IMG/VR virus record: IMGVR_UViG_3300020202_000061
Span: 1 to 64,000 of that record
Direction: 5' to 3' (one strand)
Length of the DNA stretch: 64,000 nt
Translations under genes and position numbers: made by a program
Notes under the pieces: model-generated
What the model was told of the DNA's origin: nothing
The model's input: the letters and a program-made list of their open reading frames with translations, nothing else
Databases searched by the model: none
Part shown: positions 1 through 64,000 of the stretch, in pieces
Position numbering within the stretch: position 1 is the first letter of the stretch
How the letters are laid out: each line of letters starts with the position of its first letter

Positions 1-545
1 TAACGGATCGTGCAGTTGATCGTCATGTAACGCTGCTCGTCGTAGTTCATCTCGCCGAGTTCCACGTTGGTCAGCATGCATCCGGCGTAGCACCACTTCT
101 GAAGGATGTTGGGGTCCGCAGCAGAGGCACCGGCCGAGGCTCCACCCGCGAGCACGTCCAGGTCCATCTCGAACTTGTAGTTCTCACCAGCACGGCTCAT
201 GGTCTGGTCGAAGAAGTTCTGCTGCTTCGCGATCTGATTCTGAACACGAGTCTGAACACTGTTGGTGATGTCATCGAAGAACACCACGTTCATCTCGGCC
301 CACTCACCACGGTTGATCACGTAGACCGTGCTCGCATACGAGTAGAGAGACTGAGCCTCAAACTGCACGGTCGGACGGTTGATCGTCTTGATCTGACGAG
401 TCAGGTCATACGGAGCAGGCTCATTGGCCGCACCGAAGTTGAAGAACAGCACACGAAAACGATTCGAAAAGATCGGCTGCAACACAGCAGAGCGATCCCC
501 GTTCATTCCCGGTACGCCAAAATTGGCCAAACTGTTGATAGTCAT
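1..545 (-). CDS. Tail tube protein (T4 gp19-like), runs off the window start
   Basis: Not in the ORF track. Translated by hand from ATG at 545: MTINSLANFGVPG..LQPIFSNRFRVLF..DLTRQIKTINRPTVQFE..GEWAEMNVVFFDDITN..QKWWYAGCMLTNVELGEMNY. Downstream of the sheath gene, with TAAATA upstream. Confidence 0.85.
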   Translation of the reverse strand, partial: MTINSLANFGVPGMNGDRSAVLQPIFSNRFRVLFFNFGAANEPAPYDLTRQIKTINRPTVQFEAQSLYSYASTVYVINRGEWAEMNVVFFDDITNSVQTRVQNQIAKQQNFFDQTMSRAGENYKFEMDLDVLAGGASAGASAADPNILQKWCYAGCMLTNVELGEMNYDEQRYMTINCTIR

Positions 546-592
546 TTAGGTTTCTCTCCACTGACCCGAATATTTACGGACTTCCCAAGTAT

Positions 593-1156
593 TTAGCCTT
601 TTGGATCAGGCCGTTTGCCATTCCAGAAATAAGGCATCGCCGCCTCCACACGGGATTCGATGATTTCATCGGGTTCCGCGCCCCTCAGGAGCCCCATCAG
701 GACCTTCAAGGGAGTTTCGTGCCGAACCACCAGGACAGACTGGTTCCGGTCTAGAGCGGGCCACAGCGTGCTTCTGGCCCAGGTCTGGATGCGATCTTCC
801 AGGTCCTGGTAGGATTCGCCACCGGGAGGGCACCGGAAATAATCACGTTCCCACAGCTTGTAGCGTTTCGGAGGCAGTTCCTGACGGATTTCCTCCCAGA
901 GACGCCCCTCGATGGCTCCGCCCCGGCGCTCGTCCAGGGCGTGCGTGATAATGACATCCTCTCGGAACAGACGGGCCGCGCAGATTGCCGCCTCACTCCG
1001 ACCGCAATAAATCACATCCCATTGACGGTCTCGAATCTCCACCCCACCCTCTCGAAGCCGTTCATAACCCCGAGCGGTCATAATATCGGTGTGGGCACCG
1101 GGCATCTTGGCATCGGCTTCGGCATGGGTCTGACCCACCCTCATCATGACTAACAT
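593..1156 (-). CDS. Histidine phosphatase (phosphoglycerate mutase-like) family protein with degenerate RHG motif
   Basis: MMRVGQT at the RHG position, LDER, PPGGESYQDLEDRI, VLVVRH. Confidence 0.7.
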   Translation of the reverse strand: MLVMMRVGQTHAEADAKMPGAHTDIMTARGYERLREGGVEIRDRQWDVIYCGRSEAAICAARLFREDVIITHALDERRGGAIEGRLWEEIRQELPPKRYKLWERDYFRCPPGGESYQDLEDRIQTWARSTLWPALDRNQSVLVVRHETPLKVLMGLLRGAEPDEIIESRVEAAMPYFWNGKRPDPKG

Positions 1157-1650
1157 CGATAAATCGTCCTCTGGAATGGGTTTTCACCCGCAATCCTGTT
1201 GATCCAAACCTCATTGATCTTCATGAAGAAATTATCACTGGGACGGACCATCTGATCCATCATGTCCATGATGCGGTCGATCCTGATCTGGGAGACCCGG
1301 TCGGTCTGGAAACTCTCGTAGAACTTCCGCAACGGCATGATCTCTCCACGATATCGCTTGGGGAGACCATCTTTCTCCTCCAGAATCAGACTCACCGCGA
1401 CCAGATCGCGACGGGTGAAATCGTCCATGGTGAAACCCTGGTTCTCATCCTGGGGCTTTTTCGCCATGATGTACTCGACGATGAATTCGAACGCCCAGAC
1501 CTCCTCCTCGATGTGAAGCTTGGTCGGTCCCACAATGCGGGTGCCCGCATCCACTTCGGGAATGCCAACGAGCGGCTTGGTCTTTTCCAATTCACCCGCC
1601 AACAACGTATTGATTGTCTTAAAACTTTCTTGATCGACGTTCGGTTTCAT
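1150..1650 (-). CDS. Hypothetical protein (late)
   Basis: 166 aa ORF with GGAGG RBS and TAAATA at 1666-1671. Confidence 0.7.
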   Translation of the reverse strand: MKPNVDQESFKTINTLLAGELEKTKPLVGIPEVDAGTRIVGPTKLHIEEEVWAFEFIVEYIMAKKPQDENQGFTMDDFTRRDLVAVSLILEEKDGLPKRYRGEIMPLRKFYESFQTDRVSQIRIDRIMDMMDQMVRPSDNFFMKINEVWINRIAGENPFQRTIYRC

Positions 1651-1683
1651 CGGAACCTCCGAACGTATTTAGGATGGGAAATT

Positions 1684-1926
1684 TCAGAAAAAGCGACCTG
1701 TTACCAAATTGAAGAATCCCACCAAGACCGGCGGAACCACAATGAAACAGAATCGGCCACCAGCGGTGGTCTCGGCGATCCAGGCAAGGTCCCAGGAGAT
1801 GAACGCGATCAGCAGGTAAGCGACCAAATAGGTCAGGACAAACATTCCGGCAGTCAGACCGATGACGATGGTCGTCTCTTTCTCACTGTCCCGGAATGTT
1901 GCCCAAAGCTTACTGAGCCAACCCAT
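1684..1926 (-). CDS. Small membrane protein (2 TM)
   Basis: Two hydrophobic segments; directly follows the sheath gene. Confidence 0.6.
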   Translation of the reverse strand: MGWLSKLWATFRDSEKETTIVIGLTAGMFVLTYLVAYLLIAFISWDLAWIAETTAGGRFCFIVVPPVLVGFFNLVTGRFF

Positions 1927-1944
1927 GTCTATTCACCGCGCTCC

Positions 1945-4308
1945 TTAGAAGGGGAACTGATCACCCGTGTTCAGGACGGTGATCGGCACGTAGATGAATT
2001 CGATGGCCTTGGCGGGCTTAATCGCCACGTCCACCCACAACTCATAACGGTCGATACGGTCAGCCGTGTTGTTGGATTCGTCGCAACGCACCGCGTAGTC
2101 GTAGAGAGCACGGAGCGACTTCAACCCGGCCAGATAACGCTCGGTCACAACCTGAGCAGAACGGCGAGTTACGGCGTCGTTGATCTCGAACAGGAACGGC
2201 TCCAGCAGACGCTGCAAGTCGTACTTCATCTTCGCAATCAAACGCGCCACGTTCACACGATCCAGAGCACTGGCAATGGCCGAGTTCGTCTTCTGACCGA
2301 AGATCACCAGACCACGGTTCGGAATGAACGTGATCGGGTTCACACGGTTCTGATAGGCGATATCACGCATGGAGCGGGTCATGATCAGCGGGATGTAATC
2401 ACCGTCGTTGTCGAGGTAACCCACGCTGGTCGCATTGTCCACACGACCACGAGTGTAACCGGCGGGCGGGAACCACGGAGCGGCCACGCTGTCGGAGTAG
2501 CTGATCGCACGCATCACCATATGGCTGGGCGGTGCGAACACATCCTGTCCGTCCGTAACGTTCGTGGTCAGGCACCAGGGGTACCAGAAACCCGCATACG
2601 GAGTCGGAGCCCGGCTGAAGCCCTGCTCACCAGTCGCCGCGACATTGTTGGCGTTGCTCATCCACTCCCGCACGGTCACTTCACGACCCACCGGGATTCC
2701 CGAGGGGCGCATGAACTTCGGAGTATCCGCGACGATGAACGCGGTCTCGTTGTTGTCCGTGTTCAGTGCGAGCATCTCGTCGTAGAGTTCGGGATAACCC
2801 GGCGCAGCGATAAGCTGGAAGTAGTTCACCTCGTTACGAACCTCTTCGTTCGCGACGATGGCCTTCTGCATACCCTCCACCACCACTTCACGCTGAGCCT
2901 TACGACCGAAGGTCGCTCCGGCAGCGGGCTCCCAGTGATTGTCCGTCTCATCCACCACCACGAAGAAGCCAGCCTCCAGGACCACCTTCTTCGGCGTGTA
3001 GTCGGGGTTGAACTTCTTCACCGTGAAGGTGGTCTTGGACTCACCCAGGTTGAGCCAGAACGTGCCATTGACGACAGCGCTGGCCAGCGGGTCCTGATCC
3101 GTTATCTTGACGTTCCGGGTGATGTCCACCCACGATCCCAGAGTGTACCTCTTAATGATCGGATAGTTGTCGAAGTTCTGCGGATTCCGGATGTCCACCC
3201 AGATCGCACCCTCTGCGGGGAACTGCGGAGCACTGCCCGAGATGACCTTCTGCTCGGCCGTGGGATTGCTCACAGTCGTAGTCAGGATCGGAACCCACTC
3301 GTTGCCACGACCGAAGTCGGTGCCCTCCACATACAGGGCGAAGTCCGTGAACGTGTCGTTGAACCACAGGGTGCCGGTCTCGGGGTCGCTCACCGGCTGA
3401 TTCGGCTGCACCACAACGGCCAGCGGAATGAACCGGGTTCCAGTTCCCACGTAGAGCGGACGCGCTCCAGTGGACGCGATCAGACTGGTATCCTCCCACA
3501 CTGTGTTCTGATTGGGCGTCGGCATGCTGGGCTGACGAATCACAGGCTGGCTCACAAACACACCATCGACGGCACGGAAACGTGCCACCTTCAGGTTGGT
3601 GCCACCACTGGACTGGGTCGTCTTGTACCAGAAATCACCCGTCTGCGGGCTCACCGGAGCGGTGGGCTGAACATGCAGGTTGCAGGTCGAGCCGAAATCC
3701 GCGATCAGATTCGCTGCGGTCGCGGCCTTCCAGGTGCCGCCTTCCTTGTAGCGGATCGTGCCATCGAGATTGGTGTAGTCGAAAGCCCAATCCCCATCAG
3801 CACCGTCCGAGCCGCTGAGCGGCGACGTGGCCACGCGAAATCCCTGCGCAACCCAAGAGGTGCCATTGAACTTGAAGATACCACCGACGACCGCATCCCG
3901 GTCCAACCAGTAGGTGCCATCGGGCGGCGGAAGAACCGGCTCATTGGTGCTCGGCACCAACTCACCCAGATCGACATCCGCACGCAAAATGTAGGCGCGG
4001 TTACCACGGCCCAAGAAGGACCATGCCGCCAACAGACCATACTCGCAAGTCTCGTCCCCGAACACCGGGTCACCCGCGCTCGTCACGAACACCGGGTTAC
4101 CATAGTTCTGGAGCAGTTCACGCTGCGAAGCCACCAGACGAAGCTTGTCCCGCTCGACCGTACCCAGTGCGGTGCCGGTTCCATCCGGCGCGGTCTTGTT
4201 CCGGCGCGTAGCCAGAACCACCAGAGGAATGGTTGTCGGATTCGGGGACCGGTAGATCGACAGGTCCTGCACGAAAACCCGGACGCCAGCGGAAATCAGT
4301 TGAGGCAT
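1945..4308 (-). CDS. Tail sheath protein (T4 gp18-like) with inserted P-x-x-P-x-x-G-x-x-W repeat region
   Basis: N-terminal LISAGVRVFVQDLS; C-terminal PWFPPAGYTRG, YQNRVNPI, IFGQKT, LDRVNVARL, FLFEIND, VRCDESNNT, IKPAKAIEFIY. Confidence 0.95.
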   Translation of the reverse strand: MPQLISAGVRVFVQDLSIYRSPNPTTIPLVVLATRRNKTAPDGTGTALGTVERDKLRLVASQRELLQNYGNPVFVTSAGDPVFGDETCEYGLLAAWSFLGRGNRAYILRADVDLGELVPSTNEPVLPPPDGTYWLDRDAVVGGIFKFNGTSWVAQGFRVATSPLSGSDGADGDWAFDYTNLDGTIRYKEGGTWKAATAANLIADFGSTCNLHVQPTAPVSPQTGDFWYKTTQSSGGTNLKVARFRAVDGVFVSQPVIRQPSMPTPNQNTVWEDTSLIASTGARPLYVGTGTRFIPLAVVVQPNQPVSDPETGTLWFNDTFTDFALYVEGTDFGRGNEWVPILTTTVSNPTAEQKVISGSAPQFPAEGAIWVDIRNPQNFDNYPIIKRYTLGSWVDITRNVKITDQDPLASAVVNGTFWLNLGESKTTFTVKKFNPDYTPKKVVLEAGFFVVVDETDNHWEPAAGATFGRKAQREVVVEGMQKAIVANEEVRNEVNYFQLIAAPGYPELYDEMLALNTDNNETAFIVADTPKFMRPSGIPVGREVTVREWMSNANNVAATGEQGFSRAPTPYAGFWYPWCLTTNVTDGQDVFAPPSHMVMRAISYSDSVAAPWFPPAGYTRGRVDNATSVGYLDNDGDYIPLIMTRSMRDIAYQNRVNPITFIPNRGLVIFGQKTNSAIASALDRVNVARLIAKMKYDLQRLLEPFLFEINDAVTRRSAQVVTERYLAGLKSLRALYDYAVRCDESNNTADRIDRYELWVDVAIKPAKAIEFIYVPITVLNTGDQFPF

Positions 4309-4348
4309 TTAAGGTTACCCTCGGCTTAAAGAGAATTCTCTATCCCGA

Positions 4349-4354
4349 TATTTA
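4349..4354 (-). promoter_or_regulatory. Late promoter core TAAATA (sheath gene), representative of about 16 copies
   Basis: Same motif upstream of the tube, gp15-like, gp13-like and fibre genes; resembles the T4 late promoter TATAAATA. Confidence 0.7.
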
Positions 4355-4389
4355 CGGGGCCAAGGGGTTTACCGTGTTCGTATCAGGAG

Positions 4390-4695
4390 TTAGGAAGTGC
4401 CCTGACGAATTAGTCGAAGACGAGCGGGTTTGACAATATTCCAAAACACCCACCACGTATCGTCCGGATCGGGAGGGTCCGTGGTATGATCCGGGTCCAA
4501 GCGCAGACCAGAGACATCTACCTCCCAGATGTCACCGGTTCCATGATTGGGGTCCAATTTGGTGGCCATATACACACCCCCAGCCCGACCCGGCACCAAG
4601 CCTCGACGACGAATCCGTGCACGATTTTCCGATGCCGTGTAGTGATACATCACCGATGGGTGATCAAAACCCTCTTTTAGATCAGTAAGTTTCAT
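4390..4695 (-). CDS. Small ADP-ribosyltransferase-fold (Tpt1/KptA-like) protein with MKLTDLKE leader
   Basis: Start reassigned to ATG 4695 (ATGA overlap with upstream stop); YHYT..RARIRRRGLVP..GVYM..IWEVDV..VKPARL. Confidence 0.55.
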   Translation of the reverse strand: MKLTDLKEGFDHPSVMYHYTASENRARIRRRGLVPGRAGGVYMATKLDPNHGTGDIWEVDVSGLRLDPDHTTDPPDPDDTWWVFWNIVKPARLRLIRQGTS

Positions 4696-5489
4696 CCAAG
4701 GCTCTCGAACACCAGGATATCGTTCTCGTCCGCACGGATAATCAACTCGTCCAGGGTCTGGAACCGGTCGAAGTCCATCCGCTCGTCCAGTTGCTTGATC
4801 GGGACGTGAATCTCGTAAATGTGCTTGGTTTCGTAGACCTTGGCCGGGGGGTTCATCCAGACCGGCTCCAACACGAACGGTAACGTGAACACGTATAGCG
4901 GATTCGCCTCCAACCCGGTGGGCACGGCCTTCTCCATGCGAACCTCGCCCTCGAAACGGATATTCCGCATGAACGTCCAATCAGCCGGACTATTCCGGAG
5001 TTCGATATCGAGGGATGGATTAAATTGAGTACAAAGCTGCTCGACCAATTGGTAACCCTGGTCGTTGTTGGAGGCCCACATCCGAACCTCGACGTTCACG
5101 GTGTATGGGACGGCCATGTGACGTTCCACGGTCTTCTTTTTGCCGGGTTGGTTCACCAAGAGTTCTCCGTCCGGGGTCATGGCGCGTTCGATATAGTTGT
5201 ATTTTTCCCGATGCTGCGGGTTCAGGCGGAGTTCGTCCGACTGTCTGAGACCGGTCATGTAGATGGCCATCACCGGTAGGTAGGCCATGGTGTTGTCGGA
5301 CCCACCGTGCATGATGTAGGCTCCGACCGTTCCCATATCCCCATACTTCACCGGTACGTCCAGGAATCGGGACTTCCCATCACGCTGGATACCGGTCTGG
5401 ACCTGATAACCCCGGAACGCCGCCATCACCTGTACGAGGTAGCGCTTCAACTGGGCATCGTAGAAAAATGGTTTGCGTTTGAGTACCAT
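4692..5489 (-). CDS. Tail sheath stabilizer / tail completion protein (T4 gp15-like)
   Basis: FFYDAQLKRYLVQ, VPVKYGD, VERHMAVPY, QLVEQLCTQFNPSLDI, WMNPPAKV; context next to the sheath gene. Confidence 0.8.
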   Translation of the reverse strand: MVLKRKPFFYDAQLKRYLVQVMAAFRGYQVQTGIQRDGKSRFLDVPVKYGDMGTVGAYIMHGGSDNTMAYLPVMAIYMTGLRQSDELRLNPQHREKYNYIERAMTPDGELLVNQPGKKKTVERHMAVPYTVNVEVRMWASNNDQGYQLVEQLCTQFNPSLDIELRNSPADWTFMRNIRFEGEVRMEKAVPTGLEANPLYVFTLPFVLEPVWMNPPAKVYETKHIYEIHVPIKQLDERMDFDRFQTLDELIIRADENDILVFESLG

Positions 5490-5497
5490 GCGAATAT

Positions 5498-5920
5498 TTA
5501 CTCTCCCCCGATCATAGCCGTCCGGAACTGAGCGAGGAATCGACGCAACAAACGGGGATCAGTGAAGGCAGCGTTCTTTCGAGGCTCTTTCTCGGTGCCG
5601 TATTCGAAATAGACGATCCGATTGAACGGGTTCTGGTCGAGGAACTCCATAGCCATCTGATGCAACTCCTTCAGGGCCGCTCGGGTTACTGTATCGGTCT
5701 GGAACTCCACACCCATTTCCTTGGTGTGCTGGAACACTCTGATCCAACCCCAACGATAGCCCATGGTGTAACTCCAATGTGGTTCTTGCTGGCCTGTGAG
5801 TTCACGAGCACGGTCACGGATCACTTCCCAATGAGCACCATCACGGAAATTACCGTCGTCCATGATCCAGCCAGCACGATTATAGATGTAGCCTTCTCTG
5901 AGAAGTTCGACCAACCTCAT
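5498..5920 (-). CDS. Putative internal head protein, single GWI-H-GWIR domain
   Basis: MRLVELLRE leader; AGWIMDDG..H..GWIRV. Confidence 0.7.
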   Translation of the reverse strand: MRLVELLREGYIYNRAGWIMDDGNFRDGAHWEVIRDRARELTGQQEPHWSYTMGYRWGWIRVFQHTKEMGVEFQTDTVTRAALKELHQMAMEFLDQNPFNRIVYFEYGTEKEPRKNAAFTDPRLLRRFLAQFRTAMIGGE

Positions 5921-7437
5921 CTGCGATGGCTCTCTGCCGCTTTCATCTTCGGACGTGGCACAAATTTACCGCCGATGTATTTCTGTGCATCCTCATCGAA
6001 TGTGTCGAGCCATTCGTTGTAGGCGTCGATCACCCTCTGACTGGGATTGTCAATCTGACGCATCAGCTTGGGATGGTTCTTGACCATGGTGATCAGGATA
6101 TCGTCGGGAATCTGATACTTGAAACGGGTCGAAGCCCTGAGGAGGTATTCGCCGCTCTTCGGAGCCGCAAGCTGCATCGCCTCACGAGTCGGGTGCGGGA
6201 TGTCCAGAATGGTCGAACCCACTCGGGACACTGCGAGCCTCTGGAGTTCCGGCGTCTGATCCTTGACGTGGGCAATCGTCCTGGGCACCCGCTGGACCGC
6301 AACTTTCATGGCCAGCGGGTCCTGATCCTTGATGACCTGAATCAGATCGGGATTCTCCTGTGCCACAAAGCGTTGAACCTCCGGACCCGGATTAACGATC
6401 TGACGGATACTCTCGGGATCAAGATGAACCGCATGCAACTTCAAGTCATCACTGATACCGGGGAACTTCTTGAGAATCTCGACCAGAGCCATGTTTCGAT
6501 GACCATAGCGGGGCTGCGGGGTCATATTCATGGCCAATTCAATCTCATCCTCGGTGGGATTCGAGATGTTAAAGAGGTTCCTCCAGTTCTTTCTGATACC
6601 GTTCTGCCTCATCTCCTCGCTGGGATTCTCGAACATCCAAAGTGCCCCATTGAGTTCGGCTTTCTTGGCGATTTCCGGAATCTTACTGAGCCAACGATAG
6701 TTGTGAGCGAGGCTGAACTTCTGTTGCTCCTCGGCGGGCTCTCCACGGATTGATTTGTACTTGGCCGGGAACGTCGGAATCTCCTTATCATTCTCGTCCA
6801 TGAACTGGTTGCTCTCGAAGTGCATCTGCACCTTTCGCCCGTTCGGGGTCAGGACGATGTAGAGCGGCCCATCTTTGTTGTAATCATTGAAGTGGTTCTG
6901 GCTCTCCGTAGATGCCGTACACCACTGGGTACCACGACCAAGATAGCAGGAGGCTTCCTCCGTGGTCGGCACATACACAGCGCCTTCCGGCCCCCTGTAG
7001 ACGACACGAACCTGCTCCTTCAACTTAGCATCGATCATGGCCTGAATCTGACGCTCACTCGTGGTGTCCACGAGTTCCATCGGCTTGATCACCTTCGTGT
7101 AGAGATCAATCGGTCCCTTGTAGCGGTTGATGTCGCGCTGTGCGGGTTCCAGCTTGGGCTTCAACGCATCGAATCGGCTCAGATAGCTCTTGGTTCGGTC
7201 GATATCCTCGACACGAAAGAGACCACCCAGATATGAACGGATCACCCACTGAGCATACTTTTTGTCCCCGGTCGGGTCCGTACTGATAATCACGTCGAAA
7301 AACGTCTCCGGATGCATGAACGTGCGACTGGGGGAATTACGCTCGTTCTGGACAGCGTGATCCCACAACGCCTGCTGGTAATTCCGGCGAAGGAAATCAA
7401 TGCGATTCTCTAACAGGAGGAATTCCAGTAATCTCAC
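5917..7437 (-). CDS. Putative internal head protein with GTQWCTA domain and C-terminal short helical repeats
   Basis: GTG start, MRLLEFLLLE leader; DPTGDKKYAQW, ASCYLGRGTQWCTA, QFMDEND; ~23 aa repeats (I.NP..E.Q..AV). Confidence 0.75.
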   Translation of the reverse strand: MRLLEFLLLENRIDFLRRNYQQALWDHAVQNERNSPSRTFMHPETFFDVIISTDPTGDKKYAQWVIRSYLGGLFRVEDIDRTKSYLSRFDALKPKLEPAQRDINRYKGPIDLYTKVIKPMELVDTTSERQIQAMIDAKLKEQVRVVYRGPEGAVYVPTTEEASCYLGRGTQWCTASTESQNHFNDYNKDGPLYIVLTPNGRKVQMHFESNQFMDENDKEIPTFPAKYKSIRGEPAEEQQKFSLAHNYRWLSKIPEIAKKAELNGALWMFENPSEEMRQNGIRKNWRNLFNISNPTEDEIELAMNMTPQPRYGHRNMALVEILKKFPGISDDLKLHAVHLDPESIRQIVNPGPEVQRFVAQENPDLIQVIKDQDPLAMKVAVQRVPRTIAHVKDQTPELQRLAVSRVGSTILDIPHPTREAMQLAAPKSGEYLLRASTRFKYQIPDDILITMVKNHPKLMRQIDNPSQRVIDAYNEWLDTFDEDAQKYIGGKFVPRPKMKAAESHRR

Positions 7438-7447
7438 GATAAGTCCC

Positions 7448-9097
7448 TCACATGACGTAATATTTACCCACAGACTGATTCAGGACTTTTTCGAACGCCT
7501 GTTCGAGTTGGTGCTCGAATCGAGCGATGAGTTTGGTGGTGAACTGTTCCGCACCCGGTCTCAGAGTGTGATCCCGGTCCAGACGACGTGGAAGCTGACG
7601 ATTCAGACGGACGCGGCCCGTCATCAGGTACTGGGTGAACCGCTCGTAGACCCACTCCGCATACTGCACGAGCTTTCCCTTACGGGCGGAGTTCATCCGC
7701 CCCAGCATGTGACCGAGGAGCTTCCCGTAGGCCCGGAAATAATCACGACGGAAAATCTCCCGATTCCAACCACTCACCTTGGGCCACTCCACCCCATAAG
7801 CACGCCGGGTTAAGCTCTCGACGAACTTATCGAACATCCCATGGATATTCGGCTCATAACCCTGAGTAAGGACGTGTGCGGTTCGGTGCGCCATCATCCA
7901 GGGCGACCGCATCGGCACATACGCCTCGTCCCGAAGGTTTCCGGTGTGAATGATGTTGATCCGGTTCCGCGCATTATTCAGGCGGGAGATTCTCTGGGCC
8001 ACATCCGGTCCCATACGCTCGCTGATCCAATCCAGCCGGACCTCACCCTTCTGGGTGTGCCAGTCATAGTCGGGATCAGGATTGGCCCAGAAATACAGAT
8101 TGAGGTTCTGTGGAATGCGGGCGAACTTCGTGGCGATCTTCCGGATCACTTCGGGATCACGAATCGCTTTCACATCCCTGTCCGAGAAGTGCTGTTTCTC
8201 ACGCTCGTAGCCGTGCCACTTCCGACGCTGCGTGGCCAGATTCTGTTCCAGATCGGGATCGACCTGGAAGTCACCGAGCGGGGCTTCGTTGAGCTTGGAC
8301 TTGAGCAGATCACGCACAAACGTATTCACGTCCACCTCGCGGTAGAACGATCTACTACCACCCTCGTACTCGTCAATGCGATAGACTTTCTTGGGCGAGT
8401 CCTTGATCAGGATGAGCATCCGGTAAATCGCGAGTCTCGTGACGTTGCGGATGGACCAACCAAAACCCAATCCATCGTCGGTCTCAACCACACGAATCCA
8501 CCCGCTCTTCAGGGCAAGACCACCAGCCATTCCATGCTCGTCCGGATTGTAATGCGGGAAATAGCCCTCCGCCTCTGCTTCATGATTCTCGAACCCGACC
8601 GGGATGAACTCACCTCGGTCAGTAATCCAATAACCATAGTCCGTACCGGGAATCTCAACGGCTTCGGTGATCACCCCACGATAACGCTGATTTAGCCAGC
8701 GCTGGGCCTGTCTGGGGTCGTCAAAGCGGCCCCAATCCTGACCGATCTGGAGCATGATCTTGTAGTCGAACCGATCCTTGATGATCTCGTAGACTTTACG
8801 AACCGCTTCACGGCTCGGTTCCAGACCGAGTTGGAACCCGATCTCACCACCCTCGGTGTAGACGCGGACCCACCCGTTACTGAACCCGTACAGGTAAAAG
8901 TCACTGTCCGGGACAAGATTCATCTTATTTTTGATGATATGAGGATCGCGTCCTTCCAGGTCCATATCGGAAACGATCTGATCGTAGAACGCCTCCTGCA
9001 TGATCTGGGTATGACCACCCTCGTGGTAGACCCCATCGGCGTCGATCCAGCCATAGTAGTAGAGATGAGATTCGAGGAGCAGGTCGATCAACTTCAT
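7448..9097 (-). CDS. Putative internal head polyprotein: 2x GWI-H-GWIR domain + HRxxH domain
   Basis: MKLIDLLLE leader (ATG 9097 or GTG 9100); modules linked by VITE and KLNE; PWMMAHRTAH. Confidence 0.75.
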   Translation of the reverse strand: MKLIDLLLESHLYYYGWIDADGVYHEGGHTQIMQEAFYDQIVSDMDLEGRDPHIIKNKMNLVPDSDFYLYGFSNGWVRVYTEGGEIGFQLGLEPSREAVRKVYEIIKDRFDYKIMLQIGQDWGRFDDPRQAQRWLNQRYRGVITEAVEIPGTDYGYWITDRGEFIPVGFENHEAEAEGYFPHYNPDEHGMAGGLALKSGWIRVVETDDGLGFGWSIRNVTRLAIYRMLILIKDSPKKVYRIDEYEGGSRSFYREVDVNTFVRDLLKSKLNEAPLGDFQVDPDLEQNLATQRRKWHGYEREKQHFSDRDVKAIRDPEVIRKIATKFARIPQNLNLYFWANPDPDYDWHTQKGEVRLDWISERMGPDVAQRISRLNNARNRINIIHTGNLRDEAYVPMRSPWMMAHRTAHVLTQGYEPNIHGMFDKFVESLTRRAYGVEWPKVSGWNREIFRRDYFRAYGKLLGHMLGRMNSARKGKLVQYAEWVYERFTQYLMTGRVRLNRQLPRRLDRDHTLRPGAEQFTTKLIARFEHQLEQAFEKVLNQSVGKYYVM

Positions 9098-10398
9098 CAC
9101 ATCACCATGATCTTGCCTACGGAACTCTCCATGAGATGGCCGAGTTCGTGATTGATGATCTTCTCGAACAGTTTGACGGAGCGGTTCAACTCCTGGACGC
9201 TACCCTCCAGGACGGCGTCGTCGTAGTGGTATTCCCCAGATTCATTCGGACGCCCCCAGGGGAGTTCCGAGGGGAGATTCGCGTTGAATACGGTTCGACC
9301 CAGCAGCATATACTGGGTGACGGCCTCCACCAGGAATTCACCGGGGTTGTTCAGGTTGCCATCGCGTGCGGCACGGGTGGTTCCCAGAACGTGGCAGATC
9401 GCCCGCACATAGGTGTTGCGGTACCAGGGACTGGCAAAGTCCTTCAGAGCCTCGGGATGTGCTTCCGCATCCAAATGATACTGCTTCAGGGTTTCCTCCA
9501 GGAACTCTCTGAACATCCCTGAAATTTTCCCACCCTGTGTGGTCATCAACAGGACGTGGGCGATACGGTGAGCGACCATCCAGGGCGAACGCAGGCTGAC
9601 AAATCCAACATCCGTCGCCAAGTTGTTCGCGATCACGATGGTGATCGACTGCTTCTGATCGGGCATCCGGAGGACACGACGAGCCGCGTCCGGACCGATA
9701 TGCAGACCGAGATTCCGAGGCCGTACCACACCCAGGAGAAGATTGCCGGGTCCACGCGTCTCCTCCGTGTTGGGATGACCCTCACTGGTCCAGAAATACA
9801 GATTGATCTTCTGTGGCACTTTAAGGAAGCGCCGCTCGATCTTCTTCAGCACGCCAGGATCATTCAGAGCCTTGACATCGACTGGTCGATAATCCGGGCG
9901 GAACTTCTCCTTCGGGCCGGTCCAGGTCTGCTGCTGGATCAGGTTGTTCGCGTTGAAATCGGGGTCTACCTGCATCGCATTGATCGGGGCCTCCGCCACC
10001 ATCCGAGTGGGACTCTTCATGAACTCGCGGATGAACGCGTTGGCCTTGCCGATGTCGGTGAAATCTCCATACCTGTCCTGCCCAGTGGTCCGTTCCGCAT
10101 CCACTCCGATCTCGTCCGGGTCCATCGTCCTGATGAGTTCGAGCACCGCATAGAGTGCACGATTCGTCACGGTCTCGATCAGGAAGTCGATCTCCAACCG
10201 GGTGTAACTCTGAACCACACGAACCCAACCCTTCCTCAGGGCCGCAACACGTCCCGCCACGGGCGAACCCTGGAAGCGGACGTTTGCCTCGTAATCGTGC
10301 TCCTGGAAGCCCACGTTGATGAACTCACCCTGATCGGTGATCCAGTAGCCGTAATCGGTCTCGGGGATGGCCCCCTCTAGGAGTTGGAGCAGTCTCAT
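9097..10398 (-). CDS. Putative internal head polyprotein: GWI-H-GWIR domain + HRxxH domain
   Basis: MRLLQLLE leader; YGYWITDQG..H..GWVRV; MVAE linker; PWMVAHRIAH. Confidence 0.75.
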   Translation of the reverse strand: MRLLQLLEGAIPETDYGYWITDQGEFINVGFQEHDYEANVRFQGSPVAGRVAALRKGWVRVVQSYTRLEIDFLIETVTNRALYAVLELIRTMDPDEIGVDAERTTGQDRYGDFTDIGKANAFIREFMKSPTRMVAEAPINAMQVDPDFNANNLIQQQTWTGPKEKFRPDYRPVDVKALNDPGVLKKIERRFLKVPQKINLYFWTSEGHPNTEETRGPGNLLLGVVRPRNLGLHIGPDAARRVLRMPDQKQSITIVIANNLATDVGFVSLRSPWMVAHRIAHVLLMTTQGGKISGMFREFLEETLKQYHLDAEAHPEALKDFASPWYRNTYVRAICHVLGTTRAARDGNLNNPGEFLVEAVTQYMLLGRTVFNANLPSELPWGRPNESGEYHYDDAVLEGSVQELNRSVKLFEKIINHELGHLMESSVGKIMVM

Positions 10399-11597
10399 AC
10401 GCGTGCCTCCGGCCGGAGCTTCATCAGGTCACGAACGAACGCGTTGGCCTCGGCCTCACCATCGAATCTATGCGTGGGCGGGGTAGCCCCGAGCAGATCA
10501 AAAGTGACGCGGATGGGTTCGGGCCAGGGGTCACTCTGCTTGATCAGTTTCAATACCCCATAGAGGGCAAGCTTCCGCACACTCCTTGGGTTCAGATCGA
10601 AGTCCAGATAGCGCGGTTCCGTCACGACCCTGATCCACCCCGCCTTGTAGGCGCGGACGATCCGATTCAGACCCTCACCCTTAGGGAAATACTGATCCGA
10701 GACGACCTGATGGAACTGACCGCGCACCGGAATGAATTTGCCCTCGGCGGTGATCCAGTAGCCGTAGGAGGTGAACGGGATTTCCTCCTCGGTGATCTGA
10801 CCCTTCAGGAGGGCGCGAATAGCCTGGGTGAGCTTCTGACGGGTCATTTCCCCACCCGCTTTTCCAGTCTCCAGATAGCAATTATTGGTCTCGGCGTTCT
10901 TGATTAGCGCTAGAAGACTTTTCAACGCGTCTTTTGTGGCGTATCTGGGATCGAGTTCGACATCAAATTCATGTCCGTTATCGATGACTCTGATCCACCC
11001 TGAACGCTTCGCCACACCTGTGCCATCCGTAAGCTTCTCCATAGGGATGCCAAAGGCTTTACGTGCGTCTCTTTCATGTTGTTCATGTGCGACTGCATGC
11101 ACCTTACCCTGCGCGTCGATCCAATACCCATACGGAGACCAATCGTGGTTTTCCGCCACCATCTGGGGTCGCCGCTTCCCGAGGAGGAAACGCATGAAAT
11201 ACTTGGTGAGTTCTTGCTTGGTCGGGTAGTGCCGACGCTTGAACTTGGGCTGGTCGTAGGCGAACCGCACATCGAACGCGATCTGGTTGTCGTCGTGAAT
11301 CTGATGGATGTAGGGGAGCACCGCACGCAGCGCCTCGGCCGTGCACGTCTTGGGATCGCGCACCGCGATGCTCACGCCGTTACGGTCGATGATCCTGATC
11401 CAGCCCAGACGGTATGCCTGTTCGTAACCGGTAATTCCGGGTGTGGTTATCTCCTCCGGATGCCTCTGAAAATACCTGTGAGCAACCATCGCATGGCTCT
11501 CGTAGGGCACCTCCAGATACTCACCATGATGGGTGATCCAGTAACCGTATTCGGTATCGGGGATGTTGGCCTCAATCAGGAGGTCGAGCAGTCTCAT
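10395..11597 (-). CDS. Putative internal head polyprotein: 3x GWI-H-GWIR domain
   Basis: Start reassigned to ATG 11597 (MRLLDLLIE, ATGA overlap); three YGYWI modules linked by MVAE and QITE. Confidence 0.75.
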   Translation of the reverse strand: MRLLDLLIEANIPDTEYGYWITHHGEYLEVPYESHAMVAHRYFQRHPEEITTPGITGYEQAYRLGWIRIIDRNGVSIAVRDPKTCTAEALRAVLPYIHQIHDDNQIAFDVRFAYDQPKFKRRHYPTKQELTKYFMRFLLGKRRPQMVAENHDWSPYGYWIDAQGKVHAVAHEQHERDARKAFGIPMEKLTDGTGVAKRSGWIRVIDNGHEFDVELDPRYATKDALKSLLALIKNAETNNCYLETGKAGGEMTRQKLTQAIRALLKGQITEEEIPFTSYGYWITAEGKFIPVRGQFHQVVSDQYFPKGEGLNRIVRAYKAGWIRVVTEPRYLDFDLNPRSVRKLALYGVLKLIKQSDPWPEPIRVTFDLLGATPPTHRFDGEAEANAFVRDLMKLRPEARV

Positions 11598-12910
11598 GCC
11601 GCTTTCCCCCTCTGACGGTTCGCCTTGTAGAGTTCCCGGAAATACTGATAGAGTTGGTTCTTGGTCGGGTAGCTTCCCCATGGGGGCAACTTGAAACCAC
11701 GTCCTATATCGAAAATGATCGTGTGGGGATCACGCCGATCATCCACCCCACGAATGAAGGGGAGGATTGCGCGGGCTGCGGCCGGTGCAACATCTCTGGG
11801 GTCCAGGATCGACACGTGCACGTAATCGTTGGGATCATTCGGGTCGATGATCCTGATCCAGCCCTTCTTGTAGGCGGTCTCGAACACCCCAAGCTCTCGG
11901 GTATTGCCCTCATGGGGATTCTGTTCGAACCACTGCTGCGCCGTCCAATGATGGGCCTCGTCGTCCACCTGGAGATACTCCCCGGTGTGGGTGATCCAGT
12001 AGCCATAGTAGGTGCCGGGGATATCCACGGCCTCCGCCACATTCCTGCGAGAGGTGGAGAAGAACAACTTCTTGAAAAACTGCATGACCTCGGCCTTCTC
12101 CGGTCGATGCGGCTTTGTGAAATTCAGACTCGTGTGCGGATCGTACACGTCCAGGTAGATCGTGGTGGCATCGGTCTGGGCGAGATAGCCCAGAACCGTA
12201 TTCAGGGCTTCGCGGGTGAGCTTCTTCGGGTCTTCCACGCTGATGTGGATGACGTGCTCCAGATTGCCTCCGGCACGAACCGTATACTTCTGCTGGTCCA
12301 CGATCCTGATCCAACCACGTTCATAAGCCGTGGTGATTGTGTGATCGTAGGTGAGGTGGCTGTAATCGATTCCTAGATGACGGGCCGCGACCGCACCATG
12401 AGCCTCAGCCGGAACCGGAATCATTCTGCCCCGGTCGGTGATCCAGTAGCCATAGTCGGTCTCGGGAATCTCCATCTCCATCAGGGTGGATTCCCTGACA
12501 ATCTGACGCCGCATCTGATTGAGCCAGCGTAGTGCCCGCCTAGCGTCTGGGAACTCGTCGTAGGTGTTGTTGAGTTGAATCCCGATTAGGCGACCGTCCA
12601 CGATGTCCTTGATCAGTCTCTTCATGCCCCGGAGCGCATTCTTGGTGGTGTTGCGACTGACCTCGAATGCCACCTCACGATTGGACGAACTCACCCTGAT
12701 CCAACCCGCTTTGAACGCGTATCCGTAGTGCTCGGCTTCGACCAAGTCGTATACCGACTGGCCCTTCTGGAGCGGCCCATGATCGCGCAGAATATCATCG
12801 GCGAAGTATTCGGACACGATTATCTCATGACTTCCCGATAGGAACTTGCCCTCGGACGTGATCCATCCGTAGATGGTTTGGGATTCGGTGAGGAAGTCGA
12901 GCAGTCTCAT
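11594..12910 (-). CDS. Putative internal head polyprotein: 3x GWI-H-GWIR domain
   Basis: MRLLDFLTE leader; three modules linked by IVRE/TLME and NVAE. Confidence 0.75.
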   Translation of the reverse strand: MRLLDFLTESQTIYGWITSEGKFLSGSHEIIVSEYFADDILRDHGPLQKGQSVYDLVEAEHYGYAFKAGWIRVSSSNREVAFEVSRNTTKNALRGMKRLIKDIVDGRLIGIQLNNTYDEFPDARRALRWLNQMRRQIVRESTLMEMEIPETDYGYWITDRGRMIPVPAEAHGAVAARHLGIDYSHLTYDHTITTAYERGWIRIVDQQKYTVRAGGNLEHVIHISVEDPKKLTREALNTVLGYLAQTDATTIYLDVYDPHTSLNFTKPHRPEKAEVMQFFKKLFFSTSRRNVAEAVDIPGTYYGYWITHTGEYLQVDDEAHHWTAQQWFEQNPHEGNTRELGVFETAYKKGWIRIIDPNDPNDYVHVSILDPRDVAPAAARAILPFIRGVDDRRDPHTIIFDIGRGFKLPPWGSYPTKNQLYQYFRELYKANRQRGKAA

Positions 12911-15033
12911 TGCCGATCCCTCACGAAAGCCACACCACGAATTCCGTTCCAGGCCCCGGACATCCGGTAACGACCATCATCCTTAAGGAGTTCGAAACGA
13001 TATCCCTGAGGGGTCCACCCCGCGTAGTTTTTCGCGTTGAATTCGTTGCGCTTGGCATCCTCCCCGTTGATCTCCAACACGGCGGGTTTCACGCGCTGGA
13101 TGAACTCCAGGGTGATTCGCTTGAGCATCTCCGTGATCTTCGGGAACAGTCCGGTCCCACCCTGGGGACGCTTCCCAATCACACGCCAGACCCTGAAATA
13201 ATGATCATCCGGATCGAACGGACCGCGCAGGAACCGGGCCTCAAAATCGTACGGACCGATCCGGAACTGAGCAGTGTTCTGGTCCTCCCAGTAGTAGCGA
13301 TCCTGAACGGGCTGATCCTCCAGCAGTCTGGGCTGATGATACCTGAAGAAGTAAATCCGATATTCCGGATAGGCACGACGCAACACCTTATGGACGTAAT
13401 CCAGACGGTGCTCGTCCATCGGGCGTCGATCATCCGGATCGCGAATGCTGATCATCTTTCGTCGATCATCAATACGACCCACGGCCAGGGCGTTCCCTGC
13501 CTCATCCGGATTGTGCATGGACCGGGACACACCCTGATCCTTCACGGTCTTCAATTTCCCACCCGGCATCACATAGAACATCAACCCACCCCTGTGATGA
13601 CCGATGTCGAAATAGTGGAGACGCTCGTCCTCCATGATCTGCCTGATCTCACTCGCGCCTTTTCCGAAGTACCAAATCTCATACTCCGGGTATTGCTGAC
13701 GAAGCTTCTTCGCGGCGAACTCGATGGTGCGCTCGGGCAGATCGAAGTAGGAGTTTCCCGGAGCCAATGGGGTGCGGATGCTGATCTTCTTTCGGAGATC
13801 ATCGATACGTCCCACCGCGAGGGTATTCTCCTCGATCTCGGGATTGTGGTTCATCAACCCATCACGCTCATCACTGACAGACTCGAAGTCTTCAGGGGTG
13901 GCACCGACCATCATGTAGCCGACATCATCGACGATGAGCTTTCCACCCTTCAGGAGGTACCAGAGTTTGGCCCCACGGTAGTGGCCGATCTCCTGGTAGT
14001 TATCCCAGGATTCGTGGATCACATCCCGCTGGGGATTGAACCCGCTCTGAATGGCCCGCTTGATCTGGTTCGGATAGAACGCGAGCCAGACAGTTTCAGA
14101 CCCACCTGAAGAATTGTTCTCTTCGAACATAACCCCATCGAAGCCCGCAGCTTTAATGGCCTGGACGAACCATTCGCCTTCCTTATCGTCGAAAAACTCC
14201 CAGGTGTTCTGGGGATTGCCAATGTAATTCTCCATCCAATCCATATCCACGCCTTGGGCGGCAAGCTTCTGGACATCCTTCCAATAGATGCCAGCCTCGT
14301 AAGTAATTCTCAATGGATTCTGGATGCTCAGATAGACCGGGATCACTCCACCCTTGCCACGATGTCTGGGTTGGTTCACAAATTCCCTGGCGAACGCTTC
14401 GTTCTCGGCGAAGTAAAATCCGTGGCGCTGCACCTCCACGGGAATACCCATGAACGTGGTGAATCCTTTACGATTCTCAAACTTATCGAAGAGCGGGCTC
14501 GGGGTGCCATGGAACACCACTAGGGGATTTCCCTGCTGGTCCACGACCTTGCTCTGCTTGAACCACGCACGAAATTGGGGGCTCTGGATAAGTGAAGGCT
14601 GTACATCTTCACGAAGGCTGCTCTTGAATTTTTCAAGCGCCTCATGACCGCGAATCTTCGAGATGATTTTGACCTGACGGGGATCGAACGCGACATACTC
14701 TTGCTGACCATTCGGATATTGGCCAATCATGCTGTCATACCCGGCCGCTTCCAATTCGTCACGGCGCTTCGGACTGACCGACTGGAACGTCTTGGCATCG
14801 GTCCGGTGATAGGGATTCTGAAATAGGAGTTCGGCCTGGATCACGATGGGCTCATCCCCATCGACTTCCGAATCCATCATAGCGTAATCCAACGCGTCCT
14901 TGAAGGACGGACTGAAATAGGCTCCCACGCCGAATGCTCCGCCTTGTCGGCGAAACTCATCCTTATCGATGGCCGTGCCATGATAGCCCACAAGCGGTGT
15001 GATGTTGGTTTCGAGCAGGTCTAGGAGCCTCAT
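12907..15033 (-). CDS. Polyvalent protein: 2x ADP-ribosyltransferase (ART-PolyVal-like) + 2x IGH domain + C-terminal domain
   Basis: MRLLDLLE leader; GYHGT..GVGAYFS..AGYDSM..EYVAFDPRQVK and FRAWFKQSKVVDQQGNPLVVFHGT..GFYFA..AGFDGV..AFYPNQIK; duplicated IGH..GGKL..HNP..LAVGRIDD..ISIR. Confidence 0.75.
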   Translation of the reverse strand: MRLLDLLETNITPLVGYHGTAIDKDEFRRQGGAFGVGAYFSPSFKDALDYAMMDSEVDGDEPIVIQAELLFQNPYHRTDAKTFQSVSPKRRDELEAAGYDSMIGQYPNGQQEYVAFDPRQVKIISKIRGHEALEKFKSSLREDVQPSLIQSPQFRAWFKQSKVVDQQGNPLVVFHGTPSPLFDKFENRKGFTTFMGIPVEVQRHGFYFAENEAFAREFVNQPRHRGKGGVIPVYLSIQNPLRITYEAGIYWKDVQKLAAQGVDMDWMENYIGNPQNTWEFFDDKEGEWFVQAIKAAGFDGVMFEENNSSGGSETVWLAFYPNQIKRAIQSGFNPQRDVIHESWDNYQEIGHYRGAKLWYLLKGGKLIVDDVGYMMVGATPEDFESVSDERDGLMNHNPEIEENTLAVGRIDDLRKKISIRTPLAPGNSYFDLPERTIEFAAKKLRQQYPEYEIWYFGKGASEIRQIMEDERLHYFDIGHHRGGLMFYVMPGGKLKTVKDQGVSRSMHNPDEAGNALAVGRIDDRRKMISIRDPDDRRPMDEHRLDYVHKVLRRAYPEYRIYFFRYHQPRLLEDQPVQDRYYWEDQNTAQFRIGPYDFEARFLRGPFDPDDHYFRVWRVIGKRPQGGTGLFPKITEMLKRITLEFIQRVKPAVLEINGEDAKRNEFNAKNYAGWTPQGYRFELLKDDGRYRMSGAWNGIRGVAFVRDRQ

Positions 15034-16178
15034 GTCGTGTGCAGCCCCAGCTTCTTGCGCTCGTCCTCATCCCCGGTCGGATCGGAACGCTTCTCACGGT
15101 CCGTGATCACATCATGGATCGAACGTAGCTCGAACTTGCGCTCGCGATCCTTCTCGGAGCGATCCCGCAGGAAGTCGCGGAACTTGGCGGTCCAGTTGTA
15201 GGGTTGCCACTCACGCTTGTTGTCGATCTCTCGAAGCTTCCACTTCCCACCCTGAAGGCGATAGAGACGATTCGGCACAAAATCGATGCGGAGGAACCAG
15301 TCCCCTTCGATGGCATTGGCCGGGAATGTCGTGCCCTGGGTCACGGGCAGACCATTATCGGGCTTGCCATCGTCGTTCCAACGATACGGCTTTCTCCGAG
15401 GGTGATCCGGGTCGAACCACATGATGGTGGTGTCGTACCACGTGGTGTAGGCGTGCTCGTTTGCGAGCCGCTGGTTCGCCTCGGTCAGTGCCATGTCCTG
15501 AGCCTGGGTCCGGGCTTGTTCGGCCAGAGTCTTTCCGTACTGGTCCTTGCGCTCGAACAGATCGAGGAACTCCTGCTGGTGACGGAGCGGCTTCAGGACC
15601 ACACCCATGATGTGTCTGATCCACATCGGGTCCACCCCGTTCGGTGCCCACGCGTGCTTCCGCACCTCATACCACTTGTTGGCCACTCGACCGTTCTGAT
15701 CGACATCACGGAGGTGGGGCATCTCGATCACGTCGCCCGGAATCAATCGGCGACCGAGTTCGGCCTCCATCGTGTTCACATGGAGTTCCAGCGTGATGAT
15801 GTCGTTGGCCAAGGCCATACCGAACTTGGCGTATTCGAGTTCGAACTGGCTGATCTGGTAGACCCCACGAAGCATGGGGATCACCTCGAAGTCATACTCA
15901 CGGTCGCGGTTCTCACCGAGGATCGTGTCCTGCAACCCCATGAACGCACCGATCCGGGTCGGTTCCTCCACCCGGTTTTTATCATCCACCTTCACGTTCA
16001 GGGCATCGCGATCCTGCGCGAATACCCCCTTCATCCTGTAGACGTTGACCAGGACCCCACCCATGTTGATGTGATCCTTCACGATGTCCCGGATGAACGC
16101 GGAGGTTTTCCGGGGCGCACCACCGTGGGTACCCGCCTCATACAGTTCGAACGGCTTCACCGGAGAAAACTTTGGCAT
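15030..16178 (-). CDS. Neck / head completion protein (T4 gp14-like)
   Basis: LQDTILGENRDREYD, LRGVYQI, KFGM, LGRRLIPGDVIEMPHLRD; adjacent to the gp13-like gene. Confidence 0.75.
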   Translation of the reverse strand: MPKFSPVKPFELYEAGTHGGAPRKTSAFIRDIVKDHINMGGVLVNVYRMKGVFAQDRDALNVKVDDKNRVEEPTRIGAFMGLQDTILGENRDREYDFEVIPMLRGVYQISQFELEYAKFGMALANDIITLELHVNTMEAELGRRLIPGDVIEMPHLRDVDQNGRVANKWYEVRKHAWAPNGVDPMWIRHIMGVVLKPLRHQQEFLDLFERKDQYGKTLAEQARTQAQDMALTEANQRLANEHAYTTWYDTTIMWFDPDHPRRKPYRWNDDGKPDNGLPVTQGTTFPANAIEGDWFLRIDFVPNRLYRLQGGKWKLREIDNKREWQPYNWTAKFRDFLRDRSEKDRERKFELRSIHDVITDREKRSDPTGDEDERKKLGLHTT

Positions 16179-16184
16179 CGGGGG

Positions 16185-17000
16185 TTATCCTCGGATCGGC
16201 AATGGAATCTCGGAGTTGTCCGCGTAGAGTCTCAAATCCTCTTCCAGCTTCTCGCACTCATCCAGGCCGGACTGCTTCAGGGCATCACCCTTCAGGGTGG
16301 TTCCGCCTTGAGCGCCCGGCAGCGATCCGAACAACGAGTACTTCTCACCGAGGTGAATCTTCAGCTTTGCCAGGGTGAATCGTTGGAGCCAGTTATAGGC
16401 TTGGTGATCGTTGAGGAGTTCCTCATACCGCTTCATCACCCAAATCTTCAGCCCGACCGTCTCCTTCACGCGCGGGGTCTGGGTGATGATCAGGGTGTGG
16501 TTCTCGTTGCGGAACCGGAAATGGATGTGGCGGGCGAACAGACGGTCCAAGGTCTCCTGGTACTGCATGAGAAAGTCGTACCGGGCCAAGTCCATCGTCG
16601 CCCCATACTGACCCGCGCCGCCACGGAGCAGGATGTTGGCGGTGGCCGCACCGAACGATTCGAACCGTCCCACACCACCACCGACGCCCCCGAACAATCC
16701 ACGACCACGGAAGATGTACTCGATGTTGTCGATGCGCTCGTTCAACTGATAGACCTGTCGGAGCGGCTCCAGCGTGAGAAACGCATACCGCACGTAGACC
16801 CGTCGAGACCGGGTGACACGATACTGGTTTACGGCCGCCTCGAACGCGATCTGGTAGTCGAGGTCTTCCAGATGGACCGTGATCCGCGCTCCACCCAGTT
16901 GGGTGTTACAGATCAGGAACAGGCGTTCCATCTTCTTTCGGGTTTCCTCGGAGACTTTCTGTCCGAAATCAAGGGGTTCAATCGTGCTAAGGTCGCTCAT
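16185..17000 (-). CDS. Neck protein (T4 gp13-like)
   Basis: Start reassigned to ATG 17000 (GGAG RBS, TAAATA at 17027-32); LGGARITVHL, WLQRFTLAKLKIHLGEKYSLFGSLPGAQGGTTLKGDALK. Confidence 0.85.
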   Translation of the reverse strand: MSDLSTIEPLDFGQKVSEETRKKMERLFLICNTQLGGARITVHLEDLDYQIAFEAAVNQYRVTRSRRVYVRYAFLTLEPLRQVYQLNERIDNIEYIFRGRGLFGGVGGGVGRFESFGAATANILLRGGAGQYGATMDLARYDFLMQYQETLDRLFARHIHFRFRNENHTLIITQTPRVKETVGLKIWVMKRYEELLNDHQAYNWLQRFTLAKLKIHLGEKYSLFGSLPGAQGGTTLKGDALKQSGLDECEKLEEDLRLYADNSEIPLPIRG

Positions 17001-17072
17001 CGGGGTCTCCCCAAGGGGTTTCCCGGTATTTAGGACTTGAATTTGTTTGGGTAATTCCTCATCTCCACAGGG

Positions 17073-17300
17073 ATGAATGAGTTCTTCGATACCCCTTGGA
17101 GCGGCGTTTATTTTGTGGTCCTCGAAGTGGTCACCCTGTGGCACGCCTGGACCTGGGCCAAGTCACAGAACTCGGAGAATTTCTGGGATTTGTTTCTGGG
17201 CAGATTCGCCCTCTGCCAGTTCGCCGCAATGGGCTTCTACCTGATTCTTAACTACTCCACCAAAGTCATGATGGGGTTGCTCAACTGGATGGTTATCTGA
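17073..17300 (+). CDS. Small membrane protein
   Basis: Two hydrophobic segments; coupled to the next ORF. Confidence 0.55.
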   Translation: MNEFFDTPWSGVYFVVLEVVTLWHAWTWAKSQNSENFWDLFLGRFALCQFAAMGFYLILNYSTKVMMGLLNWMVI

Positions 17301-17548
17301 TGTGGGATTATCTCTACGATATCATGGTGCCGCAGACCAGCTACGAATGGATCAAGCTGGTCTGGGTGTTCGCACTGACCTACCTGTTAATCCGATTCAT
17401 GGAGACGGCTTGGTACCAGGCTCGTGGCCTCGTGGGTAAGGTTCTGGCCTATCTCGGGTTCATCCTGGGATTGGTCGTCCTGAACAGCCTGCTGGTGTCG
17501 CCGATCACCGCCCTGATCCTGGGTGTGGAGATCGCCGTAATTCCCTAG
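17300..17548 (+). CDS. Small membrane protein
   Basis: Two hydrophobic segments; TGATG overlap. Confidence 0.55.
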   Translation: MWDYLYDIMVPQTSYEWIKLVWVFALTYLLIRFMETAWYQARGLVGKVLAYLGFILGLVVLNSLLVSPITALILGVEIAVIP

Positions 17549-17988
17549 AGAACCTGAAACAGTCTGTTGGGTCGTTCCAGGCAGGCCAGGGCGTGCTTCC
17601 AGGTGGCCTGTTCATGGTCGTCCCACGGGAGCCACACCAGAAGGTCATCAGGGCCTTGCTGGAGGCTGTGGCGGCGATGGGCGGTGAATTCCACCAGCAT
17701 GCCCTGGCGGAGCACCAGGGGCGGCTGGGCGTGCACCTTGAACACGGGCTGGTTCGTCCTCAGCACCAGGACATAGCCCCAGGGCTCGAACTCCATGTCG
17801 GTATGGGGGAAGATGTTACCCCTGGCCACCAGCACATCCCGATGACCCTGGTCGAACCGCATACGATGGCCGGTCACGCTATTCTCGACGAACTCATCCT
17901 CGACCAGTTGGGCGGCGGCCTCATAGAACGGCCGGACCCAGTCCAGGTCGGTCTGTATCCATCTGAGAGAGGGCTTCATCAGGGGCAT
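17545..17988 (-). CDS. Putative 2OG-Fe(II) oxygenase / cupin-fold protein
   Basis: IFPHTD (HxD) and distal RRHSL, with a beta-rich core. Confidence 0.5.
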   Translation of the reverse strand: MPLMKPSLRWIQTDLDWVRPFYEAAAQLVEDEFVENSVTGHRMRFDQGHRDVLVARGNIFPHTDMEFEPWGYVLVLRTNQPVFKVHAQPPLVLRQGMLVEFTAHRRHSLQQGPDDLLVWLPWDDHEQATWKHALACLERPNRLFQVL

Positions 17989-18102
17989 GGACTAGAATAC
18001 CACAAAACTCCAGGATTGTCCAGGGATGAGGGCAACATCCCCGATATATGGTTGTGAAAACCAAAACAACTAGAAAAATATTGGGGTGCAAAATTAACCA
18101 TT

Positions 18103-18202
18103 AGGACTGCAAAAAGGGTTACAAGTTTTTGCAGTCCTGCTTCTATCCCATTCCTCTTTCAATATAATTTCGAACTGGCGACCCCTGGTTCAGGGGTCGC
18201 CA
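18103..18202. repeat. Two perfect inverted repeats in an AT-rich divergent intergenic region
   Basis: AGGACTGCAAAAA-N10-TTTTTGCAGTCCT (18103-18138) and TGGCGACCCCTG-GTT-CAGGGGTCGCCA (18176-18202). Confidence 0.85.
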
Positions 18203-18313
18203 AGGCCCACCACACACGCATCAATTGAATAACCATGTGATTTTCAACCATCCTCTTGAACTCCTTGAAAATAAAGAGTATATCGGTATTCCTGTAATGC
18301 GGAGATAACGACT

Positions 18314-18865
18314 ATGACGACGAAAACTAAAACACTACGGAAGCTTCCTCGGATTCATCATGACCGAGTTCGTATCATCAAGGATATGGGTCAAGACTGG
18401 GTTGATGCGAAGGCAGACTTACGCCTGTTCATTACTCAACGTGATTGCAATCGTGCCGTTCCTGGCGATCCAAACCGTTGCGTCATTGCCCAAACTCTCC
18501 GACACACCTTGGGTGGTGAGATAACGAATTTCGAGGTTCGAAACAAAACTGCGATTATTCGATACATCGACGCCAACGGAAATCCAGTTGTCGAGCGTTA
18601 CTATCTCGGCAAGCGTGCTCGCCAGATCGTCCTAGATAACGATGCTGGTAAGCCCGTTGCACCACAAGAAATCACGCTCAAACGTCCACATCCATCCATG
18701 CGTGCTGAGGCTCGTCAGAATGAAAAATTCAAACGACGTGAACGTGAACGCCAAAAAGCTCTACGGGGTGGACGACGAGTTAGCACTAATCCTGCTCGTC
18801 GCCCGAAAAGCGCCAACGTCGTAGTAGGACCTCGTATCACCACACTACGTAAGCGTGCGAAATGA
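18314..18865 (+). CDS. Basic Arg/Lys-rich hypothetical protein
   Basis: GGAG RBS; GDPNRCVIAQ motif; very basic C-terminus. Confidence 0.7.
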   Translation: MTTKTKTLRKLPRIHHDRVRIIKDMGQDWVDAKADLRLFITQRDCNRAVPGDPNRCVIAQTLRHTLGGEITNFEVRNKTAIIRYIDANGNPVVERYYLGKRARQIVLDNDAGKPVAPQEITLKRPHPSMRAEARQNEKFKRRERERQKALRGGRRVSTNPARRPKSANVVVGPRITTLRKRAK

Positions 18866-19254
18866 CAACAGCCTCGATTCGACGTGGATTCTACGAGAAG
18901 TCCGGTCCAGAACAAATTCAGGTTTTGGAGGACTACATCAAGAAAGAACACTGGCGTAGGGATATGGCCAGGGCGATCAGACACGCGATCAATGGTGTCG
19001 TCACACTGAAAATTCCAATCCCGGTCCATCGGAGAGACGATCACTTAGCCCGATTCTACTATACGAGTCTGGCTGATCTGATCGTTTTCCAATCCCAAGA
19101 TGGATGTCTGTACGACATCAAATGGAATCGAGATTACTTCCCGTATCTGGAAATCATGTGGCATCGAAATTGGAGCAAACGATTCTGGGATGCTGCCCTG
19201 GAGGGGAAAACAACCAACGTGGTCAATCTCGTCACGAACTGGAACAAATCCTAG
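18862..19254 (+). CDS. Hypothetical protein
   Basis: ATGA-coupled to the previous gene. Confidence 0.65.
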   Translation: MTTASIRRGFYEKSGPEQIQVLEDYIKKEHWRRDMARAIRHAINGVVTLKIPIPVHRRDDHLARFYYTSLADLIVFQSQDGCLYDIKWNRDYFPYLEIMWHRNWSKRFWDAALEGKTTNVVNLVTNWNKS

Positions 19255-19399
19255 AAAATTATCGGAAACCCCTGGATTAAATTTGTTCCTCGCCTATATA
19301 CGAGTCGTGGCAATTAAGCCACGTGAAGTCTTCAGGCAGTAAAGTCCACAGCATGTGATGCGTGGCATGGAAGTCCTGGAGCAGTAAAGGAAAGCTGTC

Positions 19400-20311
19400 A
19401 TGTACAACTCGACTCACGAGTATGAGGCGACTATTGTCGTCAACCGTAAGCCTGTGACGGAAGTTTACCATCAGGCCCGTACCTTCATCGAAGGTCGCAA
19501 GAACTCCAACTACGAACTGTTCTTCAAGAACAACTCCTCCAGCAAGGTCCTGGTCATCCCGAGTGTGGACGGGCTGGGTGTGATCGACGGCAAACCCGCT
19601 GGTATCGATTCGCCGGGATTTGTCGTGAATGCGTACGGCTCGATCACGATTCCGGGTTGGAAGGTGGACTCGAAGAAGGCCGCGAAGTTCGTGTTCAAAC
19701 CGCAGCACGCCGAGAACGAGCGTGACCAGACCTACGTCGAGGCGGTCGGACAGGACGAGACCAACCAGGGCACCATCGGGTTCATGGTGTTCAAGGAGAA
19801 GCCGGTTCCGTTCAATTGGAATTGGAACCTCTACAATGGACCACCCACTATCACCCGTCGGTACGTCAAAGGGATGAGCGGGGAATCGTGGCACGGTACG
19901 GGCTCGTTCCAGGCCAACCAACTGAATGCGTCTTCCGCTGTCGGGGCAAACGTCTCGAACACGTTGGGTAGCAACTCGGCGGATGCACCACGTGGCATCG
20001 CTCCGTCCTTCGAGACCCAGGCCATGTACTGCGCGGATGTGGATCAGGATAAGTCCCTGGGTACGGGCTTCGGTAAGGCCACCGGGTTCAACACGGTCGA
20101 GACCACATTTGAGCGTGAGACCCCGACTCAACCCCAGGCGATCTTCGTGTTCTACTACGACTCCCTACGGGGTTTGAAGCGCCGTGGTGTTCCGGTGGAG
20201 CGATTCCAGAAGTCCTACAAGAAGACCCAGGTCGAGGCGAATCCTTTCCCGAAGTCTCCCGGACTGACCGGATCAACCGGATGCCCACTCCCGCCGGGTT
20301 GGAAGCGCTAA
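19400..20311 (+). CDS. Conserved hypothetical protein (SVDG..IDGK..IPGW family)
   Basis: Strong codon bias; FIEGRKNSNYEL, IPSVDGLGVIDGK, ITIPGW, GTIG, LGTGFG. Confidence 0.8.
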   Translation: MYNSTHEYEATIVVNRKPVTEVYHQARTFIEGRKNSNYELFFKNNSSSKVLVIPSVDGLGVIDGKPAGIDSPGFVVNAYGSITIPGWKVDSKKAAKFVFKPQHAENERDQTYVEAVGQDETNQGTIGFMVFKEKPVPFNWNWNLYNGPPTITRRYVKGMSGESWHGTGSFQANQLNASSAVGANVSNTLGSNSADAPRGIAPSFETQAMYCADVDQDKSLGTGFGKATGFNTVETTFERETPTQPQAIFVFYYDSLRGLKRRGVPVERFQKSYKKTQVEANPFPKSPGLTGSTGCPLPPGWKR

Positions 20312-20312
20312 G

Positions 20313-20594
20313 ATGACCGCGATTGCTTGGCCCAGCCAGACACCGGCCGAGGACGAATACCGTTGGGAACCGAGGACGCCCGTGCAGCCATGGGCTCCCG
20401 GACCCAATGGTCCTGCGCCGGTCCCGATCAATCCGACTGCTCCGGATTGGCCCACGATCCCAAAGTGGCCGCTTCCTTCCCGACAGGGATGGGAGTGCCC
20501 CCGCTGTGGAACCGTGCACAGCCCGGATACGCGATCCTGCTACTGCTCGACCCGCACCTGGTACACAACGACAACCAACACTAGATGTTTCTGA
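20313..20594 (+). CDS. Pro-rich small protein with zinc ribbon
   Basis: GWECPRCG..SP..CYC. Confidence 0.6.
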   Translation: MTAIAWPSQTPAEDEYRWEPRTPVQPWAPGPNGPAPVPINPTAPDWPTIPKWPLPSRQGWECPRCGTVHSPDTRSCYCSTRTWYTTTTNTRCF

Positions 20595-20607
20595 GGAGAA
20601 ACCAAAC

Positions 20608-21315
20608 ATGACCGATTTCAAAGTGAACAACGAGATTGATGCCGACACCCTGATCCGAGTAGTCCTGGACCGCTCCGGCAGCATGGGTGGCCGAGTCCGC
20701 CACGACACCATTGGCGGCTACAACGAGTATCTGAGGGAACTCAAGGAGAAGAACCCAGGTCGAACCCTGTTCAGCCTGTATCAGTTCGATTCGAGCGGTT
20801 CCGTGACCAACCTGGAATGCACCGTGGACAGTGTCGATCTGAACGCGGTGCCCGAACTCACCCTGGAGACCTATCAGCCGCGTGGCGGCACCCCGTTGTA
20901 CGATGCGGTGGGACAGGTCATCATGCAGACGGAGGACCAGATCAAGGCGTCCCAGAACAAGCCGAACGTCCTGCTGGTGATCATCACCGATGGTGAGAAT
21001 ACCGACAGTCAGGGTTACCAGGACAGCGACGTGAAGGGCATGATCAAGCGCCTGGAAGAGGACAAGACCTGGACCGTGGCGTATCTCGGCGCGAACCAGG
21101 ATGCCTGGGCCGTGGGACAGACCATGGGCTTGGCCAAGGGCAACACCATGACGTATTCGGTGGCCAGCATGTCAAAGACCATGAAGGGGTTGGCCAGCGC
21201 CAGTGTCAGTTATGCCGCCGCATCCACCCGCTCAAAGCTGGCTGATCCGCAAGCCTCCTACGTGACCCGTTCCTTCTACGGGGACGCCGGACTCGACCAG
21301 GAGGATTTCGACTAA
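20608..21315 (+). CDS. von Willebrand factor A (vWA) domain protein
   Basis: Start at ATG 20608 after GAGGAG; MIDAS DRSGSM, PRGGTPLYDAVG, IITDGEN, YLGANQDA. Confidence 0.9.
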   Translation: MTDFKVNNEIDADTLIRVVLDRSGSMGGRVRHDTIGGYNEYLRELKEKNPGRTLFSLYQFDSSGSVTNLECTVDSVDLNAVPELTLETYQPRGGTPLYDAVGQVIMQTEDQIKASQNKPNVLLVIITDGENTDSQGYQDSDVKGMIKRLEEDKTWTVAYLGANQDAWAVGQTMGLAKGNTMTYSVASMSKTMKGLASASVSYAAASTRSKLADPQASYVTRSFYGDAGLDQEDFD

Positions 21316-21345
21316 AGACAAGGGGCCTTTCGGCCCCTTGTCTTT
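21314..21345. terminator. Bidirectional intrinsic terminator
   Basis: AAAGACAAGGGGCC-TTTC-GGCCCCTTGTCTTT between convergent genes. Confidence 0.85.
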
Positions 21346-21378
21346 TGGTCACCAAGTAGGCTCTTCACCAATATGCGG

Positions 21379-21639
21379 CTAGGGTTTTGGCCCGCTCGCA
21401 GCATTACCCTTGGTGTTCTTCTTGCCCGGAAACAGGACCACTAGGGTTCCGAGAATTCCCAGCGTCACGGCGGTGCTCGATCCCACCACCAGGATCGCAT
21501 TGAACGGGTATGGGAGATCACCGAACAAGGAGTCGAACGCGACGATGAGTCCGCCCAATAACCCAAGCAGAATGGCGATGCTGAGGAACGCTCCGATTGT
21601 GATTCCCAGGAATGTGGCCACGGCCGTGGGGATGTTCAT
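21379..21639 (-). CDS. Small membrane protein
   Basis: Two TM segments. Confidence 0.6.
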   Translation of the reverse strand: MNIPTAVATFLGITIGAFLSIAILLGLLGGLIVAFDSLFGDLPYPFNAILVVGSSTAVTLGILGTLVVLFPGKKNTKGNAASGPKP

Positions 21640-21956
21640 TGTTGGCTCCCGATTCGGTTGAGTTCGCCCGACTTGACCTTGGCGAGCACGTTCAGGACGT
21701 GCCCAGCGGTCACGTTCCCGTATTTGGTTCGAGGCTCAAAACCATCCAGGTGCTCGATGAGAGCCGCTGCCCAATCCGGCAACGGTATCGGGCTCTTATC
21801 GACCAAGGCATATCCTGGACTCACGCTCACATCTTCATGACCCTGATGGATCAGAAATTTCGCCACCGGACAATGCGAGCAATCCCTGACCTGGGCGATC
21901 ACTTTATCCTGGGAAAATCCACGGAGCCACGTCTCAAACTCATACAGATCGATCAT
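21636..21956 (-). CDS. Hypothetical protein (CxxCPVA motif), paralog of the next gene
   Basis: FETWLR..CSHCPVAKFL..LPDWAAALI..LD. Confidence 0.65.
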   Translation of the reverse strand: MIDLYEFETWLRGFSQDKVIAQVRDCSHCPVAKFLIHQGHEDVSVSPGYALVDKSPIPLPDWAAALIEHLDGFEPRTKYGNVTAGHVLNVLAKVKSGELNRIGSQQ

Positions 21957-22276
21957 TCGGTGTGTTCCAGCATTCGAAGGGCATCATCTGGTGAAATTCT
22001 TCTCTCGGTTGTGCTGGACCCATCGACGATTCTGATGAAGGTCTGTTGCCAGGGTTCCAGTGAAAAATCCTTCCAAACAAATGTGGACCCGGACGGGTCC
22101 ACATTTGGCATGGCTACACGTGTGCCATGGAGACTCACCACGGCATGTTCATAAGGACTGCCCCTACGGGTGATGAATCGGGCCAACGGACAGTCACAGG
22201 ATGTACCGGATCGCCCTACGATACGGTCGGGATGATTCCTCAACCAGTCGCGAAATTCTTCCTTGGAAAACCCCAT
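21953..22276 (-). CDS. Hypothetical protein (CPLA motif)
   Basis: FRDWLR..SCDCPLARFI..LEPWQQTFI..VD; ATG 22276 with GAGGGG RBS. Confidence 0.65.
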   Translation of the reverse strand: MGFSKEEFRDWLRNHPDRIVGRSGTSCDCPLARFITRRGSPYEHAVVSLHGTRVAMPNVDPSGSTFVWKDFSLEPWQQTFIRIVDGSSTTERRISPDDALRMLEHTE

Positions 22277-22345
22277 GAATCCCCTCAAACAAAACGGGCC
22301 TACCCGAGATATGGATAGGCCGGTCCGGGGTTCAAGGGGTTTCGA

Positions 22346-22963
22346 TCAGACCCGGCGGATGTTCCCCATCAGGTAGATCAGGTCATCCACGTAGAGATCG
22401 ACCGAGAGGCCGCCGTCCTTCACGATCCGAACCAGTGGGTCCGGACGAGGCGTCTCGTCGGACTTGTTCTTGTAGTTGGCCAGGACGTGGCCCTCGATGC
22501 CCGCGTTGTCCGGCTCGTGCATGTCACGACCGCAGCCCTTGGTGAGTTCCTTGAGGGCGGCGAGCGCCGCGTGGGCGCGGTCGGCGTAGCGGTAGTCGTC
22601 GGGACGGTTGATATTCGACCGGATCGGACCATACTCGCGCAGGACCGCCAGCATCGTGGCGAGATTGAACTGGGCGATGGGAAACTTCTTCTTCTCCGGC
22701 CGACCATCGTAGAACGACTCCAGCACCAGGACGATCTCCTGGAAGCCCTTGGTGACGCCCTCGATGCTGATGTAGTCGCCCTGGGCGTTGTCCAGGTGAT
22801 ACCCAACCACACTGACGGTGTAGCTGATCGCGTCGGAACTGGGGTTGAGAAACGCCTCGATAGGCAGGTCCGCAAAGACCTTGCGGAAATCCTGGATCAT
22901 CTTGAGCAGGTAGCGGGTCGTCTCATCGACCTCGTTATCCACAACGCGTAGGGTCTTACCCAT
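22346..22963 (-). CDS. Hypothetical protein
   Basis: GGAGG RBS, strong codon bias, sigma70 promoter upstream. Confidence 0.75.
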   Translation of the reverse strand: MGKTLRVVDNEVDETTRYLLKMIQDFRKVFADLPIEAFLNPSSDAISYTVSVVGYHLDNAQGDYISIEGVTKGFQEIVLVLESFYDGRPEKKKFPIAQFNLATMLAVLREYGPIRSNINRPDDYRYADRAHAALAALKELTKGCGRDMHEPDNAGIEGHVLANYKNKSDETPRPDPLVRIVKDGGLSVDLYVDDLIYLMGNIRRV

Positions 22964-22995
22964 AAGTCCTCCAGGCAGGGGTTATCCGATGCCGG

Positions 22996-23024
22996 AGATT
23001 ACCAGAAATCCCAGGGATTGTCAA
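22996..23024 (-). promoter_or_regulatory. Sigma70-type promoter
   Basis: TTGACA-N17-TAATCT. Confidence 0.7.
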
Positions 23025-23569
23025 GAAAGACTTACGACAACCTTACCCTTCCATTCCGAATCGAGCCACTGGAATAGTTCCTGGGCGAGGTTCGCGTAGA
23101 GGAATTCCAGGACGATTTTGCAGAGGAAGATCGAGGCCCAAATCCAAAACGACCAGGACATCCCCATCGAGTAGAGCAGCATCATTTGGGCGAGCCAGAC
23201 CAGCGGGGTCCAATTACGGTAATTCCCCACGATCATCATCCCACCGCGTTGGGAAAATAACTGCTTGGCCAGGAGGCCACGAATCTTGGGATTTCCAAGA
23301 TTTTCACGATAGACGGCCTCCGACCACAGAGCGAGTCCGCACAGAATACCCTCGACGAGGGTGAACAGGAACAGGGTGATCCAGGTGAACTCGATCATCC
23401 ACGGACTGAGCCAGTCCAGACTCATCAGCAGGAGCAGTACCGGCAGGTAGAAGGTCATCACCCCATACAGGAATTCGTCCAAGCGGGACCTAGGTCTCTC
23501 CGAGACATAATGCTCCATCCCGTATTCCAGAATACGCTCGGTCAACTCTGTAGTGGCGCGGAGTTTCAT
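23021..23569 (-). CDS. Membrane protein
   Basis: About 4 TM segments; TTGACG..TAATAT promoter just upstream. Confidence 0.65.
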   Translation of the reverse strand: MKLRATTELTERILEYGMEHYVSERPRSRLDEFLYGVMTFYLPVLLLLMSLDWLSPWMIEFTWITLFLFTLVEGILCGLALWSEAVYRENLGNPKIRGLLAKQLFSQRGGMMIVGNYRNWTPLVWLAQMMLLYSMGMSWSFWIWASIFLCKIVLEFLYANLAQELFQWLDSEWKGKVVVSLS

Positions 23570-23646
23570 AGAGTTAATATTACAAACCCCTGAGGCTTCG
23601 TCAATACTTAGATACTCAGATAAATACGACGAAGAGGAGATTCCGC

Positions 23647-24024
23647 ATGTTCAAATTTGAAGGTCGAGCAGTCAATGATGTACTGGTTGAGTGGAACGGT
23701 CCCGTGACCGGTCGCAACTACAACGTCTATCAGGTGGCGGCCCCGGCCCCGGCTCTGGTCCATATCAAGGTTTGGGGATCAGGAGCGGTAAAACTCCAAC
23801 ACAACAATACGTTCATATTCAAGACTCCGGGCGGAGATCAAAATCGCCACCGGTTGGATAAGGTTCCAGCCGAGACTGGTTGGACTGATGATGGTGCTGC
23901 CATCAGCGAGGCGGACCGGTATCAGACCCGTACCATCACGGTTGATCCGGCAACCCTCTATCTGCGTGTCATCTTAACCACGGCCGGAACTGGTCGTGTC
24001 GAGATCAAATCGAACTGGAACTAA
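23647..24024 (+). CDS. Putative virion protein (late)
   Basis: TAAATA at 23621-26, GAGGAG RBS, beta-rich sequence. Confidence 0.65.
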   Translation: MFKFEGRAVNDVLVEWNGPVTGRNYNVYQVAAPAPALVHIKVWGSGAVKLQHNNTFIFKTPGGDQNRHRLDKVPAETGWTDDGAAISEADRYQTRTITVDPATLYLRVILTTAGTGRVEIKSNWN

Positions 24025-24614
24025 AGGTTGACTTCGCCGTTCCAGGCCGGATCAACCTGCTTGAAAATGATCTCCGTCAGCCCCTGATATTGCCAGATCG
24101 TGATATGGATCAGGACCAGAGCCGCCATCGACATCAGGGCAATTCCGATCCAGCCGTTCCACATGAGCAGCGCCCAATAGGGCAGGCTCATGAACAGGAA
24201 ACGCCACATGGTCAGCTTGGCCGCGCCCAGCTTACCGACATCCGCCACCCGCAGCTTGTACTTGTTCAGGTCAAACAGAGGTTTGTGCTGGGCACCCATA
24301 ACCGACTCGAATAGCTTGTCGCCGTCAATGACCGTCTTAACGGTATGACAGGTGTAGCCGAGAGCCACCACAACGATGAGGCTCATGATGAAGCCGATGC
24401 TCTGGAGCGTACCCAGGACCCACCAAAGCAGGTCCCCATAATTCTGGTCGAGCCAGCCCATACCATTGAGGAAGAGCAACCCGATCCAGATCGGCGTCAG
24501 GATAAACGCGATGTTCTTCCTGAACCAAGACTCCTCGGGCTTCGCCGGGACCTCGGACAGAAACATGTCGATCTGCTCGGAACGCGGCGAATACTTCAGA
24601 GTAAGCTGGGTCAT
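24021..24614 (-). CDS. Membrane protein, similar layout to 23021..23569
   Basis: Start reassigned to ATG 24614 (AAGGAG RBS); about 4 TM segments. Confidence 0.65.
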   Translation of the reverse strand: MTQLTLKYSPRSEQIDMFLSEVPAKPEESWFRKNIAFILTPIWIGLLFLNGMGWLDQNYGDLLWWVLGTLQSIGFIMSLIVVVALGYTCHTVKTVIDGDKLFESVMGAQHKPLFDLNKYKLRVADVGKLGAAKLTMWRFLFMSLPYWALLMWNGWIGIALMSMAALVLIHITIWQYQGLTEIIFKQVDPAWNGEVNL

Positions 24615-24658
24615 CGAGTTCTCCTTTCCCATAATATATCAGAAAACCCCAGGGTTTG

Positions 24659-25120
24659 TCAAGCGAGTCCACGTTTCCTCAACCATTCCATATGGTCACG
24701 CTCGGCCTTCTCTCTGAAATCCCTACGAAATTTCCTACCCGCTCGACGATGGTAACTCTCCGACATTATCCTGAGATTCGCCCCCACATGCAATCCACAC
24801 ACATGAGGATGAGCCAACGGCACCTGATGCCGCACCAACAAGGGCACGGCCCGGCTCGGAATCCTTCGGAAACACTCCTCATAAACTCTTCGAATCTCTA
24901 TCAAAGTGGTCCAACCCGGCGTAGCCTGGATCAGAACAGATCGACGCCTCGCATCCCTCCGAAACCACATCTCCTCAGGCTGTTCTAGGAATTCTTTCTC
25001 TGTAGGCATTCCCGAGTGACGATACCTTCTCATCCAGTCGTTATAGGCTGTGCGATGGTTCGAACGCCATCGACGGACACGGTCATAATCCTTTGATCCA
25101 AGAGGTTCATTTTCGTTCAT
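24659..25120 (-). CDS. HNH endonuclease-like protein, probably degenerate
   Basis: QATPGW..IRRVY..VRHQVPL..VCGLHVGANLRIM. Confidence 0.65.
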   Translation of the reverse strand: MNENEPLGSKDYDRVRRWRSNHRTAYNDWMRRYRHSGMPTEKEFLEQPEEMWFRRDARRRSVLIQATPGWTTLIEIRRVYEECFRRIPSRAVPLLVRHQVPLAHPHVCGLHVGANLRIMSESYHRRAGRKFRRDFREKAERDHMEWLRKRGLA

Positions 25121-25210
25121 ACCACGTATCTACACGAATCTGTTTTGCGAATCCTGATATTCCCCCACCATTGCTAAATAATCTCCGAAAGCCTTTCGGA
25201 GGTAACAGAT

Positions 25211-27463
25211 ATGGCAGTGAAGACTCTTCTTTCTCAGACTGGTGTTGTGGGTGCAGGCCCGATCCAGTCGTTTCCGGGTGCGGATGATGTTCGCACGATC
25301 CAGTTCAACCCGCAGGTGGGTGTTGGATTCAGCGGTTCGGTGCTGATTGAGGGCTCTTATGCAGCCCGGCCTAGCTCGAATGATTTTCAGACCCTGGCCC
25401 AGGTGACGTTCACCGGCCACACCGCGAATTTCTCTCTCGACATCGACAGCGATGCTCCCTGGGTGCGTGCCCGCGTAGCTGTGGCTTCGATTGGTGCGAT
25501 CTCGGTCTATGGTGATTCCCGTATGGGTGCGATCTCGGGCGGTCAGTCTGGTCCGGGTACGAACACCGCGATCATCGACTCCCAGTTGAAGTGCGCTGGT
25601 ACCGGCACGAACTTCCTGATCAATTCCCCGGTTGTTCCACAGTTCACCACGGATGACGTGGTCTACGTGAATGACTTCAGCAAGACGCTGACCGACATCC
25701 TGGACGGCACCAACGGAGCCGTTGGTAAGCAGAACAAGATCGGCACCGGAGTGATCACGGCGAACCAGAACGACGTGAACGTGCTCACGGGCACCGCCGC
25801 GTATGGGCTGCTTGTCACTGACATGCAGAAGCTGGCCGACGTGACTGTGAGTGCGACCGAATTGAATCGCCTCGCTGGTGTCTCCAGCAATGTGCAGACC
25901 CAGTTGAATGCGATTGCGGCCTCGGTTCCGACCAGCCTCACCGGCACGACTGTGACTGCGGCGGCTTTGAACTCGTTCTTCAACGTGGTTCCGACCGTCA
26001 ACATGACCAACCTGAACAATCTGTCGGGACTGACTGCGTCGGCCGCCGATATGAACGTGCTGGCTGGACATGCTCTGGATTGGACTGGTGATGACATCGT
26101 GAAGCTCGGTGACATCACCGCTTCGGCGACCGATCTCAACCGTATCAGTGGATTCTCTGGTAACTCCAGCGATCTGAACAAGCTGGTCGGTATGAACTCA
26201 TCCACTGCCGATCTGAATGCGATTGCGGGTCTCGCCGGAACCGGCGTCAGCACCACACAGTTGGCGTTCCTGATCGGTCTGAACACGAATGTTCAGGCTG
26301 CTCTGAATGCGGTTCCGAACCTCGCTGGTCTGACTGCCTCGGTCAACGATCTGAACACACTGACCGGAATCTTCACCGGTTCGGGTGCGTTCCCCGCCCA
26401 GATTAGCTCCACCGAGCTTGGTTACCTGGAAGGCACAAGCTCGAACATCCAGGCTCAGTTGAACAACCGTCGCTCAATCGGCGTGCCGATTGGTATTGCG
26501 GAAATCTCGGGCGCGGCCATCACCACGACCGAACTCAACTACCTCCAGGGTGCGACCAGCAACATCCAGGCCCAGATCAACGCGATCTCTTCGTCGTCGA
26601 TCACTCCGGCTGGTGGTAACTTCTCGGGTCCGGTTGGATTCGCCGATGGTACCGCTGCGGCTCCGTCGATCCGCTTCACTGCGGACACCGACACCGGCTT
26701 CTACCGCGTCGGTGGCAACACACTGGGCTTCGCCGCGAACGCCACTCGTATCATGTCGATCAGCACTGCAAACGTGTTGTTCGGTAACGGTATCACCAAC
26801 GGCGCTCCGGCTCTTCAGCACACCGGTTTCGGTGCGGGCACCCCAGCTTACCAGTTCGTGAACGATGGCAACACCGGCATGTACTGGATCAGCGCGGACT
26901 CCATCGGATTCTCCGTGGGCGGCAACAACATCCTCACTCTGGATGGTGTGGCCAGCACCGTCACCATCGGTGGCGCGACAAACCTGAACAACTCAGTGGT
27001 GGTCTCCGGTAAGTTCTCCGGTGAAAAGCTGCTGGGTGTAGCCACGGTGCAAGCGGGTCTCGTCACTGGTGCTACCGGTCAGACCACGATCTACACGGTG
27101 GCCGCCGGACGTTCGGCGATTGTCACGAAGATTCTCGTTCGTATCACCAACCGCTTGCAGGGTGGTGGAACCGGATCGACGGCGGCTTTCCGCATGAACA
27201 TCGGCGTGAGCCCGCAGTTCGACGAACTGCTGGACAACACCAACAACGCAACCGTGTTCAATCCGGGAGCCTACTCGTTCAGCACTGTCGGTCAGGTCAT
27301 GCCGCTCGGTCAGGGTGACAATGCGTTCCCCGCGATCTGCGGTGCGAACGGTGCCGACTATCAGGTGTTCACGGCGGGTGCGGTAATCCGTGCCAACGTC
27401 ACGGTCCAGGCGCAGTTCGACCAGTTCGACCTGCAACTGATCGCGTTCGGATACGAATTCTAA
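25211..27463 (+). CDS. Tail fibre / virion structural protein
   Basis: TAAATA at 25175; G/A/T/S/N-rich; repeats of TxxELNxLxGxxSNIQxQLN; ADGTAAAPSIRF..DTDTGFY motif twice. Confidence 0.8.
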   Translation: MAVKTLLSQTGVVGAGPIQSFPGADDVRTIQFNPQVGVGFSGSVLIEGSYAARPSSNDFQTLAQVTFTGHTANFSLDIDSDAPWVRARVAVASIGAISVYGDSRMGAISGGQSGPGTNTAIIDSQLKCAGTGTNFLINSPVVPQFTTDDVVYVNDFSKTLTDILDGTNGAVGKQNKIGTGVITANQNDVNVLTGTAAYGLLVTDMQKLADVTVSATELNRLAGVSSNVQTQLNAIAASVPTSLTGTTVTAAALNSFFNVVPTVNMTNLNNLSGLTASAADMNVLAGHALDWTGDDIVKLGDITASATDLNRISGFSGNSSDLNKLVGMNSSTADLNAIAGLAGTGVSTTQLAFLIGLNTNVQAALNAVPNLAGLTASVNDLNTLTGIFTGSGAFPAQISSTELGYLEGTSSNIQAQLNNRRSIGVPIGIAEISGAAITTTELNYLQGATSNIQAQINAISSSSITPAGGNFSGPVGFADGTAAAPSIRFTADTDTGFYRVGGNTLGFAANATRIMSISTANVLFGNGITNGAPALQHTGFGAGTPAYQFVNDGNTGMYWISADSIGFSVGGNNILTLDGVASTVTIGGATNLNNSVVVSGKFSGEKLLGVATVQAGLVTGATGQTTIYTVAAGRSAIVTKILVRITNRLQGGGTGSTAAFRMNIGVSPQFDELLDNTNNATVFNPGAYSFSTVGQVMPLGQGDNAFPAICGANGADYQVFTAGAVIRANVTVQAQFDQFDLQLIAFGYEF

Positions 27464-27490
27464 TAAGTAGAATTGGTCTTCGTTAGAGCG

Positions 27491-27522
27491 GAAGAGGGTC
27501 GGGATTTCTCCCGACCCTTTTC
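27491..27522. terminator. Intrinsic terminator between convergent genes
   Basis: GAAGAGGGTCGGGA-TTTC-TCCCGACCCTTTTC. Confidence 0.75.
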
Positions 27523-28278
27523 TTATGGGGTTGGTGGATGGTTGATGACGGTCGGATATAACGAATTGATATTGAACGTTGAATGAAGTGATCTTCCAGT
27601 TGATCCGAAGTTCGTAAAAACCATCACACCACGATTTAAGAGGGTGTCAATCGTCGGAACATTGCTAAGTGGACCTTGGTCGCGCAGCATCATGCCGAGA
27701 CTCATAAAGGCCATGCGTTGGATATTGTCACGGAACCATGGAGGTTCTTTGAGCAGGGTCAGACCGGCTTGCTCCATCATGGGGTCGGTCACCCGATTCC
27801 CGTGCAGATACCACTCGATTCGCCCATACTGATCGATAATGGCTGGACCATCAGGGCTATGGATTCGTCCGTCCTTGAACCAGACCTCTGCCCAACGCTC
27901 ATCCTTGTCCTTGAATTCGGCTTCTTTGATCCAACCGATCCAGGCTGGACCATCGACCCGATCCTTTTTCCCTCGACTATTCAACCACTCCTGCGATCCA
28001 TTGCGATAGATTGTCGAGGGGCCTCCATAGGGACGAGGTCGATGCCATTTCCGACAATATGCATCGATGTGGTCGGGACGATCCAAGATGCGCGAGTGGG
28101 ACCCACGCTCGTTGAATCCCTCGGCATCGTTCTCGTACCACTCTTTGGTCCAGGGATAGTTCTTGTCCTTGTGGGTCGGCGGGTCCGTGATCTCCCACCA
28201 GACGTTGCGCAACCCACGACCTAGATTCCCCAGAGCTAGACCCACCGAACTAGGTGGTGACGGTATGCGTATCCCCAT
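27523..28278 (-). CDS. Hypothetical protein with H/R-x-DGPA repeats (PWF family)
   Basis: DRVDGPA, IHSPDGPAII, EWYLHG, PPWFRDNIQRM; start uncertain. Confidence 0.65.
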   Translation of the reverse strand: MGIRIPSPPSSVGLALGNLGRGLRNVWWEITDPPTHKDKNYPWTKEWYENDAEGFNERGSHSRILDRPDHIDAYCRKWHRPRPYGGPSTIYRNGSQEWLNSRGKKDRVDGPAWIGWIKEAEFKDKDERWAEVWFKDGRIHSPDGPAIIDQYGRIEWYLHGNRVTDPMMEQAGLTLLKEPPWFRDNIQRMAFMSLGMMLRDQGPLSNVPTIDTLLNRGVMVFTNFGSTGRSLHSTFNINSLYPTVINHPPTP

Positions 28279-28774
28279 GTCCCCCAGAACCTCCGTAAAC
28301 TGATACCCCACCTACACCAGCGAGACCGGGCTTCGGTGTTATCCAACTGCTCCCACCCCCACCGCCTCCAAACGAGACCATAAGCCTCAACCTACAATCC
28401 TGTTCCAGGATGTAGTGATTTCCCTCTTTATCCCTAAAAATCTTTCCAACATTATCTTGTCGAAATTTCCTGGCATTGTCCAGGAAAATCATACGATCCA
28501 TGGAGTTTCGGAACCACGGCTCCTTGTCGAGGAGATCAATTCCTTTGGATCGGAACCATTCCTGATCCAGGTGCTCCCCATAGACGAACCACGCCCGTTG
28601 ATATAGGTCGTCAAAGAACGGTCCATCCAAGTTGTGGTAGAGGATGCGCTCTGGAGTTACTCGGATGTGGTACTGCGAGTTGGAATAGGCAAAGGTCTGC
28701 CCGCTCACATTCGGTTCGAATGGTGGAGCCGGATCAAGAAAATCCTTCAGCTTCCGGGCCAAGGCTTTGAACAT
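28250..28774 (-). CDS. Hypothetical protein (PWF family)
   Basis: YHNLDGP, WFVYG, EPWFRNSMDRM; TTGACC-N17-TACATT promoter. Confidence 0.65.
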   Translation of the reverse strand: MFKALARKLKDFLDPAPPFEPNVSGQTFAYSNSQYHIRVTPERILYHNLDGPFFDDLYQRAWFVYGEHLDQEWFRSKGIDLLDKEPWFRNSMDRMIFLDNARKFRQDNVGKIFRDKEGNHYILEQDCRLRLMVSFGGGGGGSSWITPKPGLAGVGGVSVYGGSGGHGDTHTVTT

Positions 28775-28852
28775 GCACCCAATGTAAGGAATCCCCTCGA
28801 TCTGGTCAATCCCCTGGGGCCTAAATACCAGGATTAACGAGGGAATCCCCGA

Positions 28853-31729
28853 ATGGTGAGAAGGTTTTATTGGAGAGACGTACTCTGGGAAGGTGATATT
28901 GTTGACCTTTCATCGGTCGGTCCCGAGGGCGTAATCCTTCCGGCCGGAACCACCGGACAGCGTCCTCTCGCCCCGAACGAGGGCACAATCCGCTACAACA
29001 CCACGATCACCGGCACCGAGGTCTATCAGAACGGTGTTTGGGCACCAATTACCACGGCTGGAACCACCGGGTTCAGCACCGCGACCAATCTGGGCGCGGG
29101 CCAAGGTCTCCTGGTTACCCCGGTAATCCTGCCGAATCTCCAGTTCAAATCGTTGATTCCGGGCACCGGAGTCAGCTTCGTTGTTACCCCCACGGACATC
29201 CGTATCGACGCGCCGGGTATCGGTGAGGCCAATACCGCCGCGAACGTCGGCTCGGGTGTTGGCGTGTTCGACGGCAAGGTTGGTGTGAATCTGAACTTCC
29301 GCTCCATCGCCACAACCACACCGGGACAGATCGGGATCAGCAACTCCGGCGGTGGTGAGGTCCTGATCGACTTCGTGGGTAGTCTGGGTGAGATCAACAC
29401 CGGGTCTAACCTCGGTGGTGGCGCACAGATATTCGAGAGCAAGGTCGGCACGACTCTGCGATTCCGCTCAATAACCTCGGGTGGCGCACCGATCACGGTC
29501 ACCCAGAACGCCAACGACATCGCGATTGCGATTTCCCCGAACCCGGTTATTCCGGGCACCGCCAGCATGACGATTCCAGCCGGAACCACCGGTAGTGAAC
29601 CTGCTGCGGTCAACGGCATGATTCGTTACGACACCACCCTCCAACAGTTCCGTGCCGTTATCAATGGGGTGTGGAGCACCATCTCAACCACCGCTGGAAC
29701 CTTCCTGCCACTCTCTGGTGGATCAATGACCGGCAACATCTCCATGACGGGTGGTTCGGATATTCTATTAGGGGCGGGTTCTGACATCACCTTCGCAGGT
29801 GGTTCTCTGATCATGACCTCAGGGTCCGGCATCAATATGACTGCTGGCGGCAACATCACCATGGCTCCGGGTGCAACCGTCGATAGCCGCGATGTCAGTG
29901 CGGATGGTCTGGTTATGGACTCGATCAACGGTGCCGGTAACGGGATCGTTGTGAAAACCAACTCCAACGTGTTTAACCGCCGCACTCTCACAGGTACGAC
30001 CGATCAGATCACCATAACCAACGGAGATGGTGTCAGTGGCAATCCGACTTTTGCCATCACCACGGACCCGGTCATTCCCGGAACCGGTGCGATCACGATT
30101 CCGTCCGGAACCGATGCCCAACGTCCTGGCTCACCTGTAAACGCCATGCTTCGTCAGAACACCGATTCGGGATTGCCCGAGTATTTCTTTGGTGGTGGTT
30201 GGAATGAATTCATTACTCAGGTCGGTGGAGTTCTCCGGGGTAACCTCGTCCTAGACACCGGCAATATCACGATGATCGGTAACGAGACCGTGGACGGCCG
30301 TGATCTAAGTCAAGACGGTATTGTGATCGATCAGATCAATGCGATTTCCAATGATTCTGGTGTGTTGGTCCGTTCTGGTGGTGCGGTAGTTTCCCGCGAA
30401 ATTAGCCCGGCTGCGGCCTCGCATCTAAATGGCATCAGTGTGACCAACGGCAACGGTGCCGGTGTGATCGAGATCGGTTTGGATATCAATGGTCTGCCCT
30501 CGATCAGCGGTCTGAATCTGGCCGACTCCATCGTGGTCTATGACAGTGGAAGCTCTGCCAATACCAAAGCCACGATCAGTGACTTTGCTGCGTTCGTCGG
30601 TACTGCGGGTCTCGACTCTTTGTTCCTGAACACCATCGGCGATACCCAGTACGGCGACATCCGTATGGATGGCGCGAACATGACGTTCACGAACAATCGT
30701 GCATCGGTTGTGGGAACCTTTGGGGCGGTATCGGGACCGGCGGGAACAATCACCATCAATGGTATTGGACCGATCACAATCAATGCGGGTTCTAATGCGG
30801 GGGTCATGGCCACGGCCATCAATAACTTCCCCGGTATCATCTCGGATGGAACAATTGTGGCCGATGCAGTCGGATCGCCCACGGCCTTGCGTATCTACAA
30901 GACCGGTGGTGGAGACTTAATTCTGGCTGACACCAGTAATACACCATTGGCAGACGTAGGCATCACCCCAGGCACATATAACCCGATTGGGCGAGTTGAT
31001 GGACGTGATGTCAGTGCAGACGGAGCGGTCCTCGACAATATCAACACCACTGCTCAATTCGGATTCGTAGCTCGCACCGCAGATGGTGCACCAGCCACGT
31101 TCGCTCGTCGCAGTATCACTGCAAGTGCCGTGGCCAACCGGCTCGGACTGAGTGTGACCAACGGTAATGGCGTGGTGGGTAATCCCGAGGTGGGTCTGAA
31201 CATTACCGGACTGACCAATATCGGAACTATTGCTGGTGCCGATGAAATTCCGATCTTTGATCAGAACATCACGACCAATCGCAAGGCCAACATGAACGAT
31301 GTGTTGACGTTCATTCGTGCGAACGCCAACAACACCATGGTCCGTGCTCAGTCGTTGAATCTTGCCATCTCGAACGGCATGAACGCGACGATCAACCTGA
31401 CCACGGTCATCTTCGACAATGATGGTTCGTTCAATAACCTTACGGATACCCTGACGATTCCAGTCAATGGTATCTATAGGATGACTGCCTACATCGAGGT
31501 CGGACTGGCCACGGTATCCGGACGTTATGAGATCAGAATGCGTCGTAACGGTACGGCCGAGGGTAATATTGGAGTGGTCGAGTCGAACGCCGCGAACACC
31601 TTCACGGCTTATGCCGACGATATGTTCCAATGCACTGCTGGTGATGCATTCACCGTCGAACTCAACAACACATCGGGCAGTGCCTCGACGATTCCGGCAA
31701 TTCGCTGGATCGTGCAGCGTGTCTTCTGA
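28853..31729 (+). CDS. Tail fibre / virion structural protein
   Basis: TAAATA at 28822; repeated P.GT...P....G.IRY, GE.NT..N.G.G..KVG..L.FRSI and VDGRDVSADG modules; C1q-like beta C-terminus. Confidence 0.8.
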   Translation: MVRRFYWRDVLWEGDIVDLSSVGPEGVILPAGTTGQRPLAPNEGTIRYNTTITGTEVYQNGVWAPITTAGTTGFSTATNLGAGQGLLVTPVILPNLQFKSLIPGTGVSFVVTPTDIRIDAPGIGEANTAANVGSGVGVFDGKVGVNLNFRSIATTTPGQIGISNSGGGEVLIDFVGSLGEINTGSNLGGGAQIFESKVGTTLRFRSITSGGAPITVTQNANDIAIAISPNPVIPGTASMTIPAGTTGSEPAAVNGMIRYDTTLQQFRAVINGVWSTISTTAGTFLPLSGGSMTGNISMTGGSDILLGAGSDITFAGGSLIMTSGSGINMTAGGNITMAPGATVDSRDVSADGLVMDSINGAGNGIVVKTNSNVFNRRTLTGTTDQITITNGDGVSGNPTFAITTDPVIPGTGAITIPSGTDAQRPGSPVNAMLRQNTDSGLPEYFFGGGWNEFITQVGGVLRGNLVLDTGNITMIGNETVDGRDLSQDGIVIDQINAISNDSGVLVRSGGAVVSREISPAAASHLNGISVTNGNGAGVIEIGLDINGLPSISGLNLADSIVVYDSGSSANTKATISDFAAFVGTAGLDSLFLNTIGDTQYGDIRMDGANMTFTNNRASVVGTFGAVSGPAGTITINGIGPITINAGSNAGVMATAINNFPGIISDGTIVADAVGSPTALRIYKTGGGDLILADTSNTPLADVGITPGTYNPIGRVDGRDVSADGAVLDNINTTAQFGFVARTADGAPATFARRSITASAVANRLGLSVTNGNGVVGNPEVGLNITGLTNIGTIAGADEIPIFDQNITTNRKANMNDVLTFIRANANNTMVRAQSLNLAISNGMNATINLTTVIFDNDGSFNNLTDTLTIPVNGIYRMTAYIEVGLATVSGRYEIRMRRNGTAEGNIGVVESNAANTFTAYADDMFQCTAGDAFTVELNNTSGSASTIPAIRWIVQRVF

Positions 31730-31740
31730 GGAATTTATAG

Positions 31741-32499
31741 ATGCCACTTCTTGGTCTTACACCGAAGAATAGATTTTGGGAGCGTATCAGTCTTCCTGTG
31801 GTGGCCTCGCTCACACCGGGTCCCTACACGAATCCGTCGATGACGGTGGACGAATATGGGCGTGTCACCACGATCAGTTCGAATCCGTTGACCGCGTCCA
31901 TGAACATGTTCGACGAGGGTGGTATCGTTGCGGGTGGTCCATTCAGCCGGATCAACTTCGCTGGAGCCGGTGTTCTCGCCACAAACGGAGGCGGCGGACA
32001 GCTTACCGTGACCATCTCGGGTGGTTCGGCAGGTATCGGAATCGAAAAGAACGCGGTGCCTGTGGCTGGAGGACCTCACACGATTCTGAACTTCCAGAGC
32101 ACCGTGGTGAATCTGACCGATCAGGGTGGTGGTCGAGTTCTGATCACGATCTCTGAACCCGCGACCAACGTGAAGTATCGTATGGCTTCGGTTGCGTTGT
32201 TCGCCTCCACCAGTATTGGTGCTCCACTAGAGTCGAACGCGACGATCCGTCGTATTACAGTCGCCATCAACACAGCCTATTCGGTTGGCGCGACTATCCG
32301 TATCGAGGATGGGGGTGGGAACGTTTTGATGGCCACGGATAAGATCAATCCACAACTCACTGGTATCTACGAGGTGGAACTAGCCAATGTATCGGCTCAG
32401 GTCGGTGTGGGTAATGAGCAGTTGGTCGCTGTGGTTAGTGGTGCGCCCGTGGCGGGTGTTGCTGTGGTGACCATCTGGTACCTGCTGCCGTCTGCATAA
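31741..32499 (+). CDS. Virion structural protein (fibre-associated)
   Basis: TPGPYTNPSMTVDEYGRVT motif typical of phage fibres; internal VAGGP..INF repeat. Confidence 0.7.
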   Translation: MPLLGLTPKNRFWERISLPVVASLTPGPYTNPSMTVDEYGRVTTISSNPLTASMNMFDEGGIVAGGPFSRINFAGAGVLATNGGGGQLTVTISGGSAGIGIEKNAVPVAGGPHTILNFQSTVVNLTDQGGGRVLITISEPATNVKYRMASVALFASTSIGAPLESNATIRRITVAINTAYSVGATIRIEDGGGNVLMATDKINPQLTGIYEVELANVSAQVGVGNEQLVAVVSGAPVAGVAVVTIWYLLPSA

Positions 32500-32506
32500 A
32501 ATGAAA

Positions 32507-32539
32507 ATGGGGAAGGCTAACGCGCGTTCCCTTCCCCAT
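32507..32539. terminator. Terminator hairpin between convergent genes
   Basis: ATGGGGAAGG-N13-CCTTCCCCAT with a T-tract on the minus strand. Confidence 0.65.
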
Positions 32540-32694
32540 CCATCCGAATCCTCTGGTCGGCGTCAAGCACAGGCACCACCGGCTTTCATGGGTCTCTGTT
32601 TATGGTACAGCGACAAAACCGAGTTGTTTCACGACGTTTGGGCAAGGCACATACCTGAACAACCCTACAACGACCTGCCTTCTCGTACCAACCT

Positions 32695-33585
32695 TTAGGG
32701 CTGGGGAACATAACGGTTCAGAACCTCACGGAGGTCCCTCGCCATTGCCTCGATGTCCGGGTCAATTCTGATGGCCTCGGACAGACTACCATAGTGCATC
32801 TCCAAGCATTCCAGCAGAAGAGCTTTGATGGCCTCTTCGTCTGGTCTGTTCCTCAATGTAGACTTGGCATTGAGGTCTTCAAGATGCTTTTCCTTCTTGG
32901 TGAACCAATCCTTCAACTCATCCAGGGTCCACTCACCACGACGGATCGACTTTAGCTGTTCGCGATTCGCTTCCAAGTCGAGGTCATGGAGATCGAGAAT
33001 CTGTTCGCACTCGTTCGCCAATCGCACAACATGATAGGCGAACTTCGTGTCGTAACCGAACTTCTCGACCAATTCCATACGCTTCGGATTGGTCGTGTTG
33101 CGCTTGCCGATGGCGTTCATCTGAGCGTAGGCGTAGCCCTTGAACTTCGGAAACGCCCCACGATGCAGGAACAGCTTTCTGTGCTCGCGTACTCTTTCAC
33201 CGATCTGCGTCGTATGAAGGACGCAGCGACGAGGCGTAAACAACGAGTCCACCATGTTCGGGTTGTTCTCCATGCACAGGTGGAAATACTTCACGATGTT
33301 GTAGACCGAGAAGTCATATTCCTTTCTGGCGGATTCGTCCTTCACATGGTGTTGCTGCCACTGCTCGAAGCGCTCTTTCTGGCGACCGAATCCCATGATC
33401 TCCCCACGCAGATGCGGGAAAACCATGTCCTTGTGGGGCACACAGAATCCGTAAACGTCGCTGTCGGAGGTGTCCGAGGATACGCCATAGGCCACCGAGC
33501 CCATCAACGTAAGATAATGGGTGTTATCCGGGAGATATGGCGGGGGTTGAATCAACCCCTTCTTTTTCAGGTCGTGGAGTAGCAT
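32695..33585 (-). CDS. DNA polymerase beta superfamily nucleotidyltransferase (RlaP-like)
   Basis: GSVAYGVSSDTSDSDVYG, NNPNMVDSLF, FKGYAYAQM, GYDTKFAYHVVRL, LKSIRRGE. Confidence 0.85.
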   Translation of the reverse strand: MLLHDLKKKGLIQPPPYLPDNTHYLTLMGSVAYGVSSDTSDSDVYGFCVPHKDMVFPHLRGEIMGFGRQKERFEQWQQHHVKDESARKEYDFSVYNIVKYFHLCMENNPNMVDSLFTPRRCVLHTTQIGERVREHRKLFLHRGAFPKFKGYAYAQMNAIGKRNTTNPKRMELVEKFGYDTKFAYHVVRLANECEQILDLHDLDLEANREQLKSIRRGEWTLDELKDWFTKKEKHLEDLNAKSTLRNRPDEEAIKALLLECLEMHYGSLSEAIRIDPDIEAMARDLREVLNRYVPQP

Positions 33586-33829
33586 CTAACGCACCTCGCA
33601 GGGCCGCCAACGCGGCCTCCGGGCTTGCGTAGCTGCCAATCAGTTGGGGATCACGGAAGCTCATAAAGATCGACTCGCTGTTGTACCAGCGGACAATCCC
33701 ATGTCCTTCGAATCGACCATTGCCGGGATAACGCGGAAACCATCGGGTCCTCCTACGAGACCTGGGGACGAAGTTGTGATCCTGTTCGAGGAGCCTACCG
33801 ATCTCCTCGTAAAACTGTTTCTCTTCCAT
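33524..33829 (-). CDS. Hypothetical protein
   Basis: Start at ATG 33829; RRTRW..R.PGNGRF.G.G motif; TTGACA promoter upstream. Confidence 0.65.
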   Translation of the reverse strand: MEEKQFYEEIGRLLEQDHNFVPRSRRRTRWFPRYPGNGRFEGHGIVRWYNSESIFMSFRDPQLIGSYASPEAALAALRGALDATPRPEKEGVDSTPAISPG

Positions 33830-33886
33830 CCTCCAGGTATCTACACAAAAATCCTGGAATGTCAAGAGAATCCTTGGGATAAGTGA

Positions 33887-34594
33887 TTAGATGCTGAGTT
33901 CCTGATCGATGGCCCGACCATGACACTGGGTCAACTTGTCCAGATAACCGGTGTTGCGGAGAACCTTGAACGCAAGGTTCTCGACCCGTGATTCCCCGCC
34001 CTTGGCAAGTCCAGCCTGACGCATACCCCAGACCTTATCCTTGATCTTGTTGATGGCCTCGGGATTCCTGCACGGAGGCAAATTGTCGATTATGTGCACG
34101 ATATGAGCGACCTTCCTGCGAATGGCCGGTTCATTGATCTGGGGTTTCTGATAGGTCGGCTTCTTTAGCCAGTCATCACGAAGCAGGGAATACTCACCCT
34201 GGGTCACTGCGGGTTCCTTGGTGTCCTCCACGTAGAGTTCCACCGGGAAGCCGTGCACGGTGATGTCACGGGCATCGTTCCAGATACGCTTCTTCGATTG
34301 GATGTAGTCGTCAAGGAGTTCCGGGCAAAGTTCACGAAACTGGTCGAAATCCACGATCAGATGCAGATCAATATCCCGGAACTTTGTCCAGTTGAATCCG
34401 GCCGAGGAGCCGGTTACCACCACATCCTCCACGCGAAGGCCCGGAATCTTCAAGTAGGTCAGGAAGGCTTCGGCGATCCTCATCAGGGCCTCACGGACCT
34501 CCGGGCGCATCTCAAACCCCTGCCATACAGCGGGGTTCAGTTCTTCGTGGTACTGGATCGTGTCCAGGGGGTCTTGTAGCTCGTTGAGTCTCAT
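33887..34594 (-). CDS. Nucleotidyltransferase (pol beta-like), late, with MRLNEL leader
   Basis: VTGSSAGFNW..DIDLHLIVD, VELYVED, RQAGL..GGE.RVENLAFKVLR; TAAATA at 34601. Confidence 0.8.
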   Translation of the reverse strand: MRLNELQDPLDTIQYHEELNPAVWQGFEMRPEVREALMRIAEAFLTYLKIPGLRVEDVVVTGSSAGFNWTKFRDIDLHLIVDFDQFRELCPELLDDYIQSKKRIWNDARDITVHGFPVELYVEDTKEPAVTQGEYSLLRDDWLKKPTYQKPQINEPAIRRKVAHIVHIIDNLPPCRNPEAINKIKDKVWGMRQAGLAKGGESRVENLAFKVLRNTGYLDKLTQCHGRAIDQELSI

Positions 34595-34599
34595 GAATT

Positions 34600-36537
34600 T
34601 TATTTAGCCCATGCCATGTAATCACTGAAAGCTCGAAACTTCTGTTGAGCTTCCTGGGGGTTGTTCACGTAGAGTGCTTGGAGATATTCCCAGATCAGAT
34701 CGAAGATCACTTTTGGTTTCACCTGGAGCTTACTCTCCTGATAGGCGTCATGAAGATCACTAGAAACTGCCGCTAGAATCTGATCGATTTTGCGTGCTCC
34801 GAAGAACTGTTGGATCATGGTCAGGGCGATTCCGGACTTCCTGGTGTATTGGTCGATCTGCGGGATGATCGGTTTGATCTTCTCACGATATGCAATGTAG
34901 TTCCGGAGCATCTTGTAGGTCTCCGGATATACGCGAAGAGTGTTTAGCAGACCCTGGAGAATCGGCTCTGGCATCTTATCATAATTGGTTACGACCGGTT
35001 CCAGGGCATGGGCTGGATTGTTGTCGATGTCTTTGATCTTCTTCATAACAATCTGAATTCCAGCCTGAGTGAGCTTCTTCCGGAATTGCTTGTCCGCGTT
35101 CATTCCAAACCGGAGCAATCCGATGATGGCCCGCACCGCATATTTGTTGACCCAATACCCGGAGGACCGAAGCACATTCAGGATGCGTTGCTGAATCCAT
35201 CCGGGTAGACGAGAGATCACCTGCTTCTCATCACGAGTGAATTCCTCACCCCAGCGATCCTGTTCCACATCTTGTTCTGGTCGGATCAGATTGAAAATCT
35301 TCTTCATGTAGGTATCGACATGAAGGTCCGGCGATGCACCTAAAATCACGGCGAAGCAGAACTGGAACAGGGTGCGTTTGATCTCGTCAAAACGACGCTC
35401 ATACTTGTCGTTGCCCCAGACACGAAACTCGATACGACCCTGGTGATCGCGAAATCCACTGATATTGAAGGTGCTGTATTTCTCAGCCTCTTGCGTGAAC
35501 ATGTCACGCATGGGCTGAACCAGCTTGGTAAACCCATCCTGACGAATGATCCGGGCAATGGCCCGGCTCGATTCACCACCGATCTTGGCTATCTGGTCCC
35601 GGAAATACTGACGAATTCGATCCAGAGGAGTCTGCGTGTAAGTGGATTTGCGACGGTCGAAATCCGAGAGCACACGTTCGTCACCCATGAACAGTGCAAC
35701 CTTGAACCAATCGATGTCCTCAAGCTGTTTGGGTTGTTTGAAACTGACCCGAATATGCAGGCCGGTATTGCTGTTGGTGTAGCCAGTTCGATCAATGAAC
35801 CGAAACATCTTCTCCAACCACTCCAGACCCTCTTGCATGTCCATCGCCGGAGATGAAATCTCAGCACCGCCTCGTGGATTATCCGAATCGTCAACCGTGC
35901 TATCAGCCATGACACGCCACACCGCACTTTGATGTCCGGGAATCTTCGCGTATTCACGTTCCTGATAAAGTTTAACTCCAAACTGTTCTTGGAAATCCTG
36001 AGCGAGCTTCCCGAAGATTTCACGTTGAGGTGGAAACACAGTGATATAATGACCATCCTCATCCTGCTGCACCGCATGCCTGAACGAGTAGCGGAAGTTA
36101 TTCAGGACCCATTCCGATCCTTTGATCCTCAACAAGGCGTGGGAAAGACCCATCATGTCGAGCCTATCCAGAATCAACATCAGATAAGGAAGATCACGAG
36201 CCCTCTCACCCCGCTTGATATTACCGAGCATATCCAGGTTGATTGGTTGCAAACCCAGGTTCTGATGAGAATTGTATTCCTGAACGAACTGATCCCAGTT
36301 ATGGATCAGGGAACGAGCGACCTCAAGCAGGGCAGACCCACCCTTCAACTCAATCAGGTCGAGGAGTTTGTCCCAATCCTTCAACCGAACTCGCTTGAAC
36401 CGGTAATGATTCGCACCACGCTCGTAATAGAACTCGACCTCGAAACCCATGCGGAACCAAGCCAGGATATTCGTGACATCCTTCCGGCTTAATTTGGCTC
36501 CCTCATAGAGCGGGGCAAGAAATTCGACAAGACGCAT
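34600..36537 (-). CDS. Putative amidoligase (COOH-NH2 ligase) domain protein, late, with MRLVEFLAPLYE leader
   Basis: MGFEVEF, WRVMADSTV, GAEISSP, TNSNTGLHI, KYSTFN, IEFRVWG; TAAATA at 36560. Confidence 0.75.
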   Translation of the reverse strand: MRLVEFLAPLYEGAKLSRKDVTNILAWFRMGFEVEFYYERGANHYRFKRVRLKDWDKLLDLIELKGGSALLEVARSLIHNWDQFVQEYNSHQNLGLQPINLDMLGNIKRGERARDLPYLMLILDRLDMMGLSHALLRIKGSEWVLNNFRYSFRHAVQQDEDGHYITVFPPQREIFGKLAQDFQEQFGVKLYQEREYAKIPGHQSAVWRVMADSTVDDSDNPRGGAEISSPAMDMQEGLEWLEKMFRFIDRTGYTNSNTGLHIRVSFKQPKQLEDIDWFKVALFMGDERVLSDFDRRKSTYTQTPLDRIRQYFRDQIAKIGGESSRAIARIIRQDGFTKLVQPMRDMFTQEAEKYSTFNISGFRDHQGRIEFRVWGNDKYERRFDEIKRTLFQFCFAVILGASPDLHVDTYMKKIFNLIRPEQDVEQDRWGEEFTRDEKQVISRLPGWIQQRILNVLRSSGYWVNKYAVRAIIGLLRFGMNADKQFRKKLTQAGIQIVMKKIKDIDNNPAHALEPVVTNYDKMPEPILQGLLNTLRVYPETYKMLRNYIAYREKIKPIIPQIDQYTRKSGIALTMIQQFFGARKIDQILAAVSSDLHDAYQESKLQVKPKVIFDLIWEYLQALYVNNPQEAQQKFRAFSDYMAWAK

Positions 36538-36598
36538 GGAATTATCCTGGTTGACCCGGTATTTAGGTCAGCCCGACCATGCTGGATTGTAAAATTTA

Positions 36599-37273
36599 TC
36601 AGAGTTTTTGGACTTCGATTCCTACGCGGATTTCTGCCCACACATCGGGATGAATCACATTCGACGTGAGCATGTCCTGGAGGAAATCACCGGAGGGTTT
36701 TTCCGGTTCCTCATCCCCAAAGATACAGCGGATCATCTTCTTGTAGCGCTCGCCCAAGAGCTTTCGATTCATCGCGTTGATGGTGGGATCAACCCCGTTC
36801 AGAACCAGCAAGAGGCGAGCCTCGCGATTGATGTAGGCCACCCGTGTGAATGCACGGGGGATGATCTCCCCCAGATGGCTGCATGTCCCCAGGGCGTCCA
36901 GAGATTCCTGCCAACCAAATCCGGCCAGGGTCAGATCGATAAGACGATCCCTGAAAAACCGAGTGCGCTGCTCACGAGTCAGATTGGGCATGGCCGCAAT
37001 CTTCTGTTCAGCCGCATCCTCGTCCGCAAACAGACTCAGGGGATGTAACTTGAGGCGGTCGATCTCAATGATTGCGAGACGACCATCGGCGGGGAACAAC
37101 GTGGCATTCCCAGCGAAGTGCAGAGCAAAGGCCGAATCCGTCAAGTAAACGCCTCGGGTGTTACTCTCCACCGTATGGGCGTAGTTGCCCTTGCGGACGC
37201 CCCTCGGCTTCAACCCGGCGTAGACCGCTTTCTCAGCCACACGCTCACAAGTTCCGTGATACAGAAAGTTCAT
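36599..37273 (-). CDS. ADP-ribosyltransferase-fold protein
   Basis: LYHGT..GLKPRG..GVYLTD..FA..IIEID..DED. Confidence 0.55.
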   Translation of the reverse strand: MNFLYHGTCERVAEKAVYAGLKPRGVRKGNYAHTVESNTRGVYLTDSAFALHFAGNATLFPADGRLAIIEIDRLKLHPLSLFADEDAAEQKIAAMPNLTREQRTRFFRDRLIDLTLAGFGWQESLDALGTCSHLGEIIPRAFTRVAYINREARLLLVLNGVDPTINAMNRKLLGERYKKMIRCIFGDEEPEKPSGDFLQDMLTSNVIHPDVWAEIRVGIEVQKL

Positions 37274-37279
37274 CGGGTC

Positions 37280-37342
37280 AATCTAACAGACCCGTTCATC
37301 CCGGTCAAGGTCTTTGACATTTCCAGGGGTTTCTGTTATATC
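37280..37342. promoter_or_regulatory. Back-to-back sigma70-type promoters
   Basis: Minus: TTGACC-N17-TAGATT (37308-37280). Plus: TTGACA-N17-TATATC (37314-37342). Confidence 0.7.
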
Positions 37343-37370
37343 TTCGGGATTCGTCACCCGGAGTCCGGTC

Positions 37371-38066
37371 ATGATTACCCATCCACCCAAATACCCGAGC
37401 ACTCCACACTGGCCGTGGTCCCAGAAGGTCCACCGTGACGACTCCTATCATGAGGAGCCAGAGTTCTTCCTGGGCAAGCGTGTGGTTATCACGGAAAAAC
37501 TGGACGGTGGGAATACCTGCCTCTGGAATGGGAACGTCTATGCCCGTTCCACCACGCTCCCGGCCGGTGACGGCTGGTTCGCCATGGTCAAGAAGCACCA
37601 TGCGTGGAAAACCCACAGCACACCCTGGATGGCTCTCTACGGGGAGGACCTCTACGGTATCCACTCCATCGAGTATGGTCCGGTCCATGAGGATCAGACC
37701 TATCGCATGTTCGCGTCCCGCCATTTCGATGAAACCTACGACCGTTTCATGGACTGGGATGAAACCTTCAATGACTCTGAAATATTCGACCTCCCATTGG
37801 TTCCAATCCGTTTCACCGGAACCTTCTACGAGGTTGATGCGATCACCAAGTGGTTCGAGAAGGAACTCCAGAAACCGTCCGAACTCGGCGGCCCCTGCGA
37901 GGGCTTCGTGATGCGAACCTGGGATGGGTTCGACGCGGTGGATTTCCGTCGCCACGTCTGCAAATATGTCCGTGCCAACCACGTCCAGACGGACGAGCAC
38001 TGGACCAAGAACTGGAAACCCTGTCCGATCCTGGAGCGAGGCGAACAGGTCTACGGGAAGAAGTGA
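37371..38066 (+). CDS. ATP-dependent RNA ligase family protein
   Basis: KYPSTPHWPWS, motif I TEKLDGGN, YGE, EGFVMR, KYVRANHVQTDEHW; start at ATG 37371. Confidence 0.85.
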   Translation: MITHPPKYPSTPHWPWSQKVHRDDSYHEEPEFFLGKRVVITEKLDGGNTCLWNGNVYARSTTLPAGDGWFAMVKKHHAWKTHSTPWMALYGEDLYGIHSIEYGPVHEDQTYRMFASRHFDETYDRFMDWDETFNDSEIFDLPLVPIRFTGTFYEVDAITKWFEKELQKPSELGGPCEGFVMRTWDGFDAVDFRRHVCKYVRANHVQTDEHWTKNWKPCPILERGEQVYGKK

Positions 38067-38096
38067 GGGGCGGGTCACGCCCGCCCCTCCTGGGTT

Positions 38097-38585
38097 TTAC
38101 TCGGCGGCCACCTTCAACTGAGGTTTGTCCAGTTTGAGCAGCGAATCGCCGTTGCCAATAGGGATCAGCCTCGGTTTCTCCTCCTCCGGGAGGCGGCGCT
38201 CCAGATCGACCATCAAGATACCGTCCTTGAGATCGGCCGAGACGACCTCGGTGTATTCGGCGAGCTTGAATTTCTGATGGAACGCACGATTGGCGATTCC
38301 ACGATAGACGAACCGCTTCTTCTCGTCGGCCTTCTTGTCGCCCTCGACCGAGAGGCAGTCCTTCACCACGGACACGGTGATGTCGTCTTGGCCAAAACCG
38401 GCCACTGCCATCACAATACGAAACTTCGTGGCGTTGCCGTCCTCATCCGACTCCAGCGCCTCAATATTGTAGGGCGGGTAGGATTGGGCGGTTGAATTGA
38501 GAATGCTGTCGATGTCCCTGAACAAGGTTGAGAACCCCAGGAAACGGGGATCAGTAAACAGGGACGCATACAGATCACGTGCCAT
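38097..38585 (-). CDS. hsp20: Small heat shock protein Hsp20 (IbpA-like)
   Basis: YPPYNIE, MAVAGF, YRGIANRAF, ADLKDGIL, PEEEKPRLI; start at ATG 38585 with GGAGG. Confidence 0.95.
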   Translation of the reverse strand: MARDLYASLFTDPRFLGFSTLFRDIDSILNSTAQSYPPYNIEALESDEDGNATKFRIVMAVAGFGQDDITVSVVKDCLSVEGDKKADEKKRFVYRGIANRAFHQKFKLAEYTEVVSADLKDGILMVDLERRLPEEEKPRLIPIGNGDSLLKLDKPQLKVAAE

Positions 38586-38680
38586 TGTCGTATCCTCCAA
38601 TAAAGCAAGGTTATGTTTTGGACCCCTTTCGGGCATCCGGTCGGGAATCCCACATGGGCGATTCCGCAGCGATATTTATA
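38586..38680 (-). promoter_or_regulatory. TATAAATA late promoter plus ROSE-like RNA thermometer leader of hsp20
   Basis: TATAAATA at 38673-80, two hairpins, then CCUUGCU-uuauu-GGAGG pairing over the SD. Confidence 0.6.
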
Positions 38681-38708
38681 TCACACATTTTCGGAGTCAA
38701 GGGGTTTC

Positions 38709-38737
38709 TTGACATTTCGGCTAATTTCAGATATATT
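38709..38737 (+). promoter_or_regulatory. Sigma70-type promoter
   Basis: TTGACA-N17-TATATT, with ATG 6 nt downstream. Confidence 0.7.
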
Positions 38738-38743
38738 CAAAAC

Positions 38744-39031
38744 ATGCCTCAGAAATTCGGTTCCCGTATGCGTGCGGATCGTCTCTACAAGTCCGAATAC
38801 GGTGGACGCTTCAAGGCGCTCGTCGATGAAGGGTTGAGATTGGCGGCCGATCTCGGTCATGACATCCCACCTCTGGATCAGTGGACGAACGATCCCCAAT
38901 TTATGGGCACCTACTACGGTCCCTGTACCAAATGCAAGATGGCGGTCCGCATCAGCATGGAGCAGGATGAACTCTCCAAGGGACCGGCCCTGGCCACCAC
39001 AACCACCTGTCCGGGTCGTCCGTGGCTCTAG
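38744..39031 (+). CDS. Hypothetical protein with His/Cys motif
   Basis: LGH..CTKC..C; start reassigned to 38744. Confidence 0.6.
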   Translation: MPQKFGSRMRADRLYKSEYGGRFKALVDEGLRLAADLGHDIPPLDQWTNDPQFMGTYYGPCTKCKMAVRISMEQDELSKGPALATTTTCPGRPWL

Positions 39032-39264
39032 CCGAGCTATACTTTGTCATGGTTCTGTCCTATCAGGCCGAACCCCAGACAAAGGATTTCGTTCGAATCG
39101 ACATGGAAACCGCCGATGCTTGCCTGGATGCGGTCGCCAACCTTGTCTCTGCCGAGGACGAATACCCGGTGCGTCCCGAGAACACCATCAAATGGGCATT
39201 CTGCGTGGATCGCCGTAACCTCAAACCGATCCTCGAATATCGAATATCCCTAGAAACTCCTTGA
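39022..39264 (+). CDS. Small hypothetical protein (two-Cys family)
   Basis: Hydrophobic N-terminus, T.DAC..AFCV. Confidence 0.5.
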   Translation: MALAELYFVMVLSYQAEPQTKDFVRIDMETADACLDAVANLVSAEDEYPVRPENTIKWAFCVDRRNLKPILEYRISLETP

Positions 39265-39315
39265 CGTTTCTCTACATTTCTGGTAGAATTGTTGGATTAA
39301 CGAGGAGGAGTTTCC

Positions 39316-39891
39316 ATGACCCGAGTGATGCCGTCCCGTCTGAACCTGGGCAGCTACATGCAGTCCACGATGGCTCACCCCCTGCATATGCGCCGTGGGG
39401 CGGCCGAGAACCCAGAGTTCTACAACCCGCAGGGGTTGCCCACGATCATGGGCTTCGTCATCCCGACGTGGCAGCGTCCGTTGGTCTGGACCGAGGATCA
39501 GAAGGTGAGGTTCGTCGAGTCCGCTTGGTACGGCATCAACCTGGGCACCTACACATACCAGCAGCAGGACTACGACAAACATCCTGATGGTTCGTACACC
39601 CCGAGCCCCTACAATGGGTATCTGATCGATGGTCAGCAGCGCATGTCCGCGCTCCAGGACTACTTCGACGACAAACTTACGGTGTTCGGCTACAAGTGGT
39701 CGGAAGTCGATGTGACTGACCGCCGAAGCTTCGAAATGACCAGCAGCTTCTCCTGCTACATTTCGCGCTTCCAGACCGAGGCCGAAATGATCGAGATGTA
39801 CGAACGTCTGAGCTTCGGCGGCACCCCGCATACCGAGGCCGACCGCCCCTCGCAGAAGGGCAGCAAGACGTTCAAGCCCGGCGTTCGCTGA
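39316..39891 (+). CDS. DUF262 (ParB/sulfiredoxin-like) domain protein
   Basis: IPTWQRPLVW, FVES, LIDGQQRMSAL; TTGACG-N17-TAGAAT promoter and GAGGAG RBS. Confidence 0.85.
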   Translation: MTRVMPSRLNLGSYMQSTMAHPLHMRRGAAENPEFYNPQGLPTIMGFVIPTWQRPLVWTEDQKVRFVESAWYGINLGTYTYQQQDYDKHPDGSYTPSPYNGYLIDGQQRMSALQDYFDDKLTVFGYKWSEVDVTDRRSFEMTSSFSCYISRFQTEAEMIEMYERLSFGGTPHTEADRPSQKGSKTFKPGVR

Positions 39892-40080
39892 TCATTCCTG
39901 ATCGAACCGTGCGTCCCTGGCGCGAGTGCGTTCCTCACGGAGCATTCGCGTCAGGATGTACGTGATCAAGACGTTCGAGCGTTCAATCGCCGCTTCCGCC
40001 CCGACCGAGTTACGACTCAGATCGTTCTGTAGCTCCCTGGCCATTGTCAGCGCCTCGCCTAGGTTAATGGGCGACTTCAC
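39892..40080 (-). CDS. Hypothetical protein
   Basis: GTG start overlapping the upstream stop. Confidence 0.45.
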   Translation of the reverse strand: MKSPINLGEALTMARELQNDLSRNSVGAEAAIERSNVLITYILTRMLREERTRARDARFDQE

Positions 40081-40535
40081 GCGGCCACCTTCTGTTGGAG
40101 CTTCTCGTGGTTCCTCCACGCCTTCATCGCCGCCATACACAGGGCAAGCTGTCTGGTGCGGCCTTGGACCTCGTACACGCCCAACGCGCCAGGGTTGGCT
40201 TGGTGACGCGGAATCGACCAGTGCACGACCTTGACCAGGACTGGGCGGTTGTTGGCGGGTTCAAAGTCCTCCTGAATACGAACCTCGTAATCCTTCAAGA
40301 ACAACTTGAACAGGAGTAGGGCCGTGTCGGTATCGGTGGTGAAATGGGGGATGGCCGGACGCCCCGGCAGGTCCTTGTGTGGAGCCTTCCATTTGCCCTG
40401 ACTGGTCTGTCGGTAACCGAAGAACTCCGCCACGACCTGATCCAGGTCCTTGTTCCCCTCGGGACTCTTGGTGCTGGCTTCGTAAAACTGGGTATACAAA
40501 CCCTGGTAATCGATCTCTTTCTTGATCTTTGGCAT
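40077..40535 (-). CDS. Hypothetical protein
   Basis: LD..VAE..G, PHFTTD.D.A, LALCMAA motifs common in small phage proteins. Confidence 0.7.
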   Translation of the reverse strand: MPKIKKEIDYQGLYTQFYEASTKSPEGNKDLDQVVAEFFGYRQTSQGKWKAPHKDLPGRPAIPHFTTDTDTALLLFKLFLKDYEVRIQEDFEPANNRPVLVKVVHWSIPRHQANPGALGVYEVQGRTRQLALCMAAMKAWRNHEKLQQKVAA

Positions 40536-40595
40536 AAACCCTCTCTTGCCTAACCCCTCGAAATATCAATATAGTGGGGTAGGAGATAAAGGCAA

Positions 40596-41231
40596 ATGGC
40601 ACTCCATACGATGAAAAATCCGATTTTCGAGAATCGTAACAATTCCCAACAGCTTCATTCCGAAGATGACAAACCTGCCAGGATAACGAAACTCTATGAT
40701 CCAGTCGTATGGAAGGACATGATCGTACAGGAATGGTACCATCATGGCTATCGCCATCGCAACGACAAACCCGCGATAGAACGTTCAGACGGTCATCAAG
40801 AATGGTGGAATATGGACTGCCGTCATAATCCGGCTGGTCCTGCAATCATCCGGCCGGATGGAACTGGTACGTTCTACATCTTCGACGAAGAGCTAATCCC
40901 GGAGAAGGTCAAGAAGGAGTGCGGGGCACGTATCTCCACAACTCCACCTTACTTTGAATCCGCCACCGATAAAATGATCTGGCTCAGTTATGTGGCGAAA
41001 CTGATGGCTGATCCTCTCTTCTCGGCAAGGAAGCTTGAGAAGATTTTGGCCGATGAGATTCGAAAAGAGATCGATGCGGAGATCATCAAGACAATTGTGA
41101 CAGGGTCAAAATCTCGTAGCCTGTCGCTGTCACCAGAACTGTGTGCTCGAACTGTGCCGACAGTGATCGATCTCTTGTCACTACGGTCCATCCATCCTGG
41201 AGTAACTTTACCTCTGCCTTTCCGACGTTGA
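40596..41231 (+). CDS. Hypothetical protein with HRxDxPA repeats (PWF family)
   Basis: LHSEDDKPA, RHRNDKPAI, RHNPAGPAI, PPYFESATDKM; 3' end overlaps map. Confidence 0.7.
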   Translation: MALHTMKNPIFENRNNSQQLHSEDDKPARITKLYDPVVWKDMIVQEWYHHGYRHRNDKPAIERSDGHQEWWNMDCRHNPAGPAIIRPDGTGTFYIFDEELIPEKVKKECGARISTTPPYFESATDKMIWLSYVAKLMADPLFSARKLEKILADEIRKEIDAEIIKTIVTGSKSRSLSLSPELCARTVPTVIDLLSLRSIHPGVTLPLPFRR

Positions 41232-41823
41232 CCATAGGTTCCACTGTGAAGGTCATACCCGGTATCATCTTCGGACCAGGATTACCGAACCAGAAATGAG
41301 GGACCTGAGGCTGATCATGATAGATCGTGTTCACACCATGGCCGACATAATCACGCACGACTGAGAAGCCTTGAGACTCCACATAGGTTTGGATCGCGAG
41401 CCCGATGTAGCCGATATGAGCGTCCGGCTTGACCTGCTCAATCCCCATGTACATGGCCTTCTGGGTGACATCGATCAGACGTTGTGCCTTCACCCCGATC
41501 TTCCCCACCGGGAAGGTTCGCGAAGTATCACCGATATGATCATCCAGGGTCACAGCCACATCCAGATTGACGATGTCGCCCTCTACCAGCTTCTTCTCAC
41601 CAGGAATACCATGGCAGACCACGTGATTCGGACTAGTGCAGATCGACTTCGGAAAGCCCCTGTAGTTGAGACTGGACGGCACCGCATCGTGCTCGATGAT
41701 GTAATCGTGGCAGAGCTTGTCCAATTCGCCCGTGGACACACCTGGAACAACGAACGGAGTGATGTAGTCGAGGGTGTCAGCGGCGAGCCTTCCGGCCGCA
41801 CGCATCTTACTTATATCGGCCAT
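41086..41823 (-). CDS. map: Methionine aminopeptidase type I
   Basis: FPKSICTSPNHVVCHGIP, DVAV..GDTSRT, GHGV..H, FTVEPMVN, SAQFEHT. Confidence 0.95.
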   Translation of the reverse strand: MADISKMRAAGRLAADTLDYITPFVVPGVSTGELDKLCHDYIIEHDAVPSSLNYRGFPKSICTSPNHVVCHGIPGEKKLVEGDIVNLDVAVTLDDHIGDTSRTFPVGKIGVKAQRLIDVTQKAMYMGIEQVKPDAHIGYIGLAIQTYVESQGFSVVRDYVGHGVNTIYHDQPQVPHFWFGNPGPKMIPGMTFTVEPMVNVGKAEVKLLQDGWTVVTRDRSLSAQFEHTVLVTATGYEILTLSQLS

Positions 41824-42226
41824 TCGGATTCACCACCCACACCCAAATCATCGGAGAATCTCCTTGCGTATCGTATGTCCCCGGACTCGGCGGACTATAA
41901 GTCGCACTGTAGAAACCTTCCTTCTTGAAAGCGGCATCGATCCTCGCCATCACCTCCGTGTCTTCCTCATACGGGATGAAACTCGGATAATCACGAAGGC
42001 TACTAATCAGAAAGAATTCACGTCTTTTGTTGTAGCGCTTCATCTCTTCCTGATATTCCTTCTCGAAGGCGGCCTTCCACCCACCCTCTTCGACCCAGGC
42101 TAGAAGCTTTTCCCACTCCCTCCTACGGGAACGTTTGTTATCGATCTCATCCTGCTTCGCACGACGCTCTAGCTCCGTCAGATGGTCGCAGACATCAGCG
42201 GTCATTTTTTCAACAAAGGAAATCAT
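41807..42226 (-). CDS. Hypothetical protein
   Basis: ORF with AGGGG RBS, upstream of map. Confidence 0.6.
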   Translation of the reverse strand: MISFVEKMTADVCDHLTELERRAKQDEIDNKRSRRREWEKLLAWVEEGGWKAAFEKEYQEEMKRYNKRREFFLISSLRDYPSFIPYEEDTEVMARIDAAFKKEGFYSATYSPPSPGTYDTQGDSPMIWVWVVNPNGRYK

Positions 42227-42268
42227 GGTATCCCCCTGAAACAAATGTAGGGAGAATTCGAGGGATTA

Positions 42269-42436
42269 TCAACGACGATTGGTCATGAAATACCAAACCG
42301 AGCCGATGATCGAGGCCGTCATCATAGCCATGCAGCCCACCGACCAGAGTTGGTTCGGAATGTCTTGAAGCAATTCCAGCTTGAACAAGATTAACGAGAA
42401 GAGAAACGTGATCAGGAAAAATTGCCACTTCTTCAT
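42269..42436 (-). CDS. Small membrane protein
   Basis: MKKWQFFLITFLF; 2 TM; ATGA overlap. Confidence 0.5.
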   Translation of the reverse strand: MKKWQFFLITFLFSLILFKLELLQDIPNQLWSVGCMAMMTASIIGSVWYFMTNRR

Positions 42437-42873
42437 ACTTGCATCTCCGCGAGTATAGTGGCGTGTCCCTGCTTCCTCAGTCGCAGCTTGAAGCCACCCG
42501 GATAGAGCCGACGCAGCACCTGATGCTGGCTGATCCACCGTGCCCATTCGTCGAATTCTTCTTTCCGGAACCGATAGAGTTCGTTCTTGAAGTTGGCCCA
42601 GACCTCCGTCGTGTAAAGGTCAATGGCAACGCCATCAAAGGGTTTGCCCACGGAGACCATGGTCTCACGTACCTGATCGGCTGTGGCCTTGAATGCTTCC
42701 CAGAGGTGAAGCTGACTGCCCAGGAGCCCACGTAACGATCCGAACTGAGATTCACGCAGTAACTGCTCAAATTCGGCCTTCGAGGGATTACGGAAGACCT
42801 GGACATCATTGGACCCGTTCACGATAGGTCCGTAATAAATCAGGTTTACCGAATGGTTAAGATCAGGAATCAT
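42433..42873 (-). CDS. Hypothetical late protein
   Basis: TAAATA 5 nt upstream of ATG; VFRNPSKAEF..LRGLL..LW. Confidence 0.65.
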   Translation of the reverse strand: MIPDLNHSVNLIYYGPIVNGSNDVQVFRNPSKAEFEQLLRESQFGSLRGLLGSQLHLWEAFKATADQVRETMVSVGKPFDGVAIDLYTTEVWANFKNELYRFRKEEFDEWARWISQHQVLRRLYPGGFKLRLRKQGHATILAEMQV

Positions 42874-42975
42874 CCCCTTATTTAGGAGTCAGAAACCCCC
42901 ATAAAGAAACCCCCCAGTGACAGGTGGGGGAACCTGCCCTGGGGGATTCATCACAGGCGAGATCGACCGCTGGAT

Positions 42976-43296
42976 TTACGCGGCGGCCTTCTGCGAATTT
43001 GCGGCTGGCTGGCCCTGGCCTTGCCCCGCCTTATTCTTCGGGGGGCGTCCCGGTGGGCGGCCGGTTGGGATGTAGTAGGACTTCTTCTTCTTTTTGGGTT
43101 TGGTCGGCATCGGATGGACATTACCGCCGGTCCCCTGTGTGGTCTTGGTCGGGGTATCGACCGTGTGTTCGTCGAGCCACTTCAGGTAGGCATCGGCTTC
43201 TTCGATCACCGCTTCCGCCGTCCGTGGTGCCATGCCCTGTTGGGGTGACCGGGCAATTTTGATCACTTCGAGAGCGATCTCAGGTCTAACGCTCAT
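42976..43296 (-). CDS. AYLKW-family protein with basic AT-hook-like tail
   Basis: Start at ATG 43296 after AAGGAG; EEADAYLKWL; KPKKKKK..GRPPGRPPKNK. Confidence 0.7.
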   Translation of the reverse strand: MSVRPEIALEVIKIARSPQQGMAPRTAEAVIEEADAYLKWLDEHTVDTPTKTTQGTGGNVHPMPTKPKKKKKSYYIPTGRPPGRPPKNKAGQGQGQPAANSQKAAA

Positions 43297-43407
43297 AGAG
43301 TTACTCCTTAGTGTGGGGGATGACCTGCACACCCCGTGCAGGGCACAAAGGAGTAAACAACTACCTACGAAAAAGTTCCACAACTTTTTTCGTTTTCCTC
43401 CTCTACC

Positions 43408-43776
43408 TTATTTCGGTGATTCCGGAGGATTGACTTGCCAGGAAACGTGCATGAACGTCCCTTGCCCATTTGAGCAAAAGTTAACATCCATGCGTCGTTC
43501 TCTAAAATACGCCACAAGCCACTCTCGATCTTCCTCCGGCGGAGACTCGCTGGGAGTTGGAATGTCAAAGGTGGCTCTGGTATTCGGTCCTTGTGGCTGT
43601 ATCGCCATCCGGAACAGACTGGCCTGGGCCAGATGCATCCAGACGCGATCCTCTACTGTCACACAAAAGGCTCGCCACGACTGTCGAAGAACATATTCGC
43701 GGGCTTCTGCGAGGTGTCTCTCCCCATCAAGGAGATTCACGTAGAATGCTCTTAGTTCCTCATCGTCTTTCAGCAA
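43408..43776 (-). CDS. Hypothetical protein
   Basis: ORF in the minus-strand gene run; start uncertain. Confidence 0.5.
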   Translation of the reverse strand: MLKDDEELRAFYVNLLDGERHLAEAREYVLRQSWRAFCVTVEDRVWMHLAQASLFRMAIQPQGPNTRATFDIPTPSESPPEEDREWLVAYFRERRMDVNFCSNGQGTFMHVSWQVNPPESPK

Positions 43777-43814
43777 GTTCCACCCTTAGCAGAGTTCCGA
43801 ATCCGGATCAATAC

Positions 43815-44090
43815 TCAGACTTCGGTTTCTGGCTTCGTTAACCAATTCCTATGCAGGGTGGCGTTTCTGAGAACTTCCTCGGTCGATAGACCATATACAC
43901 GAGCGTGGATCAGAATTTCGTAACTCTGATCCGCTGGGAGACGATTGTTTTCGTTGATCCACTTCAGATAGGCTTCTGCACGATCTGTGATATCTGAAAA
44001 AGCAGCATGCGGCTCAACATCGTTCTTGGCCAACATCAAAACCGACTGACGCATGTCCAAAGAGAATTTGCGCATTAACTTACGATCCAT
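43815..44090 (-). CDS. AYLKW-family protein
   Basis: DRAEAYLKWI; EEVLRNATLHRNWL. Confidence 0.65.
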   Translation of the reverse strand: MDRKLMRKFSLDMRQSVLMLAKNDVEPHAAFSDITDRAEAYLKWINENNRLPADQSYEILIHARVYGLSTEEVLRNATLHRNWLTKPETEV

Positions 44091-44104
44091 AACTGATTAC
44101 CCCC

Positions 44105-44551
44105 TTAGTTGAGTTTCGGACCCAAATGGAACAGGTCCACATACTTCTGAGTACGTTTCAGGATGTTCTGGATTGTGTCTGGTTCACCTTCATCCGTCGC
44201 CGACGATAGGGAGACCAGAGACATCAGGTCCTGAATCGAGATCAGGGGGTTCTTCTTGTGGCGGCTCACCAACCAATCCAAAAGCTGACTGGCGTGATGG
44301 AGTTGATCCGTTGGATTGTCTGGCACCGGATGGGCGATAGCTGCCGCCAATATCAGGATGTCCAGGGTTTGCTCATAGGTCAGGACCATGGCGTTGTTCA
44401 CATCACCCTGGACCTCTTCAAACCACTTCAGATAGGCTGCGGTTTCCCTCACCACCTCATCAGCCGGAATTTTACCAGTTGATGCCTCAGTGCGGGTAGC
44501 AATCATACCGAAAGCGTGCTCGGCGAGTCTGACCTTAAGCTCGGATTTCAT
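44105..44551 (-). CDS. AYLKW-family protein (three repeats)
   Basis: RETAAYLKWF, HASQLLDWL, KRTQKYVDL. Confidence 0.65.
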   Translation of the reverse strand: MKSELKVRLAEHAFGMIATRTEASTGKIPADEVVRETAAYLKWFEEVQGDVNNAMVLTYEQTLDILILAAAIAHPVPDNPTDQLHHASQLLDWLVSRHKKNPLISIQDLMSLVSLSSATDEGEPDTIQNILKRTQKYVDLFHLGPKLN

Positions 44552-44607
44552 ATTTCCCCCAATAACACACTACCCAAACATAGGGTTTCCAGGGGGATTT
44601 TCAATGA

Positions 44608-44976
44608 TCAACCGTGCTTAGAATCGACCCCGAGCTTTTTGAATCTAGGCTGGCCATCAACAAGGTTACTGAAGAACATCTCGACCGGTCTCAGCCAGAG
44701 CCCACGCACGTGTGGCCACAGATGCTCGTAGAGCACCAATGACTCTTTCGAATCATCATTGGACTGATGGATCACGTCGAGAAATCGATAGAGCCCACCT
44801 TTGTAGTGACGATGAGTAGCTTTGGCCAGGGCTTCATCCTCATCGATACCCGGAAACAAGGTCTCCCTGAAAATCAGGTCTGGTTCGATCCAAAAACCCC
44901 TATCAGGTTCCCAGAACACCGCGAACTGCTGTTGGGTCTCGGTATGAATAGCTGGACGCAAAAAGACCGGAATCAT
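44608..44976 (-). CDS. DUF1653 domain protein
   Basis: RHYKGGLY, LVLYEHL, LWLRPVEMF, PRF. Confidence 0.8.
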   Translation of the reverse strand: MIPVFLRPAIHTETQQQFAVFWEPDRGFWIEPDLIFRETLFPGIDEDEALAKATHRHYKGGLYRFLDVIHQSNDDSKESLVLYEHLWPHVRGLWLRPVEMFFSNLVDGQPRFKKLGVDSKHG

Positions 44977-45717
44977 CTACTCTTCCTCGTCGTATTCGGG
45001 AAGGCGTCCGTAGCAGATTTGATGGATACGTTCCGTTTCTGGATCACGCCTCTCAGGCTTGGTTTTATTGAGAGTAAACTTGCCGTCTCGGCCGGTTCCG
45101 GTCGCCATGAAGTTCCAACCCTCATCGAACGCGTAATACTCAAAGGTCAGATCGGATTCGACCTCAGTTAGTTTTTCCAGAACCGGGGTGGGGCAACTCC
45201 ATGCGGTTTGAAAGCGAAGCTCTGCCTGTTTGTCCTCACCTCGAACAACCGTCTGCATGACACTGTCGTAGGCGTTCCACTTCGTGCCCCAGTGATGGAT
45301 CGACCACTCATACCAGGATTTGTAGCCAGTCTCACCGATGCAGCGAGCCATGAGACGGGCATTGGCAATTGCACCCGGATAGGCTTTTTCCACCTTCTCC
45401 AACTTGGCCTCGATCTTCTCATAGGCCAAGCCGATCCAGGGACCTAGAATCTTATCGCGGTCGGTTCGACACAGATCATCCCAAGCCGTTATCATTCCGG
45501 GACCACCCACCATCAACGTGATAATAGTGGGAGCCAAACTCGACTCCACGACCTGAGCCGCGACCTCCGGCATCGGTATCAATTGGTTGAAATCGAACGT
45601 CGGACCGTACATCTGACCGGGTTTATCCGGATCAGGAAGCATCAGGAAATACTTTCGCATCCGGTCGGTCACATCCGGACCACTCACCATCAAGACGTTC
45701 TGAACATGATTTGGCAT
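44977..45717 (-). CDS. DUF1281 / YubB ferredoxin-like domain protein
   Basis: MPNHVQN, FDFNQLIPMPE, WYEWSIHHWGTKWNA, FQTAWSCP. Confidence 0.75.
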   Translation of the reverse strand: MPNHVQNVLMVSGPDVTDRMRKYFLMLPDPDKPGQMYGPTFDFNQLIPMPEVAAQVVESSLAPTIITLMVGGPGMITAWDDLCRTDRDKILGPWIGLAYEKIEAKLEKVEKAYPGAIANARLMARCIGETGYKSWYEWSIHHWGTKWNAYDSVMQTVVRGEDKQAELRFQTAWSCPTPVLEKLTEVESDLTFEYYAFDEGWNFMATGTGRDGKFTLNKTKPERRDPETERIHQICYGRLPEYDEEE

Positions 45718-45971
45718 CAGCCTTCTCCGAAGATTTCTTTGTAGCGGACCTCACCGAGATCGACCAGACGCGGTTCCTGCGGTTGATAGTAATAGTCCGG
45801 TGCGATACGGCTGGGATTGCGCTTGAGTTCATCCGCAAGCCATTTATCGCAAACGTCTTGGGCTTCCTTCTTGGTCTTGTAGTAGGTAGTGTCGTCGATC
45901 TTGCTGCCCCATCCGCGTTCGGATTCGAGCCAATCTATCGCGTATGCCGCCCAAACTAGACGCTCGGACAT
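45717..45971 (-). CDS. Hypothetical protein
   Basis: ESERGWGSKID, PDYY motif; start reassigned. Confidence 0.65.
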   Translation of the reverse strand: MSERLVWAAYAIDWLESERGWGSKIDDTTYYKTKKEAQDVCDKWLADELKRNPSRIAPDYYYQPQEPRLVDLGEVRYKEIFGEG

Positions 45972-45981
45972 CTCACACCTC

Positions 45982-46347
45982 TCAGTCTTTGGGATCACCA
46001 TGTAGGGTCCAGGCAATCGGATCGAAATCGTAAAAACGATCCGTGATATCATTGGGGTTGCCTTGGACCACCGCGATCTTACGATGCTCGTCCGTGAGTT
46101 CGGGAAGTTCTCTACTGGAATGGATGCGGGCATGCGGTTTGAAGTCTCCGTCCCCATCACAGTAGAATCCGACGTATCGGGACGATCCCCATCCACCCAG
46201 TGAGTTCCAGTATTCCAGCATGGCTTCCATGGCAAGAGCCTGAGGCTCTGTAAGTTCCATCTGGATCGTCAAGAGGGTGCGCTTCTTGTAGGGTTGCTTC
46301 TCAATGGTTCGAGTCGCCATCTCCGCCTGGGTCGTTCTGATATTCAT
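45982..46347 (-). CDS. Hypothetical protein
   Basis: LG.WGSSR.VGFYCDGDGDF.P motif. Confidence 0.65.
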   Translation of the reverse strand: MNIRTTQAEMATRTIEKQPYKKRTLLTIQMELTEPQALAMEAMLEYWNSLGGWGSSRYVGFYCDGDGDFKPHARIHSSRELPELTDEHRKIAVVQGNPNDITDRFYDFDPIAWTLHGDPKD

Positions 46348-46748
46348 CGAATGTCCCCGGAACCCCTCATTGTGCCACGTTGCTTACGCGAGTTGATCTT
46401 GTTAACGTTTGCCTCCATAACATCCTGGAAGCTCATACCGAACTGCGAAGCAATACGACAGAGATAATAGAGCACATCACCAAGTTCAAGCTTTAGGGTT
46501 TCTTTGTCAAGGGTTTTGTCTCGGACATACTTCTTGAGCTTCTCCATGACCTCGCCAGCCTCGCCTGCGGTACCGGTGCTCATCACGTAGAGGTCTTTGA
46601 GTTCACGATTCTCCATGAACAACTTGTTCACATAAGCCTGGATATCCTCATCCCCTTGGAGCAGCTTGTGCGAGATGTCGTTCGGAATCTCCGGCGGGCT
46701 GCTCATCCAAACCGAGTCAACCCATTTCTGATACTCATTCCAATTCAT
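46344..46748 (-). CDS. MazG-like nucleoside triphosphate pyrophosphohydrolase
   Basis: GEAGEVMEKLKK, ELGDVLYY, NVNKINSRKQRG..GSGD. Confidence 0.85.
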   Translation of the reverse strand: MNWNEYQKWVDSVWMSSPPEIPNDISHKLLQGDEDIQAYVNKLFMENRELKDLYVMSTGTAGEAGEVMEKLKKYVRDKTLDKETLKLELGDVLYYLCRIASQFGMSFQDVMEANVNKINSRKQRGTMRGSGDIR

Positions 46749-46797
46749 GTGATTTCCCCTTCCGATCAAAGGTAGTCCCAGGTCGGAAGGGGTCAAG

Positions 46798-46899
46798 TCA
46801 CTTGGCCAGATAGAAAACTAAGGCTCCCACAAGGGCCACGATCATCGCAGCAACAGGATACCAAAAGGCATAACGGTTTCGCTTCCTGGACTTAGCCAT
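46798..46899 (-). CDS. 33 aa single-TM peptide
   Basis: Below the ORF-track cutoff: MAKSRKRNRYAFWYPVAAMIVALVGALVFYLAK, with GAGGA RBS. Confidence 0.5.
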   Translation of the reverse strand: MAKSRKRNRYAFWYPVAAMIVALVGALVFYLAK

Positions 46900-46918
46900 A
46901 GCAAGTCCTCCTTTGTGA

Positions 46919-47149
46919 TTAGCAAGCGACCCTGAAATTGGTCAGGTCGAATGCCGGGGACGACATTGAATGAAGCTCATTGAGCTTATCCTGATGTTCT
47001 TGATCTCCCATGCTCGGGTCAATCTCGTGATAGAACACCATATTCAGATGCTTGCGAATCAATTCTACCTGCTTCGCGTTGAGTTCGACTTCAGGCTCGG
47101 AAAGTTCGAAGAAACCCTGGAGCCAATAACAGAAATCACGACTTGTCAT
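46919..47149 (-). CDS. Hypothetical protein
   Basis: FCYWLQGFFEL..QVELIRKHLNMVF, a common phage motif. Confidence 0.7.
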   Translation of the reverse strand: MTSRDFCYWLQGFFELSEPEVELNAKQVELIRKHLNMVFYHEIDPSMGDQEHQDKLNELHSMSSPAFDLTNFRVAC

Positions 47150-47201
47150 GGTTTAACCCCTTTGCATAGGAGATATGCAAAGGGGTTAGACTAATCAAGT
47201 C

Positions 47202-48260
47202 TTAACGAAAATATCTGGTCCAAACGTGGCGAGATTTTCTGTTGTATTCGAGCAGTCCGTGGAGGCTGGGGTTCCAGCAAGGAATCCAATTCTGAACGAA
47301 CCACGCGAGGCTCATACGACCAAGAATGCCCCAGAACCGAGTGGGCTCGGCCTTGAACCAGGAACTGGCCCACTGAATCTCAGAACTCACCACGACCGGC
47401 ACGCCCTGGCTAACAAAGTCGGCGGCCGTGATGTTGAAGCTCTCGGAGAAGCTTACCTGGAGTCCCATGTCCATGTGACGAACCAGCTTGAGAAACTCCT
47501 CATGATCAAGCCAATCATGCTCAACCAATTTGCTATCGGGAGTCGCTGCAAACAACGCACGGAGGTTCTTCAGAATAGGTTCACCACGACCCTCAACGCG
47601 ACCCACATTGATGTGGAAGTGAAGCGGCTTACCCAGAAGTCTCGCGAATTTAATCGCGGCCATTGCCTGCATCAGATGGTTCTTGAGTGGACGAATCGCC
47701 CCGAAGCAACCGATGTCGATGTGTTTGGTCTCGCGGTGCTTGCGGGGCTTCTTCGTCACCGGATAGTAATTGGGCAGGTAGACCACACGTTGATCAACCT
47801 CAGCACACCGCATACCCAGGGTGTCTTGAGCGAGGAATCTGATCTCCTCATTGGTACGTTCGGAGTTCCGTGACACCACCACGTTCGGACGTTTCAGATA
47901 TTCCACGATCCAATTCATCACGTTGCCCTCGTTGGCGAGGAACGGAATCTCCGAATGATTGCGGATAATCCAGGTCACGTCTGGATGCAACTTGGTGAGG
48001 ATGTCAAACTTCTCCGGCACTACCCAGAATGCCTCGATGATCACGTGGGTCGGCTTGTATTGGGAGACCTCGCGGTCGATCCGATTGTTGTCCACGACCT
48101 GGACCAGCTTAGACTCGATGCCATTTCGTACGAGCATGTCATTGACGAATCGAGCCGAATTGAAAAGGCCCGAACTCAAATGGATCGCCGTCTCTCCCTG
48201 ATAGGAGTGACGCAGCTTCAAAATGAACAGAACACGCTTTTTCACGGGCAAACTTCTCAA
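47202..48260 (-). CDS. Glycosyltransferase (GT-B, GT4-like), late
   Basis: GCFGAIRPLKN, QVSFSESFNITAAD..GVPVV; TAAATA at 48273. Confidence 0.75.
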   Translation of the reverse strand: MRSLPVKKRVLFILKLRHSYQGETAIHLSSGLFNSARFVNDMLVRNGIESKLVQVVDNNRIDREVSQYKPTHVIIEAFWVVPEKFDILTKLHPDVTWIIRNHSEIPFLANEGNVMNWIVEYLKRPNVVVSRNSERTNEEIRFLAQDTLGMRCAEVDQRVVYLPNYYPVTKKPRKHRETKHIDIGCFGAIRPLKNHLMQAMAAIKFARLLGKPLHFHINVGRVEGRGEPILKNLRALFAATPDSKLVEHDWLDHEEFLKLVRHMDMGLQVSFSESFNITAADFVSQGVPVVVSSEIQWASSWFKAEPTRFWGILGRMSLAWFVQNWIPCWNPSLHGLLEYNRKSRHVWTRYFR

Positions 48261-48342
48261 AGGATTTGCCCGTATTTAACTGGCTCAGGGATAAGACAAC
48301 ACGCCTGTCAAAGTCACAGTTTTGTCACTAACTTCAATAGGT

Positions 48343-48585
48343 TCAGAGCCCACCGGTCTCGTGGATGTGACGCTCCAAATCACCCGAATCGGGCCACTTC
48401 ACAGCATGGGCTCGTTCCGTAAACACCCACCATGCAGCGCGAATGCGCTCCTTTAGGGTGCCCGGATATGGAACTGGGACTGCACGGACATATCGGCCAT
48501 CCGGAAGTCCAGCTTGGGCGTTTTTCGAACCCAGCATGTCTTCGAGATGGTGGATACCCCAGGGGGTTGGGTCATTGGGCTTCAT
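48343..48585 (-). CDS. Hypothetical protein
   Basis: RIRAAWWVFT.RA.AV.W motif. Confidence 0.6.
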   Translation of the reverse strand: MKPNDPTPWGIHHLEDMLGSKNAQAGLPDGRYVRAVPVPYPGTLKERIRAAWWVFTERAHAVKWPDSGDLERHIHETGGL

Positions 48586-48637
48586 ACCTTGAACTCCTCA
48601 AAACTTCAGACACATTCAAGATTGTCAGGGGGTTTCC

Positions 48638-49588
48638 ATGTTCAAGGCATTCTTCGGTTCCAAAGAGTATAAAATCTGGGCATGGTCCGTTTTGACCCTC
48701 CTTCTCGGGCTTACGGTAGCGCAGGTCTATCTGAACTATCAGTTCAACAATTGGTATGGTGAGTTCTACAACATTCTGGAACAGAAGGATGCAGCCGGAT
48801 TTGGACCCAGCATCTTCAAGTTTTCTTGGATGGCCGGGATCAGCATCCTTCTATCCACGGCCAGTTTCTACGTGTCTCAGCATTTCAGCTTTCGTTGGCG
48901 AGAGGCACTGACCAAGAACTATCTTCCCCGATGGGCTGCGATCACCACCGAGTACTATGAGGGTTCGAGCCAACGTATCCAAGAGGATACTATGAGGTTC
49001 GCTCGAATCCTGGAGAGTCTTGGTCTGGGCACGTTCAAGGCAGTGCTCACACTAATCGCGTTCATCCCAATGCTTTGGGGATTTTCTGCGGTGGTGAAGA
49101 TTCCCTACTTCGACGTACCGGGCTCTTTGGTGTGGATCGCATTGGTCACCAGCATTGGTGGTATGATTATCTCATGGTTCGTCGGCTATCGCTTACCCCG
49201 CTTGGAATATAACAATCAGAAGGTCGAGGCTGCTTTCCGCAAAGAACTCGTCTACGGTGAGGACAACAAAGCTCAGATAAATGTGGCGAATCTCCTGGAG
49301 CTATTCACGGGAGTTCGTACCAACTACTTCGCCCTGTTCAACGCCTACAAGTGGTTCACAGTATGGCAGACCTTCTACTTCCAGGCCGCCATCATCCTAC
49401 CGTTTCTGGTGGGTGCACCTAGCTTCTTTGCCGGTGTGATCACGTTGGGAGTGTTGGTCCAGATCAGCAACGCCTTCGATAAGGTCCACGGCAGCTTCAG
49501 TTACTTTCTGGATAATTGGCTCAGTGTGAACGAATTGCGTTCGATCAACCGCCGTTTGAATGAATTCGAATCAGTTCTTCCGGAGTAA
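48638..49588 (+). CDS. SbmA/BacA-like inner-membrane peptide transporter (no ATPase domain)
   Basis: NNWYGEFYN, FRWREALT, EGSSQRIQEDT, YNNQKVEAAFRKELVYGED, QISNAF.KV, ELRSI..RL..FE. Confidence 0.85.
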   Translation: MFKAFFGSKEYKIWAWSVLTLLLGLTVAQVYLNYQFNNWYGEFYNILEQKDAAGFGPSIFKFSWMAGISILLSTASFYVSQHFSFRWREALTKNYLPRWAAITTEYYEGSSQRIQEDTMRFARILESLGLGTFKAVLTLIAFIPMLWGFSAVVKIPYFDVPGSLVWIALVTSIGGMIISWFVGYRLPRLEYNNQKVEAAFRKELVYGEDNKAQINVANLLELFTGVRTNYFALFNAYKWFTVWQTFYFQAAIILPFLVGAPSFFAGVITLGVLVQISNAFDKVHGSFSYFLDNWLSVNELRSINRRLNEFESVLPE

Positions 49589-49784
49589 TTTCGCAGAGAT
49601 GACTACCATTTCGGATGCGTTCGAACTCGAAGGGGATTCCGTCGAGTTCATCGATCCGTTGGACCATGTCGATCATGTCCCCGGTTCGTGCGGTCGAGCG
49701 AGCGAATAACAGAATGCGCTTGCCCATCATCGGTCGAGTGAACCACTTCCGAACCTGGGGATCAAACATACGACGATACGTCAT
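49545..49784 (-). CDS. Hypothetical protein
   Basis: GGAG RBS; ORF in gene run. Confidence 0.5.
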   Translation of the reverse strand: MTYRRMFDPQVRKWFTRPMMGKRILLFARSTARTGDMIDMVQRIDELDGIPFEFERIRNGSHLCEITPEELIRIHSNGG

Positions 49785-49803
49785 TGTCTTACTCCCTTAC
49801 TGA

Positions 49804-50034
49804 TCACCAGCCTACAGATCGCCCATACCCTTTGCCATTGGTTCGATCCTCAATCAGACCCGTATTATGATCCAACGCATATTGAGCATCTTCCCAGGTC
49901 GGGAACATGATCACGAATTGGATCACTGCCAGTGGGGTCTCCTCAGTCTGTGTGAGGCCGTATTTGAAGCCTTCGAAGAAGACATCGGCAAACTCGGCTC
50001 CGTGATGGGGATTGATCGCGTGAATATAGTACAT
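49804..50034 (-). CDS. Hypothetical protein
   Basis: TGATG-coupled start MYYIH. Confidence 0.5.
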   Translation of the reverse strand: MYYIHAINPHHGAEFADVFFEGFKYGLTQTEETPLAVIQFVIMFPTWEDAQYALDHNTGLIEDRTNGKGYGRSVGW

Positions 50035-50348
50035 CAGGGATACTCGTTCTTCCTGATCATCGCGGCCATCCTTTGAAGAAGTTGTGCCTCCATCTGCCAA
50101 CGACGATCTGCTTCTTCATCCTTGAGTCGCCAGTAGTTCTTCCGGATGTAATCCTCGATCTTCTTGGCGTTGCGCTCGCGCTCGTCCAGGATCGCGCTGT
50201 TGATCTTAGCCTCCTCGGGTTGGCGCTTGGTCAGGCTCCAGCACTGACGGGCGCACTCCTCCTTCCAGTACCACCCACACCCGCATACCTTGTCGGGGTT
50301 GGTCAGGAGAGAACGAACATGCGCTTCCTGCTCCTCATTGAGACTCAT
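50034..50348 (-). CDS. Hypothetical protein (Cys-rich N-terminus)
   Basis: CGCGWY..EC..C; coupled to neighbours. Confidence 0.6.
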   Translation of the reverse strand: MSLNEEQEAHVRSLLTNPDKVCGCGWYWKEECARQCWSLTKRQPEEAKINSAILDERERNAKKIEDYIRKNYWRLKDEEADRRWQMEAQLLQRMAAMIRKNEYP

Positions 50349-50725
50349 TCATCACTCCAGGAATAGAACGGGCAGGAACGACCGGACTTCTCTGGCTCGC
50401 CCTCGATGCGTTGCGGGCAGAAACGCCAGATACATTCTCCATCGTTGTTGGATTGACACTGCTTGTGATCTGGACCCGGTTCGGGTTTCGAATAAGGCCA
50501 TTCTGGTGCAGAGGGGTCCTGCGGCACACCCGTATAGGGATTGCGCCCGACCGGTAATTCGGTCAGAACCAACTGACCGTCATTCTGTCTGATCGCCTTG
50601 GTCAACCTGATCACAAGCGCGGCATCATCCGGATACAGAAGCTTTCCTATTCTGCGGATGATACGTTCGCGCTCATCTGCTCGAATGTCAGCTTCGGAGT
50701 TGAGAACCTTGGGATCGTAAGTCAT
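50345..50725 (-). CDS. Hypothetical protein (Cys-rich C-terminus)
   Basis: C..DGEC.W..CPQ..R.CP. Confidence 0.6.
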   Translation of the reverse strand: MTYDPKVLNSEADIRADERERIIRRIGKLLYPDDAALVIRLTKAIRQNDGQLVLTELPVGRNPYTGVPQDPSAPEWPYSKPEPGPDHKQCQSNNDGECIWRFCPQRIEGEPEKSGRSCPFYSWSDE

Positions 50726-51000
50726 CAGGGTCGTTGTTGGAGAGGTGAATCGGCGCAGGTCGATTCATACCCGCTAATGATCTGCCCCAACTGGAACGGC
50801 CAGTACAGAGGCCAATAAAATGAGGCTATTAAATCACCACCACCCCCATAAGAACGTTCGTTCGGGTAGATCGAATTGCAGTCGGGATCATAACGCACGA
50901 CATACGAGTTGGTTAGACCCGCGACCATCATATAGAATACAAACCCGATGACCGCCTTGGGCCAGAAATTCTCCCTGATATAACCGATCATTTCTTCCAA
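50725..51000 (-). CDS. Small membrane protein
   Basis: TM segments, FYWPLYWP. Confidence 0.5.
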   Translation of the reverse strand: MEEMIGYIRENFWPKAVIGFVFYMMVAGLTNSYVVRYDPDCNSIYPNERSYGGGGDLIASFYWPLYWPFQLGQIISGYESTCADSPLQQRP

Positions 51001-51371
51001 TCCCCACCAATAATCTTCTCGATGTCAGGTGCATTGCTTTCAGGTTCAGGCTGCTTCTTTCGGAACCACTCACAGGGACTCGTGAGGGCTCGACGGCTGA
51101 AAAACTCACTCAACGGATCGTAATAGGTTTGAATGAGCAGTCCTGTTACCACCAAGAGAATTGGAAACAACCAGAGCAGTCCGAGCCACATCATGAGCAG
51201 ACCCAGAAAAAGATGACCCACTGTGATGGACCGACATTGTTCGTGTTCCAACTTCTCAAAGAGTTGGTACGCGACATGCCAGAGCACGTAGCCCGACAAT
51301 AACCAAATGAATAGAAACGTCCACATGGAAACCCCCAGACCCGTATATGGGAAGGGTTTGGGAAATTCCAA
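50988..51371 (-). CDS. Membrane protein
   Basis: 2-3 TM segments; start uncertain. Confidence 0.5.
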   Translation of the reverse strand: MEFPKPFPYTGLGVSMWTFLFIWLLSGYVLWHVAYQLFEKLEHEQCRSITVGHLFLGLLMMWLGLLWLFPILLVVTGLLIQTYYDPLSEFFSRRALTSPCEWFRKKQPEPESNAPDIEKIIGGDWKK

Positions 51372-51373
51372 GA

Positions 51374-52387
51374 TCAGATCGTGACGATAGTCGCACCCTC
51401 CAGGTGTTCGAGAATCGAATGGAATGCCTTGTTCAAGTCATCCTCTATCTGTTTGACCATTTTTGAGATTTTCGTAATCCAACGTTTGTTTGACAATGCC
51501 ACCTGCAACGTCTTGGGTACGTTCTGACCCCAGAAACCCGAGCTTCTCGCGCGGGTCATCCAAGTTTCCGGACCCTGTAAGGTGACACGACCCTGAATAA
51601 TAAACTGAGCCATGCATTCGATCAGGAATTCCGAATCCTGCAATGTCCCATCTCGGGCCGAACGAAATCCGCCCATAAGCTTCTGAACCATCCCTTTCCA
51701 GTAAAGCGGACTGGTATAGTTGCGGTCTAATGGATCGATGAGCTTACCCAGGGTGTCTTGAACACCACGACTTGAAGCGATTCGGACAAGTTCAGCAACG
51801 ATCTTCGAAGTCATCTGATTGGCACCGGCCACATCATTTTCCTGGTTGATGCTATCGTGGGCGAACTCACCCTGGGAGACTGCATCAAAAATACCATGGG
51901 CAATGCGATGGGCGACGATCCACGGAGTCATCGGAATCTTACTCGGACCAGGATTGGCATTCCGTTTGAAAATCATCCGGATTGCTTTGGGCCGAGACGG
52001 AATCAGACCGAACTCATTGTATTTGCCATGCTCGGTCCAGAACACATTGGGTACCGTGTTGAGTAGCTGAGAAAACTCGTTCTCCATATGCTCGACTGGA
52101 TTCTTTGGTGCATCTGGATCATAAGGGTTCTCTTTATAAGAGAAATCATCACCCTGATCGTATTCACCCTCCAACCCATCCAAATTGGAATCCCGATTAT
52201 CCATGTAGATGTCGAAGATAAAGGGAGTGCGCCGAAACGCACGGCCGAGCTTCTCCACATAGCTGGGTTGCTTCATCATCTTCATTTCGGGCGCACGAAA
52301 CCGGACGGGTTCGTCGTTGAATCCCTGAAGATGGAAGTTTCCGAGTGGGGTCTCGAAAAGCGGATTTGTTAAATCTTTCAAGCGCAT
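51374..52387 (-). CDS. Stand-alone HRxxH-domain protein, late, with MRLKDL..LFE leader
   Basis: Start reassigned to ATG 52387, 5 nt after TAAATA; TPLGNF, MTPWIVAHRIAH, SARDG..EFLIECMAQF..GRV; homologous to the C-domains of the 7448 and 9097 genes. Confidence 0.75.
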   Translation of the reverse strand: MRLKDLTNPLFETPLGNFHLQGFNDEPVRFRAPEMKMMKQPSYVEKLGRAFRRTPFIFDIYMDNRDSNLDGLEGEYDQGDDFSYKENPYDPDAPKNPVEHMENEFSQLLNTVPNVFWTEHGKYNEFGLIPSRPKAIRMIFKRNANPGPSKIPMTPWIVAHRIAHGIFDAVSQGEFAHDSINQENDVAGANQMTSKIVAELVRIASSRGVQDTLGKLIDPLDRNYTSPLYWKGMVQKLMGGFRSARDGTLQDSEFLIECMAQFIIQGRVTLQGPETWMTRARSSGFWGQNVPKTLQVALSNKRWITKISKMVKQIEDDLNKAFHSILEHLEGATIVTI

Positions 52388-52403
52388 GCCCATATTTAGG
52401 GCA

Positions 52404-52592
52404 TCATCCCTCCTTGGGATTTTCAAATACTATACCGACTGGACCCCGTTCGACCGGCTTCATCCAGTTCGCAGGATGTTGATCCCTCCTGGATGCGACC
52501 TTCCAACACCTCCAGGTCTCGAATTCCTTACAGCGCTCGACCGGGATCAAGAACCAGTTGCCGCTAAAATCATTGCGGAGGCAAAATTTCAT
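52404..52592 (-). CDS. Hypothetical protein
   Basis: D.SG.W.LIP..F..W..FENP motif. Confidence 0.5.
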   Translation of the reverse strand: MKFCLRNDFSGNWFLIPVERCKEFETWRCWKVASRRDQHPANWMKPVERGPVGIVFENPKEG

Positions 52593-52785
52593 TTGATTGT
52601 TCCGGGTAGTATTGGACTAGGGTATCACAACGCTCACAGTCGTAGAAATGGCAGGTGCGACCGGCGTGATGAACCTCGATCATCCCACCACAATGAATCT
52701 CGGTCTTGGACGGGATATGGATGACGTGCAGACGATCCCCTTTCTGGTGGAGACCAAACCAACACAGAAGATCGCCCCAGTTCAT
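52570..52785 (-). CDS. Small Cys/His protein
   Basis: LLCWFGLH..CERC. Confidence 0.55.
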   Translation of the reverse strand: MNWGDLLCWFGLHQKGDRLHVIHIPSKTEIHCGGMIEVHHAGRTCHFYDCERCDTLVQYYPEQSNEILPPQ

Positions 52786-53015
52786 TTCAACACCTGGGCT
52801 AGGGCGTCGTTGGGGTTCTCCGCTACCACGCAGTAGGCGACGGCCCCACCAGCACCCCATTCGGCCGCAAAAGGCGCGGCAAAGTGGATGGCATCGTTCT
52901 GGCAGATAGCCATGCCGTTGGCCTCAACCTCGGCCTGGAGCCACGATCCAGCCGTGATCATGGTGTCCTGTGGTTCCGAGTAGAACAGGGTGACGACCAG
53001 ATAGACAATTTTCAT
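52782..53015 (-). CDS. Small exported two-Cys family protein
   Basis: MKIVYLVVTLFYSE..C..GAGGAVAYCV. Confidence 0.6.
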   Translation of the reverse strand: MKIVYLVVTLFYSEPQDTMITAGSWLQAEVEANGMAICQNDAIHFAAPFAAEWGAGGAVAYCVVAENPNDALAQVLK

Positions 53016-53251
53016 GGCAGCAGAAACCTTTCCACGAGTCCATCCCAAAATCGCCCCAGCGGACCTCGTGCCTCCGGTAGGGTCTCGACGAGTTCTAGCC
53101 ATTCGGGCCATTCTTCAAGAGCATCCCCATCGCCCTCATACCATGCGCGGAGAAACTCCATGCCGTCCCAGCGATCACTCTGCTCAAAGGCGAATCTCAT
53201 CGCCTCCAAAGCCTCATCCTTCTTGGTGCCGATCAACATCCTTGACCTCAT
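53012..53251 (-). CDS. Hypothetical protein
   Basis: EFLRAW.EG..EEWPE motif; true start may be further upstream. Confidence 0.55.
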   Translation of the reverse strand: MRSRMLIGTKKDEALEAMRFAFEQSDRWDGMEFLRAWYEGDGDALEEWPEWLELVETLPEARGPLGRFWDGLVERFLLP

Positions 53252-53337
53252 CCGTCAGTAGAATCTCATCCGTGACCCAGTCGTCCTCGATCTGAGGAGC
53301 GCTCGCTCGAAGTCCCGGAAATGTCTCTTCCAGAAAC

Positions 53338-53550
53338 TTACGGTGGACTACTCGGTCGATTCACCCACCAGAGCCACCAATCATGATTGACCCAGTTCAG
53401 GGCCTTCTCCAGATTGTGTCTCCAGGTGTTGTGCCAGCTTCCGGTCAGACAGAGATCGCAATCATCACGGCTGCGTTGGTGGGCCGAGCAGATTGAATAG
53501 TATCGCTCATGCCACCACAATCGACCGCGCTCTTTGAGAAGGAACCCCAT
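53338..53550 (-). CDS. Small Cys/His protein
   Basis: SICSAH..DCDLC..G.W. Confidence 0.55.
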   Translation of the reverse strand: MGFLLKERGRLWWHERYYSICSAHQRSRDDCDLCLTGSWHNTWRHNLEKALNWVNHDWWLWWVNRPSSPP

Positions 53551-54065
53551 CAGTTGTCGAACCAGAATACGAGTCGGACTTCTTGTCCATGCCACTCAAG
53601 CTCTTTCATCGCACCGAGCAGCCCCCAGTATCCCACCGAGATATGACTCGGATTAATCCTACCCAAGACCTGAGCTAACTCATCTGTGGTGATCCAAGAG
53701 TGTGTGTGCCAGTCCGGATGCTCGACCTTCTCCGGCGTTCCATCCTCTTTGTAGATGATTTTGTGCCCGTATTTGACCCACTCCTCCGCTTTCTCTCGGG
53801 TAGTGTATCCTTCCATATCCTTGTATTCGTCATTGATCCGGAGGTAGTAGTCACCCGCTGTTTCCCAACTCATATCCTCGGGAACTCCACGTGGCTCCAC
53901 CACAGGTTCGGTGCTGGAACGAACTCCAGCGAGATGACCAAACACCTCGTAGTTTCGACCAGGATAGATGCGAGACCAACCCGTCCACTGGATTACTCCA
54001 TCCTGAGGTTTCCACTCAGGATTCGGATCACGGTATTCAAGATAGCAATGGATGTCACAGCCCAT
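53550..54065 (-). CDS. Conserved phage hypothetical protein
   Basis: MGCDIH, RNYEVFGHLAGVR, PRGVPED, HTHSW, RLVFWFDN. Confidence 0.8.
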   Translation of the reverse strand: MGCDIHCYLEYRDPNPEWKPQDGVIQWTGWSRIYPGRNYEVFGHLAGVRSSTEPVVEPRGVPEDMSWETAGDYYLRINDEYKDMEGYTTREKAEEWVKYGHKIIYKEDGTPEKVEHPDWHTHSWITTDELAQVLGRINPSHISVGYWGLLGAMKELEWHGQEVRLVFWFDN

Positions 54066-54110
54066 CAGGGTCTCCTGGTAAACCACAAGTATATGGGGAA
54101 ACCACAGGAA

Positions 54111-54142
54111 AAGTAAAGGGGCCAGACCGAAGCCTGACCCCT
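54111..54142 (-). terminator. Intrinsic terminator
   Basis: AGGGGTCAGGC-TTCG-GTCTGGCCCCT-TTACTT on the minus strand. Confidence 0.75.
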
Positions 54143-54168
54143 GCGTTACCCTCCGAAGGCAATCTTAC

Positions 54169-54438
54169 TTAGGGATGATACTCGCGTTCCCTCATGGTTT
54201 CGAAGACGTAGACGTTTCGCGGTGTCACCACGATCTGAAGAAGCGCTGCGATAGCCGCACTCTCGGCCTCATCCAGAGCATAATCATAGAGGGGTGGATT
54301 ATCCGGGATATTCCCAACACGGATCGCTTCCTGAAGCTTATCCTCAGGAATTAACACGTCCCGGAGGAATCGACCAGCCCCGTTGTATTCGGCAAACCAA
54401 TACTCGATTCGTTGTCCAAGCACTTCCATCGGAACCAC
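54169..54438 (-). CDS. Hypothetical protein
   Basis: 89 aa ORF between two terminators. Confidence 0.55.
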   Translation of the reverse strand: MVPMEVLGQRIEYWFAEYNGAGRFLRDVLIPEDKLQEAIRVGNIPDNPPLYDYALDEAESAAIAALLQIVVTPRNVYVFETMREREYHP

Positions 54439-54444
54439 CCTAGA

Positions 54445-54567
54445 ATAAACCCCAGGGGTTTCCCCCTGGGGCCTAGACCGGGTTCGCCCCGGCCGGAGAT
54501 GACTGCTCTCTCAATCGTCAAGTTCTAGTCCATGCCCTTAAGAGAGGGGCATCGGGTTTGAACTTCC
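54445..54567 (-). ncRNA. Candidate structured RNA with complementary loops, ending in an intrinsic terminator
   Basis: Promoter TTGACA-N16-TAATAT (54599-54572); three stems; loops CUCUCUUAA and UUGAGAGAG; terminator CCCCAGGGG-GAAA-CCCCUGGGG-UUUAUU. Confidence 0.6.
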
Positions 54568-54595
54568 AGGAATATTAGGGTATTCCCGGAATTTG

Positions 54596-55663
54596 TCAAG
54601 CACCAATACCCTTGTCCTGAATGAATTGTTTTGTCGCCAACCACCAGGGTCTGTTGTAGTCGAACTGTGGTGATCCACTGGCCATCGTCCAGATGACGAT
54701 TCCGTCAGCAGCACCACCATTGGCAGTGAGATCATCGAAGCCGACGCGCAACATCTCGTACCACGCCTCATATCCGAACTGACCCGCCGGAGCGTGAATA
54801 TCCTCGGCTACCCTCTTGTGCGGAGTATAGACCGGATAGCACGGAATCGACGGACGCAGACGACGGCACTCCGAGATCATGTCCTTGCAATAACGAGCCC
54901 AGCTATTCTGGGCATTAGCCGTGGACGGCGTATTCACATCCTGTGCGGTCACGTTGTCGTCGTGATGATCCACAAGGGAATAGACGGACGGGCAGAAGAA
55001 ATCCACCGCGTTCGCAATCCGCATCAACGCGTTGTTCTTTGCCTGCCACGTTGCGGTACGTGCCGCGACATCCGTATTGAGATGGTTGAGACTACGGATC
55101 GGAACCTCACCGTAATAACCGATCTTCAGACCGGGCCAATCCGTGCGGAAGCAATCCAACACGTCCAGATGGTACTGGATATTCTGCTGCAACACGGTAC
55201 CGGTCGTGTCCTGAAGCTTCCAATGTTCGATATCGATGATGAGATGTGTCAGACCAGGATTCTGATTCTTCCACTTCGGAATCATCGTGTTCTTGATGTA
55301 GGTCTTGTTCGGAACTGAATGATCCGAGGTCGGCCAAAACTCTGACTCGTAGGCGATCTTAAACTTGCGTAGACCAAACCGAGTGAGGTCTGGGCTTCCA
55401 GGAAAACGCATCGAATCATAAATCTTGAAACGACCCTTGCGGGTGAGCGCCTTGAGTTCGGCGATGAGTGCATTCGCCGATGCAAGATTAGCCGTCAGTG
55501 TGGCATTGGCCGTGACGAGCGAACTGTTCTGTGTGGTCAGTGCAGTGTTCTGCGCGGTAAGTGTCCCAATCTGGGTCTGTGCCGCATTCAAGTTGATTTG
55601 GAATTGCGTGTAATCGGCATCAACCAAAGCCAATAGTGCACGAATATCATCAGTGTGACTCAT
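54596..55663 (-). CDS. Coiled-coil + glycoside hydrolase-like TIM barrel (hyaluronidase GH56-like motifs), late
   Basis: Heptad N-terminus; IIDIEHW, KIGYYG, DFFCPSVY, DGIVIW; TAAATA at 55703. Confidence 0.6.
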   Translation of the reverse strand: MSHTDDIRALLALVDADYTQFQINLNAAQTQIGTLTAQNTALTTQNSSLVTANATLTANLASANALIAELKALTRKGRFKIYDSMRFPGSPDLTRFGLRKFKIAYESEFWPTSDHSVPNKTYIKNTMIPKWKNQNPGLTHLIIDIEHWKLQDTTGTVLQQNIQYHLDVLDCFRTDWPGLKIGYYGEVPIRSLNHLNTDVAARTATWQAKNNALMRIANAVDFFCPSVYSLVDHHDDNVTAQDVNTPSTANAQNSWARYCKDMISECRRLRPSIPCYPVYTPHKRVAEDIHAPAGQFGYEAWYEMLRVGFDDLTANGGAADGIVIWTMASGSPQFDYNRPWWLATKQFIQDKGIGA

Positions 55664-55773
55664 GTCTCAATATCCTCGTTGTTTTTGAAACTCCTACGAG
55701 GATATTTAGTGGAACTAACTATGAGACAACATAGCTAAATCATTATAAGACAACGATAATTTACACTATTGCG

Positions 55774-56202
55774 TCAGTCACTAACAGGTTGTTCGACCGT
55801 CCCTTTAGTCTGTTCGGACTGAATCACGCGGACGCTCTCGGCGATGAATTCTCCGAGTTTTTGTTCATAGTCGAATTCGCGCTTCTGCCATGAAACTGTG
55901 AGGGCGTCCTCGACGAGGTCCTTGAGAAATACTCCCGAACCTTCAAAGCCCATATCTCCGGCGACCAATCCGTGAATCTCGCCATACACGTCGATGGTCC
56001 AGCCGTAAGCGGTATCGAAAAGTTCGATGAGGCCACTAAGGTTGATGGGTTCATCCGTGTGCGGACGCTCTGCCTTTTCGCGTGCCACATAGAGGAAGTG
56101 GATCAGGTCGTTCTTCTGCTCCGGTGTGATCGAACGTCCCTCTGCGAGTTCGTTCAGCAGGACGTGTGCGATCTGACATTGCGTCTTGAAATCAGGTGCC
56201 AT
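55774..56202 (-). CDS. Hypothetical protein
   Basis: ORF in a coupled gene run. Confidence 0.6.
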   Translation of the reverse strand: MAPDFKTQCQIAHVLLNELAEGRSITPEQKNDLIHFLYVAREKAERPHTDEPINLSGLIELFDTAYGWTIDVYGEIHGLVAGDMGFEGSGVFLKDLVEDALTVSWQKREFDYEQKLGEFIAESVRVIQSEQTKGTVEQPVSD

Positions 56203-56398
56203 TGTCGAAATCCAGTTCGAGTTCTTCCGCTGTGAGACCCGCGATGATTGTGGTTACAATGATCCAGATTACACGGCCAGCCATATCCATAAGAGGAATC
56301 CAGAGGAGGTCCCAATAGATCAGGGCGAACATCAGGTAGGAGAGCAAGAACACCATCGAGAAGATCAGTGTCTTCTGTAGAAACTCACCTAAGGACAT
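56192..56398 (-). CDS. Small membrane protein
   Basis: 2 TM segments. Confidence 0.5.
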   Translation of the reverse strand: MSLGEFLQKTLIFSMVFLLSYLMFALIYWDLLWIPLMDMAGRVIWIIVTTIIAGLTAEELELDFDNGT

Positions 56399-56630
56399 AC
56401 TTCTCCTCCACGTATGGAATCAAATAGATGCAGGTCTGATAGGGGCGATTATCAGCACTCGTACGAAGGTTCATATACTGGTGCTTCACACGAACCACCT
56501 CGTAGAGTTCGTCATCATCCAGAACCTCGATAAGGTCGCCCTTCTGGGGAACCGCATCCACCTCGGATCGATACGGAAATCGATTGAGCGGCGTGCCATT
56601 CGGTGCCAACAGGATGTAGGTGACCTTCAT
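56385..56630 (-). CDS. Hypothetical protein
   Basis: GGAGG RBS; VPQKGD.I..Y.V..V.H. Confidence 0.6.
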   Translation of the reverse strand: MKVTYILLAPNGTPLNRFPYRSEVDAVPQKGDLIEVLDDDELYEVVRVKHQYMNLRTSADNRPYQTCIYLIPYVEEKYVLR

Positions 56631-56660
56631 GATTCCTCCACGTATTGAATAAGCACGGCC

Positions 56661-56843
56661 TTAAACATCCATCATCACCAAACCGATTATCACTGCCATG
56701 CCCAGAATCAGGCAGGAGATCACCACGATATGTTCACGCCACTTCTTCTCCCAGGCGCATGCCTTGCAGACGGTCACGACGGTGCGTTCACCCTCCTCGG
56801 TGAACCACACCCCACGACCGGCACACTTCGGATCGTGTTGCAT
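56661..56843 (-). CDS. Small Cys protein with C-terminal TM
   Basis: C.GRG..C..C plus TM. Confidence 0.45.
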   Translation of the reverse strand: MQHDPKCAGRGVWFTEEGERTVVTVCKACAWEKKWREHIVVISCLILGMAVIIGLVMMDV

Positions 56844-57076
56844 CAGGCACCCACCTGTTCCCGCGACCAACGCTCCCAAGCTCGGTCGAGTTCTTCTTGC
56901 TCTCTGGCGGCGATGTATTCACTGACACCTTGTCCCTGAGGAATAGAATACGTTCGGCTCATCCCGTAAAGATCACGTGCCATCGCATATCCTTCCTGGA
57001 ATACTCGCTTGCGTTCAGCATCAATAGGGTCTTTTACAGCGGCCCATAACGTCGATTGTGTATTGTCGTACGGCAT
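56843..57076 (-). CDS. Hypothetical protein
   Basis: TGATG-coupled ORF. Confidence 0.5.
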   Translation of the reverse strand: MPYDNTQSTLWAAVKDPIDAERKRVFQEGYAMARDLYGMSRTYSIPQGQGVSEYIAAREQEELDRAWERWSREQVGA

Positions 57077-57378
57077 CAGTTCCTCACCACAACTAGGATG
57101 TCCACGTCGGGCGGAACATTCGTGTCATTGCGGGCTTTCACACGGAGTTCCAGATCGTAAAGCAGGCATGCATCGATGCTGCTGTAGCAGCCGACGCGAA
57201 CTTTCCGTTGCTGGTAATGGCCCATGAAGTAGGCAAGGCAATTCCAGCGAAAGAATCTGGAATTGTCCACCCTACGGTTTTCCAGGGTGATCCCCCTCAC
57301 GCCATCCAAGTTGGCAAAGCCATGGATGTCCTTCAGGCCCAGCTTTTCGAGCTTCTCGATCAGACGATGTTCACTCAC
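57076..57378 (-). CDS. Hypothetical protein
   Basis: GGAGGAG RBS, coupled ORF. Confidence 0.55.
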   Translation of the reverse strand: MSEHRLIEKLEKLGLKDIHGFANLDGVRGITLENRRVDNSRFFRWNCLAYFMGHYQQRKVRVGCYSSIDACLLYDLELRVKARNDTNVPPDVDILVVVRN

Positions 57379-57707
57379 TCGGTCTCCTCCTGTTCGATCT
57401 GAGTCGAGTTCTTCCAGAGCTTCCCGTGTGAGATCAACTCGCGCATGATCCGACCACCCCCGAACGGAGTGAAGTTGTATTTGGCCTCACAGTCGTCATT
57501 CGCACACATATAGTTGGTGCTCATTCCGCCCGATGGTCCCTCATACCAATCGGAACTCCCGCACTCCGGACACTTCCCGGAACTGGTCCAAACATGGTTG
57601 GGATCATCCGCCACCGGAACATCCATATCCTTCTTGGACTTCGGACGCACCGTGGCTTCTTTTCCACCACGCAGCAAGAACAAGAGTTGATCCCAAAAAC
57701 TACCCAT
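57375..57707 (-). CDS. Zinc-ribbon protein
   Basis: CPECG..EGPSGG...C...C...N. Confidence 0.65.
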   Translation of the reverse strand: MGSFWDQLLFLLRGGKEATVRPKSKKDMDVPVADDPNHVWTSSGKCPECGSSDWYEGPSGGMSTNYMCANDDCEAKYNFTPFGGGRIMRELISHGKLWKNSTQIEQEETE

Positions 57708-57715
57708 GATTTACC

Positions 57716-58402
57716 TCAACACGAGCAGGAGAAGAAACTGCCACGATCATCCGGACTGACCTTCTCTCCGGTCAACACCTCGTAGGCGTTCCAGAAGTCA
57801 TCACCCACGTACCAGGATTCCATTTCGCCCACGTTCATGTAGTCTCCGTTCTCCAAGTAATAACGGCCACGAGAGATGGCAGATTCAGCCGAACCCATCC
57901 CATGAGTTCGGGCGAATTCCTCCATGAATTCTTGCGCCGCTACTTTTGGGTCCACCGGCTTGTCCTTCTTTCGAATGGACGGTGGAAGACTCGCTTCGAG
58001 AGCCTCAACCGAAGTTTCGGCGAGTGGAAACTCTTCTGCGTCGAACGTATTTGGATCAATCGTTCCAGGACGATGCCCACCGGTTTCGCCCTCGAAGTGT
58101 GGATGAGTCCACATATGACGGAGACTCGTAATGGTACCGGGGTACAGGAAGAGCCAAAACTTTTGTCCATCATAGACAGGTGATTTCAAATAGGGATCGA
58201 CAATACCAAGCGAGGTTGTTCCGATGTCAGCCTTACCCCGAATCAGACCCACATGTTGACCCGGATACAGCTTAGTCCCAGCTGTGACGGGAACCACCGC
58301 GATATGGATGGCATCACGCTCGGCCTCACCCTCGATCAGCTTACCAACACCGATCCCCTCGGCACTAGCCTGATGGCGTGCGAAACTCTCTGACTTGCTC
58401 AT
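57716..58402 (-). CDS. Conserved hypothetical protein (RDAIH family)
   Basis: RDAIHIAVVPV, GIVDPYL, PGTITSLRHMWTHP; C-terminal FFSCSC. Confidence 0.75.
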   Translation of the reverse strand: MSKSESFARHQASAEGIGVGKLIEGEAERDAIHIAVVPVTAGTKLYPGQHVGLIRGKADIGTTSLGIVDPYLKSPVYDGQKFWLFLYPGTITSLRHMWTHPHFEGETGGHRPGTIDPNTFDAEEFPLAETSVEALEASLPPSIRKKDKPVDPKVAAQEFMEEFARTHGMGSAESAISRGRYYLENGDYMNVGEMESWYVGDDFWNAYEVLTGEKVSPDDRGSFFSCSC

Positions 58403-58493
58403 AATCCCCCACGTAAACAGATACCAAGTCCCGCAACCAATCCGACCATACAGATCGAACTGATCACCATCAAAATCAGATGAACACGATCAC

Positions 58494-59078
58494 TCAATCA
58501 CAACCTCGGCAGGACGGATCGCTCTCGTGTCCGAGTTGTCCCTGGTCCATCCAGAAACTCGGATGCTCCCAGTAGTGGATCAGGCTTGTGATGGTACCGG
58601 GCATGACCAGGAGCCAACAGGATTGACCCTCCTCGACCGGCTCGCGCAGGAACGGATCGATGATTCCAACTGGGTAGTAGTCCCAATTGGTCGGCCGGAC
58701 CTCTCCATTCGAGTCCATCTGCACAGGCTCACCGGGCTTGCATTGACGCGCTGCTGTGACCGGCGCAACCGCCACATGGGTGGCATCACGACGAGCCTCG
58801 GTCTGATCCGGGATCAACTGGCCCAGACGCACACCCAATTCGGTCGCCTTGTGACGGGCCATCGGCGAGTCGTCGGTCATCTTGGGCTTCTCAACCTCGA
58901 CCTGGGTCAGCTTAGTCTTGAGCAGTTCCAGCGAATCCGAGATGGACGTGCTTCCACCAGCCGTATCCCAGGGAAGACCCAGAAGTTCACAAAGTGCCTT
59001 CTCCAGGTCAGTCTTAACCTTACGGCCCTTGAGGACCTCATTCTCCAGGTCCGAGACCTGCTGTAGTAGAGTGCTCAT
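58494..59078 (-). CDS. Conserved hypothetical protein (RDAIH family), tandem paralog
   Basis: RDATHVAVAPV, GIIDPFL, PGTITSLIHYWEHP; C-terminal CRGC. Confidence 0.75.
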   Translation of the reverse strand: MSTLLQQVSDLENEVLKGRKVKTDLEKALCELLGLPWDTAGGSTSISDSLELLKTKLTQVEVEKPKMTDDSPMARHKATELGVRLGQLIPDQTEARRDATHVAVAPVTAARQCKPGEPVQMDSNGEVRPTNWDYYPVGIIDPFLREPVEEGQSCWLLVMPGTITSLIHYWEHPSFWMDQGQLGHESDPSCRGCD

Positions 59079-59080
59079 GA

Positions 59081-59347
59081 TCAGTCCTTGTTTCTCTCAG
59101 GCGAATAAGCGCGATTCTGGGTCTCGTCCCAGAGCAGTTCCAGTGCGGGATCATCCGATGCCACACAGAACACCACTGCGCCACCAGCCCCATTACGTGC
59201 CGCCATCTTCAAGGCTTTGTCCGAACCCGCCCTCATACAACCTGCCTTGGACTCGTAGCGTTCGCCCATGCTGGCGTAGGCACGACTCTGGCCGTCCGGA
59301 AGAGTCTCGCTGTAGAGCAGACCAATTGCCAATACCCATTCAATCAT
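59081..59347 (-). CDS. Small exported two-Cys family protein
   Basis: MIEWVLAIGLLYSE..YESKAGC..GAGGAVVFCV. Confidence 0.6.
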   Translation of the reverse strand: MIEWVLAIGLLYSETLPDGQSRAYASMGERYESKAGCMRAGSDKALKMAARNGAGGAVVFCVASDDPALELLWDETQNRAYSPERNKD

Positions 59348-59357
59348 AACTTCCCCC

Positions 59358-59723
59358 TCACACGTTCACGTCGTCTCGAAATTCCCGATCCTGCTTGCGT
59401 CGAACCTGTTGGTTCAGATCGGTCTTCTTCTTTCTCATTATCTGCCCATTCGGGCAGAAGCAGTAAGTCAGACCCCCACAGGATTGTCCGGCTGGGGTGC
59501 GTAAGGTAAACCTCGTATCGATGAACCCCCAATTACCACAGACCATACAAAATCCACCCGGAGAATAGTGATCCAGCCAATACTGTTTGACTGCGGCACT
59601 ACGAATGGCGGGCTTTCGTGTCGATGCGGCAGGTTCGGGCTCGTTCAGCGCCTCGTTGATCTGCTTCATCGCTACCGGACAAGGGGTCCAGGGATGGCCA
59701 CCGCCACAGATTCGGCAAGGCAT
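59358..59723 (-). CDS. Cys-rich zinc-binding protein
   Basis: CRICG..H...C; CMVCGN.G..YCFCPNG. Confidence 0.6.
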   Translation of the reverse strand: MPCRICGGGHPWTPCPVAMKQINEALNEPEPAASTRKPAIRSAAVKQYWLDHYSPGGFCMVCGNWGFIDTRFTLRTPAGQSCGGLTYCFCPNGQIMRKKKTDLNQQVRRKQDREFRDDVNV

Positions 59724-60098
59724 CTACTTGACCTCGTCCCACTCGACTCGGCCCTTGAGCTTGGTCATCCCACCCTTGCCATCGAATCGGTAGCCCCAGA
59801 ACTCTCCGTAGTTGTCCCCGTCGAAGTCACAGAACGTGATGTCACCCTTGACCTCGTATCGGAGAAGAACCTCCTGGAGTTCCTCACGCCAGACCCAATC
59901 CATATGCTCCTGATGATCCCGGTTGAAATGGAGACGCACGGTCTCTTTGACACGCTTGCCCCGACCCTCGCGCTCCTTCGTGGTCACCTCACTAAGGTTG
60001 TAGAAGACCTCCTGGTACTCATCCGCCCTGAGTAGGTCCTCAGCCAGCCCCGATGGGACATTCACGGTGTTATCGACCAGATTGATCCGCCAGCCCAT
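59724..60098 (-). CDS. Hypothetical protein
   Basis: EHMDW, VKGDI.F...DGDN...FWGY.FDG. Confidence 0.65.
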   Translation of the reverse strand: MGWRINLVDNTVNVPSGLAEDLLRADEYQEVFYNLSEVTTKEREGRGKRVKETVRLHFNRDHQEHMDWVWREELQEVLLRYEVKGDITFCDFDGDNYGEFWGYRFDGKGGMTKLKGRVEWDEVK

Positions 60099-60319
60099 TA
60101 GAGATTCCTCTTGAATAGTTTCTTGAAGGCGTCATTGATGTCCAACGATTCCACCTCAACGCAATAAACCACACCGGAACGCTCCTGCTCGGCCAGCATC
60201 TCTGCGGCCTTTCCACGATGTTCCAGGCAGGTTTCATGATCGAGGAAGGCTCGATCATGACCGACCGCGTAATCTCCCCAGGGAATCCACGCGATCAGAA
60301 AGAAAACCGTGGTATTCAT
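60098..60319 (-). CDS. Small exported two-Cys family protein
   Basis: Hydrophobic N-terminus, FLDHETC..VYCV. Confidence 0.55.
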   Translation of the reverse strand: MNTTVFFLIAWIPWGDYAVGHDRAFLDHETCLEHRGKAAEMLAEQERSGVVYCVEVESLDINDAFKKLFKRNL

Positions 60320-60431
60320 TTCGAACTACACCAACGCCCGATCAGCCCATCGTGTGGGCGCGAGCAGTCGAAGAACCTCAATACGGCTTTCAATAACTTC
60401 ATGGAATCCCCCTCACCGATATGGTGCTGGC

Positions 60432-60812
60432 TTAGGGGTTTTCAATCCGGGCTAAGAGAGATTCGCGAAGTTCTCTCATATGAGGCCAATTTAGGATTTC
60501 CTCCCGCGAGTGAATCTCACGGGATCGATAGGGTTCACCCTCAAGGGGTTGTTCCAGGTCCACGACCAAATCAATCCCGACCTCATCCAATATCACCGGG
60601 AGATCGAGATTCCGCACCACACAATCCTGGACACGACAATCATACCGACCAGAGACCCGCAGACACTGGACCAGTTTGGGTATGATCGGGGGATAGCAGG
60701 AAACCTCCAGCAACGCATCCAGCAGAGGTTCAACCCGTACAGGGCCTCGTGCATGCAACTGAATGTTTACGCCCTGCGGCCATCCATACGGAGCGGGAAG
60801 CAGCTTCATCAA
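60432..60812 (-). CDS. Hypothetical protein
   Basis: Coupled ORF. Confidence 0.5.
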   Translation of the reverse strand: MMKLLPAPYGWPQGVNIQLHARGPVRVEPLLDALLEVSCYPPIIPKLVQCLRVSGRYDCRVQDCVVRNLDLPVILDEVGIDLVVDLEQPLEGEPYRSREIHSREEILNWPHMRELRESLLARIENP

Positions 60813-61048
60813 TATGCGTTGGTGCGGTCCAGGACGAACTCCAACTTGACATCATCCGGGGTATCACCCGGAACACAGGCCAGGACCGCACCCATCGCAC
60901 CATAATTGCGAGCCGTGACCAGAGTTCGAAGTGGTCCCTGTTCGAGGCATTCCTGCTCGGTTCGGAACCAATGGTGTCCGGTCTCTCCCAGTAGGGTCGC
61001 ATCGGCTGGATTCACATAGAGAAACGCCACGATCAAAACCCAATCCAT
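60809..61048 (-). CDS. Small exported two-Cys family protein
   Basis: MDWVLIVAFLY..FRTEQEC..GAMGAVLACV. Confidence 0.6.
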   Translation of the reverse strand: MDWVLIVAFLYVNPADATLLGETGHHWFRTEQECLEQGPLRTLVTARNYGAMGAVLACVPGDTPDDVKLEFVLDRTNAY

Positions 61049-61051
61049 AAA

Positions 61052-61318
61052 CTATCCCCCTCTGACGAGTTTGGTAATCTCTTCGGCGAGTTGCTCTCGC
61101 CCTTCTCGGATTCCACGCGAGTACGCATGGGCGATGTGACGGGCTGTGTGCTCGTCGAAGTAATAGCCCAGAAACATATCACCCTCGGCGTGGACACGAT
61201 CATCCGACCAACCCTCCGGGATCGGATTCACGTAGAGAATATACGGGGGATCGTTATCGCAAGGGACCGCACTGAGACGGCCCATGTCGATGCGTTTATG
61301 AACGCGGTTCTTCCCCAT
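61052..61318 (-). CDS. Hypothetical protein
   Basis: ORF with GGGGG RBS. Confidence 0.55.
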   Translation of the reverse strand: MGKNRVHKRIDMGRLSAVPCDNDPPYILYVNPIPEGWSDDRVHAEGDMFLGYYFDEHTARHIAHAYSRGIREGREQLAEEITKLVRGG

Positions 61319-61345
61319 ACTTTCCCCCGAGACGCTCGATCACGG

Positions 61346-61699
61346 TCATTCCCCACCCGATTGGATCATCACCCGGATAGCTCCACGTGTGTCTGGGTTC
61401 ACATAAGCCCAGGCATCAGTGAGCTTCATCGTCGCATCCAGACGAGCCGCAATGCGGTCACGGTCGGCCTGGACGAACTCCATGATGAGCTTGCCGAAGT
61501 GCTTCTCGAACCGACCGGAATGATCCGGACCGCGATACCACTCGTTGGCTTCTTCCTCTAGCCGTTCCAGGAACGCCAAGAACGGGTCCGGATTCACATA
61601 GGTGAGTTTGGCCAGTTGCTCTCGAAGTCTGGTGAGGCTTTTCTCCTCCACCTCAATCTCACGTTCGAGATCGACGATCCTCTGTGCTTTACTACTCAT
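61346..61699 (-). CDS. Hypothetical protein with N-terminal coiled coil
   Basis: GAGG RBS, heptad pattern. Confidence 0.55.
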   Translation of the reverse strand: MSSKAQRIVDLEREIEVEEKSLTRLREQLAKLTYVNPDPFLAFLERLEEEANEWYRGPDHSGRFEKHFGKLIMEFVQADRDRIAARLDATMKLTDAWAYVNPDTRGAIRVMIQSGGE

Positions 61700-61705
61700 C
61701 GTGCC

Positions 61706-61903
61706 TCACAATGGCATCCGGACCGTGGTCGTGTTGCTCTCGCTCACCTTGGTGTAACACCACTTCCGTGCGGGATACCCCTTGAGGGTCTTGCGTTCGG
61801 CGATCTCCTCAGCCTCTTCCGGACCGAACGCCTCCACCTCCATACCCAGGGCGACACCACCCCGCTTCGTCCGATACCCAACCTCAACGTGATACTTCGC
61901 CAT
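61706..61903 (-). CDS. Hypothetical protein
   Basis: Y.V.V..VEA..PEEAEE.A motif common in phages. Confidence 0.55.
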   Translation of the reverse strand: MAKYHVEVGYRTKRGGVALGMEVEAFGPEEAEEIAERKTLKGYPARKWCYTKVSESNTTTVRMPL

Positions 61904-61922
61904 CAGACCTTCCCCGTTTGGT

Positions 61923-62084
61923 TTACTTCTTCCCGGCCTCTTGGATGTGGACCTGAATCAGATCGCACAGAAGCTGGACAAATTCGTCATTGGTGTTTCC
62001 GAGGCTGTGACCGACCGTGGCGACCTGGGTCCGCCTCATATGGTCGATCAGTTCGTGTCGGACCTGTTCTAGTTTGTCGGTCAT
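61923..62084 (-). CDS. Hypothetical protein
   Basis: ATGA-coupled start MTDKLEQ. Confidence 0.45.
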   Translation of the reverse strand: MTDKLEQVRHELIDHMRRTQVATVGHSLGNTNDEFVQLLCDLIQVHIQEAGKK

Positions 62085-62263
62085 TCCCCAACCTCGTACG
62101 GGAGACACTCGTATTGACTCTCCCTGATCTGGTAGACCACCGCCTCCGTCTGGTTCATCCTCTGAACCAGTGCGTGGCACTCGGCCTCGGTGGCAATACC
62201 CGGCACACTGATGTAGCCGAGCTTCCACCCCATGAACGCGATCAACAAGAACTTCGTCATCAT
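62081..62263 (-). CDS. Small exported two-Cys family protein
   Basis: KFLLIAF..ATEAEC..YECLP. Confidence 0.55.
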   Translation of the reverse strand: MMTKFLLIAFMGWKLGYISVPGIATEAECHALVQRMNQTEAVVYQIRESQYECLPYEVGE

Positions 62264-62333
62264 TCGAAGTTGGGATCGAAACCCCAGGGTTTCAAGTCAT
62301 CGCAGAACGATTTCTCGACGTGATCCGTCTCAC

Positions 62334-62519
62334 CTAGTCCTGAGGTTTCTGCTTGTCCTCGTAGCGGCCGATAGCCTCGGCCAGCTTCTCCATCGCGCGT
62401 TCCCCGGCCCGACACCGTCTGGCCTCCTGGGGGAACCCCTCGAACGTCGCAAAGTCCGCCTCCCCGGCGAGTTGGAGCAGGGCCTCGGCCTGGAGCGGAG
62501 TCAATCTGAGTGTGATCAT
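62334..62519 (-). CDS. Hypothetical protein
   Basis: GGAG RBS; ITLRLT..QAEAL. Confidence 0.55.
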   Translation of the reverse strand: MITLRLTPLQAEALLQLAGEADFATFEGFPQEARRCRAGERAMEKLAEAIGRYEDKQKPQD

Positions 62520-62624
62520 GTCGATCTCCCTTCCCTACTCTATGGGCCAGATTCGGGAGAAATGTGCACGAGAACTTGACGAATTCTTGTTAACTCCCAC
62601 ATTCAACCCGATGAGGGAGTCAAT

Positions 62625-62972
62625 ATGAAGGTTTTGAGTCCGAGCCAACGAACGCGCCGTAATGATCCGGATACCTCTCTGGAGGCCGCAGCCTCCGTAA
62701 ACGTGTCGGAGCAGTCCATCACAATCCTTTGGTCCTATGCTAAAAGTGACAACCCCCTTTTGGATGTGGAAGCCTATCAGCTTGCTGGATTTCCCCCTAC
62801 TGCGTGTGACGGTCAGCGATGCTCAGACCTACGACGAGAGGGTCTAATCGCTCGCACTGGCGAACGCGCACAAACCCCCTCAGGTCGTCGCGGTCACCTA
62901 TGTGAGATCACCCAAAAGGGCTGGGAGTTTCTCGCGACTCTGTTGGATAAGCACCAACCAGATACCGATTGA
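62625..62972 (+). CDS. Winged-HTH DNA-binding protein
   Basis: RRNDPDTSLEAA..RCSDLRREGLI..TG...TPSGR; TTGACG promoter upstream. Confidence 0.65.
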   Translation: MKVLSPSQRTRRNDPDTSLEAAASVNVSEQSITILWSYAKSDNPLLDVEAYQLAGFPPTACDGQRCSDLRREGLIARTGERAQTPSGRRGHLCEITQKGWEFLATLLDKHQPDTD

Positions 62973-62993
62973 TATCGTTATCGTTTCGACGCA

Positions 62994-63497
62994 TCATATC
63001 CTCTCACTTTCCGGCACCATCGTAGATATGTAGCGATTGGCTTCGTGAATCCAGAGCATCTTGTCGATGTTGGTCTGGAACCACGGGGCCTGATCGAGAA
63101 TCCTGCACCCCAACGCCTTCGGGTCGTAGAGCTTCCCGTAGATGAACCACATCACCAGGGGTCCGTGTAGGAGTTCGTGTCTCCGCTTCCCCTGCTCATA
63201 CTGGAAATCGATCCGATCACCCTCGGTCAGGATCAGGGCAGGACCATCTGCACGGTGAATGATGCTCTCGGTGAGCCAGAACACGCGCTCCCGCTCCCAC
63301 AGACGGCGATCCCTGCGGCTCACCCACATGTGGACCTCGGAACCCGTGGGGAATCGCTGCCACGTGCGGGGATGATGTACCTCACCGTGATCCAGAATCA
63401 GAGTGCTGGCCCAGTCACGTATCGGCCTGATCCGGTACGTCTCAATCGGGGCTCTCCACTCACGACGTTTCTTCAACATGAGGGCTCGCTCCGACAT
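62994..63497 (-). CDS. Hypothetical protein (PWF family)
   Basis: IHRADGPALI, WFIYG, APWFQTNIDKM; start at ATG 63497 after GAGG. Confidence 0.65.
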   Translation of the reverse strand: MSERALMLKKRREWRAPIETYRIRPIRDWASTLILDHGEVHHPRTWQRFPTGSEVHMWVSRRDRRLWERERVFWLTESIIHRADGPALILTEGDRIDFQYEQGKRRHELLHGPLVMWFIYGKLYDPKALGCRILDQAPWFQTNIDKMLWIHEANRYISTMVPESERI

Positions 63498-63531
63498 GAA
63501 TACCTCTTGGTTAATCTCCATCGAAACGATA

Positions 63532-64000
63532 TCAACCACCCAACACCTTCAACATCTGTTCGTCGATAGAGCCGGAACCTTCATCTCCAATTTGGTTTCG
63601 CCCACGTAGTCGCACCACAGTATACCCAAGGAATTCTGCTTGCATAGTCCAAAACTGATCAGTCTTTTGCTGTTCGAGGAATGTTTGTTCGGGATTTTCA
63701 CAACTCCACCATGGTCCTTCCCAATGATGAGGACCATCGCATTCAACTAAAATATGATATTGTGGTAGATAAAAATCGAATGGATGTGATGTCTTACTAC
63801 TCAATGAGATAAAAAATTGTGGCACACATTCAATTTCCAACTCGTCACACCACGCCTTAAACTCGATCTCCAGCTTCGTATTGGTGAATTTCTGCCACGT
63901 CTCGGGATTCTCAATCATCCACTTGATACGAGCCCTGCGATAGGTCTCGCGTTGTTCAGGAGTACGTTTCTTTCCTAAGACATAAGAGCGCAATCGATCT
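63532..64000 (-). CDS. DUF559/Vsr-like (PD-D/ExK) endonuclease with NUMOD3-like motif, probably 5'-truncated by the window; likely homing endonuclease
   Basis: LGKKRTPEQRE; TKLEIEF, QF, FDFY, VECDGPHHW, GYTVVRL; lower GC than neighbours. Confidence 0.7.
   Translation of the reverse strand, partial: DRLRSYVLGKKRTPEQRETYRRARIKWMIENPETWQKFTNTKLEIEFKAWCDELEIECVPQFFISLSSKTSHPFDFYLPQYHILVECDGPHHWEGPWWSCENPEQTFLEQQKTDQFWTMQAEFLGYTVVRLRGRNQIGDEGSGSIDEQMLKVLGG

Follow-up and report, generated by a model that had tools for sequence, protein, structure and literature searches.

An array of leader-bearing, multi-module genes in a T4-like jumbo phage with candidate head-protease sites at its module junctions

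Why should seven consecutive genes inside the structural cluster of a phage begin with variants of one short peptide, and why should the modules behind that peptide meet at a recurring [ILV]xE motif? The genes lie in a 64,000-nucleotide stretch of DNA (herein the window) from an uncultured T4-like jumbo phage of 350 to 400 kb that is represented by metagenome contigs only. An earlier note had read them as strings of effectors that are loaded into the prohead and freed there by the prohead protease; its observation of the array is confirmed, and every part of its interpretation that sequence can address turned out as predicted. The joining of the modules by a T4-type head-protease motif suggests that the phage probably loads, cuts, and injects strings of effectors.

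The array (positions 5498 through 15033) comprises seven minus-strand genes in a row, g1 through g7, which overlap by 1 to 4 nt or are separated by 10-nt gaps. Pfam and PHROGs matches of the flanking genes, all on the minus strand, place it within the structural cluster. On one side are a gp14-like neck gene (15030 through 16178), whose stop overlaps the start of g7, and a gp13-like neck gene (16185 through 17144); phrog_211 and phrog_11591 define this pair, and PF26809 (Phage_T4_gp13) matches an orthologue. On the other are a gp15-like tail-sheath stabilizer (4692 through 5489) and the tail sheath (1945 through 4308), assigned through PF16724 and PF17482; phrog_10581 (E = 1e-180) is a further match in this flank, and the sheath is 38 to 41% identical to its counterparts in PA5oct, Atu_ph07, and Phosso.

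All seven genes are present with the leader starts that the earlier note had listed, and its 11 [ILV]xE junctions, in g3 through g7, are all where it had placed them (11/11; a slash marks the position after the Glu). The first gene, g1 (5498 through 5920; 140 aa; MRLVELLRE), encodes the leader and one A module of an N-terminal subtype, and g2 (5917 through 7437; 506 aa), which has a GTG start and begins (M)RLLEFLLLE/N, encodes the leader and one large module. The leader of g3 (7448 through 9097; 549 aa; MKLIDLLLE) is followed by an A module of the N-terminal subtype, a further A module, and a C module, with junctions at VITE145/AVEIP and KLNE271/APLG; g4 (9097 through 10398; 433 aa; MRLLQLLE) consists of the leader (residues 1 through 8), an A module (9 through 136), and a C module (137 through 433) that meet at MVAE136/APIN. 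Three A modules follow the leader in both g5 (10395 through 11597; 400 aa; MRLLDLLIE; MVAE149/NHD and QITE270/EEIP) and g6 (11594 through 12910; 438 aa; MRLLDFLTE; IVRE140/STLME145/MEIP and NVAE293/AVDIP). The whole of g5 contains only four [ILV]xE motifs, three of which mark the end of the leader and the two places where modules meet; a longer open reading frame from 11681 was rejected as the gene, the metagenome gene calls being 400 aa. In g7 (12907 through 15033; 708 aa; MRLLDLLE) the leader (residues 1 through 8) precedes five modules, the limits of which were taken from orthologues with other module orders: two ART-PolyVal domains (9 through 142 and 143 through 341), X1 (342 through 468), X2 (469 through 572), and Y (573 through 708). 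Its junctions are SLRE/DVQ (E142; codon 14608 through 14610), VIHE/SWD (E341; 14011 through 14013), QIME/DER (E468; 13630 through 13632), and RLLE/DQP (E572; 13318 through 13320).

The leader, with the consensus M[RK]L[LIV]x[LF]L..E at the start of all seven array genes, is found in nine genes of the window. One of the two outside the array is the stand-alone leader and C-module gene (51374 through 52387, minus strand; 337 aa), whose domain had been said to begin directly after LFE; it does so from a true start at 52387 (MRLKDLTNPLFE/TPLGNF), and two orthologues begin MLLKQFTNPLFE/APLGNF and MRLKNFTNPLFE/APLGNF. More distant homologues of this gene start MRYSEIME/APIG and MKLSDLIKE/APIA, and in one protein (P0006) another domain precedes VSE/AIND and the C module. 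The other gene, which the earlier note had missed, encodes a leader-bearing protein with an Amidoligase_2 domain (34600 through 36537, minus strand; 645 aa; MRLVEFLAPLYE/G) that is probably further cargo. The L-x-E ends at residues 8 through 12 in 9/9 leader genes. Their Arg, Leu, and Glu codons vary and the upstream DNA is unrelated, so it is the peptide, not the DNA, that is kept. Five unrelated module types stand behind the leader (A, C, ART, the g2 module, and the amidoligase), so that it is independent of its cargo; judged by sequence, it is as long as the T4 capsid targeting sequence (CTS) and, like it, closes with L/I-x-E.

The same pattern extends to homologues. Among 100 proteins with an N-terminal first A domain, 76 have a leader whose [ILVF]xE ends 5 through 16 residues before a conserved Trp; P3 is Leu, Ile, or Val in 72 of these (or, in the other four, Phe), with Leu in 53, lengths of 8 to 10 are commonest, and Ala or Ser predominates at P1′. 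Some of these leaders read MxTFKQFLxE, close to the T4 CTS, MKTYQEFIAE (PMC8442874). For the g2 family (181 homologues overall), an [ILVMF]xE ends at residues 7 through 12 in 84% of the 116 Met-starting homologues among those listed, compared with 11% in interior windows.

The predicted enrichment of the motif at linkers over background is borne out in several ways. Across the window array and three related ones the motif is found at 39 of 40 junctions, with Leu, Ile, Val, or Met at P3 in these 39, the exception being AAE/; terminal modules are without it, the last A copy of g6, for example, ending in RQRGKAA. Of the A copies in 150 metagenomic homologues, 50 of 56 nonterminal ones end in the motif versus 10 of 41 terminal ones (Fisher, 8e-11), and where the homologue bears a leader the motif stands 6 through 14 residues before the conserved Trp in 64 of 104 internal copies, with the offset peaking at 11 (binomial, 9e-29 against a 14% background); the homologue sequences are related, so these counts are not independent events. 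A nearby motif is likewise present in some 38% of the internal A copies of proteins lacking a T4-like leader. Within module interiors [ILVM]xE is depleted (42 observed against 58.0 ± 6.4 expected, P = 0.012), whereas the control motif [ILVM]xD is not (79 against 58), and in all six control proteins of the phage [ILVM]xE reaches at least its expected number. The motif is thus supported as a property of the junctions, not of the domains.

An AlphaFold model of g4 (pLDDT 80 overall, above 90 for the A domain) places this junction in a predicted flexible segment: residues 130 through 138, E136 included, have pLDDT below 50, and MVAE136/AP is the sole disordered linker between two confident domains. 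The leader is also a low-confidence stretch.

The earlier note had further proposed a modular, shuffleable payload. Three related phages carry the same locus, and their arrays differ by whole modules gained, lost, or exchanged precisely at the Glu. A gene of one relative (L009_4) has the leader followed directly by the downstream module (MRLIQLLE/APINAMQ), without A, whereas g4 of the window reads leader-A-MVAE/APINAMQ. A given downstream module is found behind varied upstream modules, each time after xxE/; SWDNY follows IHE/, LKE/, or AAE/, and APLGDF follows LNE/, VTE/, or LTE/. The sequence comparison thus supports a payload that is modular and shuffled.

What the modules do is best indicated for g7, which alone has a recognizable, predicted activity in its two ART-PolyVal domains (PF18760, E = 2.5e-37 over two stretches; among the array genes, in g7 only). 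The A domain (∼125 aa, 10 copies in the window), the C domain (∼290 aa, with invariant residues PW..AHRxxH...SAR...E...E...Q), X, and Y match no Pfam family above the gathering threshold, a weak similarity of A to DUF4859 being the sole Pfam hint, and a Foldseek search of the PDB returned nothing significant for the modules. A zincin-like fold for C, hinted at by the Atlas, found no support in a PDB profile search or Foldseek; the motif is HRxxH, not HExxH. The large module of g2 matches phrog_17056 (E = 8e-33) and, as an Atlas lead, belongs to a family of viral proteins that resemble PcfJ and repeats of the DUF4116/LRV type.

The proposal presupposed a prohead protease in this phage, and such a gene lies ∼3 kb past the window end. 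Its product, a Peptidase_S77 protein of the T4 gp21 family, is flanked by Portal_T4 on one side and by a scaffold-like protein and Gp23 on the other (contig positions 64.8 to 70 kb), matches the T4 gp21 structure (5JBL, E = 2e-15), and shares 36% identity with T4 gp21, GELxHP and GVSxRG being conserved (His and Ser retained). T4 gp21 cleaves after L/I-X-E (PMC9026906), and CTS propeptides of 10 to 19 residues target internal proteins and foreign proteins (PMC9026906; PMC5694885). The scaffold of the phage contains 26 motifs where 10.4 are expected (2.5-fold enriched), as T4 gp22 contains 21 where 11.2 are expected, and its major capsid protein has VLME52/N just before the conserved mature N-terminal region, the T4 counterpart being FLTE65/A.

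From these features we infer that the array proteins are targeted to the prohead, cleaved, kept inside the head, and injected, and that they serve as effectors. The genes would be expressed late, along with the neck and tail genes, and the 8- to 12-residue leader (M-R/K-L-x-D/E-L/F-L-x-E) would behave as a T4 CTS, binding each protein to the prohead scaffolding core. The gp21-type serine protease would degrade the scaffold and also cut after the Glu of [L/I/V/M]-x-E, at the leader end and at the exposed linker after each nonterminal module; with cuts at both places, a single leader could load a string of two to six modules that become separate small proteins within the head. During infection the freed modules would exit together with the DNA and act early on the host, as do T4 Alt and IPI. 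We favor, with moderate confidence, a reading in which leader-loaded strings are cut in the head by the gp21-type protease and injected with the DNA, and in which the locus is a hypervariable cassette of cargo genes in a jumbo phage distantly placed within the T4 superfamily.

The closest competing explanation, which we consider unlikely, accepts packaging through the leader and has the proteins travel uncut, as intact multidomain (polyvalent) proteins. On this view the [ILV]xE at junctions would be a relic of leaders from tandem genes that fused, or an extra CTS-like core-binding segment that raises packaging efficiency. A fusion route is suggested by L098, in which three single-A genes lie in tandem and a leader begins each of them, and by junctions in P0039 and P0025 that repeat most of the leader; the motif could in part descend from such fusions. 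T4 internal proteins are reportedly cut once (PMC8442874), so multisite release of stable products is without direct T4 precedent, and packaging without processing occurs among polyvalent proteins, the N4 virion RNA polymerase being one case. However, at most junctions (MVAE, QITE, KLNE, VIHE, and QIME) nothing of the leader beyond [ILVM]xE is present, and the motif precedes non-A modules as well. Its loss from terminal copies, its depletion within modules, and its place in a predicted disordered, accessible linker of g4 also argue for cleavage, and a protease with L/I-x-E specificity that shared a compartment with exposed sites would be expected to cut them.

It is less probable still that the shared N terminus is something other than a capsid-targeting signal and the proteins are not head cargo. 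As an amphipathic helix it might serve neck- or tail-lumen loading, oligomerization, membrane association, or regulated turnover, a reading favored by the position of the array between neck and tail genes, not beside head genes, and by a leader richer in Leu than the T4 CTS. Its length, its position at Met1, the L-x-E end, and a P1′ preference for Ala, Ser, or Gly nevertheless fit a CTS, as do the resemblance of the MxTFKQFLxE leaders to that of T4, cargo that includes an ART of a class predicted to be packaged, and a scaffold enriched in the same motif. We see very little prospect that the pattern arose by composition or chance from Leu/Glu-rich linkers and boundaries placed with the motif in mind. 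[ILV]xE is short, occurring about once per 60 residues, and the first boundaries were set by eye; yet the boundaries were rederived without the motif, from homology, orthologue rearrangements, and the AlphaFold linker (although the query modules from the window had been cut at that Glu). The motif was observed in 62 to 89% of nonterminal or internal A copies against 14% of 9-residue background windows, and the [ILVM]xD control behaved oppositely.

We read the array as a variant of two known kinds, the CTS-bearing internal proteins of T4 and the polyvalent proteins. As in T4 IPI, IPII, IPIII, and Alt, rapidly evolving cargo of unrelated kinds stands behind a short N-terminal propeptide ending in L/I-x-E; a gp21-family protease and a scaffold rich in the motif are common to the two phages, the cargo includes an ADP-ribosyltransferase, and the locus varies between related phages. 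Unlike the T4 proteins, which are single and cut once, most array genes hold two to six modules with a motif, and predicted cleavage, at every junction; the leader consensus is MRLLDLLxE in place of the T4 sequence, the genes lie between gp14 and gp15, and the ART falls within the ART-PolyVal (H-Y-D/E) clade rather than the R-S-E clade of Alt. Scans of Pfam, PHROGs, and NCBIfam found no internal-protein or Alt family. Homology is not the defining feature of the class of T4 internal proteins.

The array resembles polyvalent proteins (PMC5512222) in its multidomain products of disparate modules (two ART, two X, and Y in g7; A and C in g3 and g4), in one or more copies of ART-PolyVal, in a phage-encoded late or packaging context, here the neck-tail operon, and in predicted packaging and delivery with the DNA. 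Alt goes into the head and is injected, a fate also predicted for the ART of polyvalent proteins; Iyer, Burroughs, Anand, de Souza, and Aravind (2017) had already drawn the analogy with viral polyproteins (PMC5512222). The array differs in that Pfam finds in it no MuF anchor or embedded peptidase or metallopeptidase, that A, C, X, and Y stay below every Pfam gathering threshold, and that the morphogenetic protease is proposed to act in trans, releasing the modules at L-x-E linkers that are conserved, with a CTS-type leader for loading.

In giant phages of the phiKZ type (phiKZ, 201phi2-1, and SPN3US), inner-body and ejection proteins are processed by a gp21-related protease. A diverged gp21 homologue cuts many head-internal, often paralogous proteins there after Glu, several of them at multiple sites, and conserved N termini among paralogues have been noted (PMC5694885). 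Their P3 is small (S/A/G-x-E), unlike the L/I/V/M found here, and their propeptides, mostly longer than 100 residues, are discarded, whereas the leaders here have 8 to 12; with these differences and T4-like core genes (Portal_T4, Gp23, gp13, and gp15), membership in this group was rejected. The likeness to RNA-virus polyproteins, a single translation product predicted to be cut at short linker motifs into functional proteins, is an operational analogy only: cutting here would occur inside the capsid of a DNA phage during assembly and would yield cargo, not replication proteins. The A module is also found in proteins of 1,000 to 4,000 aa, one of them with ART-PolyVal, and in these giant proteins the junction pattern differs.

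Seven consecutive minus-strand genes, g1 (5498–5920), g2 (5917–7437), g3 (7448–9097), g4 (9097–10398), g5 (10395–11597), g6 (11594–12910), and g7 (12907–15033), all encode proteins beginning M-[RK]-L-[LIV]-x-[LF]-L...E, which bears out the shared N terminus described in the earlier note. Neighboring genes share 1 to 4 nt or sit 10 nt apart, and the array is flanked by gp15-like and sheath genes (1945–5489) and by gp13/gp14-like neck genes (15030–17144). The window spans the opening 64 kb of a 347.5-kb IMG/VR contig (UViG_3300020202_000061); a 401-kb ENA contig represents the same phage. Its sheath shares 38 to 41% identity with the sheaths of three jumbo phages (PA5oct, Atu_ph07, and Phosso), and it has gp13-, gp15-, and sheath-family domains, with terminase, UvsX-like, and UvsW-like genes nearby; these genes place it distantly within the T4 superfamily. 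No GenBank phage matches it at the nucleotide level, and megablast of the locus against GenBank phages found no match. A His_Phos_1 (histidine phosphatase) gene (593–1156, −) lies immediately 3′ of a tube-like gene, and a gene for a VWA-domain protein (20323–21315, +), kept in all four related phages, lies upstream of the neck genes.

Module limits were set by self-comparison and alignment. Module A (~125 aa; invariant W, G, H, and GW.R, as in YGYWIT...GWIRV) occurs in ten copies across g1 and g3 through g6, and module C (~290 aa; invariant PW..AHRxxH, SAR, and E...E...Q) occurs in g3, g4, and a stand-alone gene at 51374–52387. In g7 the leader is followed by two ART-PolyVal domains (PF18760, E = 2.5e-37) and then by X1, X2, and Y; in g2 it is followed by one large module, which belongs to a viral family with look-alikes bearing PcfJ and DUF4116/LRV repeats. 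By inspection of the sequence, both ART-PolyVal copies contain HGT and G[AF]YF motifs. Domains of this type are predicted to modify host proteins (Iyer et al., PMC5512222), the only activity predicted for any module of the array. A profile search with A over 1.84 billion cluster representatives (clusters at 50% identity) returned 702 proteins at E ≤ 1e-3, ranging from singletons of 130 to 160 aa to 3,974 aa, with up to ten A copies. Modules A, C, X, and Y have nothing above threshold in Pfam, PHROGs, or NCBIfam, weak DUF4859 and PheRS_DBD3 matches being restricted to the YGYW and GWIR motifs, and tblastn of g4, g5, and a stand-alone A protein against 50,697 GenBank phages gave no match. Foldseek found no significant match for A or C in the PDB and, in BFVD, only an uncharacterized C homolog. 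We assigned no fold to A, for which the weak Foldseek matches (tRNA-splicing endonuclease, PD-(D/E)XK-like) all had E > 0.01; a zincin-like fold (ATLF/M90) suggested for C by Atlas was set aside, as the PDB profile search and Foldseek were empty and the motif is HRxxH.

A six-frame scan of the window finds the leader, a short N-terminal peptide ending in [ILV]xE, on two further genes, the stand-alone gene at 51374–52387 and one at 34600–36537. The latter (−), far from the array, encodes a 645-aa Amidoligase_2 protein that starts MRLVEFLAPLYE↓G (↓, putative cut after Glu) and may be a further packaged enzyme. Because leader codons vary between genes and the DNA upstream of the leader genes is unrelated, the leader is conserved as a peptide. 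Among A-family proteins whose first domain is N terminal, 76 of 100 (counts that include related sequences) begin with a short leader whose last residues are [ILVF]xE, with Leu at P3 in 53, a modal length of 8 to 10, and mainly Ala or Ser at P1′. In the g2 family the motif ends at residues 7 through 12 in 84% of 116 Met-starting homologs versus 11% of interior windows, and the consensus is M-[RK]-[IL]-x-[ED]-L-L-L-E. Several A-family proteins start MxTFKQFLxE; the T4 capsid targeting sequence (CTS) is MKTYQEFIAE (PMC8442874). The leader probably acts as a capsid-targeting signal. A second class of A proteins (metagenomic homologs P0022, P0062, P0067, P0105, and P0116) starts MNWYKL, MHWYRL, or MNWFKN without an L-x-E leader and has junctions ending ..KQA/..ASxP, which may represent a different targeting or processing signal.

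The eleven [ILV]xE junctions listed in the earlier note are all present, among them E136 in g4, E149 and E270 in g5, and E142, E341, E468, and E572 in g7, and five tests of the junction motif were made independently of the boundary placement used there. In the best 150 of the 702 A homologs, where counts include related sequences, [ILVM]xE ends 6 to 14 residues ahead of the conserved Trp in 64 of 104 internal A copies of leader-bearing proteins (background 14%), with a sharp peak at offset 11; at the C-terminal edge it is found on 50 of 56 copies followed by more than 60 residues, versus 10 of 41 copies with which a protein ends (Fisher 8e-11). The three terminal A copies in the window are also without it. 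Since the motif is frequent on nonterminal copies and rare on terminal ones, it marks the junction rather than belonging to the domain. For g4, AlphaFold gives a model (mean pLDDT 80; A domain above 90) with low-confidence stretches that include the leader and residues 130 through 138, the only such stretch between the two folded domains, which holds MVAE136↓AP; the g7 model, built from 5 sequences, is unusable (mean pLDDT 39; dip at 459 through 482 around E468). Within-module shuffles predict 58.0 ± 6.4 [ILVM]xE inside the modules of the nine leader proteins, and 42 are present (P = 0.012), whereas the control motif [ILVM]xD is not depleted (79 versus 58 expected) and six other phage proteins each have [ILVM]xE at or above the expected number; selection against stray cleavage sites would produce such a pattern. 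Homologs of C from unrelated metagenomic phages start with a leader and [ILF]xE↓AP[IL] (MRYSEIME↓APIG, MKLSDLIKE↓APIA), and in one another domain is followed by VSE↓AIND. Leaderless giants with many A copies (P0015, P0018, P0023, and P0026; 1.3 to 2.3 kaa) show [ILVM]-E-[AS]-S at their junctions (NLEAS, NIEAS, TMEAS), a register unlike L-x-E that could reflect another protease specificity.

Three related phages (L009, L010/L011, and L012) share the locus and the genes on either side of it but differ in the number of genes and order of modules. Orthologs of g7 read L-?-ART2-A-A-X1-Y, L-ART2-A-X1-Y, and L-?-ART2-?-X1-X2-Y; all-A polyproteins contain 2, 3, 4, or 7 copies; and the L009 ortholog of g4 is without A, so that MRLIQLLE↓APINAMQ stands against ...MVAE↓APINAMQ in g4. 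Over the four arrays, [ILVM]xE↓ is found at 39 of 40 junctions (the sole exception is AAE↓), and any one downstream module joins various upstream modules, each time straight after Glu. The arrays differ by whole modules joined at Glu, in keeping with the shuffleable payload envisaged from the first reading. An apparent split of a 944-aa polyprotein gene in L011 is an artifact of a run of N.

No prohead protease gene was found in the window or in the 30 kb on its sheath side, and a portal-profile scan of IMG/VR for the head genes of this phage returned 80 phages, all of them others. The head genes lie past the right end of the window, at ~64.8 to 70.1 kb of the contig: Portal_T4, an acidic 268-aa protein, a Peptidase_S77 protein (209 aa; 2305–2934 of the flanking sequence L099), a scaffold-like protein (354 aa), and a Gp23 major capsid protein (407 aa). 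The protease matches the T4 gp21 structure 5JBL (E = 2e-15), is 36% identical to T4 gp21, and retains GELxHP and GVSxRG, whose His and Ser are replaced by Ala in the inactive crystallized T4 gp21. The scaffold-like protein has 26 [ILVM]xE where its composition predicts 10.4; T4 gp22, the scaffold that gp21 degrades, has 21 where 11.2 are predicted. In the major capsid protein, VLME52↓N stands just ahead of the conserved mature N-terminal region (FLTE65↓A in the T4 counterpart). The likeness to gp21, the motif-rich scaffold, and the capsid site are indirect but concordant evidence of a protease specificity for L/I/V-x-E. The 268-aa protein (L099:1496–2302, +; contig ~67.8 to 68.6 kb), between the portal and protease genes, is low-complexity and rich in Asp, Glu, Gly, and Met; in T4 this interval holds the small core proteins gp67 and gp68. 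Beside the capsid gene, a NUMOD3-type protein (L099:5584–6567, +; faint Pfam match) is likely a homing endonuclease.

In the chain proposed in the earlier note, each polyprotein would be loaded through its leader onto the core of the prohead, the S77 protease would strip that leader and cut each exposed junction, and the freed modules would stay inside the head until they enter the host with the DNA. We infer every functional step of this chain, which taken whole is the best-supported reading and a fairly probable one; that the junctions are cleaved is, on its own, about as probable. In the main rival reading, which we consider unlikely, the proteins are packaged whole, and the motif at the junctions either survives from the fusion of genes that each had a leader or serves to bind the core from within the protein. 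An origin by fusion is favored by leader-like junctions in some homologs and by the homolog contig L098 (3824–5171, +), where three overlapping genes in tandem, each coding for one A behind an MxLTFKQFLLE leader, are the unfused counterpart of the polyproteins. However, a mere remnant fits poorly with a motif that is lost from terminal A copies, kept at junctions without the rest of the leader, and depleted inside modules, all of which argues for continuing selection on a cleavable site.

In T4, gp21 cleaves after L/I-X-E; a CTS of 10 to 19 residues targets internal proteins (IPs) and CTS-fused foreign proteins into the core and is then removed; and Alt is processed, packaged, and injected (PMC9026906, PMC5694885, PMC3012670, PMC5512222). 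Asp at P1 of the T4 CTS prevents processing while leaving targeting intact (PMC9026906). The present system would work alike, as far as sequence can tell, and overlaps in concept with the polyvalent proteins. It differs from both in having multimodule genes with a protease motif at each junction, no MuF anchor or embedded peptidase, and unnamed module families without copies in cultured phages by tblastn; nor is it phiKZ-like, P3 being small there and hydrophobic here. Iyer et al. had already likened polyvalent proteins to polyproteins, though ones with embedded peptidases (PMC5512222), and our literature search found no description of cargo polyproteins released by the prohead protease. If the junctions are cut, the capsid-targeting principle of T4 would reach beyond single small internal proteins to a general loading-and-release system for the multimodule payloads of jumbo phages, whose injected repertoire would diversify as modules are gained, lost, or swapped at an unchanging motif; the new families A, C, X, and Y would be candidate injected effectors, and leader, L-x-E linkers, and S77 protease together would give a sequence rule for packaged cargo in uncultured phage genomes. 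Whether cargo polyproteins processed by the head protease, with a CTS-type leader and interchangeable modules freed in the capsid, form a widespread, unrecognized delivery route of large phages is a more tentative matter, to which we give slightly less than an even chance. In that case A (702 clusters at 50% identity) would be the most frequent module, the junction would reveal which specificity the resident protease has (L-x-E↓ in T4-like genomes, [ILVM]-E-[AS]-S in other giant A proteins), and the modules would represent a large, so far untapped reservoir of host-takeover or antidefense proteins that act early.

Elsewhere in the window, the sole T4 late-promoter-like TATAAATA (38673–38680) lies ~40 nt upstream of an Hsp20 gene (38097–38680, −; phrog_432, E = 2e-30); at least one copy of this consensus, TATAAATA, occurs in 18 of 100 shuffles, so its single copy is uninformative. 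A 958-aa protein (28853–31729, +) has a short motif, repeated at residues ~25 to 80 and ~375 to 465, that matches the N termini of ten different PHROG families of unknown function. Just outside the window, near the terminase, are a ribosomal protein S21 homolog (L002:13715–14044, −) and a protein with a TnsA-like endonuclease N-domain (L002:15365–15961, +). A full-length SbmA/BacA-like inner-membrane transporter (48638–49588, +; PF05992, E = 1.5e-98) is an unusual gene for a phage.

What the first reader, a model, noticed from the sequence alone, without database searches (positions are those of the whole stretch)
5498..12910. Unnamed ~120-140 aa domain, G(Y)WI-x-x-x-G..H..GW[IV]R, amplified to 10 divergent copies in five genes
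Seen: 1 copy in 5498, 2 in 7448, 1 in 9097, 3 in 10395 and 3 in 11594. All keep GWI/GYWI, a following G, one invariant His and GW[IV]R[VI], and most have a T.xAL helix. There are two subtypes: short G..GxH and long V....H...A. The rest is highly diverged. Inference: invariant His and Arg suggest a catalytic or nucleotide/nucleic-acid-binding site, and amplification with divergence fits an anti-defence arms race (nuclease, signal-nucleotide sponge or cleaver). It loosely recalls a GY.LPDG..H..G.IR domain I remember from phage polyvalent proteins; I cannot confirm that.
Basis: partly seen in the sequence, partly recalled or inferred. Interest (0 to 1): 0.78.

Follow-up and report, generated by a model that had tools for sequence, protein, structure and literature searches.

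The report
Capsid-targeted tandem modules of unnamed phage domain
A giant T4-like phage carries ten diverged copies of an undescribed 120-150 residue protein domain, and the sequence signals around them suggest they are loaded into the phage head, cut apart and injected into the host with the DNA; what the domain does chemically is still unknown.

Summary
Ten homologous modules of 121-152 aa lie in five adjacent minus-strand genes (leave-one-gene-out HMM E <= 1.7e-12), and the window holds no further copy.

The domain matches nothing in Pfam, PHROGs, NCBIfam, PADLOC or PDB sequences. It is nevertheless common in metagenomes: 788 representative clusters. It occurs alone, in tandem arrays, and in 1,000-4,000 aa proteins alongside ART-PolyVal, 2H phosphoesterase and Acb1 domains. 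His is invariant in 111 aligned modules; Y, G, W, G, G-W and R are kept in at least 90%.

The AlphaFold model is confident (pLDDT 91) and shows an alpha/beta fold. It has no convincing solved relative; the best match is gelsolin-like at Z 5.8.

The main new point is context. The window comes from a 347-401 kb T4-like jumbo phage, and the genes sit between the gp13/gp14 and gp15 homologs. All seven genes of the block start with a leader such as MRLLDLLIE|A, which resembles the T4 capsid targeting sequence MKTYQEFIAE|A. Every module boundary carries (L/I/V)-x-E followed by a small residue, the T4 prohead-protease site type.

My best reading is that these are head-packaged polyproteins, cut into single modules and injected. 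The biochemical activity is unresolved. This would be a new variant of a known kind.

The parts
12485..12910 (-). Gene 11594, module 1 (short subtype), with leader MRLLDFLTE|S
   Evidence: Module HMM and leave-one-out test; leader.
12029..12484 (-). Gene 11594, module 2, preceded by VRE|S
11597..12028 (-). Gene 11594, module 3, preceded by VAE|A
11148..11597 (-). Gene 10395, module 1, with leader MRLLDLLIE|A. The true start codon is at 11597.
   Evidence: P0003 is the 400-aa product.
10785..11147 (-). Gene 10395, module 2, preceded by VAE|N
10398..10784 (-). Gene 10395, module 3, preceded by ITE|E. This is the module that was modelled.
   Evidence: AlphaFold2 model: pLDDT 91.3, pTM 0.86. Also.
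9964..10398 (-). Gene 9097, module 1, with leader MRLLQLLE|G, followed by VAE|AP
9100..9963 (-). Gene 9097, C-terminal domain (about 290 aa) with an invariant PWM-AHR-AH motif. It is unrelated to the module.
   Evidence: Eight homologs. Standalone versions start with leader MRLIQLLE|AP at the same residue. Model pLDDT 75, no fold match.
8663..9097 (-). Gene 7448, module 1 (short subtype), with leader MKLIDLLLE|S
8255..8662 (-). Gene 7448, module 2, preceded by ITE|A and followed by LNE|AP
7451..8254 (-). Gene 7448, C-terminal domain, homologous to that of gene 9097
   Evidence: 34% identity, shared invariant columns.
5501..5920 (-). Gene 5498, single module (short subtype), with leader MRLVELLRE|G
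5917..7437 (-). Leader-bearing gene with no module (506 aa, MRLLEFLLLE|N); function unknown
   Evidence: PHROG 17056, function unknown; leader; 82.5% identical ortholog in the sister phage.
12907..15033 (-). Leader-bearing ADP-ribosyltransferase gene (708 aa, MRLLDLLE|T), first gene of the block
   Evidence: ART-PolyVal PF18760, E 2.5e-37. The sister-phage ortholog has two modules inserted.
15030..17000 (-). gp14-like and gp13-like neck genes upstream of the block
   Evidence: PHROG 11591 virion structural protein and PHROG 211 head-tail adaptor Ad2. The sister-phage ortholog hits Phage_T4_gp13.
17027..17033 (-). CTAAATA motif 26 nt upstream of the gp13-like start; candidate late promoter of the operon that contains the block
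   Evidence: Ten matches against 1.6 expected, none of 100 shuffles reaching 10. Nine of the ten lie 5-39 nt upstream of a scripted gene start; the tenth has a start about 45 nt downstream by eye. CTAAATA is the late promoter of T4-like phage Aeh1 (PMC1524935).
4692..5489 (-). gp15-like tail sheath stabiliser directly downstream of the block
   Evidence: Pfam T4-gp15_tss, E 8.5e-22.

Best explanation
The ten modules are paralogous copies of an undescribed alpha/beta domain. A T4-like jumbo phage encodes them as capsid-delivered cargo.

The proposed sequence of events, all of it inferred from sequence rather than shown:
1. The five module genes, the ART gene and one gene of unknown function are transcribed late, as part of the neck/tail operon.
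2. The shared 8-10 residue N-terminal leader (M-R/K-L-L/V/I-D/E/Q-L/F-L..E) acts like the T4 capsid targeting sequence and takes each protein into the prohead core.
3. The prohead protease cuts after the Glu of the (L/I/V)-x-E motif that ends the leader and separates every module. This releases free units of 13-17 kDa, plus the separate C-terminal domains.
4. The units are ejected with the DNA into the next host and act in the first minutes of infection.

My best guess at what a single module does is weaker. Its invariant His (at the N-cap of helix 1), its Arg (strand 3, in GWIR) and its frequent Asp/Glu (end of strand 5), flanked by Tyr, Trp and Trp, may form one pocket. That pocket would bind or process a phosphate-bearing, nucleotide-derived ligand such as an RNA end, an NAD/ADP-ribose product or a signalling nucleotide. 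The variable surfaces of the paralog types would tune what each copy recognises.
For: **T4-like jumbo phage**
- Tail sheath is 38-41% identical to PA5oct, Atu_ph07 and Phosso.
- gp15, gp13 and gp14 homologs flank the block.
- The contig is 347,504 bp, or 401,308 bp in another assembly.

**Leader**
- A loose leader pattern hits 10 genes out of 1,280 candidate starts in six frames. All ten are real minus-strand genes and seven are consecutive.
- Synonymous codons differ between leaders, so conservation is at the protein level.
- T4 propeptides read from NC_000866 have the same design: IPII/IPIII MKTYQEFIAE|A, gp24 MAKINELLRE|S, gp22 MLKEQLIAE|A, gp23 FLTE|A.
- In T4 the first 10 residues suffice for capsid targeting. 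Residues 8 and 10 govern cleavage (PMC9026906).

**Boundaries**
- All 12 domain boundaries in the five genes carry (L/I/V)-x-E followed by A/G/S/N/E.
- In leader-bearing homologs 36 of 39 internal boundaries have the motif, against 27 of 83 in leaderless homologs and 9-13% of control windows.
- Standalone versions of the C-terminal domain start MRLIQLLE|APINAM... at exactly the residue where the fused versions read VAE|APINAM....
- In the syntenic slot of a 409-kb sister phage the same units are split among genes differently: 9 modules in 4 genes, 2 of them inside the ART protein.
- Module order is shuffled between phages.

**Other leader-bearing genes are effector-type enzymes**
- ART-PolyVal; Amidoligase_2 and a weak nucleotidyltransferase hit.

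**Late expression**
- CTAAATA is enriched and lies upstream of structural genes and of three other leader genes (PMC1524935).

**Domain properties**
- His is invariant in 111 modules and Arg is kept in 95%.
- Confident model.
- Co-occurrence with 2H, Acb1, ART, LigD 3'-phosphoesterase and LMW phosphatase domains.
Against: - No protein-level data exist. Packaging, cleavage and injection are inferred from sequence alone.
- I did not find the gp21-type prohead protease of this genome. It is not in the window, nor in the next 20 kb of the longer contig, and the rest of the genome could not be read.
- The cleavage motif is short. Val at P3 in the linkers is not the classical T4 L/I.
- A third of the boundaries in leaderless proteins also carry the motif, so part of it may belong to the domain or its linker.
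- The homolog sets compared are phylogenetically related, so the contrast is not a clean statistical test.
- On biochemical function: only three polar positions are conserved. No nuclease, sponge or phosphoesterase fold matched. Module pI ranges from 4.7 to 9.5 with no common charge signature. I could not check whether the conserved residues cluster or are exposed.
Confidence: 0.5

Rival explanations
1. The modules are non-enzymatic injected inhibitors or decoys, like T4 IPI*. Each paralog type would bind a different host defence protein, and the invariant residues would only hold the fold together.
For: - The module types are old, diverged (17-44% identity) and shuffled as cassettes between phages. 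This is the pattern described for T-even internal proteins, which share little beyond the targeting sequence (PMC3012670).
- The domain has few conserved polar residues.
- No enzyme fold matched.
Against: An absolutely invariant His and a 95% conserved Arg across 111 very diverged modules are unusual for purely structural positions. The same signature is kept in every copy, which suggests one shared chemistry rather than many different protein targets.
Confidence: 0.22
2. The module is a structural or packing unit of the head interior, analogous to the inner-body paralogs of phiKZ-like phages. It would fill or organise the large capsid and carry fused enzymes along, with no activity of its own in the host.
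For: - It is the most numerous domain in these proteins, with up to 9-10 copies per protein, and is fused to many unrelated enzymes.
- It sits among structural genes.
- Giant phages are known to have multi-paralog, protease-processed internal head proteins (PMC9026906).
Against: - In T4 the 10-residue leader alone is enough for packaging (PMC9026906), so a carrier domain is not needed.
- Single-module proteins of 120-160 aa are common.
- The modules lack the basic charge expected of DNA-packing proteins.
- The domain also occurs in leaderless giant proteins of other phage types.
Confidence: 0.13
3. The proteins are not packaged at all. They would be ordinary cytoplasmic phage proteins, with the shared N-terminus being a translation or folding feature and the x-E motif simply the domain linker.
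For: No protease was found in the sequence I could read. The motif is short, and it also appears at 33% of boundaries in proteins without the leader.
Against: - The leader is shared by proteins with unrelated domains: ART, amidoligase, the C-terminal domain and gene 5917.
- It is conserved at the protein level, not the DNA level.
- It closely matches T4 propeptides.
- Gene fusion and fission occur exactly at the motif.
- Leader presence and the linker motif go together.
Confidence: 0.12

Closest known systems
T4 internal proteins IPI, IPII, IPIII and Alt (cargo tagged with a capsid targeting sequence, processed by the prohead protease gp21)
   Same: - A short N-terminal leader ends in hydrophobic-x-Glu followed by a small residue.
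- The cargo behind a common leader is diverse and fast-evolving.
- An ADP-ribosyltransferase is among the cargo, as with T4 Alt.
- The phage has a T4-like morphogenetic core.
   Different: - The cargo here is a tandem polyprotein of up to three copies of one domain, with a protease-type site at each boundary.
- The genes form one block inside the neck/tail operon instead of being scattered.
- The domain is unrelated to any T4 internal protein.
- The ART is of the H-Y-E ART-PolyVal type, whereas Alt belongs to the R-S-E clade (PMC5512222).
- Packaging and cleavage are not demonstrated here.
Polyvalent proteins of phages and conjugative elements (Iyer et al. 2017, PMC5512222)
   Same: - The module occurs in 1,000-4,000 aa proteins with ART-PolyVal, 2H phosphoesterase and other effector domains.
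- It lies in virion-gene neighbourhoods.
- There is extensive duplication and rearrangement of one domain between related phages, as described there for the PBECR domains of Helicobacter jhp1044.
- That paper also predicts proteolytic processing.
   Different: - In this window the domains are spread over several smaller genes rather than one giant protein.
- No Pfam LPD, PBECR or other PolyVal family matches the module.
- Processing here would be by the head protease at leader-like sites, not by an embedded zincin peptidase.
Inner-body and ejection-protein paralog families of phiKZ-like giant phages
   Same: These are multi-paralog internal head proteins cut after Glu at several sites by a gp21-related protease (PMC9026906).
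   Different: Different phage lineage and no sequence relationship. No inner body is known for this lineage.
Gelsolin/villin-type domains (closest solved fold)
   Same: A three-layer alpha/beta arrangement. Fifteen of the top twenty VIA-align matches are gelsolin-family domains, at Z 4.6-5.8 over 74-92 residues.
   Different: Z is below the level the tool considers meaningful, sequence identity is 6-17%, and Foldseek finds nothing. No functional inference is justified.

Membership tests
T4-type capsid-targeted internal proteins | N-terminal propeptide of about 10 residues ending in L/I-x-E, followed by the mature protein | tested here: met
   All seven genes of the block, and three further genes, start with M-R/K-L-...-L-x-E. 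The T4 sequences used for comparison were read from NC_000866.
T4-type capsid-targeted internal proteins | The genome encodes a gp21-family prohead protease | not tested
   None in the window or in 20 kb beyond it; the rest of the 347-401 kb genome was not readable. gp21 homologs occur in 2,574 phage records, including the jumbo phages RaK2 and RsoM2USA, so its presence here is only expected.
T4-type capsid-targeted internal proteins | The protein is present in virions in cleaved form and is injected | not testable with these tools
   The genome is known only from metagenomes, and no proteomics exist.
T4-type capsid-targeted internal proteins | Late expression together with head and tail genes | tested here: inconclusive
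   The genes are contiguous with the gp13/gp14 and gp15 homologs, with overlapping stops and starts. A CTAAATA motif lies upstream of gp13 and is enriched 10 against 1.6 expected. There are no transcript data.
Polyvalent proteins (Iyer et al. 2017) | Several domains of disparate activity in one polypeptide | tested here: inconclusive
   The window genes hold only module repeats, with or without one other domain. Homologs do combine the module with ART-PolyVal, 2H, Acb1, GNAT and phosphatase domains, and the sister phage fuses two modules into the ART protein.
Polyvalent proteins (Iyer et al. 2017) | Neighbourhood of virion or packaging genes | tested here: met
Pfam LPD / PBECR / other PolyVal domain families | A significant match to the family model | tested here: not met
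   No such family matched at E <= 0.1 for the five proteins, nor at E <= 0.01 for any of 111 modules. LPD families that were never deposited in Pfam could not be checked, because the paper's supplement is not held.
Pfam DUF4859 | A domain-level match above the gathering score | tested here: inconclusive
   The only matches are summed sub-threshold hits to the YGYWI..G region: gene 10395 at 20.5 bits (cut-off 22.6), P0009 at 28.8 and P0012 at 25.9, with no single stretch passing. None of 111 single modules matches.
Gelsolin-like fold | Structural superposition with Z clearly above background over the whole domain | tested here: inconclusive
   Best Z is 5.8, below the tool's caution line of 8. 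Foldseek's best hit has E 0.16.

The most novel reading that the evidence does not exclude
The block encodes a 'cluster munition' delivery system. Interchangeable effector cassettes are strung together as polyproteins. One universal leader loads them into the capsid, and the head-maturation protease separates them at leader-like sites. Evolution can then fuse, split and reorder cassettes freely without changing the mature products. The cassette itself would be a new nucleotide-directed enzyme or binding fold used widely by uncultured phages against host immunity.
Probability: 0.3. Interest if true: 0.8.

Novelty: new variant of a known kind. Interest (0 to 1): 0.6.

Why it matters
**A large unnamed family.** The domain defines a family of 788 clusters at 50% identity, with up to ten copies per protein. 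It has no name, no structure and no representative in cultured-phage family libraries. It sits next to known counter-defence enzymes, so it is a good candidate for a new early-infection effector.

**A testable rule for cargo.** If the delivery model is right, head-protease sites act as the 'punctuation' of effector polyproteins. That would explain why these genes fuse and split so freely. It would also allow the mature injected proteome of uncultured T4-like jumbo phages to be predicted from sequence alone.

**A possible tool.** The leader could serve for loading foreign proteins into large capsids, as the T4 targeting sequence already does.

Tried and rejected
**Family and sequence searches that found nothing for the module**
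- Pfam, PHROGs, NCBIfam and PADLOC scans of the five proteins.
- Pfam and PHROGs scans of all 111 aligned modules.
- Profile searches of PDB sequences; best E 0.021, not meaningful.
- tblastn against 50,697 GenBank phage records with gene 11594, P0019 and P0118 gave no match. P0009 matched only through its non-module parts.
- Megablast of the locus against phages gave no match.
- ESM Atlas feature searches gave scores of at most 0.76, which is uninformative.

**Structure searches**
- Foldseek against PDB found no hit. Weak repeated DNase I-like/EEP and RNase E subdomain hits (TM 0.23-0.38) are not significant.
- AFDB, BFVD and Atlas returned only uncharacterised proteins.

**Ideas tested or considered and dropped**
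- PBECR RNase. No family match, and the described topology (an N-terminal helix, then 4-5 strands) differs from a domain that opens with a beta-hairpin. No barnase, colicin or RelE structure appeared in the searches.
- His-Me/HNH finger. The hairpin-helix-His arrangement suggested it, but only one His is conserved and there is no second metal ligand.
- A relationship between the module and the internal repeat in the ART gene. The module HMM does not detect that repeat.
- TATAAATA as the late promoter. It occurs once, which is chance level.
- Intrinsic terminators inside the block are not above chance.

**Steps that failed for technical reasons**
- Finding the prohead protease by walking the longer contig reached only the terminase, UvsX and UvsW genes.
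- The PA5oct region around the sheath gene has no annotated protease.
- The first two search for related loci attempts failed because the alignments were too diverged.


Full report
**1. What is in the sequence**

Region 5498-15033 holds seven consecutive minus-strand genes with overlapping or abutting stops and starts. Five of them contain the repeated module:
- gene 5498-5920: one copy;
- gene 7448-9097/9100: two copies plus a C-terminal domain;
- gene 9097-10398: one copy plus a homologous C-terminal domain;
- gene 10395-11597: three copies;
- gene 11594-12910: three copies.

The ten modules are 121-152 aa long and 17-44% identical. An HMM built without any one gene still detects all of that gene's modules, at E 4e-34 to 1.7e-12 for a nominal database of 1e5 sequences. 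A six-frame scan of the window finds these ten copies and nothing else. The start of gene 10395 is the ATG at 11597: this gives a 400-aa product identical to database protein P0003 and overlaps the upstream stop.

**2. The family outside the window**

The module has no match in any curated resource I could search:
- Pfam, PHROGs, NCBIfam and PADLOC;
- PDB sequences;
- GenBank phages by tblastn.

A profile of the ten copies, searched against 1.84 billion representative proteins, found 788 proteins at E <= 1e-3 and 173 at E <= 1e-10. These fall into three groups: single-module proteins of 120-160 aa, tandem arrays of 2-6 modules, and giant proteins of 1,000-4,000 aa with up to nine or ten modules. 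The ten examined have no source name and come from metagenomes.

The giant proteins also carry other domains:
- 2H phosphoesterase: 7 of 40 scanned;
- ART-PolyVal: 6;
- Acb1: 3;
- one each of LMW phosphatase, LigD 3'-phosphoesterase, GNAT, a nucleoside deoxyribosyltransferase-like domain and HTH domains.

This is the make-up of the 'polyvalent proteins' of Iyer et al. (PMC5512222). Two contexts I fetched are phage-like, with homing endonucleases and many small ORFs.

In an alignment of 111 modules the His is invariant. Y, G, W, G (hairpin), G-W and R are each kept in 90-99%. An acidic residue near the end of strand 5 is kept in 80%.

**3. Fold**

AlphaFold2 with the 111-sequence alignment gave a confident model of the third module of gene 10395 (pLDDT 91.3, pTM 0.86). 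The order of elements is:
- beta-hairpin (YGYWI, turn Gly);
- helix 1, starting at the invariant His;
- helix 2;
- hairpin (GWIRV, then strand 4);
- helix 3, the 'T.xAL' helix;
- hairpin whose first strand ends in the conserved Asp/Glu;
- helix 4.

Searches with this model gave no usable match:
- Foldseek against the PDB: nothing (best E 0.16).
- AlphaFold DB clusters, BFVD and the ESM Atlas: only uncharacterised proteins. These include a weak hit in Atu_ph07 and a viral cluster fused to a phage lysozyme domain.
- VIA-align against 48,161 chains: a consistent but weak series of gelsolin/villin/fragmin domains at Z 4.6-5.8. The tool itself warns that this range may reflect only a common arrangement.

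No characterised domain therefore explains the module. I could not read model coordinates, so I do not know whether His, Arg and the acidic residue form one exposed site.

**4. Genomic context**

The window is bases 1-64000 of IMG/VR contig IMGVR_UViG_3300020202_000061 (347,504 bp). An ENA assembly holds the same genes on a 401,308-bp contig.

The phage is a distant T4-like jumbo myovirus:
- its sheath is 38-41% identical to PA5oct, Atu_ph07 and Phosso;
- a gp15-type sheath stabiliser lies directly downstream of the block;
- gp14-like and gp13-like neck genes lie directly upstream.

The first gene of the block (12907-15033) encodes an ART-PolyVal ADP-ribosyltransferase (E 2.5e-37).

**5. The leader**

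All seven genes begin with nearly the same short peptide:

| Gene | N-terminus |
|---|---|
| 5498 | MRLVELLRE\|G |
| 5917 | MRLLEFLLLE\|N |
| 7448 | MKLIDLLLE\|S |
| 9097 | MRLLQLLE\|G |
| 10395 | MRLLDLLIE\|A |
| 11594 | MRLLDFLTE\|S |
| 12907 | MRLLDLLE\|T |

- A loose pattern for this leader hits ten genes among 1,280 candidate starts in all six frames, with no hit in a non-coding frame.
- The other three genes are 33887-34594 (weak nucleotidyltransferase hit), 34600-36537 (Amidoligase_2) and 51374-52387.
- Codon usage differs between the leaders, so selection acts on the peptide.
- About 39 of the 150 best homologs start the same way, for example MRAFELFEE, MKLIELFES and MRLLDLFEA.

I read the T4 propeptides from the T4 record for comparison:

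| T4 protein | Sequence at the cleavage site |
|---|---|
| IPII, IPIII | MKTYQEFIAE\|A |
| gp24 | MAKINELLRE\|S |
| gp22 | MLKEQLIAE\|A |
| gp21 | MNEPQLLIE\|T |
| gp23 | FLTE\|AEIGG |

In T4 the first ten residues of IPIII are sufficient for capsid targeting. Residues 4 and 7 matter for targeting and residues 8 and 10 for gp21 cleavage. Foreign proteins carrying this tag are packaged and delivered (PMC9026906; PMC10229621). T-even internal proteins are described as a diverse set of anti-defence proteins sharing only the targeting sequence (PMC3012670). The window's leaders have the same length, the same hydrophobic pattern and the same L/I-x-E end.

**6. The boundaries**

Every junction in the five genes carries (L/I/V)-x-E followed by a small or acidic residue. 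This holds for leader-to-module, module-to-module and module-to-C-terminal-domain junctions: ITE|A, VAE|N, ITE|E, VRE|S, VAE|A, LNE|AP and VAE|AP. In the model the ordered domain begins two to three residues after this Glu.

Three comparative results argue that the motif marks units rather than belonging to the fold.
- **It goes with the leader.** In homologs that have the leader, 36 of 39 internal boundaries carry the motif. In leaderless homologs 27 of 83 do, and 9-13% of control windows do. The sequences are related, so this is suggestive and not a formal test.
- **Fusion and fission occur at the motif.** The C-terminal domain exists as a standalone gene in relatives. There it starts MRLIQLLE|APINAMQVDPD, exactly where the fused forms read VAE|APINAMQVDPD.
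- **The same units are packaged differently in a sister phage.** In the syntenic slot of a 409-kb sister phage (gp13, gp14, [block], gp15, sheath) the genes are 927, 261, 565, 299, 421 and 502 aa. They hold 2, 2, 4, 0, 1 and 0 modules respectively, and the two in the 927-aa gene sit inside the ART protein. The flanking orthologs stay 80-89% identical there.

A maximum-likelihood tree of 44 modules shows that each window module has closer orthologs in other phages' proteins than any paralog in the window, at different positions in the chain. Two other lineages (P0010, P0017) have their own internal expansions. The copies are therefore old types that recombine as cassettes, and tandem expansion has happened more than once in the family.

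**7. Expression**

The T4 late-promoter core TATAAATA is not enriched. CTAAATA occurs ten times against 1.6 expected, and none of 100 shuffles reached ten. Nine of the ten copies lie 5-39 nt upstream of a scripted start codon on the same strand. For the tenth, at 590-596, the script found no start; one lies about 45 nt downstream by eye. The genes preceded by the motif include the gp13-like gene that heads the operon containing the block, two large tail-fibre-like genes, and the three other leader-bearing genes. CTAAATA is the reported late-promoter consensus of T4-like phage Aeh1 (PMC1524935). No convincing terminator interrupts the block. Late co-expression with structural genes is therefore plausible but not shown.

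**8. Interpretation**

The best-supported account concerns delivery. These are capsid-targeted proteins, made late, loaded into the prohead through the leader, cut after the boundary Glu residues by the head protease into single modules (and separate C-terminal domains), and injected with the DNA. This places them with T4 internal proteins and Alt, and with the phage class of polyvalent proteins.

What is shown:
- homology of the modules;
- spread of the family;
- conservation of the signature residues;
- the predicted fold;
- the T4-like genomic context;
- the leader and boundary motifs, and their comparative behaviour.

What is inferred:
- targeting to the capsid;
- cleavage at the boundaries;
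- injection into the host;
- the timing of expression.

The main gap is that I could not find the gp21-type protease of this genome. It is not in the window or in the next 20 kb, and the rest of the genome was unreadable with these tools. gp21 homologs are found in 2,574 phage records, including jumbo T4-like phages, so one is expected here.

The biochemical role of a module is open. An invariant His, a near-invariant Arg, a frequent acidic residue and three aromatic residues would suit a pocket for a nucleotide-like ligand or a metal-independent phosphotransfer reaction. The fusion partners (ART, 2H, Acb1, 3'-phosphoesterase) work on NAD, RNA ends and cyclic nucleotides. That is association, not evidence. 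The rivals are a pure inhibitor or decoy role, a head-interior structural role, and no packaging at all. Each is listed with its own refutation test.

**9. Novelty**

Capsid-targeted cargo and polyvalent proteins are both known. What is new:
- the domain itself: a large, unnamed family without a structure, absent from cultured-phage family libraries;
- its organisation as tandem polyproteins, with a leader-like protease site at every junction;
- direct comparative evidence that genes fuse and split at those sites.

I cannot exclude that the domain is one of the 40 'LPD' domains of Iyer et al. that never reached Pfam, because the supplement is not held.

Noticed in passing
window 12907-15033 (-): The ART gene holds two ART-like regions. 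Residues 10-125 give only a weak PARP hit; residues 165-330 match ART-PolyVal. After them comes a different internal tandem repeat (about residues 345-455 and 472-565, 38% identical, BLASTP E 3e-22) with the motif GH-RG..GGKL..HNP..AVGRIDD-RK-ISIR. The module HMM does not detect this repeat.
   Followed up: partly
window 7451-8254 and 9100-9963 (-): The C-terminal domain shared by genes 7448 and 9097 has an invariant PWM-AHR-AH motif (His-x-x-x-His spacing as in zincin HExxH, but with Arg in place of Glu) and downstream Glu residues. Only 8 homologs were found. The model has pLDDT 75 and no fold match; Pro-Pro endopeptidase zincins appear only at Z about 4. It may be a degenerate or atypical metallopeptidase.
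   Followed up: partly
window 590, 1666, 17027, 25174, 28821, 34601, 36560, 42879, 52393, 55703: CTAAATA occurs 10 times against 1.6 expected. Nine copies lie 5-39 nt upstream of a scripted gene start on the same strand; for the copy at 590 a start lies about 45 nt downstream by eye. It is a candidate late-promoter motif, as in T4-like phage Aeh1.
   Followed up: partly
window 33887-34594, 34600-36537, 51374-52387 (-): Three more genes carry the same leader outside the block. One has a weak nucleotidyltransferase hit, one has Amidoligase_2 (E 2e-7) and one has no match. Each has its own CTAAATA motif upstream.
   Followed up: partly
L014:4745-13687 (JGI 3300068441 Ga0613821_000003, 409 kb): A sister jumbo phage has the same slot between gp14 and gp15, filled differently. 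Its ART protein is 927 aa with two modules inserted. The C-terminal domain is a separate 299-aa gene. There is no counterpart of the single-module gene 5498.
   Followed up: yes
L007:13715-14044 (just beyond the window start on the 401-kb ENA contig): A phage-encoded homolog of ribosomal protein S21 (Pfam Ribosomal_S21) lies near the terminase. It is also present in the sister phage.
   Followed up: no
window 593-1156 (-) and 32695-33585 (-): A histidine phosphatase family gene (His_Phos_1) lies next to the tail genes. Elsewhere there is an RlaP-type RNA-repair nucleotidyltransferase (E 1e-17).
   Followed up: no
window 36599-37273 (-): A 224-aa ORF starts MNFLYHGT. This resembles the Y/F-H-G-T motif that opens both ART regions of gene 12907. 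It has no family hit and no leader.
   Followed up: no
window 5917-7437 (-): A leader-bearing 506-aa protein with no module matches only PHROGs of unknown function (17056, 5925, 25923). It is 82.5% identical in the sister phage, so it is much better conserved than the module genes around it.
   Followed up: no

Follow-up and report, generated by a model that had tools for sequence, protein, structure and literature searches.

What is a protein that joins two ADP-ribosyltransferase (ART) domains to three further modules doing between the neck and tail genes of a phage, and how would it reach its targets? The gene in question lies in a 64,000-nucleotide window, the whole stretch of DNA analysed here (positions 1 to 64,000 of IMG/VR virus record IMGVR_UViG_3300020202_000061). 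We give a probability of roughly 60% to the complete multi-step reading developed below, in which the protein (P0001) is a head-packaged, injected polyvalent effector of a giant T4-like jumbo myophage.

Architecture of P0001 and its relatives

The original prediction of a five-module protein is borne out by a single 708-aa minus-strand open reading frame with exactly the predicted ends, joined to its neighbours on both sides by ATGA overlaps. Its modules run in the order leader, ART1, ART2, IGH1, IGH2 and GNAT-like C-terminal domain:

12907..15033, minus strand: whole gene, 708 aa (P0001), from the ATG-to-stop open reading frame and its translation
15010..15033, minus strand: N-terminal leader MRLLDLLE, residues 1-8, a candidate capsid-targeting and protease-processing signal, from the shared start motif
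14650..15021, minus strand: ART1, ART-PolyVal, residues 5-128, with H18, Y39 and D99, plus E111 (PF18760, 54.3 bits)
14041..14550, minus strand: ART2, ART-PolyVal, residues 162-331, with H175, Y207, D299 and invariant E313 (PF18760, 82.4 bits)
13624..14016, minus strand: IGH1, residues 340-470, with invariant H351, H396, G408, R409 and D411 (internal repeat, own HMM)
13312..13623, minus strand: IGH2, residues 471-574, the shorter copy (own HMM, predicted model)
12910..13308, minus strand: C-terminal GNAT-like domain, residues 576-708 (Foldseek, VIA-align, Atlas, family alignment)

The repeated domains and motifs of P0001 are no chance pattern. The expected duplication of a His/Arg (IGH) domain was recovered by BLASTP, which aligns residues 351-456 with 479-563 at 37% identity (E 4e-18); the limits of the copies, 340-470 and 471-574, were set by a purpose-built HMM. 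The fifth, C-terminal domain is likewise an independent unit, as had been proposed, and its homologues are known as stand-alone proteins of 115-170 aa (P0006, 140 aa). IGH1, IGH2 and the C-terminal domain, three of the five modules, have no match in Pfam or PHROG families. With five modules of three kinds, P0001 lies within the range of 2 to 15 functionally unrelated domains per polypeptide described for polyvalent proteins of phages and conjugative elements (Iyer et al. 2017).

The phage is known from metagenome contigs alone. ART1 is absent from relatives P0002-P0004, and in relatives a weak Pol-beta NTase-like or another module takes its place and GWIR modules are inserted. P0002-P0004 keep ART2 at 68-86% identity, and no other part of the protein is as well conserved. 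Within this module-shuffling cassette, the conserved core consists of ART2, IGH1 and the C-terminal domain, to which ART1 and IGH2 have been added in particular lineages. The match of ART1 to ART2 has E 0.13; its match to a Dolichospermum phage polyvalent protein, in that protein's second ART, reaches 46% identity (E 7e-34). By sequence, ART1 is a swapped-in module and no recent duplicate of ART2.

Resemblance of the IGH domains to phosphohistidine phosphatases

The IGH family is rare, comprising about 17 proteins among 1.84 billion representatives. It adjoins ART-PolyVal again in P0010, P0015 and P0038, is present in proteins as long as 1487 and 1951 aa, and has IGH-like modules in arrays of three to five copies. 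A suggested kinship with GWIR modules found no support in profile-profile comparison (hhalign probability 0.5%).

The phosphohistidine phosphatase PHPT1 was first raised as a candidate by structure searches, before the IGH profile was run against the PDB. Foldseek matched 2nmm_B with a probability of 0.85, on a low-confidence model, and the Atlas structure search placed IGH at TM 0.44-0.49 (IGH2 0.49) from PF05005/PHPT1. In the profile search of the PDB, PHPT1 came first, at E 0.14 over 177,635 sequences, or about 1e-6 per comparison. The alignment sets R520, the invariant Arg of G-R-I-D, on PHPT1 R78 and YP[DE]Y.I on KYPDYEV, and the motifs G-R-I-[DS]-H ... K-I ... YPDY-x-[IV] align. IGH2 has the order beta-beta-alpha-beta-beta-alpha-beta(-beta) (model mdf8571da4605, pLDDT 91.7), the same order of elements as PHPT1 with its six strands and two flanking helices. 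Judged by this element order, the conserved IGH histidines H396 and H507 stand just before helix alpha1, as PHPT1 H53 does. The listed catalytic-site residues of PHPT1 include His53 and Arg78 (PMC4817053). Unlike PHPT1/Janus-Ocnus proteins, IGH has a shorter helix alpha1 and an extra invariant His in its N-terminal I-G-H motif, and is found in viruses as tandem copies and arrays. The Pfam Ocnus HMM (PF05005) had no match in the genome at E <= 10, nor any among 28 IGH domains.

Taken together, the resemblance to PHPT1/Janus phosphohistidine phosphatases is suggestive. That IGH is a viral homologue of this family with catalytic activity, injected with the ARTs and erasing host histidine phosphorylation in sugar-transport or two-component systems, is rather doubtful. 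If true, it would have no predecessor among phage proteins as a phosphohistidine phosphatase, and would tie PHPT1, a family known mainly from eukaryotes, to the effector modules of phages.

A GNAT-like fold in the C-terminal domain

The C-terminal domain has no sequence match in the PDB and no Pfam GNAT match; the phage family DUF6934 (PF22028) appears at E 0.08 only, with two family members. Its GNAT-like fold comes from a high-confidence model (pLDDT 91.7), two aligners and three libraries. The best 50 Foldseek matches in the PDB were GNAT enzymes and the GNAT-like ODC antizyme, with probabilities up to 1.00. Nearly all of the best 50 in VIA-align were acyl-CoA N-acyltransferase-type folds. 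Among them 1vhs_B (114 aa, 3.2 Å) has the best Z, 8.4, which is barely above the range that VIA-align calls common, and the GNAT-like phage Mu protein Mom (8bv8) has Z 7.1. A DUF6934 cluster in the Atlas superposes with TM 0.68 and an rmsd of 2.6 Å over 119 residues.

The family alignment reveals a conserved G[TS]GLFP loop, G657, D659, R662, N663, Y670 and Y678; the Gly-rich loop precedes helix alpha3, and alpha4 carries a Tyr that is near-invariant. In GNATs, such a Gly-rich loop binds CoA and the alpha4 Tyr protonates the thiolate. G[TS]GLFP sits where the pyrophosphate-binding Q/R-x-x-G-x-G/A loop of GNATs does and is non-canonical. A core of beta-sheet, alpha3, beta5, alpha4, beta6 and beta7 superposes on GNAT acyl-CoA N-acyltransferases at Z 7-8.4. 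Unlike those enzymes, the model is without helices alpha1-alpha2, normally between beta1 and beta2, and has four consecutive strands with no helix before alpha3. On the predicted model, this module is a separate family with a GNAT-like core fold minus alpha1-alpha2.

The alternative that survives best is that only the ARTs are enzymatic, IGH being a gelsolin-like binding or spacer module ('LPD'-like) and the C-terminal domain an antizyme-like binder, with both of these modules serving in packaging, in association with DNA or in recognition of targets. In the Atlas search, the structure closest to IGH2 is gelsolin (TM 0.61), which the IGH profile also matches in the PDB (7c2f_B, E 0.15); since gelsolin domains equal or surpass PHPT1 as matches to IGH, the IGH fold may be generic. 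The arrays of three to five IGH copies, like the plainly repetitive GWIR modules (up to 7 copies in related phages), are as compatible with binding or spacer modules as with enzymes. For the C-terminal domain, the missing helices and canonical loop point the same way, and VIA-align scores for the antizyme and for the 'DNase I' subdomain of RNase E are as high as those of many GNAT enzymes. However, the invariant His...His...G-R-x-D constellation of IGH persists even in divergent array copies, which points to a ligand-binding or catalytic site more than to a mere spacer, and the C-terminal family keeps its loop and Tyr at the GNAT positions for CoA binding and thiolate protonation. On balance, a wholly non-catalytic role for these modules is rather unlikely.

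Two H-Y-D ADP-ribosyltransferase domains

The two ART domains are of the phage-polyvalent type, as anticipated. The ART-PolyVal family was described with the polyvalent proteins (Iyer, Burroughs, Anand, de Souza, Aravind 2017; Pfam PF18760), and its profile matches the whole of P0001 at E 2.5e-37. Scored separately, 14044-14541 reaches 82.4 bits and 14650-15000 reaches 54.3 bits, each above the curated cut-off of 31.2 bits. ART-PolyVal is the only Pfam assignment of either copy, and these are the only two such domains in the 347.5 kb phage record. Membership of the Alt/VIP2 clade, whose active site is R-S-E (PMC5512222), was rejected: both copies have H-G-T and G-x-Y-F instead of R and S-T-S.

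We aligned 25 ART-PolyVal domains. Within G[YF]D[GS], Asp is the invariant acid (22/22), His is present in 22 of 23 domains, and the Tyr column is mostly aromatic. The invariant Asp fits the active site described for the family, H on strand 1, Y on strand 2 and D on strand 5 (PMC5512222). The corresponding residues are H18/Y39/D99 in ART1 and H175/Y207/D299 in ART2. Profile scores and alignment together show both copies to be ART domains with intact H-Y-D triads; the alignment, read with the literature, would place D99 and D299 in the NAD+ pocket.

What the ARTs modify bears on a second alternative, in which they act on nucleic acids (DarT-like DNA or RNA ADP-ribosylation) or on small molecules (NAD+ depletion) and not on proteins. 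Enzymes that modify DNA or RNA are found among H-Y-[EDQ] ARTs, and NADase activity is known for some ARTs (PMC9503650); Mom, the neighbour of the C-terminal domain, is itself DNA-modifying. Against this, domain profile searches detected no nucleic-acid-binding domain in P0001, and the authors of the ART-PolyVal family predict protein targets (PMC5512222). We regard a non-protein target as unlikely.

The motifs first pointed out, QQEYVAF and ETVWLAF, are indeed present (residues 109-115 and 313-319), but the Glu of the former (E111), proposed as the catalytic acid, occupies a column in which just 7 of 23 domains of the family have Glu. The accompanying suggestion of one inactive copy is left without support because of this variability, H, Y and D being kept in both copies. 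It is improbable that either copy is a dead pseudo-enzyme retained for binding: ART2 does have Val in the PARP-like Glu column and relatives do without ART1, but ART2 is the best-conserved module, its E313 is invariant two residues upstream of that column, and the family is described as H-Y-D (PMC5512222). A rule of thumb is corrected here, in that the diagnostic acid of ART-PolyVal is the Asp of G[YF]DG and not a PARP-like Glu.

A leader shared across a gene cassette

P0001 belongs to a cassette set among virion genes:

1945..4308, minus strand: tail sheath (phrog_10581, E 1.3e-180; PF17482)
4692..5489, minus strand: T4 gp15-like tail sheath stabiliser, the downstream cassette boundary (PF16724, E 8.5e-22)
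5917..7437, minus strand: cassette gene, leader VRLLEFLLLE and an unrelated body (leader motif)
7448..9097, minus strand: cassette gene, leader MKLIDLLLE followed by two GWIR modules, then a C-terminal domain of 280 aa (sequence comparison)
9097..10398, minus strand: cassette gene, leader MRLLQLLE followed by a single GWIR module, then the same C-terminal domain of 280 aa (sequence comparison)
10395..11597, minus strand: cassette gene, leader MRLLDLLIE, three GWIR modules, start revised to 11597
11594..12910, minus strand: cassette gene, leader MRLLDFLTE, three GWIR modules
15030..16178, minus strand: 382-aa virion structural protein at the T4 gp14 position, upstream and translationally coupled (phrog_11591, E 7e-42)
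16185..17144, minus strand: neck/head-tail adaptor, gp13-like (phrog_211, E 5e-23)

The cassette thus runs between neck (gp13/gp14-position) and gp15-like/sheath genes, with the same synteny in four related phages. The 382-aa upstream neighbour also adjoins in L009, L010 and L014, and the relatives' gene at the head-tail adaptor position bears PF26809 Phage_T4_gp13. The two 280-aa C-terminal domains share 33% identity (E 8e-49).

In the 347.5 kb genome, the motif M[RK]L[LI][DEQ][LF]L stands at the start codons of six consecutive genes and of one 74-aa opposite-strand open reading frame, and at no others. The six cassette leaders end LLE-8, LTE-9, LIE-9, LLE-8, LLE-9 and LLE-10, each closing with L-x-E at residues 8-10, as also in relatives. 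The leader is common to unrelated bodies (the ART protein, the GWIR arrays and the 5917-7437 protein), is kept in the cassette genes of related phages L009 and L010 and, in L009, is joined directly to a different domain. The genome also encodes a T4 gp21-type Peptidase_S77 (PF03420; genome positions 67324-67755; 81.3 bits, E 1.1e-23).

In T4, the capsid-targeting sequence (CTS) is a 10-residue propeptide with processing determinants at residues 8 and 10 (PMC9026906, PMC5694885, PMC3012670), and the T4 cleavage logo includes the example 'LIE-9' (PMC9026906). The cassette leaders resemble these sequences (PMC9026906, PMC5694885) in being short propeptides on unrelated proteins, in their [LI]-x-E ends and in the company of a gp21-type protease. 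By this analogy, the leader probably routes P0001 to the phage head, from which it would be injected into the host.

That P0001 instead acts late in the cytoplasm or decorates the neck or collar, its leader a relic of tandem duplication, fits a gene amid neck and tail rather than head genes, the paralogous modules of several cassette genes and a domain profile search that found no metallopeptidase, MuF, portal-fusion, ArdC or other polyvalent hub domain in P0001, but is quite improbable given one L-x-E leader on unrelated bodies, its direct fusion to a different domain in L009, the encoded protease and the typical head packaging of ARTs encoded beside morphogenesis genes (PMC9503650).

Proposed function and delivery

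We favour the injected effector. P0001 would be made late, along with neck and tail proteins, and its MRLLDLLE leader would work like a T4 capsid-targeting sequence to bring it into the prohead core, where the gp21-type protease probably cuts the leader off after L-x-E. The mature protein would be packaged with the DNA and then ejected into the host. There, the two divergent H-Y-D ARTs may use NAD+ on different host macromolecules. The two PHPT1/Janus-like IGH domains, if their weak homology is a guide, might either bind a phosphorylated ligand or hydrolyse it; the likeliest ligand would be phosphohistidine or some other phosphoramidate carried by host proteins involved in signalling or transport. 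The minimal GNAT-like domain could transfer an acyl group or bind acyl-CoA or a target. The initial proposal of an injected Alt-like modifier is plausible in function, on gene context and leader; by clade, both ARTs are outside the Alt group.

The analysis gives structural assignments to the IGH and C-terminal families, which have about 50 relatives among 1.84 billion representative proteins. IGH may be a phosphohistidine phosphatase and the C-terminal family a minimal acyltransferase; counting the ARTs, three types of chemistry that modify the host may be united in one injected protein. The leader is a candidate packaging signal and a simple sequence tag by which ejected effectors could be sought in metagenomic phages.

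Comparison with known phage systems

Polyvalent proteins with ART-PolyVal are already known, and P0001 adds a new module combination, leader and cassette setting. Like the proteins of Iyer et al., it brings several unrelated effector domains together, has ART-PolyVal in more than one copy, is encoded among late virion genes and has modules that are shuffled between relatives, with GNAT and Pol-beta NTase modules accompanying ART. Unlike them, it is small (708 aa), is without a metallopeptidase, MuF, ArdC or other hub, and has a short shared leader within a multi-gene cassette in place of one giant protein.

The likeness to T4 Alt and the internal proteins IPI-III lies in an ART and diverse proteins that share only a propeptide of about 10 residues ending in [LI]-x-E, in an encoded gp21-type protease and in a protein set that differs between related phages. 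Alt, however, is an R-S-E (Alt/VIP2) ART and the P0001 domains are H-Y-D; the cassette leader differs from the T4 CTS in sequence, and, unlike the T4 system, the cassette sits between gp14-position and gp15-like genes. The leader-marked cassette looks like an uncultured-jumbo-phage counterpart of the T4 internal-protein system.

Organization of the P0001 gene and its surroundings

The gene for P0001, the protein under study, was located by ORF search and translation as a single reading frame of 708 codons, and its module boundaries were set with custom HMMs. This confirms the five-module protein of the original prediction, in position as well as in layout.

Features of P0001 and of the genes around it (window coordinates; residues refer to P0001)
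12907-15033, minus strand: P0001 gene, ATG to stop, 708 codons
Residues 5-128: ART1
Residues 162-331: ART2
Residues 340-470: IGH1, first copy of the duplicated His/Arg domain
Residues 471-574: IGH2, second copy
Residues 576-708: C-terminal domain
16185-17144: head-tail adaptor gene, upstream of the P0001 gene
15030-16178: gene for a 382-aa virion structural protein, directly before the P0001 gene
4692-5489: T4 gp15-like sheath stabiliser, after five further genes downstream of the P0001 gene
1945-4308: tail sheath, beyond the gp15-like gene

P0001 matches the Pfam ART-PolyVal family (PF18760) in two stretches with an E-value of 2.5e-37. Scored separately on the DNA, the copies at 14044-14541 (82.4 bits) and 14650-15000 (54.3 bits) each pass the curated 31.2-bit cut-off, bearing out the ART-PolyVal signature of the original prediction; the 347.5 kb phage record contains no others. 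The duplication of IGH likewise proved to be a true internal repeat (37% identity, E 4e-18). The gene had no Megablast match among 50,697 phage records, and phmmer of the whole protein found none in the PDB. P0001 is probably a polyvalent phage effector.

The phage is a jumbo myophage whose sole source is metagenome contigs (JGI contig of 347,504 bp). Successive genes around P0001 are joined by ATGA overlaps, and co-expression late in infection is therefore very likely. The contigs of three relatives (P0002, P0003, and P0004) have the identical order of gp13-like gene, 382-aa protein, ART protein, and variable genes; the gp15-like and sheath genes come next on the P0003 contig, which reaches far enough.

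Three annotation points were noted along the way. For the gene at 10395-11681 (-), translation probably begins not at 11681, the start of the longest ORF, but at a leader-bearing ATG at 11597, which overlaps the upstream stop as ATGA and gives a 400-aa product. Long frames run antisense to the cassette and neck genes at 12910-14109 (+; 399 aa) and 15204-17033 (+; 609 aa); these most likely do not code and only mirror the GC-rich coding strand. Beyond the window, an open frame of 3128 aa at genome positions 104085-113468 (+) probably encodes a giant multidomain protein; its match to ART1 is insignificant (E 0.28).

Both ART domains retain the family active-site residues

ART-PolyVal domains are characterized by a His in strand 1, a Tyr in strand 2, and an Asp in strand 5 (PMC5512222). 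An alignment of 25 such domains from P0001, its relatives, and six phage records has the His in 22 of 23 domains, the Asp of a G[YF]D[GS] motif in 22 of 22, and a mostly aromatic Tyr column. ART1 also carries a PARP-like Glu (E111), which had been taken as catalytic; only 7/23 domains have Glu in that column, and this assignment was abandoned in favor of the Asp. The family alignment and the published description would place the Asp of both ART1 and ART2 in the NAD+ pocket. Orthologues of ART2 share an invariant Glu two residues upstream of the E111 column. H, Y, and D are retained in both copies, so neither can be called dead on sequence grounds, as had been suggested for one of them. Loss of ART2 function through an E-to-V change was rejected on the same intact triad and the variability of the E111 column.

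The two ARTs did not arise by recent tandem duplication. ART1 and ART2 are barely similar (E 0.13), whereas a 2387-aa protein of Dolichospermum phage Dfl-JY45 has five ART domains, the second of which shares 46% identity with ART1 (E 7e-34); ART1 and ART2 are therefore members of different subfamilies. As the sole query in a word search, ART2 returned one stand-alone relative only.

Relatives exchange modules around a conserved core

Full-length relatives of P0001 number only four in a word search of 5.8 billion proteins, and in their alignment ART2, IGH1, and the C-terminal domain form the conserved core. At the ART1 position, P0002 (residues 1-145; L014 10001-10435) carries a module with weak, sub-threshold matches to Pol-beta nucleotidyltransferases (PF01909, E 0.008; PF18765, E 0.023), and P0003 carries a different module without assignment. 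IGH2 occurs in P0001 and P0002 only. In the relatives, ART2 and IGH1 are separated by one or two inserted copies of GWIR, the GWI-H-GWIR module of the neighboring cassette genes.

The IGH domain may be related to PHPT1

A profile search of 1.84 billion representatives found IGH in about 17 proteins. It adjoins ART-PolyVal in three proteins (P0010, P0015, and P0038), accompanies a SAM lyase domain in a protein of 1487 aa and DUF6934 in one of 1951 aa, and also forms arrays of 3-5 copies. H351, H396, G408, R409, and D411 are invariant.

An ESM Atlas feature search with both copies returned nothing. Structure searches point to the PHPT1/Janus phosphohistidine phosphatase (Atlas TM 0.44-0.49; Foldseek probability 0.85 to 2nmm_B, on a low-confidence model) and also to gelsolin (TM up to 0.61). 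Against 177,635 PDB sequences, a 28-domain IGH profile ranked PHPT1 top (E 0.14), level with a gelsolin-like domain (E 0.15). The PHPT1 alignment sets G-R-I-D-H on G-R-I-S-H and YPDY-x-I on KYPDYEV, so that the invariant IGH Arg falls on R78, which together with H53 belongs to the PHPT1 catalytic site (PMC4817053). In the predicted structure, the second invariant IGH His lies directly ahead of helix alpha1, in a position like that of H53. The Pfam Ocnus model (PF05005) matched neither the genome nor any of the 28 IGH domains. We put the odds of homology to PHPT1 at about even, and rate phosphatase activity lower.

A common origin of IGH and GWIR, raised in the original prediction, found no support at profile level (hhalign probability 0.5%). 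The two occur together in P0003, P0004, P0015, and P0041.

The C-terminal domain has a predicted GNAT-like fold

A profile of IGH1, IGH2, and the C-terminal domain matched just 51 proteins among the 1.84 billion representatives, about 35 of them through the C-terminal domain. These homologues are mostly stand-alone (115-170 aa) or C-terminal in proteins of 250-330 aa. A Pfam search gave no match in any of the about 35, nor did the domain profile match any PDB sequence.

An initial model of residues 336-708, built on a 4-row alignment, had a pLDDT of just 62.6 and weak fold matches and was discarded. The replacement, with a 63-row alignment obtained after two rounds of trimming against misaligned fragments, yielded a confident AlphaFold2 model of residues 471-708 (pLDDT 91.7). 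The best 50 Foldseek rows against the PDB were all GNAT acyltransferases and the GNAT-like ODC antizyme (probability up to 1.00; best E-value 1.6e-3). VIA-align against 48,161 representatives gave a Z of 8.4 to 1vhs_B over 114 residues (3.2 A), with GNAT-type folds, phage Mu Mom among them, making up nearly all of the best 50. Phage clusters topped the ESM Atlas search, including DUF6934 (TM 0.68, 2.6 A, 119 residues), followed by GNATs, and many phage proteins, large multidomain ones included, were matched in BFVD.

In comparison with GNATs, the modeled domain lacks alpha1-alpha2 and has four N-terminal strands. It retains a Gly-rich G[TS]GLFP loop ahead of alpha3, and Tyr670 in alpha4 is near-invariant. 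Assignment as a minimal GNAT-like domain, kin to DUF6934, is well supported at the level of the predicted fold; the domain may catalyze acyl transfer.

A shared leader suggests packaging in the head

Six consecutive genes at window positions 5917-15033 (-) begin with a leader of the MRLLDLLE type, M[RK]L[LI][DEQ][LF]L, whose L-x-E comes at residues 8-10 (LLE-8, LTE-9, LIE-9, LLE-8, LLE-9, and LLE-10). Elsewhere in the 347.5 kb genome the motif starts one 74-aa ORF only, on the opposite strand (46970-47194, +). The bodies behind the leaders are unrelated or partly related: the ART protein, GWIR arrays, genes with a 280-aa domain, and another protein. In related phages (L009 10001-18943; L010 10001-14694), every cassette gene carries the leader, and the neck, gp15-like, and sheath genes on either side lack it.

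Four neighboring genes each have 1-3 copies of the GWIR module (about 120 aa; Y-G-Y-W-I-T ... H ... G-W-I-R-V), and a related phage has a 944-aa protein with 7. The module matched nothing in Pfam or PHROG.

Sites of GWIR modules
7448-12910, minus strand: four neighboring genes in the window
5501-5965, minus strand: ORF in the window
273423-273968, minus strand: genome coordinates
11860-14694: related-phage locus L010

The proteins of two cassette genes end in a common domain of about 280 aa, at window positions 7451-8290 (-) and 9100-9996 (-), which is 33% identical between the two (E 8e-49) and carries the motif S-P-W-M-x-A-H-R-x-A-H-V-L. In one related phage (L009 15257-16156), the leader is joined straight to this domain without an intervening GWIR.

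A gene for a T4 gp21-type prohead protease lies shortly beyond the window (L012), at genome positions 67324-67755 (-; PF03420, 81.3 bits, E 1.1e-23). The only feature common to Alt and the internal proteins of T4 is a capsid-targeting propeptide of 10-20 residues, removed by gp21; residues 8 and 10 determine processing, and the cleavage logo accommodates an "LIE-9" site (PMC3012670, PMC5694885, PMC9026906). The P0001 cassette resembles that system in its short common N-terminal leader, differing bodies, and gp21-type protease gene. By this analogy, the leader would be a packaging and processing signal in the style of T4 capsid targeting, and the cassette a variable set of ejected proteins.

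P0001 itself may be likened to T4 Alt, as a putative head-packaged modifier of the host. The Alt-like injected modifier of the original prediction is plausible as a resemblance of working and not as membership in the Alt clade, the ARTs being of the H-Y-D type. What is P0001's own is the combination of two H-Y-D ARTs, a duplicated PHPT1-like domain, and a minimal GNAT-like domain within a leader-tagged cassette.
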